64,000 nt of DNA from Acidobacteriota bacterium. Its GTDB lineage: Bacteria; Acidobacteriota; Thermoanaerobaculia; Multivoradales; Multivoraceae. The stretch covers positions 64,013 to 128,012 of the forward strand of contig JAJCXN010000028.1 of the NCBI GenBank assembly GCA_029263415.1, in the 5' to 3' direction. The stretch's first letter is position 1. Each line of letters begins with the position of its first letter. Positions 1 to 64,000 of the stretch are shown one piece after another. The translations under genes and the position numbers were made by a program. The notes under the pieces were generated by a model that was given only the letters and a program-made list of their open reading frames with translations, was not told the DNA's origin and ran no database searches.

Positions 1-1
1 A

Positions 2-565
2 GGTGCCGGCCTTGGCCGCGTCCGGTCCGTAGACTTTGCTGCGTTCTTCTTCATTGAGCTCGCTCAACAAATGCGTCTCGAAATCCGCAAGATGGACTGA
101 CAGGCGCAAGACCTTCTTAGCGCGTTTGAGCGCTGGCTCCGGCTCACCTTCGAGGAAGGCAAACAAAGCTAGGTATTCACCCTGCTCTTTGGGCCGCAAG
201 ACCATCAGGTGATCAGCGCGGTAGCGCGCCTTCGACTCGCGACAGTCGATCATCGGATCACTGAATCCTCCGACGTGACCAGAGGCAATCCAGGCCTTGG
301 GGTTCTGCACGATCGACGAATCGAGACCGACGATGCTAAGCGGATGTCCGTCCGGACCGATCGGCGGAGCCTCGACCATGTCGCGCCACCAAGCGTCGCG
401 CAAATTGTTCTTGAGCTGGGCGCCCAACGGGCCGTAGTCCCAGAAACCATTGATCCCTCCGTAGATCTCGGAGGCCGGAAACACAAAACCCCGCCGCTTG
501 CACAGCGCGACAATCTTCTCCATTCGTGCTGAACCGGTGAGCGAGTCGTTGGTCATCTCAGACAT
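2..565 (-). CDS. glyQS: Glycine--tRNA ligase, alpha2 (homodimeric) type, N-terminal part; runs off window edge
   Basis: Not in the ORF track. Manual translation from ATG at 565: MSEMTNDSLTGSARMEKIVALCKRRGFVFPASEIYGGINGFWDYGPLGAQLKNNLRDAWW...ASGHVGGFSDPMIDC. KRRGFVFPxSEIYGG, WDYGPLG and SGH are hallmark alpha2 GlyRS motifs. Confidence 0.93.
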   Translation of the reverse strand, partial: MSEMTNDSLTGSARMEKIVALCKRRGFVFPASEIYGGINGFWDYGPLGAQLKNNLRDAWWRDMVEAPPIGPDGHPLSIVGLDSSIVQNPKAWIASGHVGGFSDPMIDCRESKARYRADHLMVLRPKEQGEYLALFAFLEGEPEPALKRAKKVLRLSVHLADFETHLLSELNEEERSKVYGPDAAKAGT

Positions 566-897
566 GGTTGAGTCTCGATAGTTGTGACGGAAGGTTTCTC
601 GATGCTACGCAGTCGACGATCCACCCTCCAGTTCTCGAAGGGCGGTTGGACGACGCTGGCCGCCGCCGGACTCTTCCAGGGCGACTACCAAACGGTCAAG
701 ACCCCTGCGGGTTGATGGCGGTTCACGCCGATCGGCTCCGGCTCGCATCATCGGCGCAGTCGAACTCGGGCGACTCATCAACCCGGGCGACTCAGCCGCC
801 GGAGGAATCATGTGTCGTGGCTACACTTCTAGCCCGCGAGACAGCCACTGTCGGATAGCCACTGTTCGACACCCACCCGTCCGATAGTACTAAGGAG

Positions 898-1644
898 TCA
901 GTCTCGGGGCGGCTCGCCGACCCCTGGCAGTTTGTCCTCAAGCGCAACTAACTCCGCTTCAAGTGCTCGGATCCGCAACTCCATGTCCTTCAGATCGAGC
1001 TCCTTAAGTCGCTCCATCTTGCTGCGCATGCCGTCTCCGGAGAAGAAGACGTTCAACTCGTCGAGCACCAGATCAAGATCAGCTGAGGAACCAGAGCCAT
1101 CGGTTCGGGTCGCAAACTTGAAGGTTTGATCGGTGGTCGTACCACCGCTCCTTTCCACTCGCTGGCGAATGATCGAGGGACTCAGCTTGACCACCACAGA
1201 TCGACGCTGCTCAACCTTCACGTCAGCACTCTTGCGGGATCCTTCGCGGACGTACTCCATCGAAACAAAGCCGTCAGAGCGCTCCGCGATCGCCTGAGCG
1301 ATCTGCTGAGACGAACGGACTGTGTCGCCATCGATGGCAACGATCACATCACCTGGCCGAAGTCCTGCTGAGGCCGCCGGACCGTCTGTGGCGGTCTCAG
1401 CCACCAGTACGCCAACACCTTCTGGGACTCGGAAGTACTCGCGCAGACCGCTGGTCAAGTTGAGCATTTGAATCCCCACGTGGCCTCGTGAACTCGCGAT
1501 CATCGTGTCGACGGCCCTTTGGGCGGTGGGGCCCAGGATGTCAACTACTTTGCGCTCGGAGCTGGGTTGCGCCGAAGCCGGCGCGGCCAACATAAGGGCG
1601 ACCAAGCCACTCCAAGCCCAGGTGATCAATCTACGGTGGCGCAT
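898..1644 (-). CDS. Exported PDZ-domain protein with C-terminal coiled coil, no protease domain
   Basis: Signal-peptide-like N-terminus (MRHRRLITWAWSGLVALMLAAPASA). HtrA-like PDZ (GHVGIQM...GVLVAE...GPAASAGLRPGDVIVAIDG). Heptad tail (MELRIRALEAELVALE). Start moved to ATG 1644. Confidence 0.8.
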   Translation of the reverse strand: MRHRRLITWAWSGLVALMLAAPASAQPSSERKVVDILGPTAQRAVDTMIASSRGHVGIQMLNLTSGLREYFRVPEGVGVLVAETATDGPAASAGLRPGDVIVAIDGDTVRSSQQIAQAIAERSDGFVSMEYVREGSRKSADVKVEQRRSVVVKLSPSIIRQRVERSGGTTTDQTFKFATRTDGSGSSADLDLVLDELNVFFSGDGMRSKMERLKELDLKDMELRIRALEAELVALEDKLPGVGEPPRD

Positions 1645-1652
1645 CGGGCGAA

Positions 1653-2393
1653 CTACCAAAGCGGCGGCTCAATCGGACTAGACGTGTCCTCGCTGTCAAC
1701 ACTGAGCTTCGCGGTCTCCTGCCATGCATTGGGATGCTGTCGCCGGGCGGCTGCCATCTCCCTGGCGCGCTCCTCCAACGCTTCGAGCAACTCGTGAATA
1801 TCGACTTGAACCTCGACCCCATCCAACATCATCACCGTTACCGTGGGCCCGGCAGCTTCGCTGGTGCGACGCAAAGCTTCTAGTTCTTGCCGCACTCGCG
1901 CGGCTTCTGCGCGGAACTGCGACAACGAGCTACCGATCATCTGCGGGCTCCGCAACGAGGCTGCACCGGCACCTGGATTAGCGCCTGTATTGGCTACGAT
2001 CTGCCCACGAGTCGGTTGGCGTGTGGTGACCGGTAACGGTCGTGGCGGCGGCGTTGAGGACGCGCCCGCGTTCTGCGAAGCGGTGGCGATCTGGCCAGCA
2101 GCGACGTCGGTCGACCCCTCGCCGCGCTCAAGCAGCGACGGCCCGATCACGAAGCCCAACGCGGCAGCCACCACCAGCGGGGCAGCCAGTCGCAGGCCAC
2201 GGGCGAAGGTGAGTGGTGGCGTGGGCGCTGCGTGCACACGACGCAACACGCGCTCCTCGAAGCCCAGCCCAGCCTCATCGCGCGGCAGCGCGCGCAAGAG
2301 AGCGCTCAACTGCTCGTCGGTATCGACTCGCGGTTGCCTACTGGGAGAGGGTGGAAGGCCTAGCGATACGGGTGTGGGATTGTCTGAATGCAT
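1653..2393 (-). CDS. Putative single-pass anti-sigma factor
   Basis: Directly downstream of an ECF sigma. EQLSALLRALPRDEAGLGFEERVLRRV resembles an anti-sigma N-terminal helix, followed by a TM (LAAPLVVAAALGFVIGP) and a coiled coil. Start uncertain (ATG 2393 or TTG 2516). Confidence 0.6.
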   Translation of the reverse strand: MHSDNPTPVSLGLPPSPSRQPRVDTDEQLSALLRALPRDEAGLGFEERVLRRVHAAPTPPLTFARGLRLAAPLVVAAALGFVIGPSLLERGEGSTDVAAGQIATASQNAGASSTPPPRPLPVTTRQPTRGQIVANTGANPGAGAASLRSPQMIGSSLSQFRAEAARVRQELEALRRTSEAAGPTVTVMMLDGVEVQVDIHELLEALEERAREMAAARRQHPNAWQETAKLSVDSEDTSSPIEPPLW

Positions 2394-2493
2394 GGAGGTT
2401 CTGTCGCTTTGGGTCAATATTGAGAGCTTGAAGTTCGTTGAGGTTCTGCGATGACCGGCAGCTTCTCTGAAGTGCCGATCGGGAGTTCTGGTG

Positions 2494-3219
2494 CTATGCC
2501 TGGTTCTCGCGATCAAGCATCTGGGTCTGCCAATAGTCCTCGAGGATCTCTCGAAGCCTTGCCTTGGCGCGGTTGATACGGGATTTCACCGTGCCCTCGC
2601 GGCAATCGAGCGCTTGGGCGATCTCGGAATAGGAAAGCCCTTCGATCTCACGCAGAACAATCGGTGCGCGATAACGCAACGGCAACTCAGCCAACGCCTG
2701 GGTCACCACATCCACCACCTCGCCCGAGATCGCTTCTCGATGAGGCGAGACAGGCGAACGCTCATCTTCGATTGCGAACAAGTTCGACAGCGTCCGCCAG
2801 CGCGACTTACGTCGCTCCTCAGATCTCACCAAATTGGTGGCGATACGGTAGAGATAGGCGGTGAAGAAGCCGCGATCTTGGTAGCGCGACGAGTTCTGAT
2901 AGAGCCGCAAGAACGCCTCTTGAGAGACCTCTTCGGCACGATCCCGACACCTAGTCAACCTGGACAGGTAGTTAACCAACGCGTTCTTGTGACGAGACAT
3001 GAGCAGCTCAAACGCCGCTTCATCGCCAGCTTGCACCAGCACCATCAGAGCACCGTCTTCCTGTTCGCAAAGCGGCACGCCAGCGGCGCCATCCGCACCT
3101 TCAGTGGGGTTGGGTCGGGCTTGAGGTGTCGCGTTGCTACCGGGTTTGCGCAGTCGAGGGCGCAGGGTGGCGAGATCGTGGTCGTTCATGGTGGTGCTAA
3201 TAGACGTCACGGTATTCAT
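2494..3219 (-). CDS. ECF RNA polymerase sigma factor (SigE/SigW-like)
   Basis: Region 2 (AGDEAAFELLM...DRAEEVSQEAFLRLY...FTAYLYRIATN) and region 4 (LPLRYRAPIVLREIEGLSYSEIAQALDCREGTVKSRINRAK). Start uncertain (3189, 3219 or 3270). Confidence 0.93.
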   Translation of the reverse strand: MNTVTSISTTMNDHDLATLRPRLRKPGSNATPQARPNPTEGADGAAGVPLCEQEDGALMVLVQAGDEAAFELLMSRHKNALVNYLSRLTRCRDRAEEVSQEAFLRLYQNSSRYQDRGFFTAYLYRIATNLVRSEERRKSRWRTLSNLFAIEDERSPVSPHREAISGEVVDVVTQALAELPLRYRAPIVLREIEGLSYSEIAQALDCREGTVKSRINRAKARLREILEDYWQTQMLDRENQA

Positions 3220-3303
3220 CCTGAATCGTTGCAGCTCTAACGCGAAAACCGCTAGGCCGAGATGGCCCAAACAGGGCTCTTCGCTCTCTCTTCCGCATAG
3301 CTA

Positions 3304-3330
3304 CAACGTCCAACCCGCACCGCAAGTTCC
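3304..3330 (-). promoter_or_regulatory. Putative autoregulatory ECF promoter GGAAC-N17-CGTTG
   Basis: Minus strand reads GGAAC ttgcggtgcgggttgga CGTTG, matching the SigH/SigE/SigR-type consensus GGAAC-N17-CGTT, just upstream of the ECF gene. Confidence 0.65.
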
Positions 3331-3432
3331 CGCCTCAGGGTATCGATCTGAGACCGCGCTTTCGGGCTACCCACGAGCCGGACCGATGAGGAAACATATC
3401 CCGACCCGCACCAAGTCTCCGGTTTCTGAGTA

Positions 3433-5049
3433 CTACCGACTGTAAGCCTTCGTATCGATCCCGAACTTCTTGACCTTGTAGCCGATAATCCGCGGCGTCG
3501 ACTGCAGCATATTCGCCGCCGATGACACATTGCCGCGGCAGGTCTTGAGCGCATCCCGAATTAGGTCACGTTCGAACGCATCGACCCGATACCGTAGCGA
3601 ATCGGTGGAATTCAAGCCAGTCGTCACCTCGGCGGTCTGCAAGGTCGGGGGTAAGTGGTAGGGATGGATGACATCGCCCTCTGCGACCAAGACCGCTCGC
3701 TCGATGCAATTTTCGAGTTCTCGAACGTTGCCCGGCCAGTGGTAGCTCATCAGCATGTCGATCGCGGCGCTCGAAAGCCGGCGCACCGGTCGCCGATTGG
3801 TGCGTGCATAGCGCTCGATGAAATGGTCGGCCAAGAGCACAACATCGCTCTTTCGCTTGCGCAGCGCCGGCACGTGGATTGGGAACACGCTGAGTCGATA
3901 GAACAGGTCCTCGCGAAAGCTGCGTTGCGCAGCCTCCGCCGCCAGGTCCTTGTTGGTCGCAGCGATCACTCGTACGTCAACCTGTACCGTCTTGGTCCCG
4001 CCCACCCGCTCAAACTCGCGTTCTTGCAAGACGCGCAACAGCTTGATCTGAATCGTCGCCGGAATGTCGCCGACCTCATCCAGGAAGAGGGTTCCGCCAC
4101 CGGCCAGTTCGAAGCGGCCCTTACGATCGGCAACCGCGCCAGTGAAGGCCCCTTTGACGTGGCCAAAAAGCTCGCTCTCGATCAAGGACTCGGGCAGCGC
4201 CGCGCAATGCACTTTGACGAACGGACCCGCGGCACGATCCGAATCGTAGTGCATGGCTTGCGCCACTAGCTCTTTGCCAGTGCCGGTCTCCCCCAAGATC
4301 AGGACGCTGGTATTGCTAGTCGAGACCATCGCGATCTGATCGTAGACCTCTTGCATCTCATGCGAGTTGCCAACAATGTTGGATGGTCTGAAACGGTCCT
4401 TAAGTTGCTCGCGAAGTCGCTCGTTCTCTTGTTCGAGCTTCTCCTTCTCCTCCTCCGCCGCACGACGAATCTTGACCGCCTGCGCCAGCATCGTGCAGAC
4501 AATCTGCAGCAAGCGAAGGTCCTCGTCCAGGTCAACGTCTTCGGTGTATGGCCGGTCGACCGACAGAGCGCCGTAGGTCTCGTTTCCGGCACGCACCGGA
4601 ACACAGATGAAAGAGAGCTCGACACCAACTCCATCCTTGCCGACCCCTAAGCGCTGAGTCCGATCGAGAAAGAGAGGCGATTCACTGAGTTTGGGCACCA
4701 CCGCGGGCTCACCGCTCTCGACCACGCGCCCAGTCACCCCTTCGCCCAGCCGAAACCGGCCCCGGCGTGCCATCTGATCGCTGACCCCGTGGGCTACCTC
4801 AATGAATATGTCGCCCGTTTGGCGGTTGAGCAGAGTCAGCGTGCCGTGCTCAAGACCCATGTGCTCGGCCAAAGCGTCGAGGACGGGCGGGAGCATCTCG
4901 CGCAGATCAAGGCTTCGCTCCAGCAAGTCGCTCAACCGGTAGAGCAACTTGAGTTCGCGCACCTCTCGACGATCTGGAACCGACTCCATCCCGCTGCGGG
5001 CAGAGTGGCCGGCAGCGAGACTTGCATCCGTGGAGCGGTTTCTCGACAT
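3433..5049 (-). CDS. NifA-like sigma54-dependent activator (GAF-AAA+-Fis HTH)
   Basis: N-terminal GAF, coiled coil, Walker A GETGTGKE, GAFTGA, FLDEVG, WPGNVRELEN and a C-terminal HTH (GNVSSAANML...IIGYKVKKFG). Confidence 0.93.
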   Translation of the reverse strand: MSRNRSTDASLAAGHSARSGMESVPDRREVRELKLLYRLSDLLERSLDLREMLPPVLDALAEHMGLEHGTLTLLNRQTGDIFIEVAHGVSDQMARRGRFRLGEGVTGRVVESGEPAVVPKLSESPLFLDRTQRLGVGKDGVGVELSFICVPVRAGNETYGALSVDRPYTEDVDLDEDLRLLQIVCTMLAQAVKIRRAAEEEKEKLEQENERLREQLKDRFRPSNIVGNSHEMQEVYDQIAMVSTSNTSVLILGETGTGKELVAQAMHYDSDRAAGPFVKVHCAALPESLIESELFGHVKGAFTGAVADRKGRFELAGGGTLFLDEVGDIPATIQIKLLRVLQEREFERVGGTKTVQVDVRVIAATNKDLAAEAAQRSFREDLFYRLSVFPIHVPALRKRKSDVVLLADHFIERYARTNRRPVRRLSSAAIDMLMSYHWPGNVRELENCIERAVLVAEGDVIHPYHLPPTLQTAEVTTGLNSTDSLRYRVDAFERDLIRDALKTCRGNVSSAANMLQSTPRIIGYKVKKFGIDTKAYSR

Positions 5050-5069
5050 GACAGGCGACGAAAGACTCC

Positions 5070-5087
5070 GGTAACTTCAAAGTTACC
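5070..5087. promoter_or_regulatory. Palindrome GGTAACT-tcaa-AGTTACC between glnII and the activator (terminator hairpin or operator)
   Basis: Perfect 7-bp inverted repeat in the 47-bp gap; the core also reads GTAAC-N6-GTTAC. Confidence 0.45.
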
Positions 5088-5096
5088 CGGCCAGCG

Positions 5097-6092
5097 CTAC
5101 CAACCCATGGTCTTGATCAGCCGCCCGGTAGCTCGGTACGGGTCGGCGTTCGCGGCCACTCGCCGGTCCTCGAGGTAGCCCTTCCAGTCGTTGAGCACCG
5201 TGCCCACAGGAATGCGGATTGAAGCGCCGCGGTCGCTGACGCCATAGCTGAACTGATCGATCGACTGTGTCTCGTGCAGTCCAGTCAACCGCTGCTCGTT
5301 GCTCGATCCGTATTCGGCGATGTGCTCATCGTGCACTTCGCGAAACTTCTCACAGATTCCCAACATGTACTCCTCGCCACCTTCATCGCGCATCTGAGCG
5401 TTGGAGAAGTTCATGTGCATGCCTGTACCGTTCCAATCGCCATGCACAGGTTTGGGGTGAATGGAGATCGAGACCCCGTACTGCTCGCCAACCCGATAGA
5501 GCAAGTAGCGAGCCAGCCAGAGGTCGTCGCACGCCCGCTGCGCGCCCTTGGCAAACAGCTGAAACTCCCACTGCCCCTTCATCACCTCAGCGTTGATGCC
5601 AGTAATCCCCAGTCCGGCCTCGAGGCAGATGTCGAGATGGGTCTCGACGATTTCTCGACCAACACAGTTTTCTTCGCCCACAGAACAGTAGTAGGGGCCC
5701 TGGGGGCCCGGGTAGCCGTCCGCAGGAAAGCCGAGTGGCTTCGATGGGCTTTGCATGATGGTGTATTCCTGCTCGAATCCCAGCCACAAGTCTGGAACAT
5801 CGTCAAAGGAACCGCGGTGGTTGCTCGGATGCCGTTCGGAATCCGGAGTCTGAACCTCACAAAGCACCAGAAAGCCGTTCTCGCGAGCTGGATCGCGGAT
5901 CACTCGCACCGGCTTCAACAGACAATCAGACGAGCCACCTTCGGCCTGCTCGGTCGAGCTGCCATCGAAGTTCCACATCGGGCAATCATCGGGACCATCC
6001 GGGGCCTCGTCGACGATCTTGGTCTTACTCCGAAGCGACGATTCAGGCCTGTAGCCGTCAAGCCAGATGTATTCGAGTTTGTACTTCGCCAT
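5097..6092 (-). CDS. glnII: Glutamine synthetase type II
   Basis: 331 aa from ATG 6092: MAKYKLEYIWLDG, LRSKTK, WNFDGSST, GFEQEY, QGPYYCSVG, GINAEVMKGQWEFQ, GDWNGTGMHMNFS, RLTGLHET, DRGASIRIP, GYLEDRR are all GSII motifs. Confidence 0.95.
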   Translation of the reverse strand: MAKYKLEYIWLDGYRPESSLRSKTKIVDEAPDGPDDCPMWNFDGSSTEQAEGGSSDCLLKPVRVIRDPARENGFLVLCEVQTPDSERHPSNHRGSFDDVPDLWLGFEQEYTIMQSPSKPLGFPADGYPGPQGPYYCSVGEENCVGREIVETHLDICLEAGLGITGINAEVMKGQWEFQLFAKGAQRACDDLWLARYLLYRVGEQYGVSISIHPKPVHGDWNGTGMHMNFSNAQMRDEGGEEYMLGICEKFREVHDEHIAEYGSSNEQRLTGLHETQSIDQFSYGVSDRGASIRIPVGTVLNDWKGYLEDRRVAANADPYRATGRLIKTMGW

Positions 6093-6235
6093 GAGTCTGT
6101 TGTGCTCTCTCCCCGCCAAGGGAAACGCGGTAGGCAACCTGCCGAGTCGGTTTCGACCAGTGCATGCCGCAGATTCGAGGGTCACAAGACCGCGACTCTC
6201 GATCCAAGTTACGGTTTTGTTCACAACGACACCAC

Positions 6236-6252
6236 AGCAACCGGCATGCCAC
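6236..6252 (-). promoter_or_regulatory. sigma54 (-24/-12) promoter of glnII
   Basis: Minus strand GTGGCATGCCGGTTGCT fits TGGCAC-N5-TTGCW with exact GG/GC spacing, about 145 bp upstream of the glnII ATG. Confidence 0.8.
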
Positions 6253-6343
6253 TTGCCGCCGCAAACCAGCAGAAGCCTCTAGACAGTTGCAATCGCAAGC
6301 AATTGCGACCAATCGGCCAGGATCTCTTCACCAAGACCGTGCT

Positions 6344-6474
6344 GACAATTTTGTCGCAATAACTGCTCTAACCACGTGCGCCTAGAAATCATCCACGAGC
6401 CGCCTCCCATCCGCGAGACTTTCCAGGGATTCTACACAATTGTCGCGATAAGAACGTCTTGCTACAATTTTGTC
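6344..6474. promoter_or_regulatory. Three related palindromes, candidate upstream activator sequences
   Basis: GACAATTTTGTC (6344-6355), ACAATTGT (6436-6443) and TACAATTTTGTC (6463-6474), AT-rich in a GC-rich genome, about 100-220 bp upstream of the sigma54 box. Confidence 0.55.
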
Positions 6475-6477
6475 TGG

Positions 6478-7830
6478 TCAGGCGGTGACGACTTTCGATG
6501 AGATCAAATCTGGGTCGTAGCCTCGGCCTTTAACGAAAACGCCGCGGGTATCGATCACCAATGGGGCATGTTTGAGCACTGTGGCGTAGTCAACAGAGTC
6601 GTGATCGGTGACCAGCACCACCGCGTCACTCGACTGCAGCCGCTCAGAGGACGGCGAGACCGACTTGAGCTCTTCTAGATCGGGCCAGGACCGCATGCGC
6701 GGTGTCACCGGAAAGAACGGGTCGTGGTAACTGATCTCAGCTCCAGCTTGTCGGAGCAGCTCCAGAATCTCGAACGAAGGGCTTTCACGCGGGTCAGCGA
6801 CATTCTTCTTGTAGGCGAGTCCGAGAACCAGAATGCGAGCGCCCTCGAGATCCCGGGGCAACACAGCTTCCAGTCGAGCCAGCACATAGCGAGGCATCTC
6901 GATGTTGATCTGGCCGGCCAGCTCTATGAACCGAGCACGAGTGCCGTTTTGCTCAGCTTTCCATTTCAAGTAGAAGGGATCAACCGGAATACAGTGCCCC
7001 CCCCAACCCGGCCCGGGATCGAAACGCATGAATCCAAAAGGTTTGGTCTCCGCTGCATCCAACACTTCACGCACATCGATTCCAAGGCTGTCGTAAACCA
7101 CCTTGAGTTCGTTGACCAGGGCGATATTGACCGCACGAAAGATGTTCTCGGTTAGCTTCGCCGCCTCCGCAACCTTGGGCGATGACACTGGCACCACCTT
7201 GGGCACGATCTTGAGATAGAGCGTTTCAGCAACTCGCGTCGCCGCCGGATCGACTCCCCCAACAACCTTGGGAATGTCGGTGGTGCCGAAGTCTGGATTG
7301 CCCGGGTCTTCGCGCTCGGGAGAGAACGCCAGCAGAAAATCCGCGCCGCAGACCAGGCCTCGGGACTCGAGAATCGGCTGCAACACGTCCTCGGTCGTGC
7401 CCGGGTACGTGGTGGATTCCAGCACCACCAACTGCCCCGGACGGAGTTGCTCAACGATCGAGTCAGCGGTCGCGAGAACAAATGACAGATCCGGTTCGCG
7501 ATCAACCGTGAGCGGAGTCGGCACGCAGATGAGGATCGCATCGGCCAACGACAGCGCCTGGAACGAGGTGGTCGCTGACAGGGCGCCCGCACGCACCAAT
7601 TGCTCGAGCTCCGCACTGTCAACGGCGCCAATATAGCTTTCACCGCTGGTGATGCTGTTGACCTTCTTGGCATCGGTATCGACGCCCATCACTTTGAGCC
7701 CAGTCCGCGCGAACGCTACAGCCAACGGCAACCCAACGTAGCCCAAACCCAAAATCGCCACAGTGGCTGTGCCACTGAAGATTCGGCGTTCCAGTTCGGC
7801 CGCGCTAGATGGCTGCTCGGAAGAGACCAT
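6478..7830 (-). CDS. Nucleotide-sugar 6-dehydrogenase (UDP-GlcNAc/ManNAc dehydrogenase, WbpA/WecC-like)
   Basis: GLGYVGLP Rossmann motif, ICVPTP, LESTTYPGTT, SPEREDPGN, AEAAKLTEN, GPGWGGHCIPVDP, GLAYKKNVADPRESPS. Confidence 0.92.
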   Translation of the reverse strand: MVSSEQPSSAAELERRIFSGTATVAILGLGYVGLPLAVAFARTGLKVMGVDTDAKKVNSITSGESYIGAVDSAELEQLVRAGALSATTSFQALSLADAILICVPTPLTVDREPDLSFVLATADSIVEQLRPGQLVVLESTTYPGTTEDVLQPILESRGLVCGADFLLAFSPEREDPGNPDFGTTDIPKVVGGVDPAATRVAETLYLKIVPKVVPVSSPKVAEAAKLTENIFRAVNIALVNELKVVYDSLGIDVREVLDAAETKPFGFMRFDPGPGWGGHCIPVDPFYLKWKAEQNGTRARFIELAGQINIEMPRYVLARLEAVLPRDLEGARILVLGLAYKKNVADPRESPSFEILELLRQAGAEISYHDPFFPVTPRMRSWPDLEELKSVSPSSERLQSSDAVVLVTDHDSVDYATVLKHAPLVIDTRGVFVKGRGYDPDLISSKVVTA

Positions 7831-8796
7831 CTATCGGTCGTAGTAGTCGCGAAACCACTCAACGAACCGAGGCACACCCTCAGCGATAGACGTCATCGGT
7901 TGATACCCCAACATCCTCCGCGCCTTCGAGATGTCGGCGGAGGTGCGCTGAACGTCGCCCAGCTGCATGGGCAAAAACTGCTTCTCAGCTTCTTTGCCGC
8001 AAGCGCGCTCAATGTGTGCGATGAAGTCCATTAGTTGCTCGGTCTGGCCGCGACCTAGGTTGATGATCTCGTGCTCGTAGTTTTTCTCGACCGCTGCAAC
8101 CACACCACTAGTGATGTCATCGACAAAGGTGAAGTCGCGCTGCATCTGGCCTTGGCCAAAAACCTTGATTGGCCGGCCTTCAAGGATCGCATCGGTGAAC
8201 AAGAACAGCGCCATATCAGGACGACCCCACGGCCCGTAGACCGTAAAGAAGCGCAGCCCCGTGGCCTTGAGATCGTAAAGGCGATGGTACACACCCGCCT
8301 GGAGCTCGTTGCTCTTCTTGGTCATCGCATACAGCGACGCTTGACTCTCGGTGCGCAACGTCTCGGTCAACCCGTCAACCTCCTGATCGCCGTAGACCGA
8401 GCTGGTAGACGCATAGACTAGCCCTTGCACCTCGAATCGACGACAACGTTCGATGACCTCATGAAAGCCCGAGAGATTGTCCCGAATGAAGTCGCCCGGG
8501 TGATCGATGGAGTGACGCACGCCAGCTTGAGCAGCTAGATGACACACCCTGTTGTCGCCACAACCGCTCATCAGTTCGGCGAAGGCCTTGTCGAGAGCCG
8601 GACCGTCACACAACTCTGCACGGTGGAAGCTAAAACCGTCGCGGGCCTCGAGCTGCGACAGCCGGCGCTCCTTGAGGGCAGCATCGTAATACGCGTTGAC
8701 GTTGTCGTAGCCGATTACTTCATATCCAGCATCCAACATCCGCACTGCGGTATGGAAACCAATGAAGCCGGCGCAGCCAGTCAGCAATACTCTCAA
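7831..8796 (-). CDS. NAD-dependent epimerase (UDP-glucuronate 4-epimerase-like)
   Basis: LLTGCAGFIG, HLAAQAGVRHS, YASTSSVYG, YAMTKK (YxxxK), LRFFTVYGPWGRPDMA. Probable TTG start at 8796 after GGAG; the ORF extends to 8856. Confidence 0.9.
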   Translation of the reverse strand: MRVLLTGCAGFIGFHTAVRMLDAGYEVIGYDNVNAYYDAALKERRLSQLEARDGFSFHRAELCDGPALDKAFAELMSGCGDNRVCHLAAQAGVRHSIDHPGDFIRDNLSGFHEVIERCRRFEVQGLVYASTSSVYGDQEVDGLTETLRTESQASLYAMTKKSNELQAGVYHRLYDLKATGLRFFTVYGPWGRPDMALFLFTDAILEGRPIKVFGQGQMQRDFTFVDDITSGVVAAVEKNYEHEIINLGRGQTEQLMDFIAHIERACGKEAEKQFLPMQLGDVQRTSADISKARRMLGYQPMTSIAEGVPRFVEWFRDYYDR

Positions 8797-8830
8797 GGCA
8801 ACAACACTCCAGTATCCAAGGCCCCGTGGA

Positions 8831-11800
8831 CTAACGTGCTCGCCAGCGTTCGGCAAGATCAGCGACAGGTTCTATCAGTAACTGCTCTACGGACAACTCA
8901 AGCAAATGGTCTTCTCTGAAGGTGTCTTCGGTCTCCATGACTGCATCGCGCAGCTGCTCGTAGCGATTGCGGTAGCCCTGCAGAACGCCACGCAACACCG
9001 GCACGGTACAACGATCTTCGAGTTGGATGTGGATCAGCACTAACCCCTGCGTGCGGCCAGCCGCAACTTCGGGAACTAGAATGAACAGCCGACCGTCTGA
9101 ACTCCCGCGAGCGACCAACACCCGTCGGTCGAGCGCCACTCGCCGCTTGGTGCCGCGCAACACAGGCTTGTGCGCGGTGCGCGACTCAAAATCTCGCGCC
9201 ATACCAGAAGCGTCGAGCTTTCTGATCACGCACTTCTCGTCGGCGGGGTCGCCCTCGATGAGGTACCTGGTATGACCCAAGACCCGAAGCACAGCCGAAT
9301 CCAACGCCGCCAAGGTCTTCAGATCCGCGTACGAGACGCGATCGCGATCGCCACCGCTGTCGAGGACGGCCGCCACCAAGGGCACCGTCAGAAGCGCTTC
9401 GTCGCTACGCGAAATTCCAACCGTCACCGTCTTCGCTTGATGCTTGATGGCATCGACCGGCCTGGTGAGTTCGTCGATGCCTTGAGTCAGTGCACCGCTC
9501 AAGGCCTCGATCACCGAAGCTGGGCTTGCTGGGCCGCCGAAAATGGCCGCGTGTCCCTCCAGGGTGATCTGCCCCATCACGGTGCGCAACAAGAGACCAA
9601 CTTCAGTCGCAGTCGAGGCTTCGAGATGTCCGTTGTAGGACCCCTTCGCGAGCTCATCCAAGAAGAGTTGCATCTGTGCTGCGGACTGGGCCAGCAGTGA
9701 GGAGAAGAATTCGGCCTGCTCTCCTTGCTCGATCCAACGATGAGCGAGCTCTTCGATGCTCGAGCGCACCTGGCGCAACGGCGTGGCCTGGGCATCGATG
9801 GCAAGAGCGGCTGCGTAACCAAACAGGTGGCCCGCGAGCGAGGCCAGCACGAAATCAAGCGATGGGTGGACTCGGGGCACATTGATGACTGCTGAAGCAG
9901 CGTTGAATCGCTGTTCGCCTTCGCTTGCGATCACCACTGTGGTCGCCTTGTGAGCGCGGTAGATGGCAACTTCTTTGGCCACATCGTCAGCGGTGGAACC
10001 TTCAAGGCCCGCGGCACAAACAACGATCATCGGTTCAGACGACAGATCGATGTGCTTCTTGTCCTCGGTTGCATCACACGCGATCGACTTGTAGCAAAGC
10101 TCCGACAACTTGATCCGCACTTCTTCAGCAGCGATCCGGTTGAGGCCGTTCCCCACCAGAGCCCAGTACCGATGGGGCGTTACCAGGCGACCCGCGATGT
10201 TCGAAATCTCTCCACGGAGCCCGATCACACTCCGCAGAGCATCTGGAAGACGACGCAGGTTAGCGATCAAATCAGCGATCTTCCGGTGCGGTGTCGCCTC
10301 ACCTAACACGCGTTCGGTCAAACCAATGGTAAGCAACAACCCCGCTGCGATCTGGGAGTAGAAGGCCTTGGTGGAAGCGACACTCATCTCCACATCGCGA
10401 CCGTCAGAAGTGAACAAGACTCCGTCGGCCTTGTCGCAAAGATCACTGTTGCGCCGATTGACGATCGCCAGCACACCAGCCCCGCGGGACCGCACCAGGT
10501 CAACCGTCCGGTTGGTATCGGTGGTGGTACCCGATTGGCTGATGGCGATCACGAGAGTATCGCTCATCTCCGCTCGCATACCGAAGCCTGACAACTCGGT
10601 TGCCGGCAGAGCCCGCACCTCGCGGAGCCGGTCGCCTAGGAATCGCGCCATGACCTCCGCGATACCCCGACCGGCGACCGCAGCCGTGCCTTGACCGATG
10701 ACCAAAATGCGCTCGATGGCGCCACTCGTCAATCGTTCCTCGATCGATGCCGGGATGGTCGACTCCCCCAACACGACGCTGAGCGCGCCATCGTCGGTCT
10801 TGCGGAATCGGCCGCGCAGAGTCTTCTCGAACGACCGGGGCGCCTCCGAGATTTCCTTCAGCAGGTAGTGCGCATAGTCACCGCGATCGACGTCGCGAGT
10901 GGTGATCTCGGCGATCCGCACGTCGTCCTCAGTTATCGGCAACTCGGTTCCATCATAGGAGAGCAGAGCAAGGCCCTCGAGACTCCCAGCGAGCGCACCA
11001 TCAAGCGTCATCACCTGGCCGCGGGATCCGTTCGGGTTGTCTGGATTGCCCGGAGTCTCTCCATCAAGCCGCACATAGCGATCGCAGAGTTCGACCACGC
11101 CGTACAACTCGGACGCAACGATGAATGTGTCTTCTGCCAATCCCACGTACACCGCCTGGCCCGATCCATAGAGCGCGAGCATCATCTTTCCGGGCTCCTG
11201 CGCCGCCTGCAGGCCAATAGCAACCGAGCCCCTGAACGACGCGACCGTGTCGAGGAAGGCCTTTTCGAGACTACTGCCGGTAGCCAGGTGCTGAGACACC
11301 AATGCTGGGATCACCTTGGTGTCGGTGGTGATCTCGTCCGCGAAATCCAGACCCGCCTGCGACTTAAGGTCAGCGTAGTTGTCCACATCTCCGTTGTGGA
11401 CCGCGACCGCGTAGGGCTCGTCGCCGCACCCGGGGTTGATCCCTTCTTGGTTGAGCGGGTGCGCGTTCGGTTCGGTGATGAGGCCGACGCTCGCCCAACG
11501 AGTGTGACCCAGCACAGCCACTCCAAGAGCAGAGCTACGCAGGGCACGAGCCAGGAGTTCGTCGTTTTCAATGTCTGCTCTGAGCGCTCGAACGTTGTCG
11601 CCCAGCTCGCCGATTTCCTTGGCGACCTTGAACACCAAGCTGAGGACGATTGAATCAGACGGGCCGGCCACGAATCGGACCTCGCGATTCTCGAACAAAC
11701 GAGACGTGCGCTCATTGACCGTAGCCGCAATATCGGGCGCCTGTGGGTCGAGCCCGTGACCACTCAACAGCAAGTGCAATCCCGCCGAGTCGCGGCCTCT

Positions 11801-12352
11801 GACCTCCATGCGATCGAGCGACGAAAGACTCTGGTGAATCGAGAGCGCCGCAGTCACCGCCTCGAGGCTCATAGAACCACTTCGGGACAGCAAACGCCTG
11901 ACCCCTTCAACCGCTCCGAGCGCATCGCGCGCGACGCTCCAAAGATTGTCGCGCTGTTTCAGCAGGGCGGCATTCGCTCTCTCCACGTCCACACTACGCA
12001 AAGACTCTAACGAGCCGGCAGCGGTGCCTCGCCCGTCGAGAACCGCCTCAATTCGATCGCACAGTTCAGTGCAACGGCTGGTCCGGTCCTGCACCAGGGC
12101 GACCAGCGACGAGTCCGCCAGCAACGCCCGGATTCCAGCAGGCGTCCGCACTGCAGAGACCACAGGATCCAGCAGCGTAGATGTGGCGTCGAGACCGTCG
12201 ATCTCGGCTGTTCCCAGAGCGGCGGTCGAATCGACGCACGAGCACAGGACCTCCAGCACCGAATCGAAGGTCGCGCCGACTGTCGCGGCAAGCTCGGGCG
12301 CGTCACTCCTCGACGGATCGGGTCTGCGCAGAATGGCAATGATGCCGCACAT
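8831..12352 (-). CDS. Very long (1173 aa) GlmS-like glutamine:fructose-6-P amidotransferase
   Basis: N-terminal MCG, RGRDSAG, HTRWAS, HPLN, VHNG, TDT, SQSGTTTDT, VASTKAF, KLSELCY and AKTVTVG map onto GlmS motifs, with large insertions and a C-terminal extension. Confidence 0.85.
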   Translation of the reverse strand: MCGIIAILRRPDPSRSDAPELAATVGATFDSVLEVLCSCVDSTAALGTAEIDGLDATSTLLDPVVSAVRTPAGIRALLADSSLVALVQDRTSRCTELCDRIEAVLDGRGTAAGSLESLRSVDVERANAALLKQRDNLWSVARDALGAVEGVRRLLSRSGSMSLEAVTAALSIHQSLSSLDRMEVRGRDSAGLHLLLSGHGLDPQAPDIAATVNERTSRLFENREVRFVAGPSDSIVLSLVFKVAKEIGELGDNVRALRADIENDELLARALRSSALGVAVLGHTRWASVGLITEPNAHPLNQEGINPGCGDEPYAVAVHNGDVDNYADLKSQAGLDFADEITTDTKVIPALVSQHLATGSSLEKAFLDTVASFRGSVAIGLQAAQEPGKMMLALYGSGQAVYVGLAEDTFIVASELYGVVELCDRYVRLDGETPGNPDNPNGSRGQVMTLDGALAGSLEGLALLSYDGTELPITEDDVRIAEITTRDVDRGDYAHYLLKEISEAPRSFEKTLRGRFRKTDDGALSVVLGESTIPASIEERLTSGAIERILVIGQGTAAVAGRGIAEVMARFLGDRLREVRALPATELSGFGMRAEMSDTLVIAISQSGTTTDTNRTVDLVRSRGAGVLAIVNRRNSDLCDKADGVLFTSDGRDVEMSVASTKAFYSQIAAGLLLTIGLTERVLGEATPHRKIADLIANLRRLPDALRSVIGLRGEISNIAGRLVTPHRYWALVGNGLNRIAAEEVRIKLSELCYKSIACDATEDKKHIDLSSEPMIVVCAAGLEGSTADDVAKEVAIYRAHKATTVVIASEGEQRFNAASAVINVPRVHPSLDFVLASLAGHLFGYAAALAIDAQATPLRQVRSSIEELAHRWIEQGEQAEFFSSLLAQSAAQMQLFLDELAKGSYNGHLEASTATEVGLLLRTVMGQITLEGHAAIFGGPASPASVIEALSGALTQGIDELTRPVDAIKHQAKTVTVGISRSDEALLTVPLVAAVLDSGGDRDRVSYADLKTLAALDSAVLRVLGHTRYLIEGDPADEKCVIRKLDASGMARDFESRTAHKPVLRGTKRRVALDRRVLVARGSSDGRLFILVPEVAAGRTQGLVLIHIQLEDRCTVPVLRGVLQGYRNRYEQLRDAVMETEDTFREDHLLELSVEQLLIEPVADLAERWRAR

Positions 12353-12504
12353 GATTGTCTACTTGGGTGCTTTCTTCTGTTGGGGGTCTGAGAAACTCAC
12401 ACGGCACAGGACTCGGCAACTGCTTGGCCAGCGTAGCGACCGCTCAGTGTCCACCCTATTGGGCGCGACAGTACCAGCAAACAACCCTCGAACCCGCCGC
12501 GGCT

Positions 12505-13716
12505 TTATCCCTCGAGCACACGCTCGAGAGCCGCCTTGAAGGCATCCTGGCTGTGCTCGGCTCGCACCATAGCCAACCCCGACTGGGCCAGGGCAGAACG
12601 CCGTACGGGGTCGCCGAGTAGCCCTACTATCGCATTTGCCCAGGCCTGCGGCGACGATCCGCCGGGCAGGCAAACTAGAGCAGGTTCTGCTCGGTTGTCA
12701 GTTCCGGTCGCGACCCCAGCCTCCGCCCAAGCTGAGGCCACGATCGGCACCGACTCGGCCCATGCTTCGAGCACCTTTACCGGTACTCCGGCACCCCCGA
12801 ATAGGGGCGCCACGGCCACCATAGCTCCAGCGAGGATTGAACGGAGATCTTGAGGATTGGCGACTAAGGTCACATCCCTCGACCGAAGTAGCGACTGAAG
12901 ACGGAACCCGGGACGCGCTCCTGCAACCACCAGTTCGGCCTCCGGAAGTTTCTGTTTGACCAAAGGCCACACCTTTCCAGCAAACCACTGGGCCGCAAGG
13001 TCGTTAACGAAATAGCCGAGGTTGCCAGTGAGGGCGACCGTCATCAGCTCGCTTTCCCTACGACTCTGCTCAGCGAGGACCACGTGCAGCGGCACCACCG
13101 ACGCCTTGCCCACTGCCTTTGGCGCGAACCTTCTGAGCTCTTGCAAGTCTCGGTCACAGACCAGACAGACACCATCGGCCAACTCCGTCACCCGAACCTC
13201 CGCACGCCGAAGCCGTCTTGTCTCTACGGACCAAAGTGGTCTCAACCACCATCGATCGAGTCGCGCGCGTTGGGCAAAATTGAGGGACAGCGTGTCGATC
13301 AGATCCACCACGACTCTCGGGCGTTGGTGCTGTCGCCTCCCCCGCAAAGCACGCACTACGCTCTTGAGTAGACGAAGCTGACGAGCCAGCTGGATCACCA
13401 CCACATCACCGTTGCGTAGGTCGCCAAGCCGGGCAAGCGCAGCCCTCTCGAGAGCGCTCGAGCGGAAGGGGATCGACTGCAACGGCGCACCGCCGAGACA
13501 TTCCACCGCTGCTCGAGTGCGATCTAAGGTACTCGGCGCATGCGCTGCCACCTTCATGCCTTGCGGCGGCTGCGCATCGCCTAGCGCCTCTTCAGCACAC
13601 AACACCTCGACCGTGTAGCCGAGCTCTTGGAGGCCGCTAGCAAAGTCGCGAGCGCGCATCTGATCGCCACGCAGGGGCGGCCAGGGGTGGCGTGCGGCTA
13701 AAACTAAGGCTCTCAT
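12505..13716 (-). CDS. Glycosyltransferase, GT4/GT-B family
   Basis: MRALVLAARHPWPPLRGDQMRA N-terminus, FAGKVWPLV, GVPVKVLEAWAESVPIVAS (ExxxxxxP-type motif). Start set at ATG 13716. Confidence 0.8.
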   Translation of the reverse strand: MRALVLAARHPWPPLRGDQMRARDFASGLQELGYTVEVLCAEEALGDAQPPQGMKVAAHAPSTLDRTRAAVECLGGAPLQSIPFRSSALERAALARLGDLRNGDVVVIQLARQLRLLKSVVRALRGRRQHQRPRVVVDLIDTLSLNFAQRARLDRWWLRPLWSVETRRLRRAEVRVTELADGVCLVCDRDLQELRRFAPKAVGKASVVPLHVVLAEQSRRESELMTVALTGNLGYFVNDLAAQWFAGKVWPLVKQKLPEAELVVAGARPGFRLQSLLRSRDVTLVANPQDLRSILAGAMVAVAPLFGGAGVPVKVLEAWAESVPIVASAWAEAGVATGTDNRAEPALVCLPGGSSPQAWANAIVGLLGDPVRRSALAQSGLAMVRAEHSQDAFKAALERVLEG

Positions 13717-13920
13717 TGCGGGGCTGTTGGTCGGTAGGTGCACAAGACATGGGACGTGTCGGGCGTGGCGTCGGGCGTGGCGACTCAGGCAACATCTTGC
13801 CCGGCGCTTCGTCGCAGCCTGAGCTTACGGACTTCTGCGCCTAGAGTGCGCGTATCATTCAGCCTCTCAACTCCGTCGGTCAACCTCAAGGAGAGCTTGA
13901 CCCGTCTAGCGAGGAACACT

Positions 13921-15099
13921 GTGCCTAAGTATCCCCAACTCGGCTCTCTGACCGACGCCATGAGCGCGGCCGTTTTCTCGTCGCTGGTCTCGCGGCTCAA
14001 TACTGAGGGAGAGACCTTTCCGCTGCACGTGGGAGACACCTGGCTCGACCCGACGCCGACCGCACAAATGCAAGCGCTTCTGACCCAAGAACACCCCGAC
14101 CTCCATCGCTACGTGGCACCACACGGGCACGGCCCGCTGCGTCGGGCACTGCTGGAACGAGAACGCGGCGCTAAAGGCGCGCCGATCAAGGACGATCAGC
14201 TCCTGGTCACAGCGGGCGCGACCGCGGGGCTCCATTGCTCCTTGAGCGCCATGCTCGAACCGCAAGATGAAGTTCTTGTCTTAGCGCCCCACTGGCCGTT
14301 GATCGTCGGCATCGTCCGCGCTTGTCGTGGAGTGCCGGTGACGGTTGATGTGCTCGACCTGCTGGAAGGCAACGCGAGTGACGCCGACGCTTTCTTGGAT
14401 CGGGTCGAACGCAGCCTCAGCCCGCGCACAACGGCTCTCTACTTGAGCTCGCCCAACAATCCCACCGGCAGGGTCCTGCCAAAGAGCGTGTTGGAGGCCC
14501 TGGTCGCTTGGGCCGCCCGCCACGACCTATGGGTGATCTCAGATGAGGTGTATGAGCACTATGCCTTCTCGGTGGACCACGCGCATGGAGCCCAGTTCGA
14601 CCCTGAGCGCACCGTCAGCTCCTACTCATTTTCTAAGTCCTACGGACTCGCAGGCGGACGCTGCGGCTACATCACCGGACCTAAGGCGCTGATCGCAGAG
14701 GCCGTGAAGGTCGGCACCCACACCTTCTATTCAACCCCAACGATGACGCAGATCGCAGCCCTTCACGCCTTGCGAGACGGAGACGAGTGGCTCAGCGAGG
14801 CCAAGGCCGCCTACCGAAGCGTCGGCGAGGAATCTGCTGAGATTCTCGGGGTGAGGCCACCCGAAGGTGGCACCTTCTTGTTCCTAGACTTAGGTGCCTC
14901 GATCGAACGCAACGCCGCCGACCCTCACGCAACACCAGGTCTTCTAGGAGTGCTCGAGGCCTGTGCAGACCGCGGATTGCTACTGGCACCAGGACCGAGC
15001 TTCGGCCCGTATCCTGAGATGGCTCGCTTCTGCTTCACCTGTCTCGAACCGAAGCAGACTCTAGCTGGCGCACGATTGCTGTGCGAGATCCTCGACTGA
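13921..15099 (+). CDS. PLP-dependent aminotransferase class I/II
   Basis: LLVTAGATAGL, SPNNPTG, VISDEVY, SFSKSYGLAGGRCG (PLP lysine). GTG start 13921 after GAGGA. Confidence 0.9.
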   Translation: MPKYPQLGSLTDAMSAAVFSSLVSRLNTEGETFPLHVGDTWLDPTPTAQMQALLTQEHPDLHRYVAPHGHGPLRRALLERERGAKGAPIKDDQLLVTAGATAGLHCSLSAMLEPQDEVLVLAPHWPLIVGIVRACRGVPVTVDVLDLLEGNASDADAFLDRVERSLSPRTTALYLSSPNNPTGRVLPKSVLEALVAWAARHDLWVISDEVYEHYAFSVDHAHGAQFDPERTVSSYSFSKSYGLAGGRCGYITGPKALIAEAVKVGTHTFYSTPTMTQIAALHALRDGDEWLSEAKAAYRSVGEESAEILGVRPPEGGTFLFLDLGASIERNAADPHATPGLLGVLEACADRGLLLAPGPSFGPYPEMARFCFTCLEPKQTLAGARLLCEILD

Positions 15100-15136
15100 C
15101 TATTCCAACCCAGACTCTCTCTCGAGTAAATATCCC

Positions 15137-15988
15137 ATGACTCCGAATCCCGGCCCGCTCAGCAACCGGTTCCTAGCCGCCGCAATCAACATGACCTCGA
15201 CCTCCGATGAGGAGGCCAATTGGAACAGCGCAAGATCCTTGATCGAGAAAGCCGCTAGCCATGGCGCTCGATTCATCGTCACTCCCGAATGCACCAACTA
15301 TCTGGGGCCACACCCGCGCAAGGTCGAACTCGCAGAAACTCTCGAAGGAACCACCTGCCAGCGCTTTTCAGACCTCGCCGCGCGTTTGCGATTGCACCTT
15401 CTGCTGGGATCCTTCAACGAAAAGAGTCACGAGACCGACCGCTGCTACAACACCTCGGTCCTGTTCGGACCTGACGGAGCAATCCTCGGCACCTACCGCA
15501 AACTCCACCTGTTCGACGTCGATCTGTCTCCCGAGGTTCGCTTCTTCGAGTCCGCAACCTGCCGACCCGGCAAGGAGATCTCTTGTATCGAAACGGCTCT
15601 CGGGACCATCGGCCTCACTATCTGCTACGACCTGCGCTTCCCTGAACTCTACCGGCGCTTACTAGACTTAGGTGCCCAGCTACTCTGCGTGCCCTCCGCC
15701 TTCACCATGGCCACCGGCAAAGATCACTGGCATGTATTGCTGCGCGCGCGAGCCATCGAAACCCAATGTTGGCTCATCGCCGCTGGTCAATGTGGCGAAC
15801 ACGACGACGAAGGCCTTCGCCACAGTTACGGCCACTCGGTGATCATTGACCCGTGGGGCGTGGTGCGGGCCGAACTCGGTGAAGAGCCTGGAATTGCACT
15901 GGCTGAGGTCGATCTAGCAGCGGTACAGCGGGTTCGGGACGGCCTTCCCATGACCCAACACAGGCGACTCGGCGTGGACATCGTCTAA
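15137..15988 (+). CDS. Carbon-nitrogen hydrolase (Nit1/Nit2-like amidase)
   Basis: E-K-C triad in VTPECT, YRKLHLFD, ICYDLRFPE; LLRARAIETQ; GHSVIIDPWG. Confidence 0.92.
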   Translation: MTPNPGPLSNRFLAAAINMTSTSDEEANWNSARSLIEKAASHGARFIVTPECTNYLGPHPRKVELAETLEGTTCQRFSDLAARLRLHLLLGSFNEKSHETDRCYNTSVLFGPDGAILGTYRKLHLFDVDLSPEVRFFESATCRPGKEISCIETALGTIGLTICYDLRFPELYRRLLDLGAQLLCVPSAFTMATGKDHWHVLLRARAIETQCWLIAAGQCGEHDDEGLRHSYGHSVIIDPWGVVRAELGEEPGIALAEVDLAAVQRVRDGLPMTQHRRLGVDIV

Positions 15989-16147
15989 GGGGGTATCGCC
16001 AGGGTCGGCGAGAAGATCTCCCTGTTGCCGTTGCGAGGCGTATTCGCAGCAAGACCATGGAGAACGTGCACCCCTCCGCATACAATCTCTGTTTGACCCC
16101 AAACCCGTGCTGCTTCCTTAAGCCCCACAACCCACGAAAGCCACCAA

Positions 16148-17929
16148 ATGGGCATCGACGTCCTCATCCTGATCGCCATCTTGGTCGGCACTCTGCTTGC
16201 CTTTACCTTCGACTGGGCTCCCATCGACGTGGTGGCGCTGACCTGTCTTGCCTTGCTGCTGCTGACCAATCTGATCTCGGCCGACGAGGCCATCGCCGGT
16301 TTCTCGAACCCTGCAGTGATCACGGTAATGATGCTGTTCATCTTGTCTTATGGGCTGACTCATAGCGGCGTTCTCGACAAGCTCGGGCGCAAGATTGCGC
16401 AACTGGCGGGTAAGAAATCGTGGTTCGCCTCGGCTTCACTCATCCTGATCGCGGGCGTTCTCTCCGCCTTTATCAACAACACCGCTGCGTTGGCGATCTT
16501 TCTTCCAGTATCGATTCAACTGGCACGGCACTACAAGTTCTCGCCATCCAAAATCCTGCTACCCCTGTCGTATGTGTCCATCATCGGCGGCACCTGCACC
16601 CTGATCGGCACCTCGACCAATCTCCTGGTGAGTGGCATCGCCGTGAGCATGTTTGGCATGGAGCCCTTCGGTGTCTTCGAGTTCTTTGGCCTGGGTTCCA
16701 TCTTGTTCGTGGTCGGCGCGACCTACACCTTGCTGATACCCATGAAGTTCTTGCCACCTCGCGCGGACAGCTCAAACCTCACCAAGAAGTACCGCTTGTC
16801 GAACTTCCTAACCGAGATCAAGATCCCGGAAGGCTCCAACATCATCGGCATGACGGTGGTCGATGCCCAAATCAACCAGCGCTTCCAGCTGAACGTGCTT
16901 GAGATCCTCAGGGGCAGTGAGCGCATTGCTGCTGACTTGAGAAACAAGCCGCTCCAAGCCGACGACGTGATGATCATACGCGGCGATGTCGAGGGCCTCG
17001 TCAATCTGCGCGAGCGCTACGGCTTGCTGATGTTGACCGACATTAAGCTCGAGGATGCTGACCTCTCGGATGAGAACAACATCCTCTCTGAGATCCAGCT
17101 CTCCCCAACCTCGAGGCTCACCGGTAGCACCATCAAGGACATCGACTTTCGGCGACGCTACGGCTGTTTCGTGCTGGCACTCAATCGAACTGGCGAGATG
17201 ATCCGCGACAAGATCACCTACATTGAGCTCAAGAGTTGGGACACCCTGCTGGTGTTTGGCCCCAGGTCGCGCGTTGAGAGCCTCTACAGCACCGACGATT
17301 TCGTGCCCCTCGAAGAACTCAAGCTGCGGCTGCGGATGCCTAAGCGCTGGTGGGTCTCGCTGGTGATAATTCCCATCGTGGTGCTCTTGGCTGCCACCGG
17401 AGCGATGCCGATTCTCAAAGCGTCGTTGCTGGGAGCCGTCGCGCTGATCCTGTCGCGGGCGATCTCCATTCATCAAGCCTACGACTCGATCAACTGGACG
17501 GTGATTTTCTTGTTGGCTGCGATCTTGCCACTGGGCACAGCTATGACCAACACCGGACTCGGCGAGATGATCGGCGTGAGTATCGCCGACTTCGGCCAAG
17601 GCTACGGACCGCTCATGGTGCTGGCATTGATGTACCTAGTGACCGCGGTCTTGTCCGAGGTGGTGTCGAACAACAGCACTGCGGTGTTGATGGCGCCCAT
17701 CGCCTATACCGCCGCGACCAACCTCGGCGTCGACCCCAAGCCCATGCTAATGGCGGTGGCCTACGCTGCGTCTGCGAGCTTCCTCACCCCAATGGGCTAC
17801 CAAACCAACGCCATGGTCTACGGCCCGGGCGCTTACAAGTTCATGGACTACATGAAGTTCGGAGCGCCGCTGAAGGTCATCTTCTGGGCGTTGTCAATCT
17901 GGCTGATCCCCGTCTTCTGGCCACTGTAG
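16148..17929 (+). CDS. SLC13/DASS-family permease with two TrkA-C (RCK_C) domains
   Basis: Multi-TM, SAFINNT, GGTCTLIGTSTNLLV, central soluble TrkA-C repeats, SNNSTAVLMAPI, ASASFLTPMGYQTNAMVYGPG. Confidence 0.9.
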   Translation: MGIDVLILIAILVGTLLAFTFDWAPIDVVALTCLALLLLTNLISADEAIAGFSNPAVITVMMLFILSYGLTHSGVLDKLGRKIAQLAGKKSWFASASLILIAGVLSAFINNTAALAIFLPVSIQLARHYKFSPSKILLPLSYVSIIGGTCTLIGTSTNLLVSGIAVSMFGMEPFGVFEFFGLGSILFVVGATYTLLIPMKFLPPRADSSNLTKKYRLSNFLTEIKIPEGSNIIGMTVVDAQINQRFQLNVLEILRGSERIAADLRNKPLQADDVMIIRGDVEGLVNLRERYGLLMLTDIKLEDADLSDENNILSEIQLSPTSRLTGSTIKDIDFRRRYGCFVLALNRTGEMIRDKITYIELKSWDTLLVFGPRSRVESLYSTDDFVPLEELKLRLRMPKRWWVSLVIIPIVVLLAATGAMPILKASLLGAVALILSRAISIHQAYDSINWTVIFLLAAILPLGTAMTNTGLGEMIGVSIADFGQGYGPLMVLALMYLVTAVLSEVVSNNSTAVLMAPIAYTAATNLGVDPKPMLMAVAYAASASFLTPMGYQTNAMVYGPGAYKFMDYMKFGAPLKVIFWALSIWLIPVFWPL

Positions 17930-17955
17930 CTCCGTGCTTCGTAGCACGGAACTAC
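17926..17955 (+). terminator. Hairpin immediately after the SLC13 stop
   Basis: TCCGTGCT-tcgt-AGCACGGA perfect 8-bp stem, extended by GTAG/CTAC; no clear U-tract. Confidence 0.5.
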
Positions 17956-17967
17956 AGCGCTTTGCTC

Positions 17968-18192
17968 TGATGCTCGTTGCTTGCATCCGGTGGGACTCCA
18001 AGCGGCTGACACCGCTTCGCGAGGGACAGGGACAGGGACAGTCCTGAGCCTCGCGCCCAGGAGCGTGTGGAAGCGCGAGCGACCCGCAGAGCGTCGCGAA
18101 ATGGAGGATCGTAGACCACCTCCCTCGCATCCTCTCCTCGCGACGCGCCGAAGGCGCTTCGGAGCCCCACGGGATGCAAGCAACGAGCGTCA
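17968..18192. repeat. 225-bp element bounded by ~37-bp imperfect inverted repeats (REP/MITE-like)
   Basis: Left TGATGCTCGTTGCTTGCATCCGGTGGGACTCCAAGCG (17968-18004) versus the reverse complement of 18155-18192: 3 mismatches and 1 indel. Internal (GGGACA)x3 and a GCGCC-GAA-GGCGC hairpin. Confidence 0.8.
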
Positions 18193-18200
18193 ACACATCT

Positions 18201-18233
18201 GACTATGCCGTGCTACTCAGCACCGGCACAGTC
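18201..18233 (-). terminator. Hairpin after the udk stop
   Basis: GACT-a-TGCCG-TGCT actc AGCA-c-CGGCA-c-AGTC imperfect stem, 2 bp from the stop codon. Confidence 0.4.
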
Positions 18234-18235
18234 AG

Positions 18236-18871
18236 TCACACAGCCGCCCCACGGAGAAGCTCCTCCAGGCGTGCGGTGACGACGTCCATGGCGACTCGGT
18301 TTTCGCCGCCTTCGGGCACGATGATGTCGGCATAGCGTTTCGATGGCTCGATGAACTCGAGATGCATCGGCCTGACCGTTCGCAGGTACTGCTCTAAGAC
18401 GCTATCGAGGGATCGGCCGCGCTCCTCAATGTCGCGCTTTAAGCGGCGGAGCAGCCGTACATCTGCGTCTGTATCAACGAAGATCTTGAAGTCGAGCAGT
18501 TCGCGCACCCGAGGCTCGGCGAACAGCAGAATGCCCTCGACTAAGACCACCGGCTGTGGCTCCACGCGCACCGTTTCTTCCACTCGGCGGTGCACGGTGA
18601 AGTCGTAGATCGGGACCTCTACGGCCCGCCCTGAACGCAGGGCCTCGAGGTGGGAGACCAACAGGTCGGTATCGATGGCGTCGGGATGATCGAAGTTGTA
18701 CTCAAGCGTCGCTCGGTCGCGTTGCTCGGTGTCCGCTGGCCACTCCACGTCCTTGTAGTAGCTGTCTTGAACCAGACAAGCCATCCGCTCAGGACCAACA
18801 CGCCCCAGTAGATTCCGCGCGAGACTGGTTTTGCCCGAACCAGTGCCGCCGGCCACTCCCAGCGTGGTCAC
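18236..18871 (-). CDS. udk: Uridine kinase
   Basis: LGVAGGTGSGKT, QDSYYKD, NFDHPDA, PIYDF, VLVEGIL, KIFVDTDADVRLLRRLKRD, RPMHLEFIEPSKRYAD. Start set at GTG 18871 (211 aa). Confidence 0.95.
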   Translation of the reverse strand: MTTLGVAGGTGSGKTSLARNLLGRVGPERMACLVQDSYYKDVEWPADTEQRDRATLEYNFDHPDAIDTDLLVSHLEALRSGRAVEVPIYDFTVHRRVEETVRVEPQPVVLVEGILLFAEPRVRELLDFKIFVDTDADVRLLRRLKRDIEERGRSLDSVLEQYLRTVRPMHLEFIEPSKRYADIIVPEGGENRVAMDVVTARLEELLRGAAV

Positions 18872-18971
18872 CCGTGAGTGAGCGGGCTGATCCGATGATG
18901 CACTCGCTTTCTCAGTGAGCTCGTTCGATGATGCCAATGGACAGTTCCTAAGAAATAGTGACCAAAGAGCA

Positions 18972-19796
18972 CTAGCGCTGACAGCGCGTACAGTAGAAGG
19001 TCGACCGATTGGATTGCACAATTCTACGAATTGGCGCCTCGCACTGCAGGCAAGCCTCACCCTCTCGCCCGTAAGCCGCCAAACGCACCACAAAGTAGCC
19101 CGGCTCTCCGTCTGCGCTGGCAAAGTCGTTGAGGGTAGTACCACCCTGGGCGATCGCCTCGCTGAGCACTTCCCTAACAGTCTGGGTTAGCCGCCTCATG
19201 CGGTCGCGAGAAACCCGACCGGCAGCCCGCGCGGGATGGATCCCGGAGCGAAACAGCGCCTCGCAAGCGTAGATATTGCCTACGCCGACCACAACCCGCG
19301 CATCCATCAAGAAGCTCTTGATCGGCGCCTTTCGTCCGCGCGCTCGCTCAAACAGGGTGTCGTCGTCGAACGCATCAGTCAGCGGCTCGGGGCCCAGATG
19401 CCGCATCAACGGAAGATCCTCAAGACCATCGGTCTTCTCGATCAGCACCAAGCCGAAACGGCGCGGGTCACGGAACCGGAGGTCCTGACCGGAAGCGAGT
19501 TGAAAGACCACGTGCTCGTGAGACTCTTGCTCTGCTGCGCGCTCGAGGTAGCGTAGCCGTCCGCTCATACCCAGATGAATGATGATGGTTTTTGCACCTT
19601 CAACATCGATCAACAGATACTTCGATCGTCGCCGCAGCTCTAGCACCCGTCGTCCAACCAGGCCAGCGCGCAGTCTCCTGGTGGGGACCGGAAGCCGGAA
19701 CCGGGCTTCACGTACCAACACCTTCTCCACACGCTCACCAACCAGGACCGGCAACAAACTTAATCGCGTGACTTCGACTTCCGGGAGTTCAGGCAC
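18972..19796 (-). CDS. mutM: Formamidopyrimidine-DNA glycosylase
   Basis: MPELPEVE, RRSKYL, HLGMSG, DPRRFG, GVGNIYACE, C-terminal zinc finger CLQC...FYCTRCQ. Confidence 0.97.
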   Translation of the reverse strand: MPELPEVEVTRLSLLPVLVGERVEKVLVREARFRLPVPTRRLRAGLVGRRVLELRRRSKYLLIDVEGAKTIIIHLGMSGRLRYLERAAEQESHEHVVFQLASGQDLRFRDPRRFGLVLIEKTDGLEDLPLMRHLGPEPLTDAFDDDTLFERARGRKAPIKSFLMDARVVVGVGNIYACEALFRSGIHPARAAGRVSRDRMRRLTQTVREVLSEAIAQGGTTLNDFASADGEPGYFVVRLAAYGREGEACLQCEAPIRRIVQSNRSTFYCTRCQR

Positions 19797-19811
19797 TGAT
19801 GCTGTGATCCG

Positions 19812-21272
19812 TCACAACCGCGAGGGCGCAGGGCGCCCGGCGCCGAGTTCGGTCACCAGCTCCACCAGAGCGCTCTCAGCCGCGCCACTCTCGCCCTTGA
19901 GTGCCATTTCGGTCTCGAGCAATCGCGGCAAGAGACGAGCAAGGTCGGTGGATTGATGGCGTGAGGCCGCTAGGTACACCCGATGCAACCTGAACGGGTG
20001 CAGTTTGCCAACAGGGTTCAGTAGACCGCCCGCGAGATCGCGCTGAAGCGTCGGCGCCACCGAGTTCTTGAACTGGTTGTAGTTGCGCTGCCCCACCGGC
20101 GCACCGGTATCGCGCAGCAGGCCTTGAACCGCAACTAGTTGCCGCGCAAAGTCGGCCAACAGCGAGAACGTCGACAAACGAGCACCCATGGTGTCGTCGG
20201 CGGAGTCGAGTAAACGCCGCAGGCGCGACACGGCAGCCCCAACCTTCCCCTCGCCGACCTCGTCCAGCACTTTCCAGACATCCTCCTCGCCCCGGTCCTC
20301 GACCGAGCCACTGACAGCTATGCGGTCAATCGTGTCTCCGTCGACCATGGTTGCGAGCTTGCGATACTCGGCAGCGAATCGTCCCGTGGACTCCGCATCC
20401 ATCTGGCTTTGCTTGCCGCGTTGAGGCGACTTGCGGAGGGTTCGGCGAGCGAGTTCCTGCACTGCATCGGGGCGCATGGTCTTTCCTGTCGATCGCGCCA
20501 GCTCTGTAGCAAGTTCGCGTAGTCCATCGACCTGCCCCCGCCGATCGAACTCGACCGATCCGACAGCTGCGAAGGCCTTGGCCTGAACCAGAGCCTCCTT
20601 GATCGGATGTTCGTCAGCGACGCTGCTTTCCACCAACACCAACGAGTGTCCCTTGGGCAGTCCGTCGCGAATCAGCGCACTCAAGTCAGCCAGGTCGCCC
20701 TCCGCGTAGCCGAGCAGTTCGGCATCGCGTGCCTTCTCAAGGAGCATGACCAACCCCGCGCGCAAGTCGGCCGCCTGCTTCTTGCCCCGCGCACGGTTCT
20801 TTCGCTTCTTGCGAAACGCTGCTCCTCCAAAGTAGACCCAATCGGGCATCTTGGACAAAACCTGCTCTGGCGTACCCACATCCGGGGCCACACCGAACAA
20901 GCGCAGCGCCTGCAGCAGTCGACTCGCAGCTTCGGTTTCCTTCCCCGACAGCTCGCTGTCCTCGTCGACCTGCCCGACCTCAGCAGCCTGGTCGATCAGA
21001 TCGGCGGCCGCGGCCTTATCGGCCAAGAGTGCGGTCTCGATGACCAAAATCACCTTGGCCGGATCAAACAAGGAGAACGTGCGCAGGTCTTCTAGTACCC
21101 GTGCTAAGTGCGGAGGTCGCCTGCGAACCACAACTTGACAGCCCGCGCGTTGAGCGATTGCCTCTGCGACTCGTCGTCCCGCAGGCTCGCTCAGCACCAA
21201 GTCGCCAACCAGCAGCGATGCCGGGATTTCCTCCCCAGCCTCGATGCGAGCGAGAATGTCGTCTAAAGGCAT
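19812..21272 (-). CDS. holA: DNA polymerase III delta subunit-like protein, long form (486 aa)
   Basis: TFSLFDPAKVILV, EDVWKVLDEVGEG, LHPFRL..., LLETEMALKGESG..ESALVELV fit the HolA layout, plus a ~100-aa insertion. Confidence 0.7.
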   Translation of the reverse strand: MPLDDILARIEAGEEIPASLLVGDLVLSEPAGRRVAEAIAQRAGCQVVVRRRPPHLARVLEDLRTFSLFDPAKVILVIETALLADKAAAADLIDQAAEVGQVDEDSELSGKETEAASRLLQALRLFGVAPDVGTPEQVLSKMPDWVYFGGAAFRKKRKNRARGKKQAADLRAGLVMLLEKARDAELLGYAEGDLADLSALIRDGLPKGHSLVLVESSVADEHPIKEALVQAKAFAAVGSVEFDRRGQVDGLRELATELARSTGKTMRPDAVQELARRTLRKSPQRGKQSQMDAESTGRFAAEYRKLATMVDGDTIDRIAVSGSVEDRGEEDVWKVLDEVGEGKVGAAVSRLRRLLDSADDTMGARLSTFSLLADFARQLVAVQGLLRDTGAPVGQRNYNQFKNSVAPTLQRDLAGGLLNPVGKLHPFRLHRVYLAASRHQSTDLARLLPRLLETEMALKGESGAAESALVELVTELGAGRPAPSRL

Positions 21273-21338
21273 CTAGCCTCTCCGCGCCCGCGCGCGCAGT
21301 CGATCACAGCCCGCGGCAAAGCTCGCAGGCGGGTGGCA

Positions 21339-22421
21339 TCAGTCCAGCAAGCCCCGCTCTTGGAGTTCCTGACAATCAATGCAGTTCGCAGCCCAAGGAA
21401 CCGCCTCGAGCCGCAGCTCGCCAATGCCGGTCTTACAGTTGACACACTCGCCAAAGGTCCCGTCTTCGAGACGCGCCAGCGCACTGTCGATCTGCTCCAA
21501 AAGCGCACGCTCGCCGTCCGAGATGGCGAAGGTCAGTTCACGATTGTAGTTGGTGGTCGCTCGATCCACCATGTCCTCCATGCCATCACTGGAGGGGCGC
21601 AGCGAACTCGAAACATCACTCTCATAGCGCTCGACCGTTTCCTCACGCTTGGCCAAGAGGACCTGCGTGAAGGCACGCTTCTTCGCAGCCAAGATCTTAA
21701 CGCTCGGATCGTGCGGCGGTGGCGGAGCAGCCTTGATCAACTGTCGACGCTTCGGCCTTTTCTTGGGTGCCGCAGGCGTGGGGTTCTTCGCTGCCGTGGT
21801 TTTCTTGGCGGTCGTCTTGCGGGCTGTGGTCTTCTTGGACCCTGTCTTGCTCGCCGTCGTCTTCTTGGCCGTTGCCTTCTTCGCCGTTGCCTTCTTCGCG
21901 GTGCTCTTCTTAGCCGTCGTCCTCTTGGTGGCCTTGGTCGCAGCAGTCGGCTTCGCTGTGCTTTTCTTTACCGGCTTCTTAGCACCGACCTTCTTGAGCG
22001 TCGCGGTGGTTGAAGATCCCACCCTGACCTTGGCTGGCCGCGGCGCAGCGGGCTTCGCCGCCGCACGCTTCTTGACGGTTAGTGTTCTTGATGCCGTCTT
22101 CGTCTTGGTCGACTTCGCCTTGGATATAACCTTCTTCGCAGCCGACTTCTTGGCAGTGGTCTTGCGAGCCGTTACCTTCTTGCCGGCCGCTTTCTTGGCT
22201 GTTGTCTTCCGGGCTATGGTCTTCCGGGCTGTGGTCTTCTTAACCGCCGCTTTCTTCGCCGTTGGTTTACGCGCGGTAGTTTTTTTGGCAGTCGCCTTCT
22301 TGGCCGTGGTTTTCTTAGCCGTGGCCTTGCGCGCGGTCGTCTTCTTGGCGGTGGTCTTCCGGGCAGGCGATTTCTTCGCTGCGGACTTCTTCTTCATCGT
22401 CGTCGTCTTCTTCGTGGGCAA
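21339..22421 (-). CDS. dksA: DksA/TraR C4 zinc-finger protein fused to a histone H1-like Lys/Ala/Thr repeat domain
   Basis: C-terminal DMVDRA (DxxDxA), ALARLEDGTFGECVNC...PWAANCIDCQ; N-terminal ~240 aa of pentapeptide repeats. TTG start 22421, 8 nt after AGGAGG. Confidence 0.85.
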   Translation of the reverse strand: MPTKKTTTMKKKSAAKKSPARKTTAKKTTARKATAKKTTAKKATAKKTTARKPTAKKAAVKKTTARKTIARKTTAKKAAGKKVTARKTTAKKSAAKKVISKAKSTKTKTASRTLTVKKRAAAKPAAPRPAKVRVGSSTTATLKKVGAKKPVKKSTAKPTAATKATKRTTAKKSTAKKATAKKATAKKTTASKTGSKKTTARKTTAKKTTAAKNPTPAAPKKRPKRRQLIKAAPPPPHDPSVKILAAKKRAFTQVLLAKREETVERYESDVSSSLRPSSDGMEDMVDRATTNYNRELTFAISDGERALLEQIDSALARLEDGTFGECVNCKTGIGELRLEAVPWAANCIDCQELQERGLLD

Positions 22422-22668
22422 AGGCCGCACCTCCTACCGATCCGCAGTCTTACAACGTTCGGGTCATACGGTCTCGCGTGGAATTCGCCAGGCCGCGCAC
22501 TATCAAGGGTTCGTAGGGGAGCTGGTCGCTCCGAGCCACTGTGTTTCGTCGAGGCACCGGCTGCTTGAGAGCACAGCCAGCGCCTCATCTATTGTTCCGA
22601 GTGTGGAGTTCAGACCATTGGGCGTAGCCGGAATCTTGGTGTGGTCCGGTCTTTGCCTTGAGCCCCAC

Positions 22669-23142
22669 TCAAATTCGACCGCGATGGTACTTGATTCCAT
22701 GCTCGATCGCGAGAGCTCTGTACAGCTGTTCGTAGAGCATCAGTCGCGCCAACTCGTGAGGAAAGGTCATGGGCCCGAAAGCGAGGACCAGCTGGGCCTC
22801 GCGCCGAAGTGATTCAGCGAGTCCTACATCGGAGCCGAGCAGGAATGCGATCGGGTGCGGATACTCTTCTCGTTTGGCCTTCAACCACGACGAAAAGGCT
22901 TCCGAACTCATGGCCCGCCCCCGCGGATCGAGCGCTACGGTCAGACAGGATGGCGGCAGCGCAGCACGAATACTGTCCGCTTCGACCGCCAACCTTTGCT
23001 GCGGATCGTTGTCCTTGATCTTGATGACAAGTTCTCTGAGAGGAACGGTCCGCCGAATCCGCTCGGCATAACCCTCACACAGTCCGCGCCAAGGCTCGCG
23101 ATCATGCCGTCCCGCCCAAACAACCAAGAACTCCCTTGCCAA
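22669..23142 (-). CDS. rlmH: 23S rRNA (pseudouridine1915-N3)-methyltransferase
   Basis: ALDPRGRAMSSEAF, FLLGSDVG, AFGPMTFPHELARLMLYEQLYRA, KYHR. TTG start 23142 after GAGGAGG (157 aa). Confidence 0.93.
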   Translation of the reverse strand: MAREFLVVWAGRHDREPWRGLCEGYAERIRRTVPLRELVIKIKDNDPQQRLAVEADSIRAALPPSCLTVALDPRGRAMSSEAFSSWLKAKREEYPHPIAFLLGSDVGLAESLRREAQLVLAFGPMTFPHELARLMLYEQLYRALAIEHGIKYHRGRI

Positions 23143-23459
23143 CGGAATTGCCTCCTCTGGAGCGCCACTAGTGGACAGAATTCGGTGAAATCGGGCTTTG
23201 GGCAGGCAAGCCTTCAACAGCCACAAAGGTAAGCGAGCGGGGACCCTCGACTTCGTACATGTGAACCTGCCCCCACGTCGCGGCAGGCTAGCACCCCAAC
23301 GCAGACGCGAGGCACCACCGACCGTTGTGCTTCGGTTATCAAGCGTCACAACCCCAGTCACCCCACTCTTCTGCGCTGCGACCCCACCTCCCATCCCCCT
23401 CTACCTTCTCACTCAGCCCTCATTCCCCTTCACCTCCCCATTTCACCTTGCGACGTCCC

Positions 23460-23500
23460 ACGGGAGGCTTCGCACCGCCGAAGGCGCTTGGAGCAAGCAA
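23460..23500 (+). repeat. Partial copy of the intergenic repeat family
   Basis: ACGGGAGGCTTCGCACCGCCGAAGGCGCTTGGAG-CAAGCAA. The first 34 nt match 33855-33887 with 1 mismatch and 1 indel; TCCCACGGGTTG is missing. Confidence 0.7.
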
Positions 23501-23507
23501 TTGACTA

Positions 23508-23543
23508 CTGAACACCCAGTGATACCCATCACTGGGTGTTCAG
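23508..23543. repeat. Perfect 16-bp inverted repeat
   Basis: CTGAACACCCAGTGAT-accc-ATCACTGGGTGTTCAG. Confidence 0.9.
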
Positions 23544-23561
23544 CCGATACTCTTGCGTGCT

Positions 23562-24557
23562 ATGGCACGATCTGGGTCGGAACAACGAAAAGCATCTCGG
23601 CGACGACGATTGGGGCAAGGGATTGCACTCGGCACCCTCGCCTTGGGTGTTCCCGCGCTGGTCAATTCGATGATTGCCAAGCGCGCCGCACAATTGCCGC
23701 CGGGCTCACTACCTGCAGACGAGGACTGGCGCCCTGAGCGCTGGGCGTCCGCTGTTGGCGAGCTATTTGTGCTCACGCGGGGCCTGAGTCGTCCAGCCAC
23801 ACCGATTGTCTTTCTCCACTCTTTGGGGCCAGGCCACTCTCACCAACAGTGGCTCGCAGCAACTGAGTCGCTGGCGCTCAAGCATCCTCTGATCCTGGTC
23901 GACTTGCTTGGTTGGGGTCGTTCCGACCGACCGAAAGCCCCCTATGGACTGAAGGCCAGCGTCTCTACCCTCAAGAATCTTGGCTCCGAGTTCATCGGCA
24001 AGCCCTTTCATCTCGTTGCCAGTGGTGAGAGCGCGCCAGTAGCCCTCAGCCTCGCGGAGAGTGCGCCGGAAATGGTCAAGAGTGTCGCATTAAGCGGTCC
24101 GGCAGGACTAACGCTCGACAGTGCCGAACCGTCGCGCAGGGACTGGGCCTTCGACCAGCTCCTGGGTGCACCAATCTTCGGCACCTCGGCTGTCAATGCA
24201 TATACCCGCCGAAGCGCGATCGAGAACAACCTGATCCGGCACCAGCTTGCGCCTCCTAGCGCCGAACAGATCGACGAACACTACCGGCTAGCGCATTTAC
24301 CCGGAAGCACGAGCCCTGTGTCGACGTTCTTAAGAGGTCGCTACGAGCGAGCGCTCGGCACCCTCGCGCTAGATCCAAGCCTCAAGGTCTGGATCGCTTG
24401 GGGGCGGAAGGCGGTTGGCGAACCGGTCGAGGACGCAGACCTCTGGCTTCGCCACCTCAAGTCGGCTGAGTTGGTGGTTTTCGAGAACGCGGCCTCATGG
24501 CCTCACGTCGATCAACCCAAACAGTTCAGCGATGAACTGGTCCGCTTCATCGGTTAG
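23562..24557 (+). CDS. Membrane-anchored alpha/beta-hydrolase fold protein
   Basis: N-terminal TM (GIALGTLALGVPALV), VFLHSLG, VDLLGWGRSDRP, AWGRKA, SWPHVDQP; the nucleophile elbow is atypical (HLVASGESA). Confidence 0.8.
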   Translation: MARSGSEQRKASRRRRLGQGIALGTLALGVPALVNSMIAKRAAQLPPGSLPADEDWRPERWASAVGELFVLTRGLSRPATPIVFLHSLGPGHSHQQWLAATESLALKHPLILVDLLGWGRSDRPKAPYGLKASVSTLKNLGSEFIGKPFHLVASGESAPVALSLAESAPEMVKSVALSGPAGLTLDSAEPSRRDWAFDQLLGAPIFGTSAVNAYTRRSAIENNLIRHQLAPPSAEQIDEHYRLAHLPGSTSPVSTFLRGRYERALGTLALDPSLKVWIAWGRKAVGEPVEDADLWLRHLKSAELVVFENAASWPHVDQPKQFSDELVRFIG

Positions 24558-24617
24558 TCCTCAAGCCGCTTCGCATCCGCTGGCGCGCACTCTTCCACAA
24601 TTCGGGAATCACACACT

Positions 24618-25973
24618 ATGGCAGGCATCTTCAAAGCCTACGACGTCCGGGGCATTGTGCCCGATCAGCTCAACGAAGACATCGCGCGCGATATCGGCCG
24701 CGCATTTAGTGTCTTGCTCCAAGACTCGCCGGCGAAGAAGCCGAACACCGTCGTGGTCGGCCGCGACATGCGCTCCCACAGTCCAGGCATCTTGGAAGCG
24801 CTGGTCGACGGGCTCACCTCAAGCGGAGTCGACGTGCTGGACTGCGGCCTTTGTACAACGCCCTTCAACTACTTCGCGGTCGGCCACCTTGGCGTCGCCG
24901 GCGGCGTGCAAGTCACGGCCAGCCACAACGCCGCTAAGTACAACGGGCTTAAGTTCAGCTTGGAGGGTGCGCGACCGGTCTCAGGCGACGGAGGAATCCC
25001 GGAAATGGAGCGGCGCGTGCTTGCGGGCGATCTACCCACGGGCACCCAACGCGGCTCGCGCCAGGAGATCGATCTTTGGCCCCAGTACGGCGAGCACCTG
25101 CTGCCATTCCTAGAGGACACCGCTCGCCCGTTGAAGGTTGTTGTGGACGCGGCCAACGGCATGGGCTCGGTCTACCGAGACCTGCTCGAACAAGCTGGCA
25201 TCGAGTTGATCCCGCTCTACTTCGAGCTTGATGGGTCGTTCCCGAACCATGAGGCCAATCCACTCAACCTCGACAACCTCAAGGATCTCTGCGCCAAAGT
25301 CAAAGAGACCGGAGCAGACCTCGGCGTGTCCTTCGACGGCGACGCGGACCGAGCGGCCTTCGTGGACGAGCTGGGTGTCCCGGTGGGCAGTGACATCATG
25401 ACCGCGCTGATCGCGGGCCGGCTACTGCCGAAGCGCAAAGGCGCGGTGGTCTACGATATTCGCTCCTCGCGCAGTGTCGCAGAGTACATCTCAGCGGCCG
25501 GTGGGGATCCCGTTCTCGAACGCGTCGGCCACTCCTTCATCAAGGCCACCATGCGCCGACTAGATGCGATCTTCGGCGGAGAACTCGCAGGCCACTACTA
25601 CTTCCGCGAGAACTATTTTGCCGACAGCTCACTGCTCGCGGTGTTCCACGTCTTCAATCTTCTGCGCGACGAGCAGAAGCCCTTCTCAGAGGTCACAGCA
25701 CCGCTGCTGAGCTACGCCAAGTCGCCGGAGATCAACTTCGAGGTGGAAGACAAGCAAGGAGCAATGGACGGCCTAGTCCAACGGTACGTCACAGGAGCCG
25801 GCGGCGACTTGAGCCGCCTCGATGGAATTCGAGTGGATTTCGACGACTGGTGGTTCAACGTCAGACCGTCGAACACCGAGCCGCTTCTGCGACTGGTGCT
25901 GGAAGCGACTACGGCCACGGTCCTCGAACAACGACAAGCGGAGCTGATCGGCCTCTTGGGAGTGCCCGAGTAG
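24618..25973 (+). CDS. Phosphomannomutase/phosphoglucomutase
   Basis: IFKAYDVRG, TASHN phosphoserine, DGSFPNHEANP, FDGDADR, RVGHSFIK, GGELAGH, VRPSNTEP. Confidence 0.95.
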   Translation: MAGIFKAYDVRGIVPDQLNEDIARDIGRAFSVLLQDSPAKKPNTVVVGRDMRSHSPGILEALVDGLTSSGVDVLDCGLCTTPFNYFAVGHLGVAGGVQVTASHNAAKYNGLKFSLEGARPVSGDGGIPEMERRVLAGDLPTGTQRGSRQEIDLWPQYGEHLLPFLEDTARPLKVVVDAANGMGSVYRDLLEQAGIELIPLYFELDGSFPNHEANPLNLDNLKDLCAKVKETGADLGVSFDGDADRAAFVDELGVPVGSDIMTALIAGRLLPKRKGAVVYDIRSSRSVAEYISAAGGDPVLERVGHSFIKATMRRLDAIFGGELAGHYYFRENYFADSSLLAVFHVFNLLRDEQKPFSEVTAPLLSYAKSPEINFEVEDKQGAMDGLVQRYVTGAGGDLSRLDGIRVDFDDWWFNVRPSNTEPLLRLVLEATTATVLEQRQAELIGLLGVPE

Positions 25974-26078
25974 CGCCACGCGTTAGGCGCCGGGGCCAGG
26001 CAAACCGGCGCCGCGCATGCCCAGTCGAACAGCAACCGATTGGCTCGATAGGGCGCGCCGCCACGCCCCAACAACTGG

Positions 26079-26750
26079 CTAGTCGCGGCCGGTCAAAAAG
26101 GAGAGGTAATAGAGCATCGTCAGCAAGGTCGCGGTGGCTGCAGCCACGTACGTGAGGCCTGCCGCATTGAGGACCCTGTTCATACCAACGCGTTCTTGAT
26201 CCATCAAGATGCCCTGCTCCACTGCCAGCTTTTTTGCACGGGCCGTAGCGTCAAACTCGACCGGCAGCGTCACGATTTGGAACAGAAGGATCAAACCGAT
26301 CAGACCGACACCGATCATGACAAAGCTCGGAATTTGAGCGAGCGCGCCGATCATAAGCGCGGCGTATCCAAACTTGCTGCCGATACCAGCGGTGGGCACC
26401 AGGGCTGAACGGAGCTTCAACGGGGCATAACCGACCTTGTGTTGAATCGCATGGCCGGCCTCGTGGCAGGCAACGCCAATGGCTGCAATGGAAGGTGACG
26501 CGTAGACCGGCTCAGAGAGCGCCAACTTCTTGGTCATCGGATTGTAGTGGTCGGAAAGAAAGCCGCTCGACCGAACTACCTCGACATCCGTGATGCCTGC
26601 GTATGCGAGCAAGCGCTCGGCCGCCTGAGCCCCAGTGAGACCGGTGGCTGAGCGCACCTTGGAGTACTTGTTAAACGCTGACTTTGTCTTGTAGCTCGCC
26701 CACAGCGAGAGGAGCAAGCCGGGAATAAGAAAGAGGAAGTAGGTCATCAT
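26079..26750 (-). CDS. Putative neutral zinc metallopeptidase (YugP-like, membrane)
   Basis: LSDHYNP, ACHEAGHAIQH (HExxH), TLPVEFDATARA, AAGLTYVAAA. Confidence 0.88.
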   Translation of the reverse strand: MMTYFLFLIPGLLLSLWASYKTKSAFNKYSKVRSATGLTGAQAAERLLAYAGITDVEVVRSSGFLSDHYNPMTKKLALSEPVYASPSIAAIGVACHEAGHAIQHKVGYAPLKLRSALVPTAGIGSKFGYAALMIGALAQIPSFVMIGVGLIGLILLFQIVTLPVEFDATARAKKLAVEQGILMDQERVGMNRVLNAAGLTYVAAATATLLTMLYYLSFLTGRD

Positions 26751-27023
26751 GGCGGGGACACCTCGAAGAACCAGAGTTCATTTGAACCCTGATCGTTTGT
26801 TAGCTGCTGCTCAGTACACCGCAATCGTCACGGTGACTGGGTGGTCGTAGTGTATGCGCCGCTTCAGCGTTGGCTGCGTTCGGCCCGCAGGCATTGCACA
26901 TTCGAAAGCTACTACGTCCGAAGTGCCGACACCATTCCGGTGACCGCGAGTTGTCTCGGCGGTCATCGTGGCGACAGGATGCCCGCTGATTCAAACGCCT
27001 GAGATCGAGTCGCGGACTCGCCG

Positions 27024-27926
27024 CTAGTAGATCTCGACCGAGCGCTCGCCGTAGAGGACTCTTGCACCGCCCGGCTGCTCACCGAACTGGTCAGGGAACT
27101 CAAGGGTGACCAAGACGGCGCTGGCGCCATCGGGCAGCTCGCCTGAGGCGATCTCGAACTCTGTCTCACCGTTGACGTGCTCCAGCAATTCGCCGCCCAT
27201 GACCGAACCATCTTCTCCCAAGAACCACAGCCGGTATCGACGACCCAACTCGCATTTGGCGAGGTTGTTGGTCGCAATCACCCACACGTGCTCGTCAGGA
27301 CGCAGGAAGACCGCACCCGTGGCCATCGGTTGATCTGCGGCCACCGCGCTCAGCGCACAGACACGGGTATTAGGCTTGGTGGCGACGCCAATTTGGTGGC
27401 GCAGCCGCCGGTTCTCGAACAGAACCTGCTGGAAATCGTTGGGACCGATGCCCACCTCAATCTGGTTCGCCCGTTCGTCGAGCTCGGATTCGAGCCCAGC
27501 GACCAGAGTCCGGCTCTGCTTGAGTTCAGACATCAAGAAACCACTCCAAGCACCAAGGCCAACGGCCAACAAGACTGCCGCGGCCAAGGCCAGCGGCACC
27601 AGGTTGCTCTGACGCACCGGGGTGGACTGGGGCTTAAGAAACGGCAGAACGGTCTCAGGGGTTGAGCCAACCCCTGAGGTTTGTCCCATCGGAAGATCGA
27701 GTCGATTGAAGAGCGCGACCTTCGCTGCCGCGCGAGTTGCCCTCGAGAATCCGATCATTGGTGTAGCTGCCTGAGCCATTAGCCCGAGGGCCTCTAGGTC
27801 GGCACGCTTCGCGCCGGGAGCTCCACCCTCGGTGAATGGGTCTGCGCCATCGAGGACGGCAAGCAGCGCCTCCTCTTCGGGGGTCGGCTTGTGCGGCTGG
27901 GATTCGGTGTCTTTGGTCATAGTCAC
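27024..27926 (-). CDS. RskA-like anti-sigma factor
   Basis: Downstream of an ECF sigma; central TM (LALAAAVLLAVGLGAW), coiled coil and C-terminal RRYRLWFL...AVLVTLE-type RskA domain. Confidence 0.75.
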   Translation of the reverse strand: MTMTKDTESQPHKPTPEEEALLAVLDGADPFTEGGAPGAKRADLEALGLMAQAATPMIGFSRATRAAAKVALFNRLDLPMGQTSGVGSTPETVLPFLKPQSTPVRQSNLVPLALAAAVLLAVGLGAWSGFLMSELKQSRTLVAGLESELDERANQIEVGIGPNDFQQVLFENRRLRHQIGVATKPNTRVCALSAVAADQPMATGAVFLRPDEHVWVIATNNLAKCELGRRYRLWFLGEDGSVMGGELLEHVNGETEFEIASGELPDGASAVLVTLEFPDQFGEQPGGARVLYGERSVEIY

Positions 27927-27938
27927 TCAGCGCGTGAG

Positions 27939-28529
27939 CTAAAGCAATTCATGGATCTCGTCGGCCAGGGCGGCACGCATCTTCTTCATAGCAAGCAACG
28001 TTCGCGTCTTCACCGTGCCCAGTGGGATGCCATGACTCTCGGAGATCTCGCTCTGAGTCATGCCTTCGAAAAAGGCTAGATGGAGAACCTCGCGTTGCTC
28101 TTTGGGCAGCGCCTGAAGCTCTGCTTGTAGGCGAGCACGCCGCTCATCTCCCAATACGTTCGGCTCGCCCGTGGGAGATGCATCAGTGACCGGGTTTTCT
28201 TCATGCGCGGCTTTCGCCGTACGATCCTTGACCGCTCTTGAACGCAACCGGTCGATCGAACGGCTGCGCACGATCAGCGACAACCAGGTCGACACCGAAG
28301 CCCGAGACGCGTCGTAGCGGCCGGCTTGGTTCCAAACCTGAACATAGACGTCTTGAACCACGTCCTCGGCTTCTTCGTGGTCCCCGAGGATACGACGACT
28401 CAAAGCCTGTAGTAGCCCTGAGAAACGATCATAGAGTTCACTCAACGCGGTCTCATCGCGCTGAGCGATCCGCTTGACGAGGTCGATGTCGTGGCGTGTT
28501 TGTTCGGGCTTCGCGGAGGTGCGGCTCAT
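27939..28529 (-). CDS. ECF sigma factor (SigK-like)
   Basis: DETALSELYDRF, EAEDVVQDVYVQVW..A.RYD, RSRSIDRLR, LPKEQREVLHLAFFEGMTQSEI...PLGTVKTR. Confidence 0.93.
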   Translation of the reverse strand: MSRTSAKPEQTRHDIDLVKRIAQRDETALSELYDRFSGLLQALSRRILGDHEEAEDVVQDVYVQVWNQAGRYDASRASVSTWLSLIVRSRSIDRLRSRAVKDRTAKAAHEENPVTDASPTGEPNVLGDERRARLQAELQALPKEQREVLHLAFFEGMTQSEISESHGIPLGTVKTRTLLAMKKMRAALADEIHELL

Positions 28530-28685
28530 AGAGTGAATAGCAAGTCGTTCAAGTTAGAGGCCGTAGCTTCGGGCAAACCCTAAGGGGTGTGGACTGGCGC
28601 AGAACATTAGCATGCACCTCCATGCCAGATTCCAAGCGAGCACCCGGCCCCTGCCATCCCATTTCTATCTCTCGGAGCAGCACAC

Positions 28686-29330
28686 GTGCAGGTCACTATC
28701 GACGGTCCCGCCGGGGTTCTTGAAGCGCAACTCCACACTCCTGCTCATTCGGACCTGCCCAAAGCAGTCGCGTTGGTCGCGCATCCGCACCCACTGTATG
28801 GTGGCTCCATGCGCAACGCGGTCGTTCAGACTGCGATCTCAGCTTTGGTCGAACACCACGTCCCCACCGTGGCATTCAACTTCCGAGGGGTTGGAGCAAG
28901 CGTGGGCACTCACGACGACGGCATTGGCGAAGTCGGTGACCTCGAAGCTGCGATTCACTGGCTCTGCGCGCGCTACCCTGAGAGCCAGCTTCTCCTAGCT
29001 GGCTACTCCTTCGGCGCGGCCACCATCCTGAGACTGTCTTTGGTTCCAGTGCAACTCGCCGGAGTCCTCTTGCTGGCACCGCCGCTGTCCATGCACGACT
29101 TCTCTAGCCTCCCATTCACCAGCATGATGGCAGCCGCCGGCTCACCACCAGTAGTGTTGATCTATGGGCAGGACGACGACTTCACCGCAGAGGAGCACCG
29201 CCACCAGCTCGCGGACCTTCCGATCGCTGAGGAGCGTGAGATTGAGAGTGTTGGCCACGACCTCGGGGCAGGCCATCGACAAGCAGCCCTGGAGCAGGCA
29301 ATTGGGGTCGCGGTCTCGGCGCTGTGCTAG
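28686..29330 (+). CDS. Small alpha/beta hydrolase
   Basis: AHPHPLYGGSM, FNFRGVGAS.G.HD.G.GE, AGYSFGA nucleophile elbow, G.DDF, GHD. Confidence 0.88.
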   Translation: MQVTIDGPAGVLEAQLHTPAHSDLPKAVALVAHPHPLYGGSMRNAVVQTAISALVEHHVPTVAFNFRGVGASVGTHDDGIGEVGDLEAAIHWLCARYPESQLLLAGYSFGAATILRLSLVPVQLAGVLLLAPPLSMHDFSSLPFTSMMAAAGSPPVVLIYGQDDDFTAEEHRHQLADLPIAEEREIESVGHDLGAGHRQAALEQAIGVAVSALC

Positions 29331-29357
29331 TACTCGACTACAAGAACCTGGGTTTCA

Positions 29358-29786
29358 TTAGACCGCGAAGGAAGAACCGCAGCCGCAGGTGCCCACGGCG
29401 TGGGGGTTCGAGAACTTGAAGCCCGTACCAGCCATACCCAGTTGATAGTCGATGGTGGTTCCCTCGAGGAACCGCGAGCTGACCGCATCCACGTAGATCT
29501 TGAGGCCTTCAAAGTCGAGCACGGTGTCGTTGGCTCGCTGTTCGTTGTCGAAATCAAGCGCGTACTCGAAGCCTGAGCAACCGCCCCCTCGAACCGCAAC
29601 GCGCAGGCCGAAGTCGGCTTCGATCCCTTCTTCCTCGCGAGTCAGCTTGATCATCTTGATCGCCTTTGGGGTGAGTACAATCGGACCGTCGGCCGAAGCT
29701 TCGGCGCTCTGTGGCAAATCGAGAACTTGAGTCATTGTTTCGTCTTCCGGTGAATGGAGCGCCGTCTCTAGTGAAGGCGCCATCAC
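29358..29786 (-). CDS. iscA: A-type Fe-S cluster carrier (IscA/ErpA/HesB family)
   Basis: LRVAVRGGGCSGFEY, FLEGTTIDY, FKFSNP...CGCGSSF. The true start may be slightly downstream. Confidence 0.92.
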   Translation of the reverse strand: MMAPSLETALHSPEDETMTQVLDLPQSAEASADGPIVLTPKAIKMIKLTREEEGIEADFGLRVAVRGGGCSGFEYALDFDNEQRANDTVLDFEGLKIYVDAVSSRFLEGTTIDYQLGMAGTGFKFSNPHAVGTCGCGSSFAV

Positions 29787-29975
29787 AGTTACTACGTGGC
29801 TGCTACTGCCAAAAGTCCTCTGTTAGTCAGAGTTGGCGTTCAGCCTAGTCCTGCAATTGTAGAACGAAGAGCACTCGCTTGTCTTTGCTACGTACACTCC
29901 ACGTCCTATGATGGTGCGACTCTGAGTGGGGTCCTCGTCCCGCTGACAATAACCAACCATCGACCCAGCGAACCC

Positions 29976-30647
29976 ATGACCAACAGCGAACGCCAGACCG
30001 CCCCGCGAGGCCGGATCGAAGTCATCTCCGGGGGAATGTTCTCCGGCAAGAGCGAAGAGCTCGTCCGACGCTTGAAGCGGGCGCTGATCGCACGCCAACG
30101 AGTTCAAGTCTTTCAGCCGAGCGACGACACTCGCGGTTCTGCGCGCTTGATCGTCACCCGCGATCGCCGTGAACTCGAAGCTATCCCGGTGGGCTCGAGC
30201 CAAGAGCTGCGTCAACGGCTGGCGGTCGGGGTGGAGGTCGTGGGCGTGGATGAAGCACAGTTCTTTGATGACGACCTGCTCACCATCGCCATGGATATGG
30301 CGGATCTAGGCGTACGCATCATTATCGCGGGCCTCGATCAAGACTTCTCGCGGCGTCCGTTCGGGCCCATGCCCGCGCTGCTCGCGGTAGCGGAGTATGT
30401 CGACAAGATGCACGCCGTCTGCATGCGTTGTGGTTCACCGGCGCACTACTCGCAGCGGATCGCTGGTGGCAGCGAACAACGTCAGGTGGGCGACGTTGAG
30501 TCATACGAAGCGCGCTGCCGACGCTGCTTTGAGGAGTTCGTTCCCGTCGGCGGCTCTGCCGCAGAAGGTCGCGGTGGCAAGGAACAGCCATTCCTCGACC
30601 ACGAGTTCGACGGGTCGCCGCTGGCTGTTCAGGAGCAAGACGCTTAG
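29976..30647 (+). CDS. tdk: Thymidine kinase
   Basis: GGMFSGKSEEL, GVDEAQF, AGLDQDF..RPFG, AVCMRCG, YEARCRRCF. Start set at ATG 29976. Confidence 0.95.
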   Translation: MTNSERQTAPRGRIEVISGGMFSGKSEELVRRLKRALIARQRVQVFQPSDDTRGSARLIVTRDRRELEAIPVGSSQELRQRLAVGVEVVGVDEAQFFDDDLLTIAMDMADLGVRIIIAGLDQDFSRRPFGPMPALLAVAEYVDKMHAVCMRCGSPAHYSQRIAGGSEQRQVGDVESYEARCRRCFEEFVPVGGSAAEGRGGKEQPFLDHEFDGSPLAVQEQDA

Positions 30648-30717
30648 GAGCAAGACTCGCACTAGGGTCCGGCAACACCCGCGACTCGCGCCCTACTCTC
30701 CCCCTACCTCCGCGCGA

Positions 30718-32712
30718 CTACATCTGCTCGGGAATCGGCAAGCCCATGAGATCGCACAGCCGACTGAGCGATCGCTCGAAACAGATCATTGCTCCGAGCC
30801 GCACTGAGCGCAGCTCCGCGTTCTCCTCGCGCAGGATCGGGTGCCGGTGGTAGAGCGCATGGAATCGCTGCGCAAGATCAGCAGCCGTACGAGCCAGCCC
30901 GGAGAGTTCGAGAGTGTGAGCGGCTCGATGCGTGACCTCGCCGATTTGACTACCCAACAGCACCAAATCCCAGAGGTCGTCCGACCACAACTCGGGATCG
31001 CTGTCAGCAATGACATCGGCAGTGACCGGAACCTCCAGGCTCTCAGCAGCCAAGCGGCGCCGAATGTTCTTCACTCTCACCAACGAGTACTGAAGATAGG
31101 GCCCCGAATCGCCTTCGAAGCTCATCGCCTGATCCAAATCAAACGCGATCACGCGGGTGGTCGTAGCCTTGATCATGAAGTAGCGCAGAGCAGCGACACT
31201 GATGTCGCGCGCTAGCACCTCGCGTGCCTCGTCGCCAAAGCCAGGGTTGCGCTCCGCAATCTCGGCCGAGGCCTTGGCTTCAAGTTGATCGAGCAGGTCA
31301 TCTGCTTTGACCCCGATGCCCTTGCGACCCGACATCTCCAGCGACTTACCCTGCTCGTCGTCTTGACCCAGAAAGCCCAAGTCTCGAGCAGTGTTCTCCG
31401 ACAGCGAGACCATCTCGTAGGCGAAGTGAACCGATCGATCGGCCTGGCTCTGATAACCCAGTGACTCGAGCCCGGCGCGGACGATCTTCTGCAAGTAGCT
31501 TTGGCGAGCGTCGATGACGTTGATCACCAGCTCACCGGCGCCGAAATCAAGATCCGAGTTCGTGCCGAGCTGTGAAACCGCGGCTTCTTGCAGCGGCGTC
31601 GATGCTGCGGTTTCCCACAGATCCGGTGAATGTTCCTGCGAGAAACCCTGCCAGGGTCGATACTCGAAATCGAGGCCCAAGACACCGAACTTCCACATTT
31701 GATAGGCAATGTCTTTGCCGACATAGGTGATGGTTCCGTCTGAACGCACGATCACCTTGTCGGGATCTTCCAATCCCTCGAACTCGGCGCTTTGAGAGAG
31801 CGGCATCACCCAACAGCCCTCATTCTTTCCAGAATCCTCGAAGCGCACGGCGCTGGTTTCCTTGAGCCGATCGAAGGCTCGCGCAAAGAAATCGAGCCGG
31901 AGAATTTCGCTCTCGCGAGTCAGCACGTCGTAGTCAACCCCGAGTCGCGCCATGGTCAGCAAGTGGCGAGTGACGATACGGTGCGCCACCAGACGACCCA
32001 TTTCGGCGCGCTCACCCTCCCCACTCTCGAGTTCATGCAGGGTACTGCGGCGCAACTCCAAGCGTGCCTTGTCTTCCTCGAACCAACGACCCGCCCGACT
32101 GTAGAGATCCCAACACAGGTAGTCGAACGGCTCCGGGGCTGTGCGTACGTCCTCGAGAGAGCTGGCATTGAGGTCGATGAACCCGACCACCACATCAGCA
32201 ACCTGGACACCGGTATCGTCGATGTAGTTCTGCACCTCGGTTTCGCGGCCGAGCGCACGGTGACAACGAGCCAAGGTATCGCCGAGCACCGCGTTGCGCA
32301 GGTGCCCAATGTGTGCGGCCTTGTTCGGATTGATGTTGGTGTGCTCGATAATAACTTTGCCAGCCGCGGAGGCGGTGCCGGGCGCGAGCATCCCATCGCT
32401 CAGAGGGTCTGGCAGCTCCATTAGCTGGGCGACGTAGGCAGGCCGATCAAAGAAGACGTTGATGTACCCAGCGCCCTCGATCGAGACACGCAGGCAACCG
32501 ATAGGCAGTTCGAGCTTCTCGCAAATTTCGGCGGCGATGTCGCGCGGCCGCTTACGCAGCGTCTTGGCCAAGTGAAGCGCGCTGGGACAGGCAAGGTCGC
32601 CGAGCTCGCGACGCGGCGGGGTCTCGATCACAGGATCGTGTTCGAGGTCGAAAGCAGCGTGAATGGCGAGGCGTATTGCTTCGGAGAACTGTGTTTTATG
32701 ATGCTGAAACAT
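30718..32712 (-). CDS. argS: Arginine--tRNA ligase
   Basis: PP..ELGDLA, GAGYINVF, EHTNINPNKAAHIGHLRN (HIGH), RSDGTITY, MSGRKG, GDSGPYLQYS. Confidence 0.95.
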   Translation of the reverse strand: MFQHHKTQFSEAIRLAIHAAFDLEHDPVIETPPRRELGDLACPSALHLAKTLRKRPRDIAAEICEKLELPIGCLRVSIEGAGYINVFFDRPAYVAQLMELPDPLSDGMLAPGTASAAGKVIIEHTNINPNKAAHIGHLRNAVLGDTLARCHRALGRETEVQNYIDDTGVQVADVVVGFIDLNASSLEDVRTAPEPFDYLCWDLYSRAGRWFEEDKARLELRRSTLHELESGEGERAEMGRLVAHRIVTRHLLTMARLGVDYDVLTRESEILRLDFFARAFDRLKETSAVRFEDSGKNEGCWVMPLSQSAEFEGLEDPDKVIVRSDGTITYVGKDIAYQMWKFGVLGLDFEYRPWQGFSQEHSPDLWETAASTPLQEAAVSQLGTNSDLDFGAGELVINVIDARQSYLQKIVRAGLESLGYQSQADRSVHFAYEMVSLSENTARDLGFLGQDDEQGKSLEMSGRKGIGVKADDLLDQLEAKASAEIAERNPGFGDEAREVLARDISVAALRYFMIKATTTRVIAFDLDQAMSFEGDSGPYLQYSLVRVKNIRRRLAAESLEVPVTADVIADSDPELWSDDLWDLVLLGSQIGEVTHRAAHTLELSGLARTAADLAQRFHALYHRHPILREENAELRSVRLGAMICFERSLSRLCDLMGLPIPEQM

Positions 32713-33015
32713 GGCGGCGAAGTCTACACGAGCCGAGGTCGATAGCAGCGAATGCTGCCCCTCGTAGGCCTTCTTACCCTAGCCGATTGCGCTCTCTTTC
32801 GATAAAATAGCTGGTCTTCGTCAGCTCGCCGGAGACATGGAAGTCCCTCGCGGCGCGTGTCCGGAGAGATCGAGAGATCTTCCGAACACGATCGCCCCAA
32901 TACCTCCGTACTTCTTATGCGAGCCGCGACAGGCGCACAGTAAGTCCGCGATCGATCATCGCTCCGGCGATCGAGATGTTGCGGGGGGGTTGCAGTTCGC
33001 TCAGCCGAAAATTCG

Positions 33016-33618
33016 GTGAAGAGCAACCCTTTCGATCGCTGGTTTCAACTAACCCCCAGCGTTCACGTCCCAGGTAAGGAGAGTACGTTGGCCGTCAAGA
33101 TGAACGACACCTACCTCGAACTAGTCGAGGGAGATATCACTGAAATGGAAGTCGATGCGATCGTCAATCCGACGACGCCGAAGCTTCAAATGCTCGACGG
33201 GCTGGCACTGGTCATCCTGGAGAAGGGCGGCAAGACGATTCAAAACGAATGCCGTCGCATCAAGAGGAGCGACGTTGGCACCGCGGTCATGACTGGCGCG
33301 GGCACGATGGAGAACATCAAACAGGTCATTCACGCAGTGCCCCCGGTCATGGGCGAAGGCGATGAAGACCGAAAGCTCGCCTCGGCCGTGCGCTCGGCAC
33401 TAGCGCTAGCAGATCGCAACCAGCTACGCGTCATCGCGATCCCAGAGATCGTCGGGGAACGCAATAACTACCCGCTGGCCAAGTGCGCACGCATCACCCT
33501 AACGGAGGTGCACCGCTATCTGCAGGGCGGAACCAAACTAGAGCGAGTGATCGTCACCCTGCGCGACGACGCCAACTACCAGATCTACCGCAAAGAACTA
33601 CGCCGAGGTTTTCGCTAG
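33016..33618 (+). CDS. Macro domain protein with divergent ligand loops
   Basis: LVEGDITEMEVDAIVN, GTAVMTGAG, VIHAVPPV, LRVIAIP show a macrodomain fold. Start uncertain (GTG 33016 or an internal ATG). Confidence 0.85.
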   Translation: MKSNPFDRWFQLTPSVHVPGKESTLAVKMNDTYLELVEGDITEMEVDAIVNPTTPKLQMLDGLALVILEKGGKTIQNECRRIKRSDVGTAVMTGAGTMENIKQVIHAVPPVMGEGDEDRKLASAVRSALALADRNQLRVIAIPEIVGERNNYPLAKCARITLTEVHRYLQGGTKLERVIVTLRDDANYQIYRKELRRGFR

Positions 33619-33854
33619 CAGGCGGAACAGGCGAAAGAGGCCCCTCGAGACCGACGGCGCCGCTTGTGCGCGACCGCATGCCTCGAAGAGGCTGTGGGTA
33701 CCGCGCAGCATTGAGGCACCGGTCCGGCTCGTCCCAGGGACTCGGTCCGCGCGAAGTGCCCTTGCCTCCAGGTCTACTCCCGGAACCTTCGAGCAGCCGG
33801 CAGCGACAAAATGCTGAGGCCCTCCGATCTGCCGAGCTCCTCTCGCGATACCTG

Positions 33855-33917
33855 ACGGGAGGCTGCGCACCGCCGAGGCGCTTGGAGTCCCACGGGTTGC
33901 AAGCAACGAGCATCAAC
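33855..33917 (+). repeat. Longest copy of the intergenic repeat family
   Basis: ACGGGAGGCTGCGCACCGCCGAGGCGCTTGGAGTCCCACGGGTTGCAAGCAACGAGCATCAAC; its 3' part matches the reverse complement of 17968-18004 with 2 mismatches in 37 nt. Confidence 0.85.
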
Positions 33918-33924
33918 GCCGACT

Positions 33925-33953
33925 GAGAACCCCTGGTTTCACCACGGGTTCTC
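33925..33953. terminator. Hairpin between convergent genes
   Basis: GAGAACCC-c-TGGT ttc ACCA-c-GGGTTCTC, 4 bp from the E1 stop codon. Confidence 0.55.
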
Positions 33954-33957
33954 CGTC

Positions 33958-36069
33958 TCAGTATCTGGCCAGTTCCCTTGCCAGCGCCACCACCCGCTCA
34001 GCGTTCGGTAGCAACTCGCGCTCTAGGCTCTTGACGAAGGGAACCGGTCGATCGGGATATGCCAATCGCTTGACCGGCGCGTCGAGCCAAGCGAACGCTT
34101 CGTCCGCTATTCGTGCAGCGACTTCCCCGCCGAAACCACCGGTCTCCTGGGCCTCGTGTACAACCAGCGCGCGTCCAGTCTTCTTGACCGAAGCGAGGAC
34201 GGTCTCCTGATCGAACGGAACCAAGGTCCGCAGGTCGACCACTTCCGCATCGATGCCCTCCGAGGCGAGCTGCTGCGCGGCGTCGAGGCACACCCAGGTA
34301 GAGGAACCGTAGCCAACGAGAGTGACTGGGGTTCCTGAGCTGGTGGCTTCACGCACAACGCGAGCCTTGCCGAGTTCGAAGGGGCCTCGTGGCAGCCGTC
34401 CCTTAATGCGACGGTAGAGGAACTTGTGCTCGCAGAAGATCACTGGATTGGGATCTGCGATCGCAGCGCGCAGGAGGCCGTACGCATCTTCGGCGGTCGC
34501 CGGGCACACTACCTTCAAGCCAGCGACATGGGTGAACCAGGCCTCTGGGTTCTGGGAGTGATATGCACCCGCACCGACTCCTCCACCACTGGGCAGGCGA
34601 ACCACGACTGGGCAAGGCACCTGCCACCGGTAGTAGAACTTGGCGATGACATTGACGATCTGATTAAACCCACACGAAACGAAGTCGGCGAACTGCATCT
34701 CGACCACTGGCCGAAACCCCATGAGAGCCGCTCCTGCCGCTAGGCCCAGCGTGCCACTCTCAGAGATTGGGGTGTTACGAACACGGTTGGGCCAACGCTC
34801 ATGAAGACCTTTGGTCACGCGAAAGGCACCTTCAAACGCAGCGATGTCCTGACCCATCAGGATCACGCTGTCGTCGGCTTCCATGGCGTCTTCCATCGCA
34901 CGCTGAACGCCTTCGACATAGTTGACATGTCCTTCGGTGTCTGGCGGGTCGGCTTCGAAAGGAGGCACTCGCACAAAGTCGGTCGAACTTACCGGCATCA
35001 GGGCCTCGCGTCGCGCAACCGTGGGCTCTGGCAGCGCTTGATCAAAGCCATAGTCAACAGCATCCTCCACCAGGAGTTTGACGCGCTCCAGCAACCGCGA
35101 ACGCCACTCGTCGTCCATGGCGAGCTCGCCGACCAAGCGCTGGTCGTAGTCAGGGACCGGATCCTCATCGAGGTAGCGCTGTAGTTCGTCTTTTGGGACG
35201 ACCTTGAGCGAGTCATCTCCCTCTGCATGACCGCGCATGCGTCCGACCATCGCCTCGATCAGGGTTGGCCCTTCGCCACTGCGAGCCCGCTGTGCAGCCC
35301 GTCCAAAGGCTGCGGCAACCACGTCAGGGTCATTGCCATCCACGCGTTCGCCCGCCATGCCGTAGCCCTGGGCGCGGTCAACAAGTCGCTCGGCTGCATA
35401 CTGCTCGTCGATGGGAGTCGAGAAGGCATACCGGTTGTTTTCAATGATCAAGATCAACGGCAACTTCCACACCGCTGCGTGATTGAGACCTTCGTGAAAG
35501 TCGCCGGTCGAGGTGCCACCATCACCGATGAAGTTGACCGCCAGCCCACCACGATCTTTGACGCCGTAAGCACAGCCTGCGGCAACCGGAATCATGGACC
35601 CCAGGTGACTGATCATGCCGACGTGGCGGATGCCCTGATCGGGTAGCAGTAGTCCGTAGTGAAAGGAGCGCTCCACGCCATTCGAGAACCCCTCGCCCTT
35701 ACCCAGCAACTGGCAGGCCAAACGGCGCAGTAGGTCCTGAGGCTCCGGTCTCTTGGCGGAGTCGGCGGCCTGATCCAACGACTCGAACCCTAGGCCTGGA
35801 AACGCACGCACAGGATCCAGATACGCCGCCAGAATCGCACCGAGATCGCGGTGCAAAGTGCACAGCACATCGTTACTTCGAAGCGCTAAACCAATCGGCA
35901 CGGTGGTCGCCTCATTGCCTATTGCGCTGTACCACTTCGCCAAGCGACCAGCCAAGCGCAACGCTTCGAATCGCTCGTCGAACTTGCGCGACAACAGCAT
36001 GAGCGCAAGCTGCAAGCGCCGATCCAACGATGATGATGCTCCGACTGTTCGGACCCCAAGCTCAACCAT
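33958..36069 (-). CDS. 2-oxoacid dehydrogenase E1, fused alpha+beta (BCKDH/PDH-like)
   Basis: ThDP motif GDGGTSTGDFHEGLN..ENN, RMRGHAEGD, then beta-part motifs NTPISE, EMQFADF, GAYHSQ, FCEHKFLY, VDLRTLVP. Confidence 0.92.
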   Translation of the reverse strand: MVELGVRTVGASSSLDRRLQLALMLLSRKFDERFEALRLAGRLAKWYSAIGNEATTVPIGLALRSNDVLCTLHRDLGAILAAYLDPVRAFPGLGFESLDQAADSAKRPEPQDLLRRLACQLLGKGEGFSNGVERSFHYGLLLPDQGIRHVGMISHLGSMIPVAAGCAYGVKDRGGLAVNFIGDGGTSTGDFHEGLNHAAVWKLPLILIIENNRYAFSTPIDEQYAAERLVDRAQGYGMAGERVDGNDPDVVAAAFGRAAQRARSGEGPTLIEAMVGRMRGHAEGDDSLKVVPKDELQRYLDEDPVPDYDQRLVGELAMDDEWRSRLLERVKLLVEDAVDYGFDQALPEPTVARREALMPVSSTDFVRVPPFEADPPDTEGHVNYVEGVQRAMEDAMEADDSVILMGQDIAAFEGAFRVTKGLHERWPNRVRNTPISESGTLGLAAGAALMGFRPVVEMQFADFVSCGFNQIVNVIAKFYYRWQVPCPVVVRLPSGGGVGAGAYHSQNPEAWFTHVAGLKVVCPATAEDAYGLLRAAIADPNPVIFCEHKFLYRRIKGRLPRGPFELGKARVVREATSSGTPVTLVGYGSSTWVCLDAAQQLASEGIDAEVVDLRTLVPFDQETVLASVKKTGRALVVHEAQETGGFGGEVAARIADEAFAWLDAPVKRLAYPDRPVPFVKSLERELLPNAERVVALARELARY

Positions 36070-36226
36070 GATTTGCCCTACAAAGAGTCAACAAGAATCA
36101 GCCCGCGCACCCTACCAACAACCACGCTTACGCCCTACGACCAGCGGAGACTCCGGCCCGCCGACAAACTACGGTGCTAGCCCCAGCGGTACGAGTCTGC
36201 TCGAGCGTGCTGGCTAGGGAGCCCGA

Positions 36227-38086
36227 TCAGCGGTCGACGCGGCCCTTGGTTAACTCGTTCAGGCGCTGCTCGAAATGCCCGCGCAATGGGTGATCCCCAC
36301 CGTTCATCCTCAACAGAACCGCGAGCGCCATCCGGGCCTCTTCCAATCTGCCCGCGTCTAGCAGCACGGTCAAGGTCGACACTCCCTCTGAAACACCATC
36401 ACGGCGTCGACTCTCTTGATCCGCAACTTCGATCTCGTTGAGCATGACAGTGATTTGCTCGTTCCCCGGGTTCACCGCCTGAAGCCGTGTCGCCAGCTCT
36501 CTCGCCTCGGGCAGGTTCTCAGCGGCAACCGCTTCCGGGTATAGGCGCAGGATCTCAGCGACCTCAGCGGAACCTCTCGCTTCCGCCATTGTGGACTCCA
36601 GCCGTCTTGAAAACAGATCGCGGGTAACCTTCGCCACTCCCAGCGACCCCAGTTTGTCGATCTCTTGAGCGGCCAGATCGAATTCAGACTGCTCAAGCAG
36701 CTCCTCGACCCGAACTGAGATTGCTTCCATCTCATCGGTCTGGGTGTCGTCATCGTCACTGACTTGCAACAGGCGCTCGAGTTCGCCCGCAGCTTCGAGA
36801 TCAAGCCCTAGTAACTGCCTTTGCAGCGCACGAGCGCTGACTCGATCACCGCTCGCAAGTTTCCTTCTTCCCTGCTTCAGCAGACCCTTGACGCGCTCCT
36901 CCTCTTCTTGAGCTAACTCAAGCGCAGCGATCCGAGCATCCAATGCATCTTTGTCGCGGTATTCCGGATCGATCTCCAGCAGCGAGTCCAAAGACAGCCG
37001 CGCAAGCGCCTTTTGCTTGGAGGCGATGTATTGCTCGACCATCTCTCGCACCTGCATCAGCTGAACCTGTCGCCGAGCTTTGGTCATCTCGTCCAGGCGA
37101 CTGCGTAGGATGGCCAGCCCCTCGATACCAGGATGGCGCGTTTCCAAATCATGGAGGTAGGTCTCGGCATCGGCGAACCGACTCTCGGCGAGGGCTCCAG
37201 AGGCGTCATCCAAGCGAGCTCGCCCCTCGTGCGCTCGCGCCGTTTCTTGTTGCGCGTCGATCTCCTGGCCAACGCTCAATAGCTCGCTGCGGAAATCCGA
37301 CGCGACCTGGAAGCGATCGCTACGCTCAAACGCAAGAGCTTTTTGCATCAGCTGATGGACCGACTCCAACGACAACGCGCGCGGGGGGGCAGTGCGGCGC
37401 AGTAGCACATCGGCCGCGCTCGTCGCCTTGGGAAAGGGCAACACACCGGTCAGCATGCGATACAGAACGATCGCGAAGGAGTACAGATCGGACGCGTGGT
37501 CCGGACGCACGCCCTCGATCAGGCCCAGGTGCTCGGGGCTGCAGTAGTTCATCTTCCCGCCGACCTGACCCGACCGCTCGCCCATCGGAGTGACCTGGTC
37601 TGCAAGACCCAGATCGATGATCTTGACGCCTAGCCGACCCCGCGGGTCGGAGGTGATCATCAGATTGTCCGGAGAAACATCACGATGCACAATGCCCTCT
37701 TCGTGAATCGCTTCCAGCCCAGAGAGCACCTGAATGGCCAATTCCAACGCAATCGGCAAGGGAAATCTCCCTCGGCGTTGAAGCCATCCCTCTACATCCT
37801 GGCCTTCGATGTGCTCCCACACCATGTAGAAGGATCCGTCAGGAAGTCGAGAAAAGTCGTGCAATGTTGCGACGTTGGGATGCTTGATCTTGGTTGCCAG
37901 CCGCGCCTCGTTGCTAAACCGATCGATCGCTTCGGTGGATCGAGCGAGGTCCGAGCGCATCACCTTGATGACGCGCTGCTCCTCGAGATGGACGTGGCGA
38001 ACCCGGTAAACCTCACCCATGCCGCCGCTGCCAATGCGGCCGATCACTTCGTACTTGCCGTCGATACGGCCACCAATCTCGGTCAT
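36227..38086 (-). CDS. Hanks-type Ser/Thr kinase with soluble TPR-like helical C-terminus
   Basis: IGSGGMGEVY, VIKVM, HRDVSPDN, KIIDLGLA, NYCSPE, SDLYSF. No TM evident. Start set at ATG 38086. Confidence 0.9.
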   Translation of the reverse strand: MTEIGGRIDGKYEVIGRIGSGGMGEVYRVRHVHLEEQRVIKVMRSDLARSTEAIDRFSNEARLATKIKHPNVATLHDFSRLPDGSFYMVWEHIEGQDVEGWLQRRGRFPLPIALELAIQVLSGLEAIHEEGIVHRDVSPDNLMITSDPRGRLGVKIIDLGLADQVTPMGERSGQVGGKMNYCSPEHLGLIEGVRPDHASDLYSFAIVLYRMLTGVLPFPKATSAADVLLRRTAPPRALSLESVHQLMQKALAFERSDRFQVASDFRSELLSVGQEIDAQQETARAHEGRARLDDASGALAESRFADAETYLHDLETRHPGIEGLAILRSRLDEMTKARRQVQLMQVREMVEQYIASKQKALARLSLDSLLEIDPEYRDKDALDARIAALELAQEEEERVKGLLKQGRRKLASGDRVSARALQRQLLGLDLEAAGELERLLQVSDDDDTQTDEMEAISVRVEELLEQSEFDLAAQEIDKLGSLGVAKVTRDLFSRRLESTMAEARGSAEVAEILRLYPEAVAAENLPEARELATRLQAVNPGNEQITVMLNEIEVADQESRRRDGVSEGVSTLTVLLDAGRLEEARMALAVLLRMNGGDHPLRGHFEQRLNELTKGRVDR

Positions 38087-38284
38087 ATGCGTTCCAATCG
38101 CGCTTTCTGGAATGTGCACGGCGGTGCCTGGCTGCTCGCAAGACGCCTCAGCACAGAAGCGGGCCAGTTTGACGGAGAATGAATCATGGAAGACAACGCT
38201 GTCATGAAAACTGGCCGATCGCGGACAAAGTCTTAACCGGTCGGGGCTCGGCAACGAGCCGGAAGCCCCCGACGCAGCCTACCT

Positions 38285-39715
38285 CTAGTCCATCTGTTTT
38301 CGCAGCACAGTCGGGATGTCATAGTCATCTACGCTCGACCAATTGGGCCCAAACCCACCTGGATCTTCCGGTTGAGCGTTGGCGAGGACTTTCTTGTAGA
38401 ACGGTACATCCTCCCCCTTGTTGTGGTCCGACCGACGTTGTGCTGCCGGTTCGTCGAACGAGGGATCGACGATCGACTGCATTGGCGGCCGTGGCGCTGG
38501 CTCGCCATAGCTCTGGCGAGCCGGCTCGGCCGGCGGATCGAACTGCGGCACGGCGCGCGAGGGGGCGTCGGCAAAGGGGTCAGTCAACCTCGGTGGCTCA
38601 AGCCTGGGCAAGACGGGTTCTCGCCTCGGCGCAGGCGGCTCTAGGTCTCGGGTAAAGCTTGCCGCGCGGCCCGCTCTCGGTACTTGTTGAATGATGACCG
38701 GTGCGCCGTCGGTCTCACGCTCATAGCCGAACCCGGTTGCGATGACGGTAACCTTGATCTCGTCTTCCATTTCTTCATCGAGCACCAGGCCTGAGATGAT
38801 GTTTGCGTCCGGATCAACCGCCTCAGAAATCGTCTTCGCGGCTTCTGCTACTTCATGAAGCGTCAGGTTGCTTGACCCGGTGATGTTGATAAGGACTCCG
38901 CGCGCACCTTGAATGGATGAATCCTCAAGCAGCGGTGATGACACTGCTCGTTGGGCGGCATCTAGTGCGCGGTTCTCTCCTTTTGCAATGCCGGTCCCCA
39001 TCAACGCCATACCCATGCCCGACATGATCGCTCTCACGTCGGCGAAATCGGCATTGACTTCACCTGGGATGGTGATGAGGTCGCTGATGCCCTGTACCGC
39101 CTGACGCAGGACATCGTCGGCGATCAAGAAAGCGTCGGCGAGAGAGGTGCCGCGCTCGACGAAGCTCAGGAGGCGCTCGTTCGGGATGGCAATCACGGTG
39201 TCCACCGCATCGCGCAGTTCCTCAATGCCCGCTTCGGCAAGCTGCATCCGCCTGCGTCCCTCGAACCCGAACGGCTTGGTGACCACAGCCACTGTGAGCG
39301 CGCCGATCTGCGCGGCCAACGAAGCGATGATCGGCACCGCACCAGTACCGGTTCCCCCGCCGAGGCCAGCGGTCAGAAAGACCATGTCAGCACCGTCGAG
39401 GATCTGCAGTATCTCGTCTGTGTCCTCGATTGCGGACTTGCGACCAACGTCTGGATCAGCGCCCGCCCCCAGGCCGCGCGTAATCTGCTTACCGAGTTGC
39501 AGCTTGTGCGGTGCGCGGCATTTAGCAAGTGCCTGCAGGTCTGTATTGCCTGCGATGAATTCAATACCGCGCAGGTTCGCGTCGATCATCCGGTTGACGG
39601 CATTGCCGCCACCGCCGCCCACACCAACCACCTTGATCTTGGCCGGCATCATCGGGTTCTCTTCGAGTGTGATGGAGAGGTCCCCATCTGCTTTGTGATC
39701 ATCGAACAGGATCAT
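38285..39715 (-). CDS. ftsZ: Cell division protein FtsZ
   Basis: [21 protein letters not shown] tubulin signature, NADFADV, long linker, C-terminal [11 protein letters not shown]; SD GGGAGG. Confidence 0.98.
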
Positions 39716-39998
39716 TTGCTACCTCCCAGGCGCAGAGACTGCGCCCAATTGACTGATCTCAGAACGCGCGCACGATAGAGCGCTGTTCAAGATCGGTGGA
39801 TCTTTTTCGGTCCGTCCTCTACCCGACGCTGTCCCCGGACCGTCCACTCTGTGAGTGGACCGAGACATGCGAGGGGCATCCGCACCAATGCTGAAATGGT
39901 TGAGTTTGGGCTCGTGTGACGAGCCAACGGGATGCTTGAGTCTGAAATCGAACAGGTTCATTCGTCGCCAAGTGGGCTCTTGCTTGGTGGAGTTCATC

Positions 39999-41231
39999 TT
40001 AGAGAAGGTCCGCAAACATGCCGCGAAGGCCGCTGACCACAGAACGCACACTGACTCGGTCGCGCTTTCGTCCAGGGGCATCTTCGACCACCAGGGCATA
40101 GCGCAGGAGGCCAGCTGCTGCGGCCCAGTTGGGCGACTCGATCACTTGGCTCAATCCAGTGAAACCTTCGGGTAGGCCGTAGCGTGCAGCCGTGCCGAAC
40201 ATTTGTTCGGCCAGTTCTAAGAGGCCGTTGAGCTGAGCGCCCCCACCCGTTAACACCACCCCGCCACGCAGCAAGTCGGCGCGACCCATTCGGTGGAGAT
40301 CGTCGTAGATCAAACCGAACAGCTCCTCAGCGCGAGGTTGGAGGATCTCGCACAGTTCACGGCGCCGGACCACGTGGGTCGCTCCTCCGCCGATAGCTGG
40401 AATCGAAATGCCCTCTTCGTCTCCAACCAGACTCTCGAGGCAAGAGCCGCTGCGCACCTTCAAGCGTTCCGCCTCTTCAAACGGTGTTCTCAAGACCTGC
40501 GCAAGATCGTTGGTGAAGTGGCTTGCACCGATCGGGGAAACGCCGCTGTGCTGGACTTCGCCGTCTGCATACAGAGCGTACCCAGACGTGCCCGACCCGA
40601 TGTCCACCAGCAAGGTGCCGCGCTCACGCTCCTCATTGCGCAGCACCGCCTCACCGCTACCCAGCGGCTCGAACACAAGTTCCCGCACGCGGATACCTGC
40701 TTTGTTGACGCAGGTCAACAGCGTCTTGCTGCGAGTCGTATGGCCAGTGACCAGATGCACAGAGACCTCAAGTCGAGAGCCCAACATGCCGAGGGGATCA
40801 GCGATCCCGCCTTGGTCGTCCACCACAAACTCCTGCGGCACAGCGTGCAGGATCTCGCGATCCGAGGGCAGGGCTGCACCCTGAGCAGCGTCCAGCACCC
40901 GTTCGATATCACCCGCGCGGATCTCACGATCCTTGCGGGCAACCGAAACCATGCCCCGACTGTTGACGCTGCGAATGTCATTGCCTGCCACGCCGATGAA
41001 CGCGGACTCGACTTCGTAGCCGGCCATCATCTCTGCTTCTTCGGTCGCTCGCCGCAAGGCCGCAACTGTGGCTTCCACATTGACGATATTGCCGCGCCGA
41101 GTTCCACGATTGGGAGCCTCACCCAATCCAACGATCTCGATCTCGCCGCCGTCAGTGCCCTTGCCGATGAGCACACCGACCTTGGATGATCCAACGTCAA
41201 TTGCTACGAGGCATTTGTCTGTTTTCGCCAT
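39999..41231 (-). CDS. ftsA: Cell division protein FtsA
   Basis: IDVGSSKV, GNIVNVE, PLGMLGSRLEV, LLVDIGSGT, GGVVLTGGGAQL. Confidence 0.96.
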   Translation of the reverse strand: MAKTDKCLVAIDVGSSKVGVLIGKGTDGGEIEIVGLGEAPNRGTRRGNIVNVEATVAALRRATEEAEMMAGYEVESAFIGVAGNDIRSVNSRGMVSVARKDREIRAGDIERVLDAAQGAALPSDREILHAVPQEFVVDDQGGIADPLGMLGSRLEVSVHLVTGHTTRSKTLLTCVNKAGIRVRELVFEPLGSGEAVLRNEERERGTLLVDIGSGTSGYALYADGEVQHSGVSPIGASHFTNDLAQVLRTPFEEAERLKVRSGSCLESLVGDEEGISIPAIGGGATHVVRRRELCEILQPRAEELFGLIYDDLHRMGRADLLRGGVVLTGGGAQLNGLLELAEQMFGTAARYGLPEGFTGLSQVIESPNWAAAAGLLRYALVVEDAPGRKRDRVSVRSVVSGLRGMFADLL

Positions 41232-41244
41232 TGCTGCTTAGCCC

Positions 41245-42216
41245 CTAAACCTGCTGAGCCACGAACGGGCTCGTTGTCCACTGACCCAACGAGCCGGGCT
41301 CGTTCCCGAGAACCACCGTCTTTTGAGTTTTCCGGCCGCTTGAAATGGGGGCCCTCGTTCCTCGGAGCCCTGTCCGCGCCACACCTCGTCTTGCATTGCC
41401 ATTGGTTTCGCCCTCAGCACCCAGGACAATCCGTCGCTCGAAGCGCAGATCCACAACCGAGAGCCGACCGAAGCGGTCGCGCAGTTGTGGCAGCAGGTCA
41501 TCGACCGTCGCGATCTGCCGCTCCAGCTCGGGGCCATCTCCACCACTGCGCATGCGGATGGAGAACTCGGCATCAAGAAACGTGAATTCGAGGTCTTCAG
41601 GACTCAAGATGCGCGCGTGGCTCGGCCGGCGTGCCCAAGCAATCGAGCTTTGAGAGAGCTCTCGAGCGACGCTAATGGCTCGCGCGAGCTGAGTCGGTGC
41701 CGCAGCGGCTGAAGGGTCGTCAATCACCAGGCCGGACGCCACAGGGTTCTCGTCTGACACGCCGATTGGAGTGATTCGCTCACCCAGTTCGCTCAGCAGG
41801 AAGCGACCCTCAGCAGTCTCATGTAGAGCCCGCGGGACGTGCTCATCTATGCTGACGATCAATCGCCTCGGCAACTCCTTCTTCAAACGCAAGGTGCTGA
41901 TCCACGGGTGCACGCTCAGCCGCCCGCGAATGGGCTCAAGGTCGGTGAGCAGGAGGCTCTCGCCCATCGCCGAAACCAGCTCGGCTTCCACCCACTTCCG
42001 GTCAACGCGCTCTGCGCCTCGCGTTTCGATCTCTGAGAGGACGAATTCCTTTGAACCCACAATCCAGCCCGCGACTGCAACGACTGGCACGATGACCAAC
42101 AAGATCCTGAGAGCGCGGCGGGCAGCGGCAACCACGGGGCGGGCTCTTCTGCGCTTGGCGGCGAAGGGCAGGCGGCGGAACGACAGAGTTCGCTTCTGCT
42201 CGTTGAGATAGCTCAT
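41245..42216 (-). CDS. ftsQ: Cell division protein FtsQ/DivIB
   Basis: Single TM, POTRA (SVHPWI...LPRRLIVSIDEH), VDLRFERRIV; lies between murC and ftsA. Confidence 0.85.
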   Translation of the reverse strand: MSYLNEQKRTLSFRRLPFAAKRRRARPVVAAARRALRILLVIVPVVAVAGWIVGSKEFVLSEIETRGAERVDRKWVEAELVSAMGESLLLTDLEPIRGRLSVHPWISTLRLKKELPRRLIVSIDEHVPRALHETAEGRFLLSELGERITPIGVSDENPVASGLVIDDPSAAAAPTQLARAISVARELSQSSIAWARRPSHARILSPEDLEFTFLDAEFSIRMRSGGDGPELERQIATVDDLLPQLRDRFGRLSVVDLRFERRIVLGAEGETNGNARRGVARTGLRGTRAPISSGRKTQKTVVLGNEPGSLGQWTTSPFVAQQV

Positions 42217-43601
42217 TCCGCGCCCTCGCGTGCGAGCTGGTCACCCAAGCGGACGATGTCTCCCGCACCGAGGGTCAGCACAACGTCGCCGGCGGCCACC
42301 GAGTCAGCCAAGACAGCAACCACCTCGCTCCAGTCCGACACCTGCCGGATACGGCGATGCCCCATGCTCTTCGCTGCGTCGACGATCAGTTGGGAAGTTA
42401 CGCCTTCGATCGGTGCCTCGCGGGAGCCGTAGATGTCGGTCACTAACGCCTGATCGGCCAACAGCAAGGCCCGGCCAAACTCTTCTGCCTGATCCGCCGT
42501 GCGCGAATAGAGATGTGGCTGAAAGACCGCGTGCACTGCGCCCGTGAACACCTCTTGCGCAGCCTTCAAAGTGGCCGCAACTTCGGTGGGATGATGGGCA
42601 TAGTCATCGATGACTTGTGCACCAGAGAAAGAGCCCAGGCGTTCGAAGCGCCGATGCACACCGCGAAAACTGGCAATGCCGTTCGCGATCGTGGCGAAAT
42701 CTTGATCTAGGGCCACCCCCACTGCGACGGCGGCGAGGGCGTTTTGAACGTTGTGGTCTCCAGGCAGGGGCAGCTCCAACTCACCGAGAACTCCACTCTT
42801 TGCGTGGCGTACTTGAAAGCGTGTGACCACACCATTGCGTTGGATGTTCTCAGCTGTGATTTCGGCGGCTGCGGCCAACCCATAGGTCACGATCCGACGA
42901 TCGTTGAGGCGCGGCAAGATCTCCTGCACCCTGGGGTCATCAAGACAGACAATCACCTGACCGAAGAACGGAACCCGCGACGCGAAGCCCACGAAGGCGT
43001 CCTGGATCTCTTCGATGTCGCGATAAGTGTCGAGATGGTCGCGATCGATGTTGGTGATGATGGCAACCACCGGTGCCAAGCGAAGGAAGCTCCGGTCGAA
43101 TTCGTCTGCCTCGGCTACCAAGAACTCACTCTTGCCGAATCGGGCGCCAGTGCCAGTCAGGCGTAGGCGGCCTCCAACGATGACCGTTGGGTCGAGCCCG
43201 GCGTCGGTGAGTAGGGTGCCTACCAACGAGGTCGTGGTGGTCTTGCCGTGCGTTCCAGCAACCGCGATGCCGTACTTGAGGCGCATCAACTCAGCGAGCA
43301 TCTCCGCACGGCGGACCACGGTGATGCCGGCCTCACGTGCAGCTGCCACCTCGACGTTGTCGGCGGGTACCGCCGACGAGATCACGACCAGATCCGCGCC
43401 CTCGACGTTCTCTGCTCGATGACCTTCGCAGAACCTGGCACCGAGCGACTCGAGTCGGCGAGTCGCCTCTCCAGCGCGCAGATCAGAACCGGAGATCTCG
43501 AAGTCCATGTCGAGCAGAATCTCGGCAATGCCGCTCATCCCAACCCCGCCGAGGCCAACAAAGTGGAGTCTCCTTAGACCCGAATGTCGATGGAACATCA
43601 T
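42213..43601 (-). CDS. murC: UDP-N-acetylmuramate--L-alanine ligase
   Basis: HFVGLGGVGMSG, AGTHGKTTT, VAEADE, GVHRRFE, DDYAHHPTE, FQPHLYSRT. ATG 43601 overlaps the murG stop. Confidence 0.97.
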   Translation of the reverse strand: MMFHRHSGLRRLHFVGLGGVGMSGIAEILLDMDFEISGSDLRAGEATRRLESLGARFCEGHRAENVEGADLVVISSAVPADNVEVAAAREAGITVVRRAEMLAELMRLKYGIAVAGTHGKTTTTSLVGTLLTDAGLDPTVIVGGRLRLTGTGARFGKSEFLVAEADEFDRSFLRLAPVVAIITNIDRDHLDTYRDIEEIQDAFVGFASRVPFFGQVIVCLDDPRVQEILPRLNDRRIVTYGLAAAAEITAENIQRNGVVTRFQVRHAKSGVLGELELPLPGDHNVQNALAAVAVGVALDQDFATIANGIASFRGVHRRFERLGSFSGAQVIDDYAHHPTEVAATLKAAQEVFTGAVHAVFQPHLYSRTADQAEEFGRALLLADQALVTDIYGSREAPIEGVTSQLIVDAAKSMGHRRIRQVSDWSEVVAVLADSVAAGDVVLTLGAGDIVRLGDQLAREGAE

Positions 43602-44758
43602 GCTGCCCACCTCCCAGCCTTGAGAGCCGCCTCACGAGTGGCGATCGCAATGTCGCGAGCAGCGTGCGGGCGGGCAGCCGTGCGGGCAGCCTCGGCCATT
43701 CGCTGAAGCTGCCCCGGATCAGTCGAGAGCCCGGCGAGGATTGACGCCACCTGGTCAAGGTCCTCTTGTTCGACCACGAACGCGGCACCCAAGGCCGCTT
43801 GGCGCTTCGCATTGCCCAGCTGATGCGCGCCCGCCAGCGGCAGCGGCACCAGAATTGCGGCCCGCGCTGCCACCGACAGCTCGGCCAAGGTGATCGCGCC
43901 CGCTCTTGAGATGACCAGTTGCGCCGACTGCAAAGCGTCGGGCATGTCGTCGATGAACGACACCACGCGCACCTTCAAGTGGTCACTCGAGAGTTCTGCC
44001 TCGGTCTCTGAGCGGGAATCGAGACTCGAGCTACCTAGTGCCTCGGACCACCGATCCACGGCCGTCCCCAAGTGGCCCTGTCCGCATTGGTGAACGACGG
44101 TGCCGAGTTCGATCGATCGAGCGACCAGGGCCGGCAACTCCTCGTTGAGGCGAGTGGCGCCTTGGCTGCCGCCAACGATCAGAAGATCGAAGCTTGATCC
44201 TCGGACTCGCTCTATTGCACCCACTTGCGCAAACTCACCCCGAACCGGTACCCCCAGCACTTGGGTCTCACAATGCAAGTGGCGCCCGGTCTCTGCAAAT
44301 GCAACAGCCGCGAGATCTGCCCATCGCGAGAGGAGTCGATTGGCAGCGCCGGGCTCCGCGTTTGGTTCAAGCAGCACAATCGGGATGCCGGCCAAGCGAG
44401 CCCCTAAGACCGTCGGTGCGGAAACAAAGCCACCGGTGCCCAGAACTGCCACCACGTCCTTCTTTCTTAGCAGGCGGCGAGATCGCCAGGTATTGAGCGA
44501 GAGCTTCCCGAGTGCGATCAACTTGCCCATCAGACCGCGACCGACCAGCGGAGCGGCATCAATAGCAGCGAAGGCGATCCCGTGCTCTTTGGCCAGCCGC
44601 TTCTCCATCCCGGAATTCATTCCGAACAGCACGACGTCGGCACCTAACGCCTTGAGCTCTTCGGCCACCGCGAGCGCTGGAAACACGTGACCACCGCTCT
44701 TGCCGCCAGCAAGGGCGACCAGGGGTCGGTTGGCAGATGGTGTGTTGGATGAATTCAT
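43598..44758 (-). CDS. murG: Lipid I GlcNAc transferase
   Basis: GGKSGGHVFP, GTGGFVS, EPNAEPG.AN, GVPVR, GGSQGA, SRAGAITLAE. Confidence 0.95.
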   Translation of the reverse strand: MNSSNTPSANRPLVALAGGKSGGHVFPALAVAEELKALGADVVLFGMNSGMEKRLAKEHGIAFAAIDAAPLVGRGLMGKLIALGKLSLNTWRSRRLLRKKDVVAVLGTGGFVSAPTVLGARLAGIPIVLLEPNAEPGAANRLLSRWADLAAVAFAETGRHLHCETQVLGVPVRGEFAQVGAIERVRGSSFDLLIVGGSQGATRLNEELPALVARSIELGTVVHQCGQGHLGTAVDRWSEALGSSSLDSRSETEAELSSDHLKVRVVSFIDDMPDALQSAQLVISRAGAITLAELSVAARAAILVPLPLAGAHQLGNAKRQAALGAAFVVEQEDLDQVASILAGLSTDPGQLQRMAEAARTAARPHAARDIAIATREAALKAGRWAA

Positions 44759-44780
44759 TTGGAGGTTGAGTGCAAAGCGA

Positions 44781-45875
44781 CTAGGACGCGTGTTGAGAAA
44801 CGTTGAGCAACATGCCGCAGGCGAATAGCGAACAGATCAAGGATGACCCTCCGTACGACAGCAAAGGCAGCGGCGTGCCGGTAACCGGCAAGAGCCGTAG
44901 GGTGACGCTCATGTGCAACAGCGCCTGGATGGCAACCAGCGCGGTCAACCCCCAGGCCAGGTGTCGACCAAATTGATCGGGCGCACGCACGCCGGTGCGC
45001 AGGCCACGCCAAGCGAGAATCGCGAACAGCAACAGCACGAAACCACCGCCAATCAGTCCCAGCTCTTCACACAGAATTGAGAAGATGAAGTCCGAGTTCG
45101 CTTCGGGTAGGTAGCGCAATTTCTGGCCACTTTGGCCGAGGCCAACTCCAGTCACCCCGCCCGAGCCGACAGCGATCAACGATTGGGCCTGCTGCCAGCC
45201 CTCGTCTTGTGCATTCGTGGTGTTCGCGAAGAAGCCCTTGAGGCGGTCGAGACGATACTCCTTGGCCAGCACTTGCATCCAGATGACCGGCAGCGAAACC
45301 AGACCCGCGACCACAATGAAGCGCCATCCCAAGCCTCCGAGGAAGAGCATCAGTCCACCCACCAGCAACAAGATAGTCGCGGTGCCAAGGTCAGGTTCGA
45401 TGGTGACCAGAGCAAACAGCAAGCCGATCGTGCCCACCGCTGGGATCAAGAACTTCGGCCGGTTGATCGAGCCCCACTTGCGATCGACTTGGTAGGCGAG
45501 AAAGAAGACCAGCATCAGTTTGGCCAGTTCCGAGGGTTGCATCGACAAACTGCCTATCCGCAACCAGCGGTTGGTGTGGTTGTGCGCGGGCATATTGAGC
45601 ACCAACACCAACAGCGCCAACACGCCGAACAGAGCAAGGTAAATCAACCACTGCCGCTTGAGCTTTTGATAGTCCACTTGCATCGCAACCATCATCCCGA
45701 TCAGACCGATGAAGGCCGCGACGGACTGCTTTAAGAAGAGCCCGCGCGAGACCACAAAGCCATCGCCATCTTCTGAGATCGCAACACTCGACGTGTAGAC
45801 CATGACCAGACCGAGCACCACCAGAAGCACAACGGAGGTGAACATCAGCTTGTCGAACGCGAGCTTCTTAGCCAC
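44781..45875 (-). CDS. ftsW: Peptidoglycan polymerase FtsW
   Basis: Multi-TM; QPSELAK, EPDLGT, GVGLGQS, LPEANSDFIFS, GTPLPLLSYGGSS. GTG start 45875 overlaps the murD end. Confidence 0.96.
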   Translation of the reverse strand: MAKKLAFDKLMFTSVVLLVVLGLVMVYTSSVAISEDGDGFVVSRGLFLKQSVAAFIGLIGMMVAMQVDYQKLKRQWLIYLALFGVLALLVLVLNMPAHNHTNRWLRIGSLSMQPSELAKLMLVFFLAYQVDRKWGSINRPKFLIPAVGTIGLLFALVTIEPDLGTATILLLVGGLMLFLGGLGWRFIVVAGLVSLPVIWMQVLAKEYRLDRLKGFFANTTNAQDEGWQQAQSLIAVGSGGVTGVGLGQSGQKLRYLPEANSDFIFSILCEELGLIGGGFVLLLFAILAWRGLRTGVRAPDQFGRHLAWGLTALVAIQALLHMSVTLRLLPVTGTPLPLLSYGGSSLICSLFACGMLLNVSQHAS

Positions 45876-47442
45876 CAGCGTCCTCCCCTGCGGACGATGC
45901 CGCCAGGACTCGGGAGACAAGTCGCTGAAAGTGCTTTCCTCGGTCAACGAAGCTATCGAACTGGTCGAAGCTTGCGCAGGCTGGCGAGAGCAAGACAACC
46001 TCGCCAGGTTTAGCGTTGATGCTAGCCAGCTTGACCGCCTGTTCGATGGTTCCAGCCATCGACGTCGATGTGAGATCGCCCAGATCGCGCTCGAGATCGC
46101 TCGCCGCCTCACCCACCAGGTACAAGTGAGCGACCCTTGAAGCCACCGCAGGCCGCAGTTCCTCGAAGTCAGGTCCTTTGGAACGACCTCCAGCGATGAG
46201 GTGAACGGTCTTTGGCCCGAAGCCGGTGAGACTCTGCTGGGTCGCACCGATGTTGGTGCCCTTGGAATCGTCGTACCAACGCACACCTAGGGCCTCGCCC
46301 AGATACTGGGTCCGGTGAGGCAACCCCTGAAAGCCTGCCAAACGCTCGACCACGGACGACAGCTCAAGACCCAACGGAATCGCGAGCAGAAGCGCCGCCA
46401 TGGCATTCGCCAGGTTGTGATCGCCCACCACCTTGAGATCGCTGCGACCAAATACCCGCCGAGCAGAACGACCGGGCTCTACCAGAAAGACCGCGCCGTC
46501 TCTTAGATAGCAACCGTCGATCACCGGGTGGTCCAAGGAGAACTCGCGACGCCTCACTCCGGAGTTGAGAGACGTAGCTCGAACAGTCTCATCGTCCGCA
46601 TTCAACACGGCGATGTCGCCCGCGCGCTGGGCAGCGAAGATGCACTGCTTGGCGGCCAAGTACTGCTCGGCAGTTCCGTGGCGATCGAGGTGATCTGGCG
46701 AGATGTTCAACAAGGCGGCAGCCTTCGGCCTGAAGCGATCCGTGTCCTCAAGCTGAAAACTCGAGAGTTCGACCACCAAGTTCTGCTGCGTGAACGCTTG
46801 GGTCCGCGCTTTGCGCACGCAATCAGAAAGCGGCACGCCGAAGTTGCCGCAGGCGATCGCCCTATCGGTGCCAAGCAACTCGACGACCAACTGAGTGGTC
46901 GTACTTTTGCCGTTGCTGCCTGTGATGCCACAGATCTGATCAGAAGCGTCCTTGCGGTCCGAGGAGAGGAACCGAAAGGCGACTTCCACTTCACCAAGAA
47001 CCGGACGTGCCATCTGTTTGGCGCGTGCAACCAGCGGGCGCTGCTTCGGAACTCCTGGGCTGAGAATCAAGGCATCGATGGTTCTCGCTTGAAGGCGCTC
47101 GGCTTGATCGGTGTCCAACCGTTCGAAGTTCGGGTTCCCTCGCAGGTCCTCGGGGAGTTCGAGTTCATCACGATCATCAATAGCAACCACACCAACACCA
47201 CGATCGAGCAGCAGTCGACTGACCGCAATACCTGAGAGCCCGAGTCCATAGACCAGCACCCGGCGCATTTCTTCAACTTCCAGGCGATCGCGCCCGGCAG
47301 CGCTGGCGGCGTCAGCAACGGGGGCGGCAGGGGTAGCGCGGCCTCCGACATCGCCATCGGCGCCAGTGCTCCCAGGGTCTGAAAAAAGGTATGGCACTCC
47401 CGCGGCTATCGTGGAGCTACTGACTTGCTGAAGGTTCAACAT
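45868..47442 (-). CDS. murD: UDP-MurNAc-L-Ala--D-Glu ligase
   Basis: GLGLSG, SPGVP, ITGSNGKSTT, ELSSFQL, NISPDHLDRH, GLPHR, DDSKGTN, LSPACASFDQF. Start is ATG 47442 or 47268. Confidence 0.95.
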   Translation of the reverse strand: MLNLQQVSSSTIAAGVPYLFSDPGSTGADGDVGGRATPAAPVADAASAAGRDRLEVEEMRRVLVYGLGLSGIAVSRLLLDRGVGVVAIDDRDELELPEDLRGNPNFERLDTDQAERLQARTIDALILSPGVPKQRPLVARAKQMARPVLGEVEVAFRFLSSDRKDASDQICGITGSNGKSTTTQLVVELLGTDRAIACGNFGVPLSDCVRKARTQAFTQQNLVVELSSFQLEDTDRFRPKAAALLNISPDHLDRHGTAEQYLAAKQCIFAAQRAGDIAVLNADDETVRATSLNSGVRRREFSLDHPVIDGCYLRDGAVFLVEPGRSARRVFGRSDLKVVGDHNLANAMAALLLAIPLGLELSSVVERLAGFQGLPHRTQYLGEALGVRWYDDSKGTNIGATQQSLTGFGPKTVHLIAGGRSKGPDFEELRPAVASRVAHLYLVGEAASDLERDLGDLTSTSMAGTIEQAVKLASINAKPGEVVLLSPACASFDQFDSFVDRGKHFQRLVSRVLAASSAGEDAGG

Positions 47443-47444
47443 CG

Positions 47445-48521
47445 CTAGCGCAGCTTCAAGGTTGAAAGGCCCAGCAGGGCACAGAGAATCGAGGCGATCC
47501 AGAAGCGAACAATGATCTTCGGTTCTTTCCATCCGAGCATCTCGAAATGGTGGTGGATCGGTGCCATGCGAAAAATGCGTCGGCCACGCAGCTTGAAAGA
47601 GCCCACTTGCAGGATGACCGAGACCGCCTCGAGCACAAACACGCCGCCAACAACCGCCAGCACGATCTCCTGTTTGGCGACCAACGCCACAGATCCGATC
47701 GCGCCGCCCAGCGATAGCGAACCAACGTCACCCATGAAGACTTCAGCGGGATATGCGTTGAACCACAGAAAGCCAAGACTCGCGCCAACCAGAGCTCCCA
47801 AGAAGATCGTCACCTCGCCTGCGCCAGGCACATAGGGCACCTGCAGATAGCCCGAGGCAACGGAGTTTCCAGCGATATAGGTAAAGACTGCGTAGGTACC
47901 AGCAGCGATGAGGGTGGCACCAATGGCAAGTCCGTCGAGCCCGTCGGTGAGGTTCACAGCGTTGCTCGCACCCACCAGGATGAAGGCAGCAAACGGGATG
48001 TAGAAGATGCCGAGGTTGATCACCATGTTCTTGAAGAACGGAAAGGTCAGTTCTCCGTCTAGCCCCCCAAAGGACAACATGCCCCAGCCCAGGAGAACAC
48101 CCACCACCGTCTGCAGCAGGAGCTTGCCGCGCGCACTCAACCCCTGGTTGTGACGACGAGCAACCTTGATGTAGTCATCGACGAACCCGATCAGACCGTA
48201 TGCCGCAGTTGCACCCACCGTGAGCAGGACGAATGGGTTGGTCATATCGGCCCACAGAATGGTGGGAACCAAGACCGCAAAGAGAATCAACACGCCGCCC
48301 ATGGTCGGCGTTCCAGCTTTCACTTGGTGACTCTCGGGCCCCTCCTCACGAATGCTCTGTCCAACCGAGAGCCGCTGCAAGAAGCGTACAAACGCTGGGC
48401 CAAACACAATCGACAGAACCAGCGCGGTGGTGGTCGCAGCGCCCGCGCGGAAGGTGATGTACTGAACAACATTGAGAGGGCCGAACATCTCGCGCAACGG
48501 GAAGAGCAAGTGGTACAACAT
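47445..48521 (-). CDS. mraY: Phospho-MurNAc-pentapeptide transferase
   Basis: KAGTPTMGG, GFVDDY, SNAVNLTDGLDGLA, FMGDVGSL, RMAPIHHHFE. TGATG coupling with murF. Confidence 0.97.
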   Translation of the reverse strand: MLYHLLFPLREMFGPLNVVQYITFRAGAATTTALVLSIVFGPAFVRFLQRLSVGQSIREEGPESHQVKAGTPTMGGVLILFAVLVPTILWADMTNPFVLLTVGATAAYGLIGFVDDYIKVARRHNQGLSARGKLLLQTVVGVLLGWGMLSFGGLDGELTFPFFKNMVINLGIFYIPFAAFILVGASNAVNLTDGLDGLAIGATLIAAGTYAVFTYIAGNSVASGYLQVPYVPGAGEVTIFLGALVGASLGFLWFNAYPAEVFMGDVGSLSLGGAIGSVALVAKQEIVLAVVGGVFVLEAVSVILQVGSFKLRGRRIFRMAPIHHHFEMLGWKEPKIIVRFWIASILCALLGLSTLKLR

Positions 48522-50020
48522 CAGTCGTTCACCCCTGCTGGTTCGCCGAAGGCAGCAACAACACGCTCGAGCCCAACACTGCGCGAGCCCTTGACCAAGA
48601 CCACGTCGCCCCGGCGCAGTCGCTTGGCGATCGCCTGCGCTGCATCCGCGTTCTCGAACCACTTCACCTTGGAACCCGCTTCGCTTGCCCCTGCGAGGAT
48701 CTCGCGCGCCATCTCGCCTACACCGACCACGCGGTGATAGCCCAGCGCACCAGCTAACTCGCCTGCTTCACGATGCAACTCTGAGCCCTGCTGCCCAAGT
48801 TCCTTCATCTCGCCCAAGACTGCCCAGAGGCGACCGCGCACCGCCCGCTCGTCGCCACTTCGGCTCTCGTGCTGGTAAAGCGTCGCAGCGGCCCGCAGTG
48901 CGTGTTCCAGCGCCGAGGGATTGGAGTTGTACGAGTCGTCAATCACACGAGCGCCCCCAACGGACGCAACCGATCCACGACCCGGCGGCAACTCTGCTGC
49001 TTGAACGGCGCGGGCGATCTGGTGTAGCTCAACGTCTAAGTAGCGAGCGCAGGTCGCTGCAGCCAGGAAATTTTCGACGTTGACCGAACCATGTAGAGGT
49101 AACGACAACTCAACCGCCTCACCACTCTGGTGGTCGACGAGACGCAGTTCGTGACCGTCGCTAGTGGTCGAGACATCCTCAACCCGAAGCGGAATTTCGA
49201 AACTCATGTCGGCATCGTCGATACTGGCGGCAAAGCCGAGGATCTTCCCCTTCGCGTTCTGCGCCAAGAATCGGTGCGCTATTTCCACTGTGCAGGGATC
49301 GGTCGCATTGACGATCACCAAACCATCAGGATCCAAACCCTCGAGGAGTTCGGCCTTCGCGTCAGTGATCACCTCGTGACCAGTGCGACCGCCCAACCCA
49401 CCGTCACGCTCAAAGCCCTCGACGTGGGCGTGCCGAACGTTGGTGAAGATGCCGATATTCGGACGCCCCAGACGACTGACGCCGCCAAGTTCTCCCGGCG
49501 TCGACATTCCCATTTCGGCGACCATCCACTCGGTCTGGTTAGGAATGCTCATCAGCGCCAGCGGAAAGCCGAACAGGTTGTTGAAGTTGCCGGGACTTGG
49601 CGCGGCTGAAAACCGCTGCGACAGCATCGCCGTCAGCAACTCCTTTGTGGTTGTCTTGCCTGCTGAACCGGTGATTGCCACCAGATGCTGAGGAGCCTTC
49701 TCACGCACCGTCCGCACCAGCGAGTGCAGCGCTTGGTAGGTGTCCTCGACCTGGATCAAGACACCTTGATCTGGAGCGTGGTCGGCTTGCAGGTTGTCTT
49801 GCGGAAGGCGACTCACCACCGCTCCGGCAGCACCCGCTTGCAATGCCTGATGCACGAATCGATGGCCGTCGGTCGCGGCACCGTCGAGCGCGAAGAACAA
49901 CTGACCCGGCTGGGTTGCACGCGAGTCAAGCACAGCCCCGTCGAATCGGGCGTGCTGGTCGCCCCGAACGACAGTACCGTTCATCGCGGCGGCAGCTTCT
50001 TGCATGGTCATTTGGACCAT
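48521..50020 (-). CDS. murF: UDP-MurNAc-tripeptide--D-Ala-D-Ala ligase
   Basis: ITGSAGKTTTKE, NFNNLFG.P, EMGMS, IDDSYNSNP, LGEMKELG, LVKGSRS. Confidence 0.96.
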   Translation of the reverse strand: MVQMTMQEAAAAMNGTVVRGDQHARFDGAVLDSRATQPGQLFFALDGAATDGHRFVHQALQAGAAGAVVSRLPQDNLQADHAPDQGVLIQVEDTYQALHSLVRTVREKAPQHLVAITGSAGKTTTKELLTAMLSQRFSAAPSPGNFNNLFGFPLALMSIPNQTEWMVAEMGMSTPGELGGVSRLGRPNIGIFTNVRHAHVEGFERDGGLGGRTGHEVITDAKAELLEGLDPDGLVIVNATDPCTVEIAHRFLAQNAKGKILGFAASIDDADMSFEIPLRVEDVSTTSDGHELRLVDHQSGEAVELSLPLHGSVNVENFLAAATCARYLDVELHQIARAVQAAELPPGRGSVASVGGARVIDDSYNSNPSALEHALRAAATLYQHESRSGDERAVRGRLWAVLGEMKELGQQGSELHREAGELAGALGYHRVVGVGEMAREILAGASEAGSKVKWFENADAAQAIAKRLRRGDVVLVKGSRSVGLERVVAAFGEPAGVND

Positions 50021-51636
50021 GTGCCTTGTCCTGAGTCAGCCGGACTGCCGGAAGTACCCTGTAGGTCCTTCAAGACCCGCTCGATTTCGTCGCGATCGTT
50101 GAAGGGGCGCACAACTTCATTGATTGTCTGCCCCGACTCATGTCCCTTTCCTGCGATGACTACCGCCCAGCCGTCTTCGCCAGCAGCTCGCTCAAGCGCC
50201 GCTTCAATCGCGGCGCGCCGATCGCCAATCACTTGCACTTGCGCAGAGCTCGATACCGAGCGGATCCCTTCGAGCACTTGCTCGTGGATCGCCTGAGGAT
50301 TCTCGTCACGGGGGTTGTCGTCGGTGAGGATCGCGAGATCCGAAAGTCGCGAAGCGGCAATCCCCATCAAAGGGCGCTTGCCTTGGTCCCGATTGCCGCC
50401 GCAACCGAACACCACCATCAGCTTGCCGGACCACAACGAACGAACTGAATGCAGCGTTGCTTCCAACGCGCCGTCGGTGTGCGCGTAGTCGATCAGCACT
50501 AAGAAGTCTTGACCTGCTTCGACGCGCTCTAAGCGACCAGGCACTGCCGAATGACTGAAGAGCGCCTGGCGGGTTGCTTCGTGCGGGATCTCGAGCGCCT
50601 CAGCGATGCCTACCGCCGCCATGACATTCCAGAGGTTGTAGCGCCCAAGGAGTGATGTCTCGATCTCTAGCGGGCCACTTGGCGTAGCGAGCGTCGCCTG
50701 GATCCCGTTCCGATCCAAGCTCGCGCTCACCACATCTATCGACTGGTGCGAGGTGGATGATTCAGACTCGCCGTAGCTCAGAACACGACGATCGCCGGCC
50801 AACTCCGGCACCCCGACTTCGCCAAGCAAGCGGCAACCCCACTGGTCATCCCGGCAGATGACCGCAACGCCGTGCTCCTTCAATAGCGAGAACAGATGGC
50901 GCTTCGCGGTGAAGTAGTTCTCAAAGTTGCCGTGATAGTCAAAATGGTCGCGGGTGAGATTGGTGAAGACGCCAACATCAAGCCGAGTCTCATCGACTCG
51001 TCCTTGATCGAGCGCGTGCGACGAGACTTCGAAGCTAGCGGCTTGCGCACCTAGACCGGCCATCCTGCGCAACAAGCGGAAGAGATCGGACGCCTCTGGC
51101 GTCGTGCGCTCACCACCGAAGTGGCGAGAGCCAAACGAATAACCCAAGGTCCCCAGCGTGCCGCAAGGTTTGCCCGCTGCCTCGAGGATCGCAGCAGCTA
51201 AGAACATCGTGGTGGTCTTGCCGTTGGTACCAGTCACGCCGACCGTCACCAACTCACGATCAGGACGGCCATAGACGCGAGCGGCAAGCGGGCCCAGGAG
51301 CCGACGCGGCTGCTCCGCTTCGAGCCACGGTACCGCATGATCTGGGGCGGAATCCTCAAGTGGGCCACCGCAAGCCAGAACCCCAACGGCTCCACGATCG
51401 ACAGCGCCGGACGCAAATTTGCGACCGTCGAAGCGCTCGCCTGGCCAAGCGACAAAGAGGTCGCCAGCTTCCACTTTGCGCGAGTCAAACTCGATCCCCG
51501 AGATCGAAATGGATCCACGGTCGCCCAAAGTTTCCGCTCCCTCAATCGGCAGGCCTTCGACCAAGTCCCTGAGGGTCACCGGGTGAGCCATAGCCGCTCC
51601 ACTTCCTGCACCGTCAACGGCGTCGCGGACCATCAA
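50008..51636 (-). CDS. murE: UDP-MurNAc-dipeptide--meso-DAP ligase
   Basis: GVTGTNGKTTT, TTPE, EVSSHALDQGRV, FTNLTRDHFDYH, VPGRLE, DYAHT, DDNPR (DAP-type motif), AGKGHE. Confidence 0.96.
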   Translation of the reverse strand: MMVRDAVDGAGSGAAMAHPVTLRDLVEGLPIEGAETLGDRGSISISGIEFDSRKVEAGDLFVAWPGERFDGRKFASGAVDRGAVGVLACGGPLEDSAPDHAVPWLEAEQPRRLLGPLAARVYGRPDRELVTVGVTGTNGKTTTMFLAAAILEAAGKPCGTLGTLGYSFGSRHFGGERTTPEASDLFRLLRRMAGLGAQAASFEVSSHALDQGRVDETRLDVGVFTNLTRDHFDYHGNFENYFTAKRHLFSLLKEHGVAVICRDDQWGCRLLGEVGVPELAGDRRVLSYGESESSTSHQSIDVVSASLDRNGIQATLATPSGPLEIETSLLGRYNLWNVMAAVGIAEALEIPHEATRQALFSHSAVPGRLERVEAGQDFLVLIDYAHTDGALEATLHSVRSLWSGKLMVVFGCGGNRDQGKRPLMGIAASRLSDLAILTDDNPRDENPQAIHEQVLEGIRSVSSSAQVQVIGDRRAAIEAALERAAGEDGWAVVIAGKGHESGQTINEVVRPFNDRDEIERVLKDLQGTSGSPADSGQGTWSK

Positions 51637-53489
51637 CGTCCGTCTCCCAAGCGCAGGCTCGCGACCGCGATGGCTTGCTCGGCCGCCGTGCTCTTATTCA
51701 CCGGAGCGGGCTCGCGATCGCGCCGCAGAGCCAAGAAATCGTCGCGGCGATCCCAGACGTCGCGATCCGGCTGCACGCCCAAGTAGAGCAAGGCGCCTTC
51801 GACTACTTCGCGGAACACTGGTGCGGCGACTTCGCCCCCACCGGTCACCACCTTGGGCTCATCAATCATCACCAAGGCCACCAGCTGGGGATTCCCGGCG
51901 GGGGCCATGCCCACGAAGCTCGACAGCCGAGCGGTCAAGGAGTAGCCGGTACTGCTCGACTTCTGAGCGGTCCCGGTCTTGCCAGCAACTCGATACCCGT
52001 CGATTCCCGCCCGAACGCCGGAACCCTCCTCGACGACTCCTTCGAGCAACCGGATCAGGTCCTTGCGGGTTGCCGAGGAGAGATTGAGCTGGCGCGACGC
52101 GGGTCGCGGCGCGGTGACCACGTCTGTGCCATCTCTGAAACCACGCACCAAGAACGGTTCGCTCAGCGAACCCGAGGCGAGTGCAGAATAGGCGTTGGCC
52201 ATCTGAATCGGTGAAACGGCGAGACCGTGACCGAATGAGTGGAATGCCGAGTTCAAGCGAGTCCAGCTCTCGAGGCCAACGACTTGGCCCTTAGTCTCAC
52301 CCGCCAGATCGATCCCAGTAGGTTGTCCAAAGCCGAAGTCCATGACCGCGTTGAACAGCGGCTCCGCGCCGACCCGCAAGCCAGCCTTGATGGTGCACAC
52401 GTTGCTTGAAACCGCGATCGCCTCGCGAAAAGTGAGAACGCCGAACGGCTTGTGATCGCGGATGCGGGTGCCATCGATAGTGATCCCGCCATTCTCGCAG
52501 TCGATCCGATCATCCGGACGCACCGTCATTGAATCGAGAGCGGCTGCGGCAGTCACCATCTTGAACGTGCTGCCCGGCTCATAAGAGTCGAGCACCGCGC
52601 GATTGCGTCGAGCTTCGTCGTCAAAGGCGCCAAAGTGGTTCGGATCGAAATCGGGCACATTGGCCATTGCCAAGACCGCCGAATCGCGCGGATCGAGTAG
52701 CACCAAGATGCCGGCCTTAGCTTGGTGACGCTTCACTGCCTTCCTGAGCGCACGCTCAGCGAGATGCTGCAGGGTAGCGTCGAGGGTGAGGATCAGATCA
52801 GTACCCGGCTCGGGCGTTTGTTCAAGCGAGAATGGCGCAACGAATCGCATGCCCGACGCATCTCTCAGCACCCGCCGCGTTGCGCCGCGTCCTGCGACCA
52901 CATCGTCGTACTTGTACTCGAGACCCGCAAGACCGTTGTTGTCGACGCCGACATAGCCCAGCACGTGGGAGCCGATCGAGCCGAGCGGATAGTCGCGGCG
53001 GCTCTCCTCCAGGAAATGCACACCCGGCAGTTCCATCTTTTCCACCTTGGCGATCATGTCCGGATCGAGCTGACGAGCCGCCCAGACGAAGGCCTTCTTG
53101 GTCGCCAGCCGGTGGCGAAAGTCCGTCGCTCGCTTGCCCTGTAAGCCCAGCGTTGCGACCAGGCGGTCGGCGACCAACTCGACCGCACCGGCTCGAATCG
53201 CCTCGCTTGGATCAACGTAGACCGACTGCACCTGGACTGAGACCGCAAGCTCGCGACCCCTGGAGTCCAGGATCGCGCCTCTGGGAGCTGCCAATTCAAC
53301 GATCTGGTGTTGCTGGTCTTGCGCGGCTGCTTTGAAGTGGTCGTATTGCGACACCTGCAGGTCGTAGAGCCTGAGGCCGAGAAGACTCAGCCATGCCAGA
53401 GCGAAAAGGCTGAAGGCGGCCAAGCGACCACCCCCAAAACCCAATTCGTTCTCCGAGCGACGCACCACGCGATCGACGCGGACCGTCAT
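51633..53489 (-). CDS. ftsI: Class B penicillin-binding protein (FtsI/PBP3)
   Basis: RGAILDSRG, YEPGSTFK (SxxK), SSN, KTGTAQ. Confidence 0.95.
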   Translation of the reverse strand: MTVRVDRVVRRSENELGFGGGRLAAFSLFALAWLSLLGLRLYDLQVSQYDHFKAAAQDQQHQIVELAAPRGAILDSRGRELAVSVQVQSVYVDPSEAIRAGAVELVADRLVATLGLQGKRATDFRHRLATKKAFVWAARQLDPDMIAKVEKMELPGVHFLEESRRDYPLGSIGSHVLGYVGVDNNGLAGLEYKYDDVVAGRGATRRVLRDASGMRFVAPFSLEQTPEPGTDLILTLDATLQHLAERALRKAVKRHQAKAGILVLLDPRDSAVLAMANVPDFDPNHFGAFDDEARRNRAVLDSYEPGSTFKMVTAAAALDSMTVRPDDRIDCENGGITIDGTRIRDHKPFGVLTFREAIAVSSNVCTIKAGLRVGAEPLFNAVMDFGFGQPTGIDLAGETKGQVVGLESWTRLNSAFHSFGHGLAVSPIQMANAYSALASGSLSEPFLVRGFRDGTDVVTAPRPASRQLNLSSATRKDLIRLLEGVVEEGSGVRAGIDGYRVAGKTGTAQKSSSTGYSLTARLSSFVGMAPAGNPQLVALVMIDEPKVVTGGGEVAAPVFREVVEGALLYLGVQPDRDVWDRRDDFLALRRDREPAPVNKSTAAEQAIAVASLRLGDGR

Positions 53490-53830
53490 CAGAGCTCCTC
53501 CTCGGCGAACAGGACCTGCTCCACTCTGGGATGTACTAGGCCCATATCGCCGACCAAACCCTCGAGTCGAGCAGGGCTAGCCAGACTCGCGGCTTCGCGG
53601 CGTAAGCGTCGCTCTTCATCTTGACGAGAATCCAACCGGCCTTCGAGCGTGGTGATCTCGAGCCCGAGTTCGAGCACACGCACATGCACACTCGCATAGG
53701 CCAGTAGCGACAGGCCCACGGGAGCGACGAAGAGCAGCACAATACCGAGGTCACGCCAGCGTCGTTGGGAACGCTCGCGAACCAAATAGGTATTGGCCAC
53801 TGGCCGTCTGAATGCGTATCCCGTTTTCAC
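53489..53830 (-). CDS. ftsL: Cell division protein FtsL
   Basis: Small bitopic protein with coiled coil ending LASPARLE, between rsmH and ftsI. Confidence 0.8.
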   Translation of the reverse strand: MKTGYAFRRPVANTYLVRERSQRRWRDLGIVLLFVAPVGLSLLAYASVHVRVLELGLEITTLEGRLDSRQDEERRLRREAASLASPARLEGLVGDMGLVHPRVEQVLFAEEEL

Positions 53831-53871
53831 CGTCTGTCTCTTTAGTCGTTCTCTAGTCTGCGTTTTGCGTC

Positions 53872-54885
53872 TCAGATCCTTCGGGCAGCTCGCAGGCGCC
53901 CTGAGCGCGACCGCGGGTTTGTCTCGACCTCTTGATCACTCGGACGCACCGGCTTCTTGGTCAAAAGTTCAATCAGCCGGGTCTCTACTCGGGCACTGCC
54001 GGTGACTTCATCCACCTCACCCCGAGCCGCGGCCCGCAAAGCAGTCTTGGCAATCCGATCTTCCAAGCTGTGGTAGGAAATCACTACCAACCGCCCATCG
54101 GTCTCAAGTTGCTGCATTGACTGGTCGAGCAGTTTCTCGAGACCCGCAAGCTCCTGGTTGACCTCAATGCGCAAGGCTTGAAAAGTGCGGGTTGCCGGAT
54201 CGATTGGCTGGCGGCGTCCGTAGACGCGTCGCGGTTCGCCGACCGCCGAGATCACCGTCTCGCGAAGATCGCCTGTTGTCTCCAACGGTCGCTGTTCACG
54301 TTGCTTGGTGATTGACCGGGCAATGCGGCGTGCCTGACGTTCCTCGCCGTAGTCTCTTAGTACTTTTTCCAACTCTTCCTCCGAGTAGCTGCGGACGACA
54401 TCTGCCGCGGTAAGACCGCAGCTGGTGTCCATGCGCATGTCGAGCGGACCGTTGCTTCTGAAACTGAATCCTCGAATGCCCAAGTCAAGCTGCATCGACG
54501 ACACGCCAAGGTCGGCAAGGATGCCCGCCACCTTGGGCTCGTCAAGCTCACCCAGGACCTCGGCCAGGTCGCTGTATTCAGCGTGAACCGCGCGGAAGCG
54601 CCCGCCAAACCGGGCAAGGCGGGTACGCGCTCGGCCGAGCGCATCGAGATCTCGGTCGATCCCGATGACTCGCGCTCGAGGCTCGCGCTCGAGCATGGCT
54701 TCTGAGTGGCCGCCCAAACCGAGCGTGCAATCAACAAAGGTGCCGCCGCGCTCCAGATCCAGGAATGCGAGCGATTCTTCGAGCAGTACCGGAACATGGA
54801 CCGCGAACTGTGGCTCATCTGCGAGCGAAGGCGCTCCCTCAAAGGATGGGTGCGCTGGTGCAATTGAAGGAGGGCGCTCATTCAC
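53872..54885 (-). CDS. rsmH: 16S rRNA m4C1402 methyltransferase
   Basis: HVPVLL, DCTLGLGGHS, DLGVSSMQLD, RGFSF...PLDMRMD, FQALRIEVNQEL, ISYHSLEDR, NPRSRS. Confidence 0.97.
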   Translation of the reverse strand: MNERPPSIAPAHPSFEGAPSLADEPQFAVHVPVLLEESLAFLDLERGGTFVDCTLGLGGHSEAMLEREPRARVIGIDRDLDALGRARTRLARFGGRFRAVHAEYSDLAEVLGELDEPKVAGILADLGVSSMQLDLGIRGFSFRSNGPLDMRMDTSCGLTAADVVRSYSEEELEKVLRDYGEERQARRIARSITKQREQRPLETTGDLRETVISAVGEPRRVYGRRQPIDPATRTFQALRIEVNQELAGLEKLLDQSMQQLETDGRLVVISYHSLEDRIAKTALRAAARGEVDEVTGSARVETRLIELLTKKPVRPSDQEVETNPRSRSGRLRAARRI

Positions 54886-55325
54886 TAGATCCCCTTCTCC
54901 GCTAGATCAGCGAAGTCCTCATCGGTGAACGGCTCATCAGCCAAGCGCTTCAAGAAGCGATCGCGGTTCCAGACCTGAAGATGGTCGGCGCTGCCGCACA
55001 CCACGATCTCGCCGCTCAAGTCCGCGGCCTCGCGCAGCACAGGCGACACCACCAAACGACCTTGCCCATCGAGCGTGCTTTGTTGGCCGAAGTAGCTGAC
55101 CCGCTGCAAGTACCTCTGTCGTGACCGATCGCTCGCCGGCAGCGACATCAACCGACCCTCGATCCCCTCCCAGACAGGCAGCGGATAGAGCAATGCCACG
55201 TCGCCCTGAATCGAAGTCAGGAAGACATCTCGCCCCCACGATTCCTCGAGTACCCGGCGAAAATCGCTGGGCATCTTGAACCGACCCTTGGCGTCGATTT
55301 TGGCGATTGAACTGCCACGGAACAT
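54885..55325 (-). CDS. mraZ: Division/cell wall cluster repressor MraZ
   Basis: MFRG..., IDAKGRF (DxKGR), LDGQGRL (DxQGR), DHLQVWN; 146 aa from ATG 55325. Confidence 0.95.
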   Translation of the reverse strand: MFRGSSIAKIDAKGRFKMPSDFRRVLEESWGRDVFLTSIQGDVALLYPLPVWEGIEGRLMSLPASDRSRQRYLQRVSYFGQQSTLDGQGRLVVSPVLREAADLSGEIVVCGSADHLQVWNRDRFLKRLADEPFTDEDFADLAEKGI

Positions 55326-55454
55326 AGCTGCTGCCTTCGCAAAAGCGCACGGCAATTGAGCCGCTACGCGCTGCCGAATAGACCTCAGCCGCGATCACGT
55401 AATACACGAATCGCCCCAAGACTGAGGATTTCAGCTAGAAAGTAGCAGGTTTGG

Positions 55455-55489
55455 GCCAATTTTGTCCATTTCAAACCACTTCGATCCAC
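55455..55489 (-). promoter_or_regulatory. MraZ-binding direct repeats
   Basis: Minus-strand GTGGA, GTGGT, ATGGA, TTGGC at 55485, 55475, 55465 and 55455, an exact 10-bp period upstream of mraZ, as known for MraZ (G)TGG boxes. Confidence 0.75.
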
Positions 55490-55560
55490 CCTTTTCCGGA
55501 AAGGAGCCACGGAGGCTAAATCGCTCCATCTAGGGACCTTAAGGCGCGGCCCAACGTTCT

Positions 55561-55706
55561 GGACCGGTCGCTACGGGTACAAGGCCGGAGCCCAGAACCG
55601 TCGATCACCCACGCTGCGTTGCGACGACCGCCCCGGCGACCTGCTGGTCCTTCCACTGGCTCAAGAGTGGAGAGCCGCTTGGCCTACCCGCGGTAGCGAC
55701 CCCTCC
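55561..55706 (-). ncRNA. Candidate structured RNA (long irregular hairpin), family unassigned
   Basis: Nested pairings GGUCGCUAC/GUAGCGACC, GGGUA/UACCC, GGCC/GGCC, GAGCC/GGCUC, AGGACC/GGUUCU, GUCG/CGAC; G-U pairs favour the minus strand. Confidence 0.4.
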
Positions 55707-55717
55707 CGTGGCTCAGG

Positions 55718-56881
55718 CTAGCTGCCGGATTCCCCGACCGTCACGGCCTCGATCTCGGCATCAAGTTCAATCCCAATACCCAGCGGCGAAGTTGAGACAC
55801 CTCCTAAACCCCCAGCTCCGGGCGAAAATCCGGTGGTGGTCCTGAAACCAGCCAGATCGCTCGACAGGTAGGTCTCGTAGTACGCACTCTCTTCGAGTTC
55901 TTTGAGGTACAGCTCGCGTTCGGTCTCTAGGCGACGGCGCCGTTCATCTTGCTCGACCTGATCGCGGATCTCTTCGAACGTCGGTACTCGCGAGGCCACG
56001 ATGGTGACGGTCTTGACGACGTGTAGGCCACCGCGTGCAACCACGGGCTCGCTCACTTGACCCTCAACCGTCCCGAACGCTGCTTCGCCGAGAGCCGGCG
56101 CGAGTTGGTCGCGTTCAACCGTTCCAAGATCGATGAACCTGACGGTGTCCCCCTCTCTTTCGGCAACCGCCTCTCCGTCTTCCCCTCTCGACCAGGCGGC
56201 GGCGACCCGCACGGCGATCTCATCCAGTTGACTTCCCGCGTCCGATTCAAGAACCACCAGCTCCTGCAAAGCGCGTGTTTCGGGCACCCGGTAGTCGTCC
56301 TGGCGATCGCGATAGACCCGCCGTAACTCATCTTCTTCGAGTTGGACGCGCGGGAACAATTCAGTACCGAACACACGCTGCTGGAGCATCTGAGACTCCA
56401 AGTTGCTGCGGTACTGCTCCAAAGACATGCCGTTCTGCGCGAGGGCAAGCTCGAGCTGCTCGCGGTCTTCCATCCCGAACTGCTTCATCTGGTCGAGCAT
56501 GGTCTCGTCGAGCTCGAACTCGCTGACCGACAAGCCCAACTGATCTGCTCGCGAAAGCACCAGCAAGTCATCCCACAGAGTGCGCAAGATCTGCTTGGGC
56601 AGTTCCTCTCGACGCTGGCGAAGATCGTCCGGCTCAAGATCGGCGGCGGTAAGCGCAGCCATTGCTCCAGCGACCTGCCGTTGGTACTGGTACTGAGTGA
56701 CGATGCGATCGTTCACCCTGACTAGGACACGATTGTCGACCAGCAAGGCCTGCGACCAAACCGCGCTTGCGCCCAGAGAGATCACGACGAGTGAAGTGAG
56801 CGCCGCGGTCAGACGCGGCAAAGGGGTGGAAGACAATCGCATAGTGGAACTCATCGCCTTAGGCGTTAGTAGCGGTTTCAT
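55718..56881 (-). CDS. SurA-like periplasmic chaperone with parvulin domain
   Basis: Signal peptide, ILVRVNDRIVT-like SurA N-domain (VLVRVNDRIVT), DLGTVERDQL..., QVSEPV...GLHVVK. Confidence 0.8.
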   Translation of the reverse strand: MKPLLTPKAMSSTMRLSSTPLPRLTAALTSLVVISLGASAVWSQALLVDNRVLVRVNDRIVTQYQYQRQVAGAMAALTAADLEPDDLRQRREELPKQILRTLWDDLLVLSRADQLGLSVSEFELDETMLDQMKQFGMEDREQLELALAQNGMSLEQYRSNLESQMLQQRVFGTELFPRVQLEEDELRRVYRDRQDDYRVPETRALQELVVLESDAGSQLDEIAVRVAAAWSRGEDGEAVAEREGDTVRFIDLGTVERDQLAPALGEAAFGTVEGQVSEPVVARGGLHVVKTVTIVASRVPTFEEIRDQVEQDERRRRLETERELYLKELEESAYYETYLSSDLAGFRTTTGFSPGAGGLGGVSTSPLGIGIELDAEIEAVTVGESGS

Positions 56882-56957
56882 AGCAAAGGGTTTTACCCGA
56901 GCGGAAGGAGCGCGGCGGAAGAAGAGTCGATTTCAAGTTCTCAACTTCTCAAGTTTC

Positions 56958-57818
56958 TCAAGAACCAGAACGCTCGAAGGGGAGATTTCGATCCGCAACC
57001 AGCACATTGTACCGTTCTTGAGCCTCCCTCAGTAGCTCCTCAAGCGCTCGGTCCGAACGCTCGGTCACAATTCGGCGGGCAATATCATCACGCACCTGCT
57101 CGAGCGGCACCACCCCTGCTGGGCTCCGTTCTTCGACTAGGAACAGGTGGTAGCCATACTCGGCCTTAAGCACTTGGGTGATCTCGCCCGCATCGAGCGC
57201 AAACACAGCATCAACAAAGGCGGTCGGCATCTCCGCTCTTGATAAAACTCCTTGGCTGCCGACCAAGGCGCCGTGCTCGCGTTCGAGCCGCCCGGCCACA
57301 TCGGGCCAAGGGACCCCTGATTCGAGTTGCGCTCGGGCTTGGTCCAGAAGCCCCTTCTCTTGCACCAAGATCTGTTGAATCCGAACTCGTTCGCCGAGCT
57401 CGAACTCTGCGCCATGCTCGCGGTAGTACGCCTCAATGTCCTGGCCACTCGCTTCGAGGCCGTCCATCGACGAGAGCAGCAGCGATCCAGCAATTGCTCG
57501 GTCAGCGCCTGGGGTCAAAAGATCGCGATCAAGCGCGGCGGCAAACAGCAGCTCCTCTTCTAAGAAGCTCTCGAATAGGGACGCGATCGCCACGCTCTGC
57601 AGGTCCATACTGTCTCCAGCGGTGTCTGCGAGAAAGTCCGCAAAGTCCGAGTAGGGGATATCCCGACCGTCGATGCGTGCTGCGATCCCTGGGCCAAGGT
57701 CGACCTCTCCGCTGCAAGCGATCAGCGTAATGAAAAACGCCACCGCACCCATCAACAACACCTTGCGCGCGTGAAGTCGAGAGCGCTGGGACCCACTGTG
57801 ATGCCACACCGAATGCAT
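56958..57818 (-). CDS. PpiC/parvulin-type PPIase or chaperone, probable lipoprotein
   Basis: Lipobox-like LIAC, AARIDG, RVRIQQILV, FVDAVFAL..GEIT.V...YGYHLF. Confidence 0.8.
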   Translation of the reverse strand: MHSVWHHSGSQRSRLHARKVLLMGAVAFFITLIACSGEVDLGPGIAARIDGRDIPYSDFADFLADTAGDSMDLQSVAIASLFESFLEEELLFAAALDRDLLTPGADRAIAGSLLLSSMDGLEASGQDIEAYYREHGAEFELGERVRIQQILVQEKGLLDQARAQLESGVPWPDVAGRLEREHGALVGSQGVLSRAEMPTAFVDAVFALDAGEITQVLKAEYGYHLFLVEERSPAGVVPLEQVRDDIARRIVTERSDRALEELLREAQERYNVLVADRNLPFERSGS

Positions 57819-60800
57819 CTAGTTCACCAATGGTGCCACCGGGCGCTGTTGGTCCGCAGGAGTGATCACGTCGAGAGTCTGAAAGGCCACGGACAACCAG
57901 TCTTCGGCTGCGACCTTGCCCAACTGGAGCACACCCGAGGGCGTGAACTTCGAGTCGCCACGCTCAGACACCAGCTGAATGAGCCGCTCGACGTCGACGC
58001 GCGCATCACGTCTCAAGCGGAAGGCTAGTACGTCACCTTGGGCACTGATCGACTGGATACGCAGCATCTCAGCACGCTGTTTGAGTCGGGCCGCATCAGC
58101 CAGTGTTTGCACGCTCTGTGGCACCGGACCGAAGCGGTCGTGCAGTTCTTCGAGTAGCGCTGTTCCAATCTCATCAGCAGAGGCTAGTCGGCTGTAGATC
58201 TCCATCCGAAGATTGTCGTCGCGCAGGTAGTCGGTCGGAATACTCATATCCAAGGGTAGGTCGATGGTGGCACTCGGGAGGTCCTCAACGCGTTCTCCGC
58301 GAAGCTCCTTCACCGTGTCTTCCAACATGCGCAAGTAGGTTTCTATGCCGACCTCGCTAATGTGACCACTCTGTTCTGCACCCAAAAGGTTGCCGGCTCC
58401 GCGGATCTCGAGATCACGTCCCGCAACTCGAAAGCCTGCGCCCAGCTCGGTGAACTCCTCGATCGTCTGCAAACGCTTGCGTGCGTCTTCCTTCAGGATT
58501 CGATCACCCGGAATCATCAAGTAGCAAAAGCCTAGCTGATCGCTCCGACCGACTCGACCGCGCAACTGATAGAGCTGGCCGAGGCCGAACCGATCCGCAC
58601 GATGCACCAACATCGTGTTGACGGTGGGAATGTCGATGCCATTCTCAATGATGGTAGTTGCCAGCAACAAATCGTACTCCCGCGCCTTGAACGCGCGCAT
58701 GCGCGCCGTCATCTCCTTCTCCTCCAGCTGGCCGTGCCCGACCGTCACCCGCAGCCCGGGCACAAGCTCTTTGAGATATGTCGAAACCGTCTCGATGTCT
58801 TCGACCTTGTTGTAGACATAGAAGATCTGACCCCCGCGCTCGAGTTCGAACTCGATCGCCTCCTTGATGAGATGTGCATCGAACGGCACCACCCGCGTCT
58901 CGACCGCCATCCGATCCTTGGGCGGCGTCTCGATCGTTGACAAATCGCGCACACCCGCCAGCGATAACTGCAACGTACGCGGTACTGGTGTTGCAGAGAG
59001 TGCAAGCACATGCATGTCCTTACGCAACTCTGTCAAACGCTCCTTTTGCCCGACCCCGAACCGTTGCTCTTCGTCAATAATCAGCAAGGCGAGCTTCGGA
59101 AGCTTGATGTCCTTACTGAGCAATCGATGGGTGCCAATCAGAATATCGATCTGTCCGGCAGCTAACCGCTCTCGCACTTCTTTGATCTCGGCAGATGTCT
59201 TCATCCGAGAGATCATCTCGATCTTGACCGGAAAATCGCCAAAGCGCTTGGTGAAGGTCTGCAGGTGCTGGTCAGCGAGGATGGTGGTGGGCGCCAACAC
59301 CGCCACTTGATGCCCGGCGTCAACGACCTTGAAGGCCGCTCGCATCGCGACCTCGGTCTTGCCAAACCCGACATCTCCAACCAGCAACCGGTCCATCGGG
59401 CGACTCCCTTCCAGGTCCTTGTGAATCGCCTCGATCGCATCGGCCTGGTCCGGGGTTTCCTCAAACTCGAAGGTCACCTCGAACTGGTGAACGAGGTCTG
59501 AGTCCTGGCCAATATCCGGTGCCTTCGCCACCGAGCGCTGGGCGTACAACTGCAATAGGTCGGTCGCAAGCTGCTTGAGTCCACTCTTGATCCGACTCTT
59601 CTTCTTGGTCCAAGACGAGCCACCTAGTTGGTCAAGGCGAGGCGCCAAGCCGTCGATGCCCGAGTAGCGTTGGATCTGATGGATGCGATGCAGCGGTAAG
59701 AGCAAGGTGCGGCCAGTGCGGTATTTGAGTTCCATGACCTCAAGACTGCTCTGCGCTCTGCCGTCGCCAGCCACTGAATCGGACGCCGGGCCCGCAGCAG
59801 GATCGACGACCGGACCTGAGTCGAGCGATCGCATCCCCAAGAACTGGCCGATGCCGTGATCCTCATGGACCACGTAGTCGCCAACCTTGAGATCGCGCAA
59901 GGTGGAGACAAACGCACCAATGTTGCTCTTGCGTTTGGTGCTCCGACGGGTCGCGATCAGCTGCCCTTCTGAGTACACCGAGAGGCCAAGGTCGGGCCAA
60001 TTGAAGCCGCGGATGAGTTCGCCCGGAGCTAGTTCAACCGAGCGCGTCGCGGAAATGCTGGTTGCACTTCCACCGGCGTAGAGTCCGCGATGCTCGAGCA
60101 TCTCGCGCAGCGCGTCATGGTGATCCAAACGACTGACCACCACGACTCGATCTTTGCGGGAATGGGCAGTTTCCACTTCTTTGGGAAACCGCGGAAGTTG
60201 ACCGACAAACGTGTCGCTCTCGCGCGCACCGACGGCTACCTCAGCATCAAACCCGCCAATGGAGTAGTCCGCATCTTCGACCGCGCCGATGATGTGTTGC
60301 TCACCCACAGTCAGCAACTCAGGCGGCACTGCGAGACGACCTTGCTCGAGCCGGGTGTGGTACTCCAACGTCAACAAGTCGTGATGACTGCGTAGTTCAC
60401 CCAGGAGCGTTTCCGGTTCGACTGCGAGCACGCACACGTTCTCTCCCATCAGGTCGATCAAACCAATGCGTCGTTCCATCAACATCGGCAAGTAGTTATC
60501 CCAACCTGGAAAGCCGTCGCCAGCCCGCAACTGATCCACCCGCTGCTTGGCTTCGGAGGTGGCCGTCGCGGGCAAGAACTCCTCAAGCACTTCGGCGAGC
60601 CGCATCGCGGTTTCAGGGTCGGCCGAGATCTGAGACATGGGCCTCAGGCGGACACTGGCGACTTGGCCTTCCGACCGCTGAGACACCACATCGAAAGCCC
60701 GCAGCTCTTCGACGGTGTCTCCAAAGAGGTCGAGTCTTACCGGCGCATCCTCGCCCGGCGGATACACATCCAGAATGCCACCACGCAACGCGAACGAACC

Positions 60801-61313
60801 GACATCGGCAACCATCTCTGAGCGTCGGTAGCCCAGGCCCACCAGCTCTTCTGCTAGCCGCGAGAGATCGAGCTCATCCCCCTGACGCACCTCCATGGCT
60901 TCTCCATGGCGGGCGGTCGCTGGTAGCGGATGCCACAACGCGCGCGGCGTGCACACCACCGTCGGCCGATCTACGTTGACCAGAGAGTCGAGTGCTACAG
61001 CTTCTTGAGCCCTAATCGAAAGCGAGGTCTGCGTCTCTTGATAGGGCGTTAGTGCGGGCGCCGGAAACCCGAACACCTCATCGCCGCGACCCGAGAACAA
61101 ACGAGCTGCCTCGATCCACTGCAGGGCCTGCGATTCGCGCGGGACCACCACCAGCAGCGGCCGATCGAGTTCGCGGCCAACCTCTTCAAACAGCCACGCG
61201 GCTGCCGCGTTGGCCATAGGCCGCAGAGCCAAAGGCCCCTCGAGCAGGCGAGTGAATACCTTCTGCTCACGGAGCAGCTCGGAGAAAACAGGCCATTGCC
61301 AGCGATCGTGCAT
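57819..61313 (-). CDS. mfd: Transcription-repair coupling factor
   Basis: UvrB-like module, GDYVVHEDHGIG, ETPDQ, MDRLLVGDVGFGKTEVA, DEEQRFG, LSATPVPRTL, QLYQLRGRVGRS, DLEIRGAGNLLG. Confidence 0.98.
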   Translation of the reverse strand: MHDRWQWPVFSELLREQKVFTRLLEGPLALRPMANAAAAWLFEEVGRELDRPLLVVVPRESQALQWIEAARLFSGRGDEVFGFPAPALTPYQETQTSLSIRAQEAVALDSLVNVDRPTVVCTPRALWHPLPATARHGEAMEVRQGDELDLSRLAEELVGLGYRRSEMVADVGSFALRGGILDVYPPGEDAPVRLDLFGDTVEELRAFDVVSQRSEGQVASVRLRPMSQISADPETAMRLAEVLEEFLPATATSEAKQRVDQLRAGDGFPGWDNYLPMLMERRIGLIDLMGENVCVLAVEPETLLGELRSHHDLLTLEYHTRLEQGRLAVPPELLTVGEQHIIGAVEDADYSIGGFDAEVAVGARESDTFVGQLPRFPKEVETAHSRKDRVVVVSRLDHHDALREMLEHRGLYAGGSATSISATRSVELAPGELIRGFNWPDLGLSVYSEGQLIATRRSTKRKSNIGAFVSTLRDLKVGDYVVHEDHGIGQFLGMRSLDSGPVVDPAAGPASDSVAGDGRAQSSLEVMELKYRTGRTLLLPLHRIHQIQRYSGIDGLAPRLDQLGGSSWTKKKSRIKSGLKQLATDLLQLYAQRSVAKAPDIGQDSDLVHQFEVTFEFEETPDQADAIEAIHKDLEGSRPMDRLLVGDVGFGKTEVAMRAAFKVVDAGHQVAVLAPTTILADQHLQTFTKRFGDFPVKIEMISRMKTSAEIKEVRERLAAGQIDILIGTHRLLSKDIKLPKLALLIIDEEQRFGVGQKERLTELRKDMHVLALSATPVPRTLQLSLAGVRDLSTIETPPKDRMAVETRVVPFDAHLIKEAIEFELERGGQIFYVYNKVEDIETVSTYLKELVPGLRVTVGHGQLEEKEMTARMRAFKAREYDLLLATTIIENGIDIPTVNTMLVHRADRFGLGQLYQLRGRVGRSDQLGFCYLMIPGDRILKEDARKRLQTIEEFTELGAGFRVAGRDLEIRGAGNLLGAEQSGHISEVGIETYLRMLEDTVKELRGERVEDLPSATIDLPLDMSIPTDYLRDDNLRMEIYSRLASADEIGTALLEELHDRFGPVPQSVQTLADAARLKQRAEMLRIQSISAQGDVLAFRLRRDARVDVERLIQLVSERGDSKFTPSGVLQLGKVAAEDWLSVAFQTLDVITPADQQRPVAPLVN

Positions 61314-61381
61314 CGCGGGAGGCTAGCAACTCTAGCCAGGGCTGAGTGCGTGGATCTGGACCTAGATCTTTGAAGCCAAAC

Positions 61382-61777
61382 CTAAGGCTCAGGCAGGATG
61401 ATGACAATCTCGTCAGGACGAACAACACCGAGTTCTTCTCGAGCAACCCGCTCTAGGAGCTCCGAGTTCGATTGCAGCAGGTGGATACGCTGCTGCAAGC
61501 GGCCCACAGATTGATCCACGCGGGCAAGTTCCTGGCCCAATCTATCTGCCGTAATCTGCGACATGCGCAGATCGGACCAACTCTTGACCCCAGCTACTGC
61601 GACCACCAAGACCACCACTCCGACAGCCACAGCCGCAGACCACAGCCAGCCTGAGTTCGCTGGGCCAGGCGAGAGGGAAGACGAGGCTGCGCACTCTTCG
61701 TCGTCTAGTTCGTGGGGGGATCGGGCCTGAGATTTGTCGTCGTTGGCTGCAAACCAAGATCCAATCAAAAGGGGCAT
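61382..61777 (-). CDS. ftsB: Septum formation initiator (FtsB/DivIC family)
   Basis: TM, coiled coil and LLERVAREELGVVRPDEIVI. Confidence 0.8.
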   Translation of the reverse strand: MPLLIGSWFAANDDKSQARSPHELDDEECAASSSLSPGPANSGWLWSAAVAVGVVVLVVAVAGVKSWSDLRMSQITADRLGQELARVDQSVGRLQQRIHLLQSNSELLERVAREELGVVRPDEIVIILPEP

Positions 61778-61864
61778 AACTCGCTGATTCTAGAGGGTTT
61801 GCGCCAACAACGAAAGGCCGCAGCGGACAAACACGGCGCGGCACAACCCCTCAGCAGTCAAGAA

Positions 61865-61882
61865 CTCTCTTGCCGAAGAGAG
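61865..61882 (-). terminator. Probable terminator downstream of tRNA-fMet
   Basis: Minus strand CTCTCTT-cggc-AAGAGAG followed by TTCTT. Confidence 0.55.
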
Positions 61883-61903
61883 CTATAGAGAAGACAAAAA
61901 CGA

Positions 61904-61980
<77 letters not shown>

Positions 61981-62117
61981 TCATCGTTCTATCTTCGGCC
62001 ATCTTGAAACTGCGACCCGCTACCGGTTGTGTCGGAGCACGCTTCTAGGCCTTAACGCACGGGCACCAATCGGCGCCCTCGCGAGTCGGAGATTATGTGT
62101 CAGTTGGACTTCCAATG

Positions 62118-63350
62118 TCAACGCTCGCGTTGTTCAAATTCAGCTGGCGTGACCTTTCCCCTCGCCGCTAGCACCGCTGCCCAAACTAGGACCAGCGCTC
62201 CGAACGCAAAGAAGGGTACCCGTGGTCCCAATTGAGCGAACGCCCAACCACCAGCCACCGGACCAATCACCCGGCTCACGCCTCCATAGGCCTGCTGGAC
62301 TCCCATCGCCTGGCCGAGTAGTCCTGCCCCTTCACTCTCTGTCACCTGCGACAGCCGCGAGGTCGTACACGGATAGAGCACCGACTGTCCAACGGCGAAC
62401 AGGGCGATCGGCGCCGCCAACCAGGCGCTAGTCGCCGGCAAAGCCATAGCTACGGTTGCAACGCCCAGAACAAGAGCGCCCACAATGATCAATCGCTCCT
62501 CCGAGTAGCGCCGCACGAGGGGACCGATGGCCCACACTCGGAGAACCAGCGAGGTGCCAGCAAGCAAAGAGAAGAACCACCAAACGGACTCTTCATCGAT
62601 TCCAAACCTAGTCGCCAGATAGAGCCCAATCACACCGAACGTCGCGCTGGTTGCGAGCATCCCCACCGCATAGGTCAGCACCAGCGATGGGCCAGCGGAC
62701 AGCGGCTGCGCCAGAACTTTCACCAGCGCTCGACTCAGCGAACGGTCGCGATCGCCGGGGCTCTTGGCCTGCGCCACAACCGGGCTTGACTTGCGCTCGG
62801 TGCCCGGCAGCAACCACAGCACGAGACCGATAGCCAACAGAGAAAGGCCAAAGCTCCAATAGCCAGGATAGGAGGGGTCAACTCGCGCCACGAGCGAACC
62901 CAGAGCTGGGCCGATCATTGCTGCGGCACTCGTGGCCGCCGTCACCCAGCCGATGCCTTCTGCCCGCCGATCGGCGGGCAGAATGTCGCCGAGGTATGCG
63001 AACACCACCGACACCGTGCCTGCTCCTAAGCCTTGCAGCACGCGGCTGACAAACAGTGCAGTCAAGCTGTCGGCACGAGCGAACATCCAGTACGCAAGCG
63101 CAGTCACCACCAGACCGATGACCAGAACCCGCTTACGCCCCACCCCATCTGAGAGCCGACCCCACACCGGCGCCGAAACCAGCTGAGCCAATGCGAATGC
63201 CCCGACCAACCAGCCGATGGTCGTTGCTGAAGCTCCAAACTCCAGCCCATAGAAGGGCAACAGCGCGAGCACTAGAAAGGAGCCCATCGACTCCACAAAC
63301 GCGGTAAACATCAGCGCCAAGAAGGCGGGCGCCAAACCTCGCGGCCTCAC
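62118..63350 (-). CDS. MFS transporter (DHA1/TetA-like)
   Basis: About 12 TMs; motif A GRLSDGVGRKRVL, SRVLQGLG, MIGPALG. Confidence 0.88.
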   Translation of the reverse strand: MRPRGLAPAFLALMFTAFVESMGSFLVLALLPFYGLEFGASATTIGWLVGAFALAQLVSAPVWGRLSDGVGRKRVLVIGLVVTALAYWMFARADSLTALFVSRVLQGLGAGTVSVVFAYLGDILPADRRAEGIGWVTAATSAAAMIGPALGSLVARVDPSYPGYWSFGLSLLAIGLVLWLLPGTERKSSPVVAQAKSPGDRDRSLSRALVKVLAQPLSAGPSLVLTYAVGMLATSATFGVIGLYLATRFGIDEESVWWFFSLLAGTSLVLRVWAIGPLVRRYSEERLIIVGALVLGVATVAMALPATSAWLAAPIALFAVGQSVLYPCTTSRLSQVTESEGAGLLGQAMGVQQAYGGVSRVIGPVAGGWAFAQLGPRVPFFAFGALVLVWAAVLAARGKVTPAEFEQRER

Positions 63351-63360
63351 CGGTTGTGCC

Positions 63361-64000
63361 TCATAGAGCGGTCCGGCGACCCCACAGCAAGAAGACCACC
63401 GACCCGAGCACCATCAGCAACACACCGTAAGCAGCCGCGATCCCAGTCTCTTGCAAGCGCAAACTCGAGAGAATCTCGACCGAGATAGGCCGCGTCTCGA
63501 ACGAGTAGAGCAAGATCGAGGTCACGAAGTCGCCGAGTGAGGTGACGAAGGCTAGTCCTGCTCCTGCCAGCAGCGACGGTCGCACCAACGGCAGCACCAC
63601 GGCGCGCAAGGTTCGCCACTTGCTTGCTCCGAGGGACGCCGCAGCTTCCTCTACCTTGGGGTCGATCTGCCGCAGGCCAGCCATCGCACTCCGTGAAGTC
63701 AGCGGCAAGCTACGCACGAGGTAGGCCACCGGAAGAATCCAGGCCGTGCCCACCCACAAGAACCGACCCGCCCACGGTCGATCGACGCTCATCATGGTGG
63801 CCAAAGCGACGGCAAAGACCGTGCCTGGGATCGCCCAAGGAAGCGCCAGAAGACCCTCGATGGCTTGCCCCAGCCGTCCGCGGATCAGGAGTGCAATTCG
63901 GCTACCGAACAGTCCCACTGCGATGGCCAGAGCGGTCGCGACGGCGGCCATCCATACCGAGTTGAACACCGGGCGAAGTCGCTCCGGTTGAGACACCAAC
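63361..64000 (-). CDS. ABC transporter permease (Fe3+/thiamine FbpB-like), C-terminal part; runs off window
   Basis: LPWAIPGTV, EAA motif VEEAAASLGAS.WRT.R.V.LPL, DFVTSILL. Confidence 0.85.
   Translation of the reverse strand, partial: LVSQPERLRPVFNSVWMAAVATALAIAVGLFGSRIALLIRGRLGQAIEGLLALPWAIPGTVFAVALATMMSVDRPWAGRFLWVGTAWILPVAYLVRSLPLTSRSAMAGLRQIDPKVEEAAASLGASKWRTLRAVVLPLVRPSLLAGAGLAFVTSLGDFVTSILLYSFETRPISVEILSSLRLQETGIAAAYGVLLMVLGSVVFLLWGRRTAL

Follow-up and report, generated by a model that had tools for sequence, protein, structure and literature searches.

A gene for a type II glutamine synthetase (GSII), glnII, and the adjacent gene of a one-component activator very likely form a nitrogen-assimilation unit in which the activator, equipped with its own GAF domain, drives glnII from a sigma-54 promoter, in a layout like that of glnA-ntrBC. 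The sequence analyzed was a 64-kb stretch from an Acidobacteriota bacterium (GCA_029263415.1 JAJCXN010000028.1:64013-128012), hereafter the window. The domain architecture of the activator, the promoter box, the operator sites with their conservation and the tie of the protein family to ammonium-assimilation genes were all seen in the sequence or by comparison. All elements of the module lie on the minus strand; the genes, protein domains and transcript features are as follows.

5097..6092, minus strand: glnII, type II glutamine synthetase, 331 aa (ATG at 6092, stop at 5097)
3433..5049, minus strand: one-component sigma-54 activator, 538 aa, in the order GAF, coiled-coil linker, AAA+, HTH (Pfam)
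4474..4908, minus strand: GAF sensor domain, residues 48-192 (Pfam GAF, E = 2.9e-16)
3874..4377, minus strand: AAA+ sigma-54 interaction domain, residues 225-392 (Pfam Sigma54_activat PF00158, E = 1.2e-72)
3463..3582, minus strand: Fis-type HTH_8 DNA-binding domain, residues 490-529 (Pfam E = 8.9e-09; recognition region STPRIIGYKVKKF)
6236..6251, minus strand: sigma-54 (-24/-12) promoter box TGGCATGCCGGTTGCT, predicted transcription start site (TSS) near 6225
6093..6225, minus strand: predicted 5' untranslated leader, ~133 nt, with a purine-rich ribosome-binding stretch GGGGAGAGAG preceding the ATG
5064..5092, minus strand: stem-loop just past the glnII stop, with a 7-bp core stem and a 4-nt loop, lacking a U tract

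The glnII gene and the adjoining activator

The glnII product matched both Pfam Gln-synt_N and Gln-synt_C and aligned end to end with the GSII structure 4bax (residues 4-328, E = 2e-104). Its top NCBIfam family was GlnII (NF041605; 408.7 bits, cut-off 500); since the best match thus stays under its cut-off, the protein is a divergent member of GSII. A longer open reading frame beginning with GTG at 6224 was rejected as the glnII start because the relative locus L081 carries in-frame stops there, and for the same reason the leader is taken to be non-coding. The final 35 nt of this leader are shared with L081; the leader matched no Rfam family and folded no better than its shuffles (z = -0.77). 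Between glnII and the activator gene lie 47 bp (5096..5050). Two claims of an earlier, sequence-only reading of this DNA, namely that a sigma-54 box stands ahead of a type II glutamine synthetase gene and that a GAF-AAA+-HTH activator follows 47 bp past it, were thus borne out by the coordinates and the Pfam domains. The remainder of the window is without a further sigma-54 AAA+ domain, AmtB, PII, type I glutamine synthetase (GS), GltB or nifH signature.

The Sigma54_activat alignment covers profile positions 1-168 of 168, the Walker A (GETGTGKE), GAFTGA and Walker B (LFLDEVGD) motifs are all intact in the translation, and an AAA lid is also present; by its AAA+ domain and motifs, the protein is a sigma-54 enhancer-binding protein. 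The linker (residues ~193-224, AAEEEKEKLEQENERLREQLKD) is helical and heptad-like by inspection. The solved structure nearest to the GAF domain is that of the Aquifex aeolicus Nlh1 GAF domain (4g3k, E = 2e-25, residues 32-208), with weaker matches to NifA (9qq6, 8e-17), Nlh2 (4g3v, 4e-14) and the NifA GAF domain (8jrc, 3e-13), and the top PDB match of the whole activator is full-length NifA (9qq6, E = 5e-113). The nifA profile TIGR01817 scored 520.8 bits against a cut-off of 528.85, with positions 3-438 of 534 aligned, covering GAF and AAA+ only; the ntrC profile TIGR01818 scored 346 bits against a cut-off of 558.6, aligning from residue 195, past the GAF domain. The possibility that the protein is an NtrC response regulator was rejected on the basis of this low score and of the missing receiver domain; Pfam detected a GAF domain but not Response_reg. 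Among the annotated genes directly flanking the module, none was identified as a kinase gene. Within the HTH domain, the segment TxRIxGYK[VI] is conserved in family members from Acidobacteriota and the PVC phyla, and those from Desulfobacterota carry [ST]ERIMGLRV.

Predicted sigma-54 promoter and intergenic hairpin

The pattern TGGCAY-N5-TTGCW was matched once in 64 kb, by the glnII box, which differs from TGGCAC at a single position (T for C) and contains GG-N10-GC, the sequence criterion for such promoters. Shuffled 64-kb sequences averaged 0.15 matches, with one or more present in 13 of 100, so that the box by itself is only mildly improbable; what makes it convincing is its context. The box is kept in the relative loci L081 (TGGCACGCTGGTTGCT), L082 (TGGCACGGCCGTTGCT) and L083 (TGGCATGGACGTTGCT), and its placement suggests that glnII transcription starts near 6225. 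When the minus strand was scanned from 3200 to 6700, no sigma-70-like promoter was found.

Hairpins occupy the equivalent place past glnII in L081 and L082, where the stem sequences differ. Taken singly, none of the hairpins is significant (z = -0.66, -1.17 and -2.55), and a terminator scan of the locus found no terminator. The glnII-activator hairpin is a possible partial terminator or 3'-end stabilizer, judging from its position and fold; it might also stop transcription wholly, which would abolish any feedback on the activator.

Three phased candidate operators upstream of glnII

Three predicted activator sites (UAS1 to UAS3) lie upstream of the box, their starts being counted from the TGG of the box.

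6344..6355, minus strand: UAS1, proximal predicted activator site GACAAAATTGTC, at -104 from the box; 16.1 bits, second-best in the window
6433..6444, minus strand: UAS2, predicted activator site GACAATTGTGTA, at -193 from the box; 13.4 bits, third-best in the window
6463..6474, minus strand: UAS3, distal predicted activator site GACAAAATTGTA, at -223 from the box; 20.8 bits, best in the window

The scores come from an operator matrix whose training set, 36 sites, was drawn from other phyla only and left out the clade of the window. Outside the glnII upstream region, the best match in the whole 64-kb window reached 4.0 bits. The three matches span 131 bp just upstream of the box, compared with 0.125 sites of at least 13 bits per 64 kb in shuffled sequence. 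The outer 4+4 bases of UAS1 form a perfect palindrome, centered ~124.5 bp upstream of the predicted TSS, and the center of UAS3 lies at ~-243.5; UAS2 and UAS3 are separated by 30 bp, that is, three helical turns. Enhancer-binding proteins are characterized by an HTH domain combined with cognate sites at a distance of 80-150 bp or more ahead of a -24/-12 promoter; the locus has such a domain and predicted sites in this arrangement.

A de novo palindrome screen of the activator loci showed TACA-N4-TGTA to be 56-fold enriched ahead of sigma-54 boxes: the 350-bp upstream segments, 23.8 kb in all, contained 33 occurrences, versus 22 in 935 kb. The operator consensus of the family is (T/G)ACA-N4-TGT(A/C). 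Seventeen of the 36 sites start at -113 to -115 from the box, other offsets being -103/-104, -132 to -136 and -142 to -146, and most fit a period of ~10 bp. Such sites precede amtB, glnK, the genes for GS types I and III and a porin gene in Acidobacteriota, PVC phyla and Desulfobacterota. This association and phasing point to the activator as the protein that would bind the motif.

The layout of the window recurs in related loci. L081 and L082 (activators 87% and 81% identical to that of the window) retain glnII together with the activator, the box and sites near -223, -193 and -104. The equivalent of UAS1 has the same -104 offset in both; those of UAS2 lie at -194 (L081), -192 (L082) and -190 (L083), and those of UAS3 at -224, -222 and -221, respectively. 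In L083 and L084 (activator 76% identical), a 470-aa GS type I fills the glnII slot, together with the box and the distal pair of sites. The offsets of box and sites are kept in L081 to L083 despite diverged flanks. The central proposal of the earlier reading, that the adjacent NifA-like activator drives glnII, is therefore strongly backed by comparison: the operator is phased and shared across phyla, its three top matches in the window all lie here, and the three-site layout is conserved.

The activator family and its genomic neighborhoods

Homologues of the activator number in the thousands. Among 120 matches listed, identity ranged from 65 to 87%, and homologues 58-87% identical were found in Acidobacteriota, Verrucomicrobiota, Kiritimatiellia, Lentisphaerae, Fibrobacterota, Planctomycetota and Desulfobacterota. 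In a sample of 80 genome loci picked by the activator alone, 40 had one or more core nitrogen genes no further than 6 kb away. Neighbors at the 80 loci included amtB (25), PII (21), GS type I (18), GltB (13) and GS type III (8), as well as a TorF/Gcw-type porin (25) and glutamine-dependent NadE (24). A nifH signature (GKGGIGKS or GGPEPGVGCAG) was absent from the window and from all 80 activator loci.

The pairing of the activator with glnII, whose conservation the earlier reading had put up as a test, holds in L081 and L082 and, interrupted by nadE, in two PVC-group MAGs (L041 and L043, with the order glnII-nadE-activator); beyond these it fails, none of 80 loci picked by GSII carrying the activator. 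The two MAG loci have strong motif sites, but no recognizable sigma-54 box. As a negative control, 70 GSII-picked loci without the activator were searched, and box and motif occurred together in none, so that promoter and operator track the activator rather than the enzyme. A sigma-54 box of any kind was found in only 3 of the 70 loci with the nearest GSII homologues and enough upstream sequence; sigma-54 control is thus not general to this GSII clade.

The module had further been described as self-contained, without NtrBC or nif genes. No nifH signature was found in the 64-kb window, but NtrBC or nif genes may lie elsewhere in the genome, and in relatives the regulator is wired to amtB, glnK, GS types I and III, gltB and the porin gene. 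From this wiring, the activator looks like a global nitrogen regulator of which glnII is one target, and the family looks like one of global nitrogen regulators labeled NifA in databases, rather than a nif-specific one.

Comparison with known systems

In enterobacterial glnA-ntrBC (glnALG), the sigma-54 promoter glnAp2 has activator sites ~100-140 bp upstream, and the gene of the activator follows the GS gene past a hairpin or terminator, read-through of which leads to positive autoregulation. The window shares a GS gene behind a predicted sigma-54 promoter, candidate activator sites upstream and the activator gene downstream past a hairpin. It differs in having a single GAF protein in place of the NtrB kinase and the NtrC receiver protein, GS type II rather than I, another operator sequence, and three predicted sites, which lie about 124, 213 and 243 bp ahead of the predicted start. 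Rhizobial glnII likewise encodes a type II GS and is transcribed from a -24/-12 promoter by NtrC and sigma-54 under nitrogen limitation, whereas the presumed activator in the window is the adjoining GAF protein and not the two-component NtrC. Proteobacterial NifA (TIGR01817) has the same domain order, and its profile gave a near-threshold score. Unlike NifA, however, the activator has no nif genes nearby, a C-terminal part outside the NifA profile alignment and an ACA-N4-TGT operator, and, as read from its sequence, it is without the Cys-rich interdomain linker of rhizobial NifA.

Closer counterparts of the sensor are Nlh1 and Nlh2 (AQ_218) of Aquifex aeolicus, which are also GAF-AAA+-HTH proteins and come from a non-diazotroph. 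Studholme and colleagues reportedly observed in 2000 that AQ_218 bound DNA ~100 bp upstream of glnBA. In Nlh1, thought to regulate nitrogen assimilation, the GAF ligand activates by freeing the AAA+ domains (PMC9866876). The GAF domain of the window activator is homologous to that of Nlh1 (4g3k, see above) and, judging from the heptad-like linker, is joined to AAA+ by a coiled-coil signaling helix. The Aquifex proteins differ in phylum and in their target, glnBA with GS type I, and identity over the GAF domain is ~40% by eye.

A second precedent comes from Desulfovibrio vulgaris, where we take DVU1823-1821 to be glutamate synthase genes. DVU1949 of this species and other Desulfovibrionales was computationally predicted in 2015 to be a one-component sigma-54 activator with amtB-glnB-glnD, GS type III, glnA and DVU1823-1821 as targets and with a 16-mer motif exemplified by GTTACATTTTTGTAAT and TAGACAAAAATGTTAC (Kazakov et al., PMC4641369). 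As in the family of the window, for which motif and regulon were derived here independently, a (T/G)ACA-N4-TGT(A/C) core lies upstream of sigma-54 promoters of ammonium-assimilation genes. In contrast to the window activator, DVU1949 shares its operon with DVU1952 and ior genes and has no adjoining GS gene, and no GSII target was described for its regulon (PMC4641369). The 42-aa DNA-binding segment of DVU1949, the sole part compared, is 40-49% identical to Desulfobacterota members; against the window protein, a short local alignment has 8 of 19 residues identical, with TPRxxGY[KR][VI][KR] in common. A search of one literature library for experimental follow-up of the DVU1949 regulon prediction found none. 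The circuit had been proposed as new, and its sensor is indeed unlike NtrBC and GlnR; the motif and regulon, however, had already been predicted for DVU1949 (PMC4641369), and the NifA-like homologues of Aquifex are considered to govern nitrogen assimilation (PMC9866876). The regulator class is one already predicted in Desulfovibrio and Aquifex, and the module of the window is a further case.

Alternative explanations

The promoter could be driven by another enhancer-binding protein, such as a classical NtrC encoded elsewhere, the adjacency of the activator being incidental. NtrC does govern rhizobial glnII, only 64 kb of the genome are in view, an NtrBC pair elsewhere could also act on the promoter, and the motif is assigned to the protein by guilt by association. 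Yet the motif differs from the NtrC type, TGCACC-N5-GGTGCA; it accompanies the activator gene from phylum to phylum, at offsets that are fixed and phased, is missing from GSII loci without the activator, and was independently linked by Kazakov et al. (PMC4641369) to a one-component activator through an autoregulated operon. We therefore consider this explanation very unlikely. Chance is a more remote prospect still, although a lone sigma-54 box does arise in shuffles at the rate given above: that box and repeats are accidental or a relic, with glnII on an unrecognized sigma-70 promoter and the two genes regulated independently, is highly improbable in view of three high-scoring sites within 131 bp, offsets that persist in L081, L082 and L083 while the flanks diverge, and the negative sigma-70 scan.

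It is also very unlikely that the activator is the genuine NifA of a diazotroph, with glnII peripheral in its nif regulon. The nifA profile falls 8 bits short of its cut-off, many relatives are named NifA or Nif-specific regulatory protein by NCBI and JGI, and NifA regulons can be broad, as in R. etli with 43 operons (cited in PMC4641369). On the other hand, neither the window nor the 80 loci carry a nifH signature, the neighbors are ammonium-assimilation genes, the profile aligned over GAF and AAA+ only, and the GAF domain is nearer to Nlh1 than to NifA. TGT-N10-ACA was not found in 6200-6480, within 280 bp of the promoter, and the half-sites present are arranged oppositely, as ACA-N4-TGT.

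Proposed circuit

Under control by the adjacent activator, its dimers would bind the three (T/G)ACA-N4-TGT(A/C) palindromes centered ~124, 213 and 243 bp upstream of the TSS. A nitrogen-limitation signal at the GAF domain, for which 2-oxoglutarate, glutamine or a PII protein are candidates, would free the AAA+ domains and allow a ring to form; DNA looping and ATP hydrolysis would then open the sigma-54 closed complex at 6251..6236 and start glnII transcription. The activator gene is probably co-transcribed in part, past the hairpin, and partial read-through would give a high ratio of glnII to activator and modest positive autoregulation, as in glnA-ntrBC.

Implications

The compact set of promoter, three operators and one-protein sensor could also find use as a simple expression switch responsive to nitrogen. 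In databases, thousands of proteins entered as 'NifA / Nif-specific regulatory protein' are probably regulators of ammonium assimilation, which matters where nifA annotation in metagenomes is used to infer diazotrophy.

Nitrogen control is well worked out in Proteobacteria (NtrBC), Firmicutes (GlnR/TnrA), Actinobacteria (GlnR/AmtR) and cyanobacteria (NtcA). To our knowledge, it has hardly been studied in Acidobacteriota, the PVC phyla and Fibrobacterota, bacteria that abound in soil, sediment and gut. For these groups, the locus and its relatives supply a candidate regulator, an operator sequence and a spacing rule. Tentatively, and as a possibility somewhat short of probable, the family may serve as the principal master regulator that controls ammonium assimilation independently of NtrBC in Acidobacteriota, PVC, Fibrobacterota and Desulfobacterota, with a metabolite- or PII-sensing GAF domain, a deeply conserved, phased TACA-N4-TGTA operator (~-114) and any type of GS (I, II or III) as a pluggable target. 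If so, the swap between GS types I and II in the slot beside the activator would be one example of such plugging in.

The glnII promoter and the adjacent activator

The elements described in the sequence-only reading, namely a -24/-12 box, a type II glutamine synthetase (GSII) gene, a 47-bp spacer and a GAF-AAA+-HTH activator, were all found, on the minus strand of the window. The box, TGGCATGCCGGTTGCT, matches TGGCAY-N5-TTGCW, and nothing else in the 64-kb window does; shuffles contained a mean of 0.15 matches, with at least one match in 13 of 100. It lies within the 385-bp gap between the UDP-glucose dehydrogenase gene and ATG 6092 of glnII, and transcription of glnII is predicted to start near 6225.

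Features of the glnII-activator locus, in the direction of transcription
7830..6478, minus strand: UDP-glucose dehydrogenase gene, upstream neighbour of glnII and co-directional with it
6463-6474: predicted operator site UAS3, starting at -223 from the box, centre ~243 bp 5' of the predicted start; matrix score 20.8 bits
6433-6444: predicted operator site UAS2, starting at -193 from the box, centre ~213 bp 5' of the predicted start; matrix score 13.4 bits
6344-6355: predicted operator site UAS1, starting at -104 from the box, centre ~124 bp 5' of the predicted start; matrix score 16.1 bits
6251..6236, minus strand: sigma-54 box
6092..5097, minus strand: glnII, 331 aa from ATG 6092, with both Pfam GS domains
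5049..3433, minus strand: activator

Judging from its sequence, the 331-aa product is a type II glutamine synthetase. GlnII is its top NCBIfam family (408.7 bits, under the cut-off of 500), and its alignment to 4bax, a GSII structure, is end to end (E = 2e-104). An N-terminal extension from GTG 6224 was discarded, because the close relative L081 carries in-frame stops there. The idea that the leader holds a riboswitch or another RNA element was also discarded, as Rfam gave no match at E <= 1 in 3000-7000 and the leader shows no stronger folding than its shuffles. The locus is present in four DNA runs, all from biofilm metagenomes, and in none of the RNA runs searched for it.

The activator starts exactly 47 bp past the glnII stop codon and carries the Pfam domains GAF, Sigma54_activat, AAA lid and HTH_8 in 538 aa, with the Walker A, GAFTGA and Walker B motifs all intact in the translation. 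No other sigma-54 activator, AmtB, PII, GS type I, GltB or NifH was found within the 64-kb window. Co-transcription of the two genes is plausible, because the spacer is short (47 bp) and consensus scans of the minus strand detected neither a canonical intrinsic terminator nor a separate sigma-70-like promoter for the activator. In enterobacteria, a terminator between glnA and glnL attenuates read-through. By analogy, a stem-loop with a 4-nt loop, located 8-12 nt past the stop codon of glnII in the window and in the close relatives L081 and L082 with differing stem sequences, may attenuate read-through into the activator. We put this forward tentatively, since each hairpin alone is statistically unremarkable; the stem-loop has no U tract and remains a weak lead.

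A predicted palindromic operator upstream of sigma-54 boxes

At 68 sigma-54-like boxes from 84 loci, we screened for every 4+4 palindrome with a 0-12 bp spacer. The 350-bp stretches upstream of the boxes were 56-fold enriched in TACA-N4-TGTA (33 copies in 23.8 kb versus 22 in 935 kb), followed by the overlapping forms CTAC-N6-GTAG and ACAA-N2-TTGT. Measured from the TGG of the box, 17 of 36 sites lie at -113 to -115 and most of the remainder at -103/-104, -132 to -136 or -142 to -146, a period of ~10 bp. In several phyla, such sites occur upstream of amtB, glnK, GS type I, GS type III and a porin gene.

We derived a weight matrix from these 36 sites, leaving out the window and its close relatives, and scanned the whole window with it. 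The three UAS are its top three matches, the fourth scoring 4.0 bits; dinucleotide shuffles gave 0.125 matches of >=13 bits per 64 kb. With three sites upstream of the box, the predicted glnII promoter therefore has the anatomy expected for an enhancer-dependent promoter of the activator family. No IHF-like site (WATCAANNNNTTR) was found between UAS1 and the box. Covariation between recognition helix and operator was not evident either, as the TxRIxGYK and ERIMGLRV lineages both use TACA-N4-TGTA.

Two further sets of palindromes were observed. A palindrome-rich stretch at 6282-6310 of the window (minus strand; GGTCGCAATTGCTTGCGATTGCAACTGTC), located between UAS1 and the sigma-54 box, includes GCAATTGC and the imperfect TTGCGATTGCAA; it is weakly conserved in L081, matches neither the operator matrix nor the IHF consensus, and could be a bending site or the site of a second regulator. 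Operator-like palindromes are also present 3' of the box, within the predicted leader, in two close relatives (L083:6343-6384, GACAAGATCGTC and GACATGTTTGTC; L082:6744-6755, GACAAAACTGTC) and not in the window; these may serve a second promoter or negative control.

Exchange of the synthetase and the reciprocal control

In the close relatives L081 and L082, with activators 87% and 81% identical to that of the window, respectively, the gene order is kept: UDP-glucose dehydrogenase, glnII, activator, ECF sigma factor, unknown gene and PDZ protein. Both keep the box and three sites (-224/-194/-104 in L081 and -222/-192/-104 in L082), with nearby intergenic sequence diverged. The loci L083 and L084, with activators 76% identical, share the downstream synteny of the window and carry a 470-aa GS type I directly 5' of the activator, together with a sigma-54 box and a distal site pair at -221 and -190. 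The GS type has thus been exchanged in place, with the control architecture retained. In two PVC-group MAGs (L041 and L043), two strong operator sites 30 bp apart precede glnII, and no sigma-54 box was found there even allowing two mismatches.

For a reciprocal control, we picked 80 metagenome loci by their GSII protein (58-73% identical) and found the activator within 5 kb in none of them; a sigma-54 box was present in 3 of the 70 loci with enough upstream sequence, and box and motif together in none of the 70. The pairing of glnII with the activator, for which the sequence-only reading anticipated conservation, is thus not found in the GSII clade and, by this comparison, is lineage-specific. 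Promoter and operator follow the activator, not the GS enzyme. The control therefore weakens the picture of a conserved pair and strengthens the assignment of the sites to the activator. The nearest GSII homologues (69-73% identical; L085-L103, e.g. L087:5001-7496) were observed in glnII-glnA tandems with GS type I, without sigma-54 box or operator.

The activator family and its genomic neighbours

The activator family is very large and tightly conserved: a protein search gave at least 8000 scored candidates, all at E <= 1e-30, and the 120 homologues listed are 65-87% identical over ~95% of the length. Source names include 'Nif-specific regulatory protein', 'NifA' and 'sigma-54 interacting regulator'. 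The 80 genome loci picked by the activator alone (58-74% identical) come from Acidobacteriota (Holophagae, Thermoanaerobaculia and Ca. Multivorans) as well as Verrucomicrobiota, Kiritimatiellia, Lentisphaerae, Fibrobacterota, Planctomycetota, Desulfomonilaceae, Syntrophales and others. The closest named relatives of the activator are Holophagae and Thermoanaerobaculia MAGs, which share the ECF-sigma/PDZ synteny with the window; the window thus probably stems from an uncultured acidobacterium of a biofilm metagenome. One contig labelled Methanomethylophilaceae archaeon (L071, CAVGIM010000014.1) is probably a binning contaminant in an archaeal MAG; the C-terminal 60 residues of its activator are identical to those of a Hallerella MAG (L044) and one residue off a Fibrobacter locus (L062).

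The ORFs of the 80 loci were clustered and cluster representatives annotated. At least one core ammonium-assimilation gene lies within 6 kb in 40 loci, and the nifH signature was found in none of the 80.

Genes near the activator (number of 80 loci)
AmtB (ammonium transporter): 25
TorF/Gcw-type putative porin: 25
Glutamine-dependent NAD synthetase: 24
PII: 21
GS type I: 18
GltB-like glutamate synthase: 13
GS type III: 8

In 24 of the 80 loci the NAD synthetase gene lies immediately 5' of the activator, and in Kiritimatiellia/Verrucomicrobiota MAGs (L041:2926-7491, and L043) glnII, glutamine-dependent nadE and the activator stand in a row; this adjacency suggests a tie between NAD synthesis and the nitrogen circuit of the activator. 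The porin gene (TorF/Gcw_chp type, outer membrane, 230-260 aa) lies directly 3' of the activator in Acidobacteriota relatives (L012:7685-8437; likewise L019-L030, L032 and L036) and has in front of it a near-invariant sigma-54 box, TGGCACC(C/T)GTGTTGCT, with an operator at -114. The putative porin may be nitrogen-regulated; its gene is absent from the window. In a Ca. Multivoraceae locus, a perfect sigma-54 box (L002:5930-5945, TGGCACTTCGTTTGCT) precedes the start codon of the activator itself by ~30 bp, which hints at direct autoregulation in that lineage.

Two other neighbours were observed. Downstream of the activator (window 898-3270, minus strand) lie genes for an ECF sigma factor, a ~190-290-aa protein without family match and a PDZ-domain protein, a triad also present at L081:7146-9212, L083:10745-12794 and 16 Acidobacteriota loci. 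The three may form a sigma/anti-sigma/protease unit, with no evident link to nitrogen control. Syntenic 5' of the GS gene in relatives is a 1173-1261-aa protein, far longer than normal GlmS, with GATase_6 (glutamine amidotransferase) and SIS domains. These Pfam domains were read in L082 (437-4039) and L083 (2153-5938), the window ORF (8831-12352, minus strand) being matched to them by size and position; in the window, epimerase and UDP-glucose dehydrogenase genes separate this ORF from the GS gene.

Proposed mechanism and relation to known regulators

Two known identities for the activator were considered and rejected. NifA fails the available tests: the protein scores 520.8 bits on TIGR01817, just below the 528.85 cut-off, the alignment covers GAF plus AAA+ only, no nif genes lie nearby, and the NifA-type UAS TGT-N10-ACA is absent at the glnII promoter. 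NtrC is rejected because the activator has no receiver domain. The GAF domain best matches Nlh1 of Aquifex aeolicus (4g3k, E = 2e-25), with weaker matches to NifA (9qq6, 8e-17; 8jrc, 3e-13) and Nlh2 (4e-14). The AAA+ domains of Nlh1 are kept inactive by back-to-back GAF dimers and a coiled-coil helix until a ligand binds, and Nlh1 is considered a regulator of nitrogen assimilation, not of nitrogen fixation (PMC9866876).

By analogy with Nlh1, a nitrogen-limitation signal would relieve GAF inhibition of the activator, the AAA+ ring would assemble at the three operator sites, and the assembled ring would open the sigma-54 complex at the glnII promoter. The signal, for which 2-oxoglutarate and a PII protein are candidates, is the least certain step. 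The former is the signal for the NifA GAF domain of A. vinelandii, the latter for NifA of Azospirillum and Herbaspirillum. The glnII-activator unit would work like the enterobacterial glnA-ntrBC unit. Studholme et al. (2000) reportedly showed that AQ_218, the Aquifex NifA homologue, binds at ~100 bp in front of glnBA.

Among published systems, the closest counterpart is the regulon predicted by Kazakov et al. (2015) for the single-component activator DVU1949 of Desulfovibrionales, a protein compared here via its 42-aa DNA-binding segment; its sites include GTTACATTTTTGTAAT, ATGACAGTTTTGTAAA and TAGACAAAAATGTTAC, and its predicted targets are amtB-glnB-glnD, GS type III, glnA and DVU1823-1821 (PMC4641369). 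The operator core is the same as in the motif independently derived here, and the targets match the neighbours of the activator. We take DVU1823-1821 to be glutamate synthase genes. A search with the DVU1949 DNA-binding segment returned fragments of 50-55 aa, and our literature search found no mention of DVU1949 in later papers.

The finding holds up, and the comparative evidence of operators, phasing and relatives gives good support to its central inference, already made in the sequence-only reading, that the adjacent NifA-like activator would drive the sigma-54 promoter of glnII. The idea of a NifA-like one-component activator of ammonium assimilation is already in the literature. New here are GSII as a target of such a regulator, a swap between GS types I and II in one regulatory slot, and an operator that recurs so broadly, and at such regular spacing, in Acidobacteriota, PVC phyla and Desulfobacterota.

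Follow-up and report, generated by a model that had tools for sequence, protein, structure and literature searches.

The 64-kb stretch of DNA that we analyzed (hereafter, the window) encodes on its minus strand, at 21339..22421, a two-module protein in which an acidic DksA core carries a polycationic, predicted disordered tail at the N-terminal base of its coiled coil. The coding sequence is complete, running for 360 amino acids (aa) from a TTG start to a stop codon at 21339-21341, as judged from the ORF list, the start-codon map, and the Pfam and NCBIfam matches, and its predicted full-length product is ~38.5 kDa. We consider it probable (at roughly 70%) that this protein is the lineage's syntenic DksA ortholog, that it has acquired a histone H1-like tail of ~236 residues, and that it acts in a manner similar to the DdbA protein of Streptomyces coelicolor. 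A preliminary description of this DNA had proposed that one ORF fuses an H1/Hc2-like tail of K/A/T repeats to an intact DksA, and this proposal holds: the Pfam matches agree with it, and the frame is unbroken from the tail through the core, which makes the two modules parts of a single ORF. The frame as given in the ORF list is slightly longer (21339..22430, minus strand, 363 aa from the first GTG start), and the residue numbers that we give for the parts of the protein follow this GTG-based numbering.

The core, which spans aa 249-359, is a member of the DksA/TraR family (PF01258 and PF21157), with the C4 finger, the DxxDxA coiled coil, and the fold of that family. Its coiled-coil domain (Pfam DksA_N; 21468..21677, minus strand, aa 252-321) scored 32.1 bits against a cut-off of 27, and its C4 zinc-finger domain (Pfam zf-dskA_traR; 21354..21461, minus strand, aa 324-359) scored 35.8 bits against a cut-off of 24.9. 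The DMVDRA tip of the coiled coil (21558-21575, minus strand) aligned its D286, D289, and A291 with D71, D74, and A76 of Escherichia coli DksA, while the zinc cysteines, CVNC-x17-CIDC (21372-21446, minus strand, aa 329-353), aligned with C114, C117, C135, and C138 of the same protein. With this alignment in hand and both Pfam cut-offs passed, the acidic tip and C4 finger that had been read from the sequence earlier stand as described. The two aspartates and the alanine of the tip were invariant in 46 homologs, and the zinc cysteines were invariant or nearly so.

Similarity searches and structure prediction gave a consistent picture of this module. A phmmer search matched the core to E. coli DksA (1tjl) with an E value of 3.8e-12, and an AlphaFold2 model of the core, built on a 46-sequence alignment, had helices at 245-274 and 284-320 and a zinc ribbon, with pLDDT values of 78-98. 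When we compared this model to the PDB with Foldseek, the top matches were all DksA-family proteins, namely DksA2 (4ijj), E. coli DksA (1tjl), and chlamydial DksA, and the matches included the DksA-RNA polymerase complexes 7khi_M and 5vsw_M; the matches to 4ijj, 7khi_M, 1tjl, and 5vsw_M had a probability of 1.0, target TM scores of 0.65-0.74, and rmsd values of 2.2-3.3 Å. The window's protein thus shares with E. coli DksA (1tjl; complexes 5vsw and 7khi) the DxxDxA coiled coil, the C4 finger, residue L95, and the fold, but it lacks the N-terminal globular segment of the E. coli protein and has the polycationic tail instead.

The core missed the two equivalog models for DksA, scoring 78.6 bits with TIGR02420 (cut-off, 115.5) and 57.3 bits with NF033459 (cut-off, 105). 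It also departs from E. coli DksA at the second ppGpp site, where R91, K98, R129, and K139, along with L95, have been assigned roles in the E. coli protein (PMC7676912). Four of these residues are replaced here (R91G, K98Q, R129V, and K139Q), and L95 alone is kept. Across the clade, whose consensus is RLEAVPWARHC..CQELQ, the R129 position is occupied by V and the K139 position by Q. Because the basic residues that make these contacts are replaced, synergy with ppGpp at an E. coli-type site 2 is doubtful, and this protein may thus be regulated differently from its E. coli counterpart.

Gene order links the window's gene to the dksA genes of its relatives. Upstream lies rlmH, encoding a SPOUT methyltransferase (22669..23139, minus strand; assigned by Pfam and by conserved gene order), and downstream lies a holA-like gene for DNA polymerase III delta (19812..21272, minus strand; a weak Pfam match). 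Of 80 related Acidobacteriota/Thermoanaerobaculia loci, 76 have rlmH beside their dksA ortholog, as does locus L081, and a holA homolog (47-54% identical) followed dksA in 50 of the 80, such that the order rlmH-dksA-holA(-fpg-udk) is common to the window and its relatives. The database proteins that matched the core best were 57-60% identical to it, and all of the named ones came from Acidobacteriota or Thermoanaerobaculia metagenome-assembled genomes. In the closest relative, P0195, which has 60% core identity and a basic tail of 221 aa, the wider gene order (Zn-peptidase, PGM/PMM, hydrolase, rlmH, dksA) matches that of the window too. Together, the shared gene order and the core matches identify this as the lineage's conserved chromosomal dksA rather than a mobile or accessory copy. 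Elsewhere in the 64-kb window, we found neither a second zinc finger of the DksA/TraR type nor a further K-rich ORF of low complexity. The window also contains a gene for a Hanks-type kinase (36227-38254), ~14 kb away, which indicates that the genome has such kinases and does not imply linkage.

The tail consists of two repeat arrays on either side of a spacer. Array 1 (22122..22391, minus strand, aa 14-103) comprises 18 in-register pentapeptides of the form [KR]K[TASPV][TAPI][AVGS], beginning with KKSAA, KKSPA, RKTTA, KKTTA, and RKATA, and its register is perfect. It is followed by a spacer of 70 aa (21912..22121, minus strand, aa 104-173) that is basic, non-periodic, rich in K/R/A/T/P/S, and free of acidic residues. 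Array 2 (21777..21911, minus strand, aa 174-218) adds nine pentapeptide units, and it leads into the basic linker PAAPKKRPKRRQLIKAA and a PPPP hinge (21714..21776, minus strand, aa 219-239, with PPPP itself at aa 236-239, 21714-21725). The approximate layout given in the preliminary description (about 18 units, a spacer, about 9 units, and the hinge) therefore turned out to be exact at 18 + 9, with two units of the second array being degenerate. Lag-5 autocorrelation of the K/R positions was 0.63, compared to -0.01 +/- 0.06 in shuffled sequences, and Tandem Repeats Finder reported period-15 and period-60 arrays with 66-74% matches, rising to 89% in a short three-copy sub-array.

The composition of the tail is extreme. 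Its ~236 residues include 69 K and 16 R (85 K/R, or 36%) and no D or E, which gives it a pI of 12.0 and a net charge of about +83, compared to a pI of 4.6 and a charge of about -9 for the core. Threonine makes up 21% of the tail, compared to 1-12% in relatives, and this richness in Thr is thus peculiar to this ortholog. The tail matched Pfam HC2 (PF07382) at 63.6 bits against a cut-off of 40, a low-complexity, compositional match that, as a feature of sequence, should not be taken as proof of DNA binding; the NCBIfam Hc2 models scored below their cut-offs (NF038052, 44.5 bits versus 135; NF038053, 43.2 bits versus 80). AlphaFold2 predicted no secondary structure over residues 1-240, with block-mean pLDDT values of 39-59 over aa 1-230 and of 65 in aa 231-240, beside the core.

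We also examined how the repeat units vary at the DNA level. Across the 27 units, departure from the unit consensus was 0.44 at codon position 3, compared to 0.22 at position 1 and 0.13 at position 2 (one-sided Mann-Whitney test for the codon-position contrast, p = 0.018). Identical KKTTA units are written with differing codons, and the longest stretch of DNA that recurs exactly measures 17 nt. Since the units vary mainly at third codon positions and their codon spellings differ, we infer that the repeats are old and have been maintained at the protein level, in line with the earlier suggestion that synonymous variation reflects constraint on the protein rather than recent slippage. An assembly artefact, such as a collapsed or expanded repeat, can be rejected given the shortness of that exact repeat and the identity of two independent assemblies. 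The locus was present in two biofilm-metagenome runs (0.99 and 0.97 of sampled words), and the independent-run contigs X1 and X2, which span 20900-22900 and 20900-22604, had 0 differences and 0 gaps.

The architecture as a whole has a characterized precedent in DdbA (SCO2075), the 'Dks-like DNA-binding protein' of S. coelicolor, whose 93-aa H1-like N-domain contains five [S/T][A/T]AKK pentapeptides and whose DksA-like C-domain has two aspartates and a C4 finger (Aldridge et al. 2013, PMC3643593). Full-length DdbA and its N-domain both shift and condense DNA in vitro, whereas the C-domain does not (PMC3643593). The ddbA mutant is altered in nucleoid condensation, in supercoiling after osmotic stress, and in sigR induction, and a relA phenotype is suppressed when full-length DdbA is overexpressed (PMC3643593). 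Like DdbA, the window's protein joins an H1-like N-terminal tail to a DksA domain, its TTAKK unit corresponds to the [ST][AT]AKK unit of DdbA, and tail length varies among orthologs in both cases. The two differ in scale (93 aa and 5 units in DdbA versus ~236 aa and 27 units here), in phylum (Actinomycetota versus Acidobacteriota), and in genomic setting: DdbA coexists with two tail-less paralogs, whereas the tailed gene here sits at the lineage's conserved rlmH-dksA-holA locus. The window's core is 35-43% identical to tailed proteins of Streptomyces and other actinomycetes, compared to 45-60% identical to Acidobacteriota DksA, including tail-less forms. On the basis of core identity, and with gene order shared with Acidobacteriota, the gene does not appear to be an ortholog of SCO2075, and the lower identity to Streptomyces-type cores therefore suggests that the two tailed groups are probably independent acquisitions.

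Other proteins combine similar parts in other ways. AlgP and PhaF of Pseudomonas likewise have a long, disordered, K/A-rich tandem-repeat domain on an unrelated folded domain, with a variable number of repeats, but theirs is a Pro-rich KPAA tetrapeptide at the C terminus and the partner domain is not an RNA polymerase factor, whereas here a Thr-rich pentapeptide lies at the N terminus. The KPAA tails of AlgP and PhaF bind DNA, and the AlgP tail also associates with polyP granules (PMC9239181, PMC11894788). CarD of Anaeromyxobacter dehalogenans resembles the window's protein in joining an RNA-polymerase-binding factor to an H1-like basic DNA-binding domain; its H1-like C-domain is functionally interchangeable with an HMGA domain (PMC2919716). 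In CarD, however, the polymerase is bound by a CarD_TRCF RID module that contacts the beta subunit rather than the secondary channel, and the domain order is reversed. K/A-rich pentapeptide-type repeats also occur in chlamydial Hc2 (PF07382) and in the tails of HupB/HupS, although Hc2 is a stand-alone nucleoid-condensing protein and the likeness does not imply common ancestry.

By analogy with DdbA, the most likely function of the window's protein would be that of a nucleoid-tethered factor that binds the secondary channel of RNA polymerase. The acidic core would insert its coiled coil into this channel, as E. coli DksA does in 5vsw and 7khi, and the tail, leaving from the base of the coiled coil, would stay outside. 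There it would bind DNA non-specifically through its charge and possibly contact DNA near the polymerase. DNA binding of this kind would concentrate the factor on the nucleoid and give it a compacting, nucleoid-associated activity of the type seen with DdbA. The idea of nucleoid tethering is plausible in light of the Streptomyces precedent, while condensate formation by the tail and phosphorylation of its Thr residues are speculation. For the latter, the TTAKK unit has no counterpart to the Pro in the S/TPKK kinase sites of H1, and the abundance of Thr is peculiar to this ortholog.

A more elaborate version of this proposal, suggested by composition, would make the tailed form the lineage's only DksA, a protein that co-condenses RNA polymerase with DNA or polyP into nucleoid-associated transcription hubs, that is tuned by phosphorylation of ~50 Thr residues by Hanks-type kinases, and whose core is auto-inhibited by the tail until a polyanion is engaged. 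We regard this version as a long shot.

The ligand of the tail could also differ from the one that the DdbA-like reading assumes. Under one alternative, the main ligand is polyP or RNA, and the tail serves, during starvation, to bring DksA and any RNA polymerase attached to it into ribonucleoprotein condensates or onto polyP granules. A disordered tail with a charge of +83 would bind any polyanion, and AlgP, which has an H1-like disordered tail of similar composition, localizes to polyP granules, with the tail being needed for granule spacing (PMC9239181; reviewed in PMC11894788). As cited in those two papers, Gray 2019 ties DksA itself to polyP accumulation in E. coli. Still, we consider this alternative unlikely: the tails of AlgP and PhaF bind DNA as well, which would make polyP binding compatible with DNA binding, DdbA, the sole protein of precisely this design to have been tested, binds and condenses DNA, and no polyP-metabolism genes are apparent in the neighborhood of the window's gene.

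The preliminary description had also allowed that the architecture may not be unique and had suggested surveying repeat length among orthologs. Our survey bears out the first point and answers the second. Tailed DksA is widespread in Acidobacteriota and Actinomycetota, and among orthologs at the syntenic locus the basic tail varies in length between 0 and about 270 aa. A search with the core only returned 120 proteins, of which 48-49 had tails of at least 40 aa, 3 had tails of at least 100 aa, and none reached 200 or 240 aa (longest, 112). Among 148 representatives of 50%-identity clusters, the corresponding counts were 60 (at least 40 aa), 31 (at least 100 aa), 4 (at least 200 aa), and 0 (at least 240 aa), with a longest tail of 222 aa. 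The full-length search gave 113 proteins with a core match, and here tails of at least 40, 100, 200, and 240 aa were found in 89, 85, 16, and 5 proteins, respectively, the longest being 284 aa. By a hand count from precomputed Pfam annotation, PF01258 and PF07382 occurred together in ~75 of the 120 full-length matches listed. Many of these proteins go by the name of TraR/DksA regulator and come from Streptomyces, Nocardioidaceae, Kribbella, Kytococcus, and Flexivirga. Automatic tail lengths over the 80 loci were too low where genes begin at GTG or TTG, and we corrected three of these manually, reading tails of ~128 aa in L001, 180 aa in L047, and ~270 aa in L002 (SKKAV-type pentapeptides from a TTG start). 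The window's own tail, at ~236 aa, is thus near the top of the observed range and within it.

The tails vary in more than length. Repeat period differs by subclade, being 5 in the window's subclade and 4 (PAKA-type) in a group of Thermoanaerobaculia, and some orthologs with comparable core identity have no tail at all (P0004, L004, and L008). Tails of orthologs retain their composition and not their sequence, and they are unlike one another even for P0195, at 60% core identity. The lability of tail length and sequence, together with the tail-less orthologs, suggests that the tail is dispensable for the function of the core. The range of lengths, the change in period, and the tail-less orthologs also indicate that tails are gained, lost, and remodeled quickly, while a basic, acid-free composition is kept.

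These same features also fit a reading in which the tail has no dedicated role: a low-complexity stretch that evolves quickly and is tolerated, passively spacing or solubilizing an otherwise ordinary DksA. Yet a tail of this length with 36% K/R and not one acidic residue has had its composition tightly held, its variation is concentrated at third codon positions, similar tails recur on DksA in distant phyla, and loss of DdbA has consequences for the nucleoid and for supercoiling. We therefore find a passive tail quite improbable, and we favor the DdbA-like reading, in which the tail contributes DNA binding.

The DdbA precedent takes away most of the novelty of this protein, which does not represent a new category of system. 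What the window adds is a case of the DdbA-type design beyond Streptomyces, in uncultured Acidobacteriota, where an unusually long tail belongs to the dksA that the lineage keeps in conserved synteny. Tailed DksA has not been studied in this phylum, and we found no literature on it in Acidobacteria. Given that tails among these orthologs range from 0 to ~270 residues and differ in period, they form a natural series for relating the length and charge of the tail to the coupling of the nucleoid with transcription initiation.

These interpretations assume that the repeats are translated, and the start codon bears directly on this. The TTG at 22421 is the most credible start, as judged from the sequence, because a Shine-Dalgarno-like AGGAGG (22430..22435, minus strand), which we read directly in the sequence, lies 8 nt upstream of it; this position also agrees with the end coordinate in the preliminary description. 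The GTG start of the 363-aa frame forms the final part of the AGGAGGTG motif. An alternative start, the ATG at 22397, has no Shine-Dalgarno motif, and none was read before the internal TTG or GTG codons either. With either the TTG or the ATG start, the repeat region falls wholly inside the protein. Exact-sequence look-up of the ATG-start form of the protein in public assemblies returned no record. A promoter scan of 21000-23600 found no sigma-70-like promoter, and an Rfam scan returned tRNA-Met only. A search of RNA sequencing runs turned up none containing the locus. Terminator-like matches on the plus strand within the repeats were rejected as side effects of the repeat sequence.

On the opposite strand, an ORF of 387 aa (21649..22812, plus strand) overlaps the repeats, crosses the intergenic region, and enters rlmH, whereas the sense frame runs into the conserved DksA core. 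We rejected this ORF as a real gene and regard it as a shadow of the K/A/T codons, although GC3 does not separate the two frames (0.75 versus 0.72). It is highly improbable that the repeats go untranslated, with a TTG or GTG inside the frame, close to the hinge, starting a canonical DksA of ~115-130 aa and the upstream frame being a by-product of repetitive DNA: such DNA does keep several frames open, as the antisense shadow illustrates, TTG codons occur at aa 231, 247, and 259, and gene callers have chosen internal starts in at least one relative, but the sole strong Shine-Dalgarno sequence precedes the tail rather than the internal TTG codons, the start-codon map shows that the frame lacks any ATG from aa 12 to aa 284, the codon-position pattern of variation fits the tail frame, and many orthologs whose DNA sequence is unrelated have basic tails in frame as well. 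The clipping seen in that relative (P0001 compared to its locus, L001) also serves as a warning for annotation, in that gene callers cut such tails, in part, at internal starts.

Lysine-rich repeats that closely resemble the tail of the window's DksA are also carried by proteins other than DksA. Five of the proteins recovered by our database searches (P0295, P0299, P0319, P0341, and P0368) bear such HC2-type repeats, and the partners of the repeats in this set comprise NYN (PF11977) plus S1 RNA-binding proteins of 529 to 561 aa and an adenylate kinase of 452 aa. The HC2-type lysine-rich tail acts as a promiscuous module.

Tails on DksA itself are not all built from the same unit. In one Thermoanaerobaculia group, comprising P0021, P0023, P0033, and P0041, the tails are proline-rich. 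The tail of P0021, the one protein on which periodicity was measured, is 4-periodic rather than 5-periodic, with PAKA/AKAP units and a lag-4 autocorrelation of 0.72, and by eye the same units are present in the tails of the other three. The difference between 4-periodic and 5-periodic tails suggests that separate repeat expansions arose on the same gene. Among the tailed homologs, P0286 (375 aa) has a tail of KKSTA units ~250 aa long. Its four zinc cysteines have been lost, the region reading GVCQATG...YTIEAAR, and in this loss it resembles Pseudomonas DksA2. P0304, P0350, and P0355 are similar to P0286 in length and tail, the cysteine loss having been read in P0286 only.

Runs X3 and X4, from further samples of the source biofilm study, contain short contigs that are 90 to 95% similar to pieces of the repeat (compared over window positions 21800 to 22380) and then diverge into unlike sequence. 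These contigs most likely derive from different lysine-rich repeat genes carried by members of the community, rather than from versions of the tailed dksA that differ in length.

Public gene calls cut short the basic tails at two related loci, L001 (locus positions ~3590 to 4384) and L002 (~3164 to 4381). P0001, the L001 protein, is called at 167 aa from an internal GTG, and its basic open frame reaches ~80 aa farther upstream. At L002, ~270 aa of SKKAV-type repeats lie in frame, with a TTG as the sole start and no ATG ahead of the DksA tip.

The strand opposite the window's tail carries a 387-aa open frame (21649-22812, plus strand) whose FLAVV-type repeats mirror the K/A/T codons of the tail and which continues through the intergenic region into rlmH. 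This is a shadow ORF, and an automatic gene caller could misread it as a membrane protein. The rlmH ORF (22669-23394, minus strand) spans 241 aa, with the SPOUT domain confined to residues 91 to 237. Its ortholog in the related locus L081 has 174 aa. The first ~70 to 85 codons are probably not translated, in which case the ORF list understates the length of the intergenic region between rlmH and its upstream neighbor.

The window belongs to the core chromosome, and its remaining genes noted here all lie on the minus strand. A Hanks-type Ser/Thr protein kinase of 675 aa (36227-38254; Pkinase, 145 bits) demonstrates the presence of such kinases in the genome; it is not linked to the DksA gene. 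At 27024-28529, a gene for an ECF sigma factor (196 aa) precedes one for an RskA-type anti-sigma factor of 300 aa. In the stretch 41245-53489, where annotation covers the ORFs from 45868 onward, at least three genes serve cell-wall synthesis: one encodes a PBP transpeptidase (51633-53489), and two encode Mur ligases (50008-51636 and 45868-47532). A full-length mfd (TRCF) occupies 57819-61313. Finally, a 1173-aa ORF (8831-12352), with GATase_6 (residues 279 to 415) and SIS (548 to 675) as its only Pfam matches, resembles a GlmS of roughly double the normal length, and its ~280 N-terminal and ~500 C-terminal residues lie outside any Pfam match.
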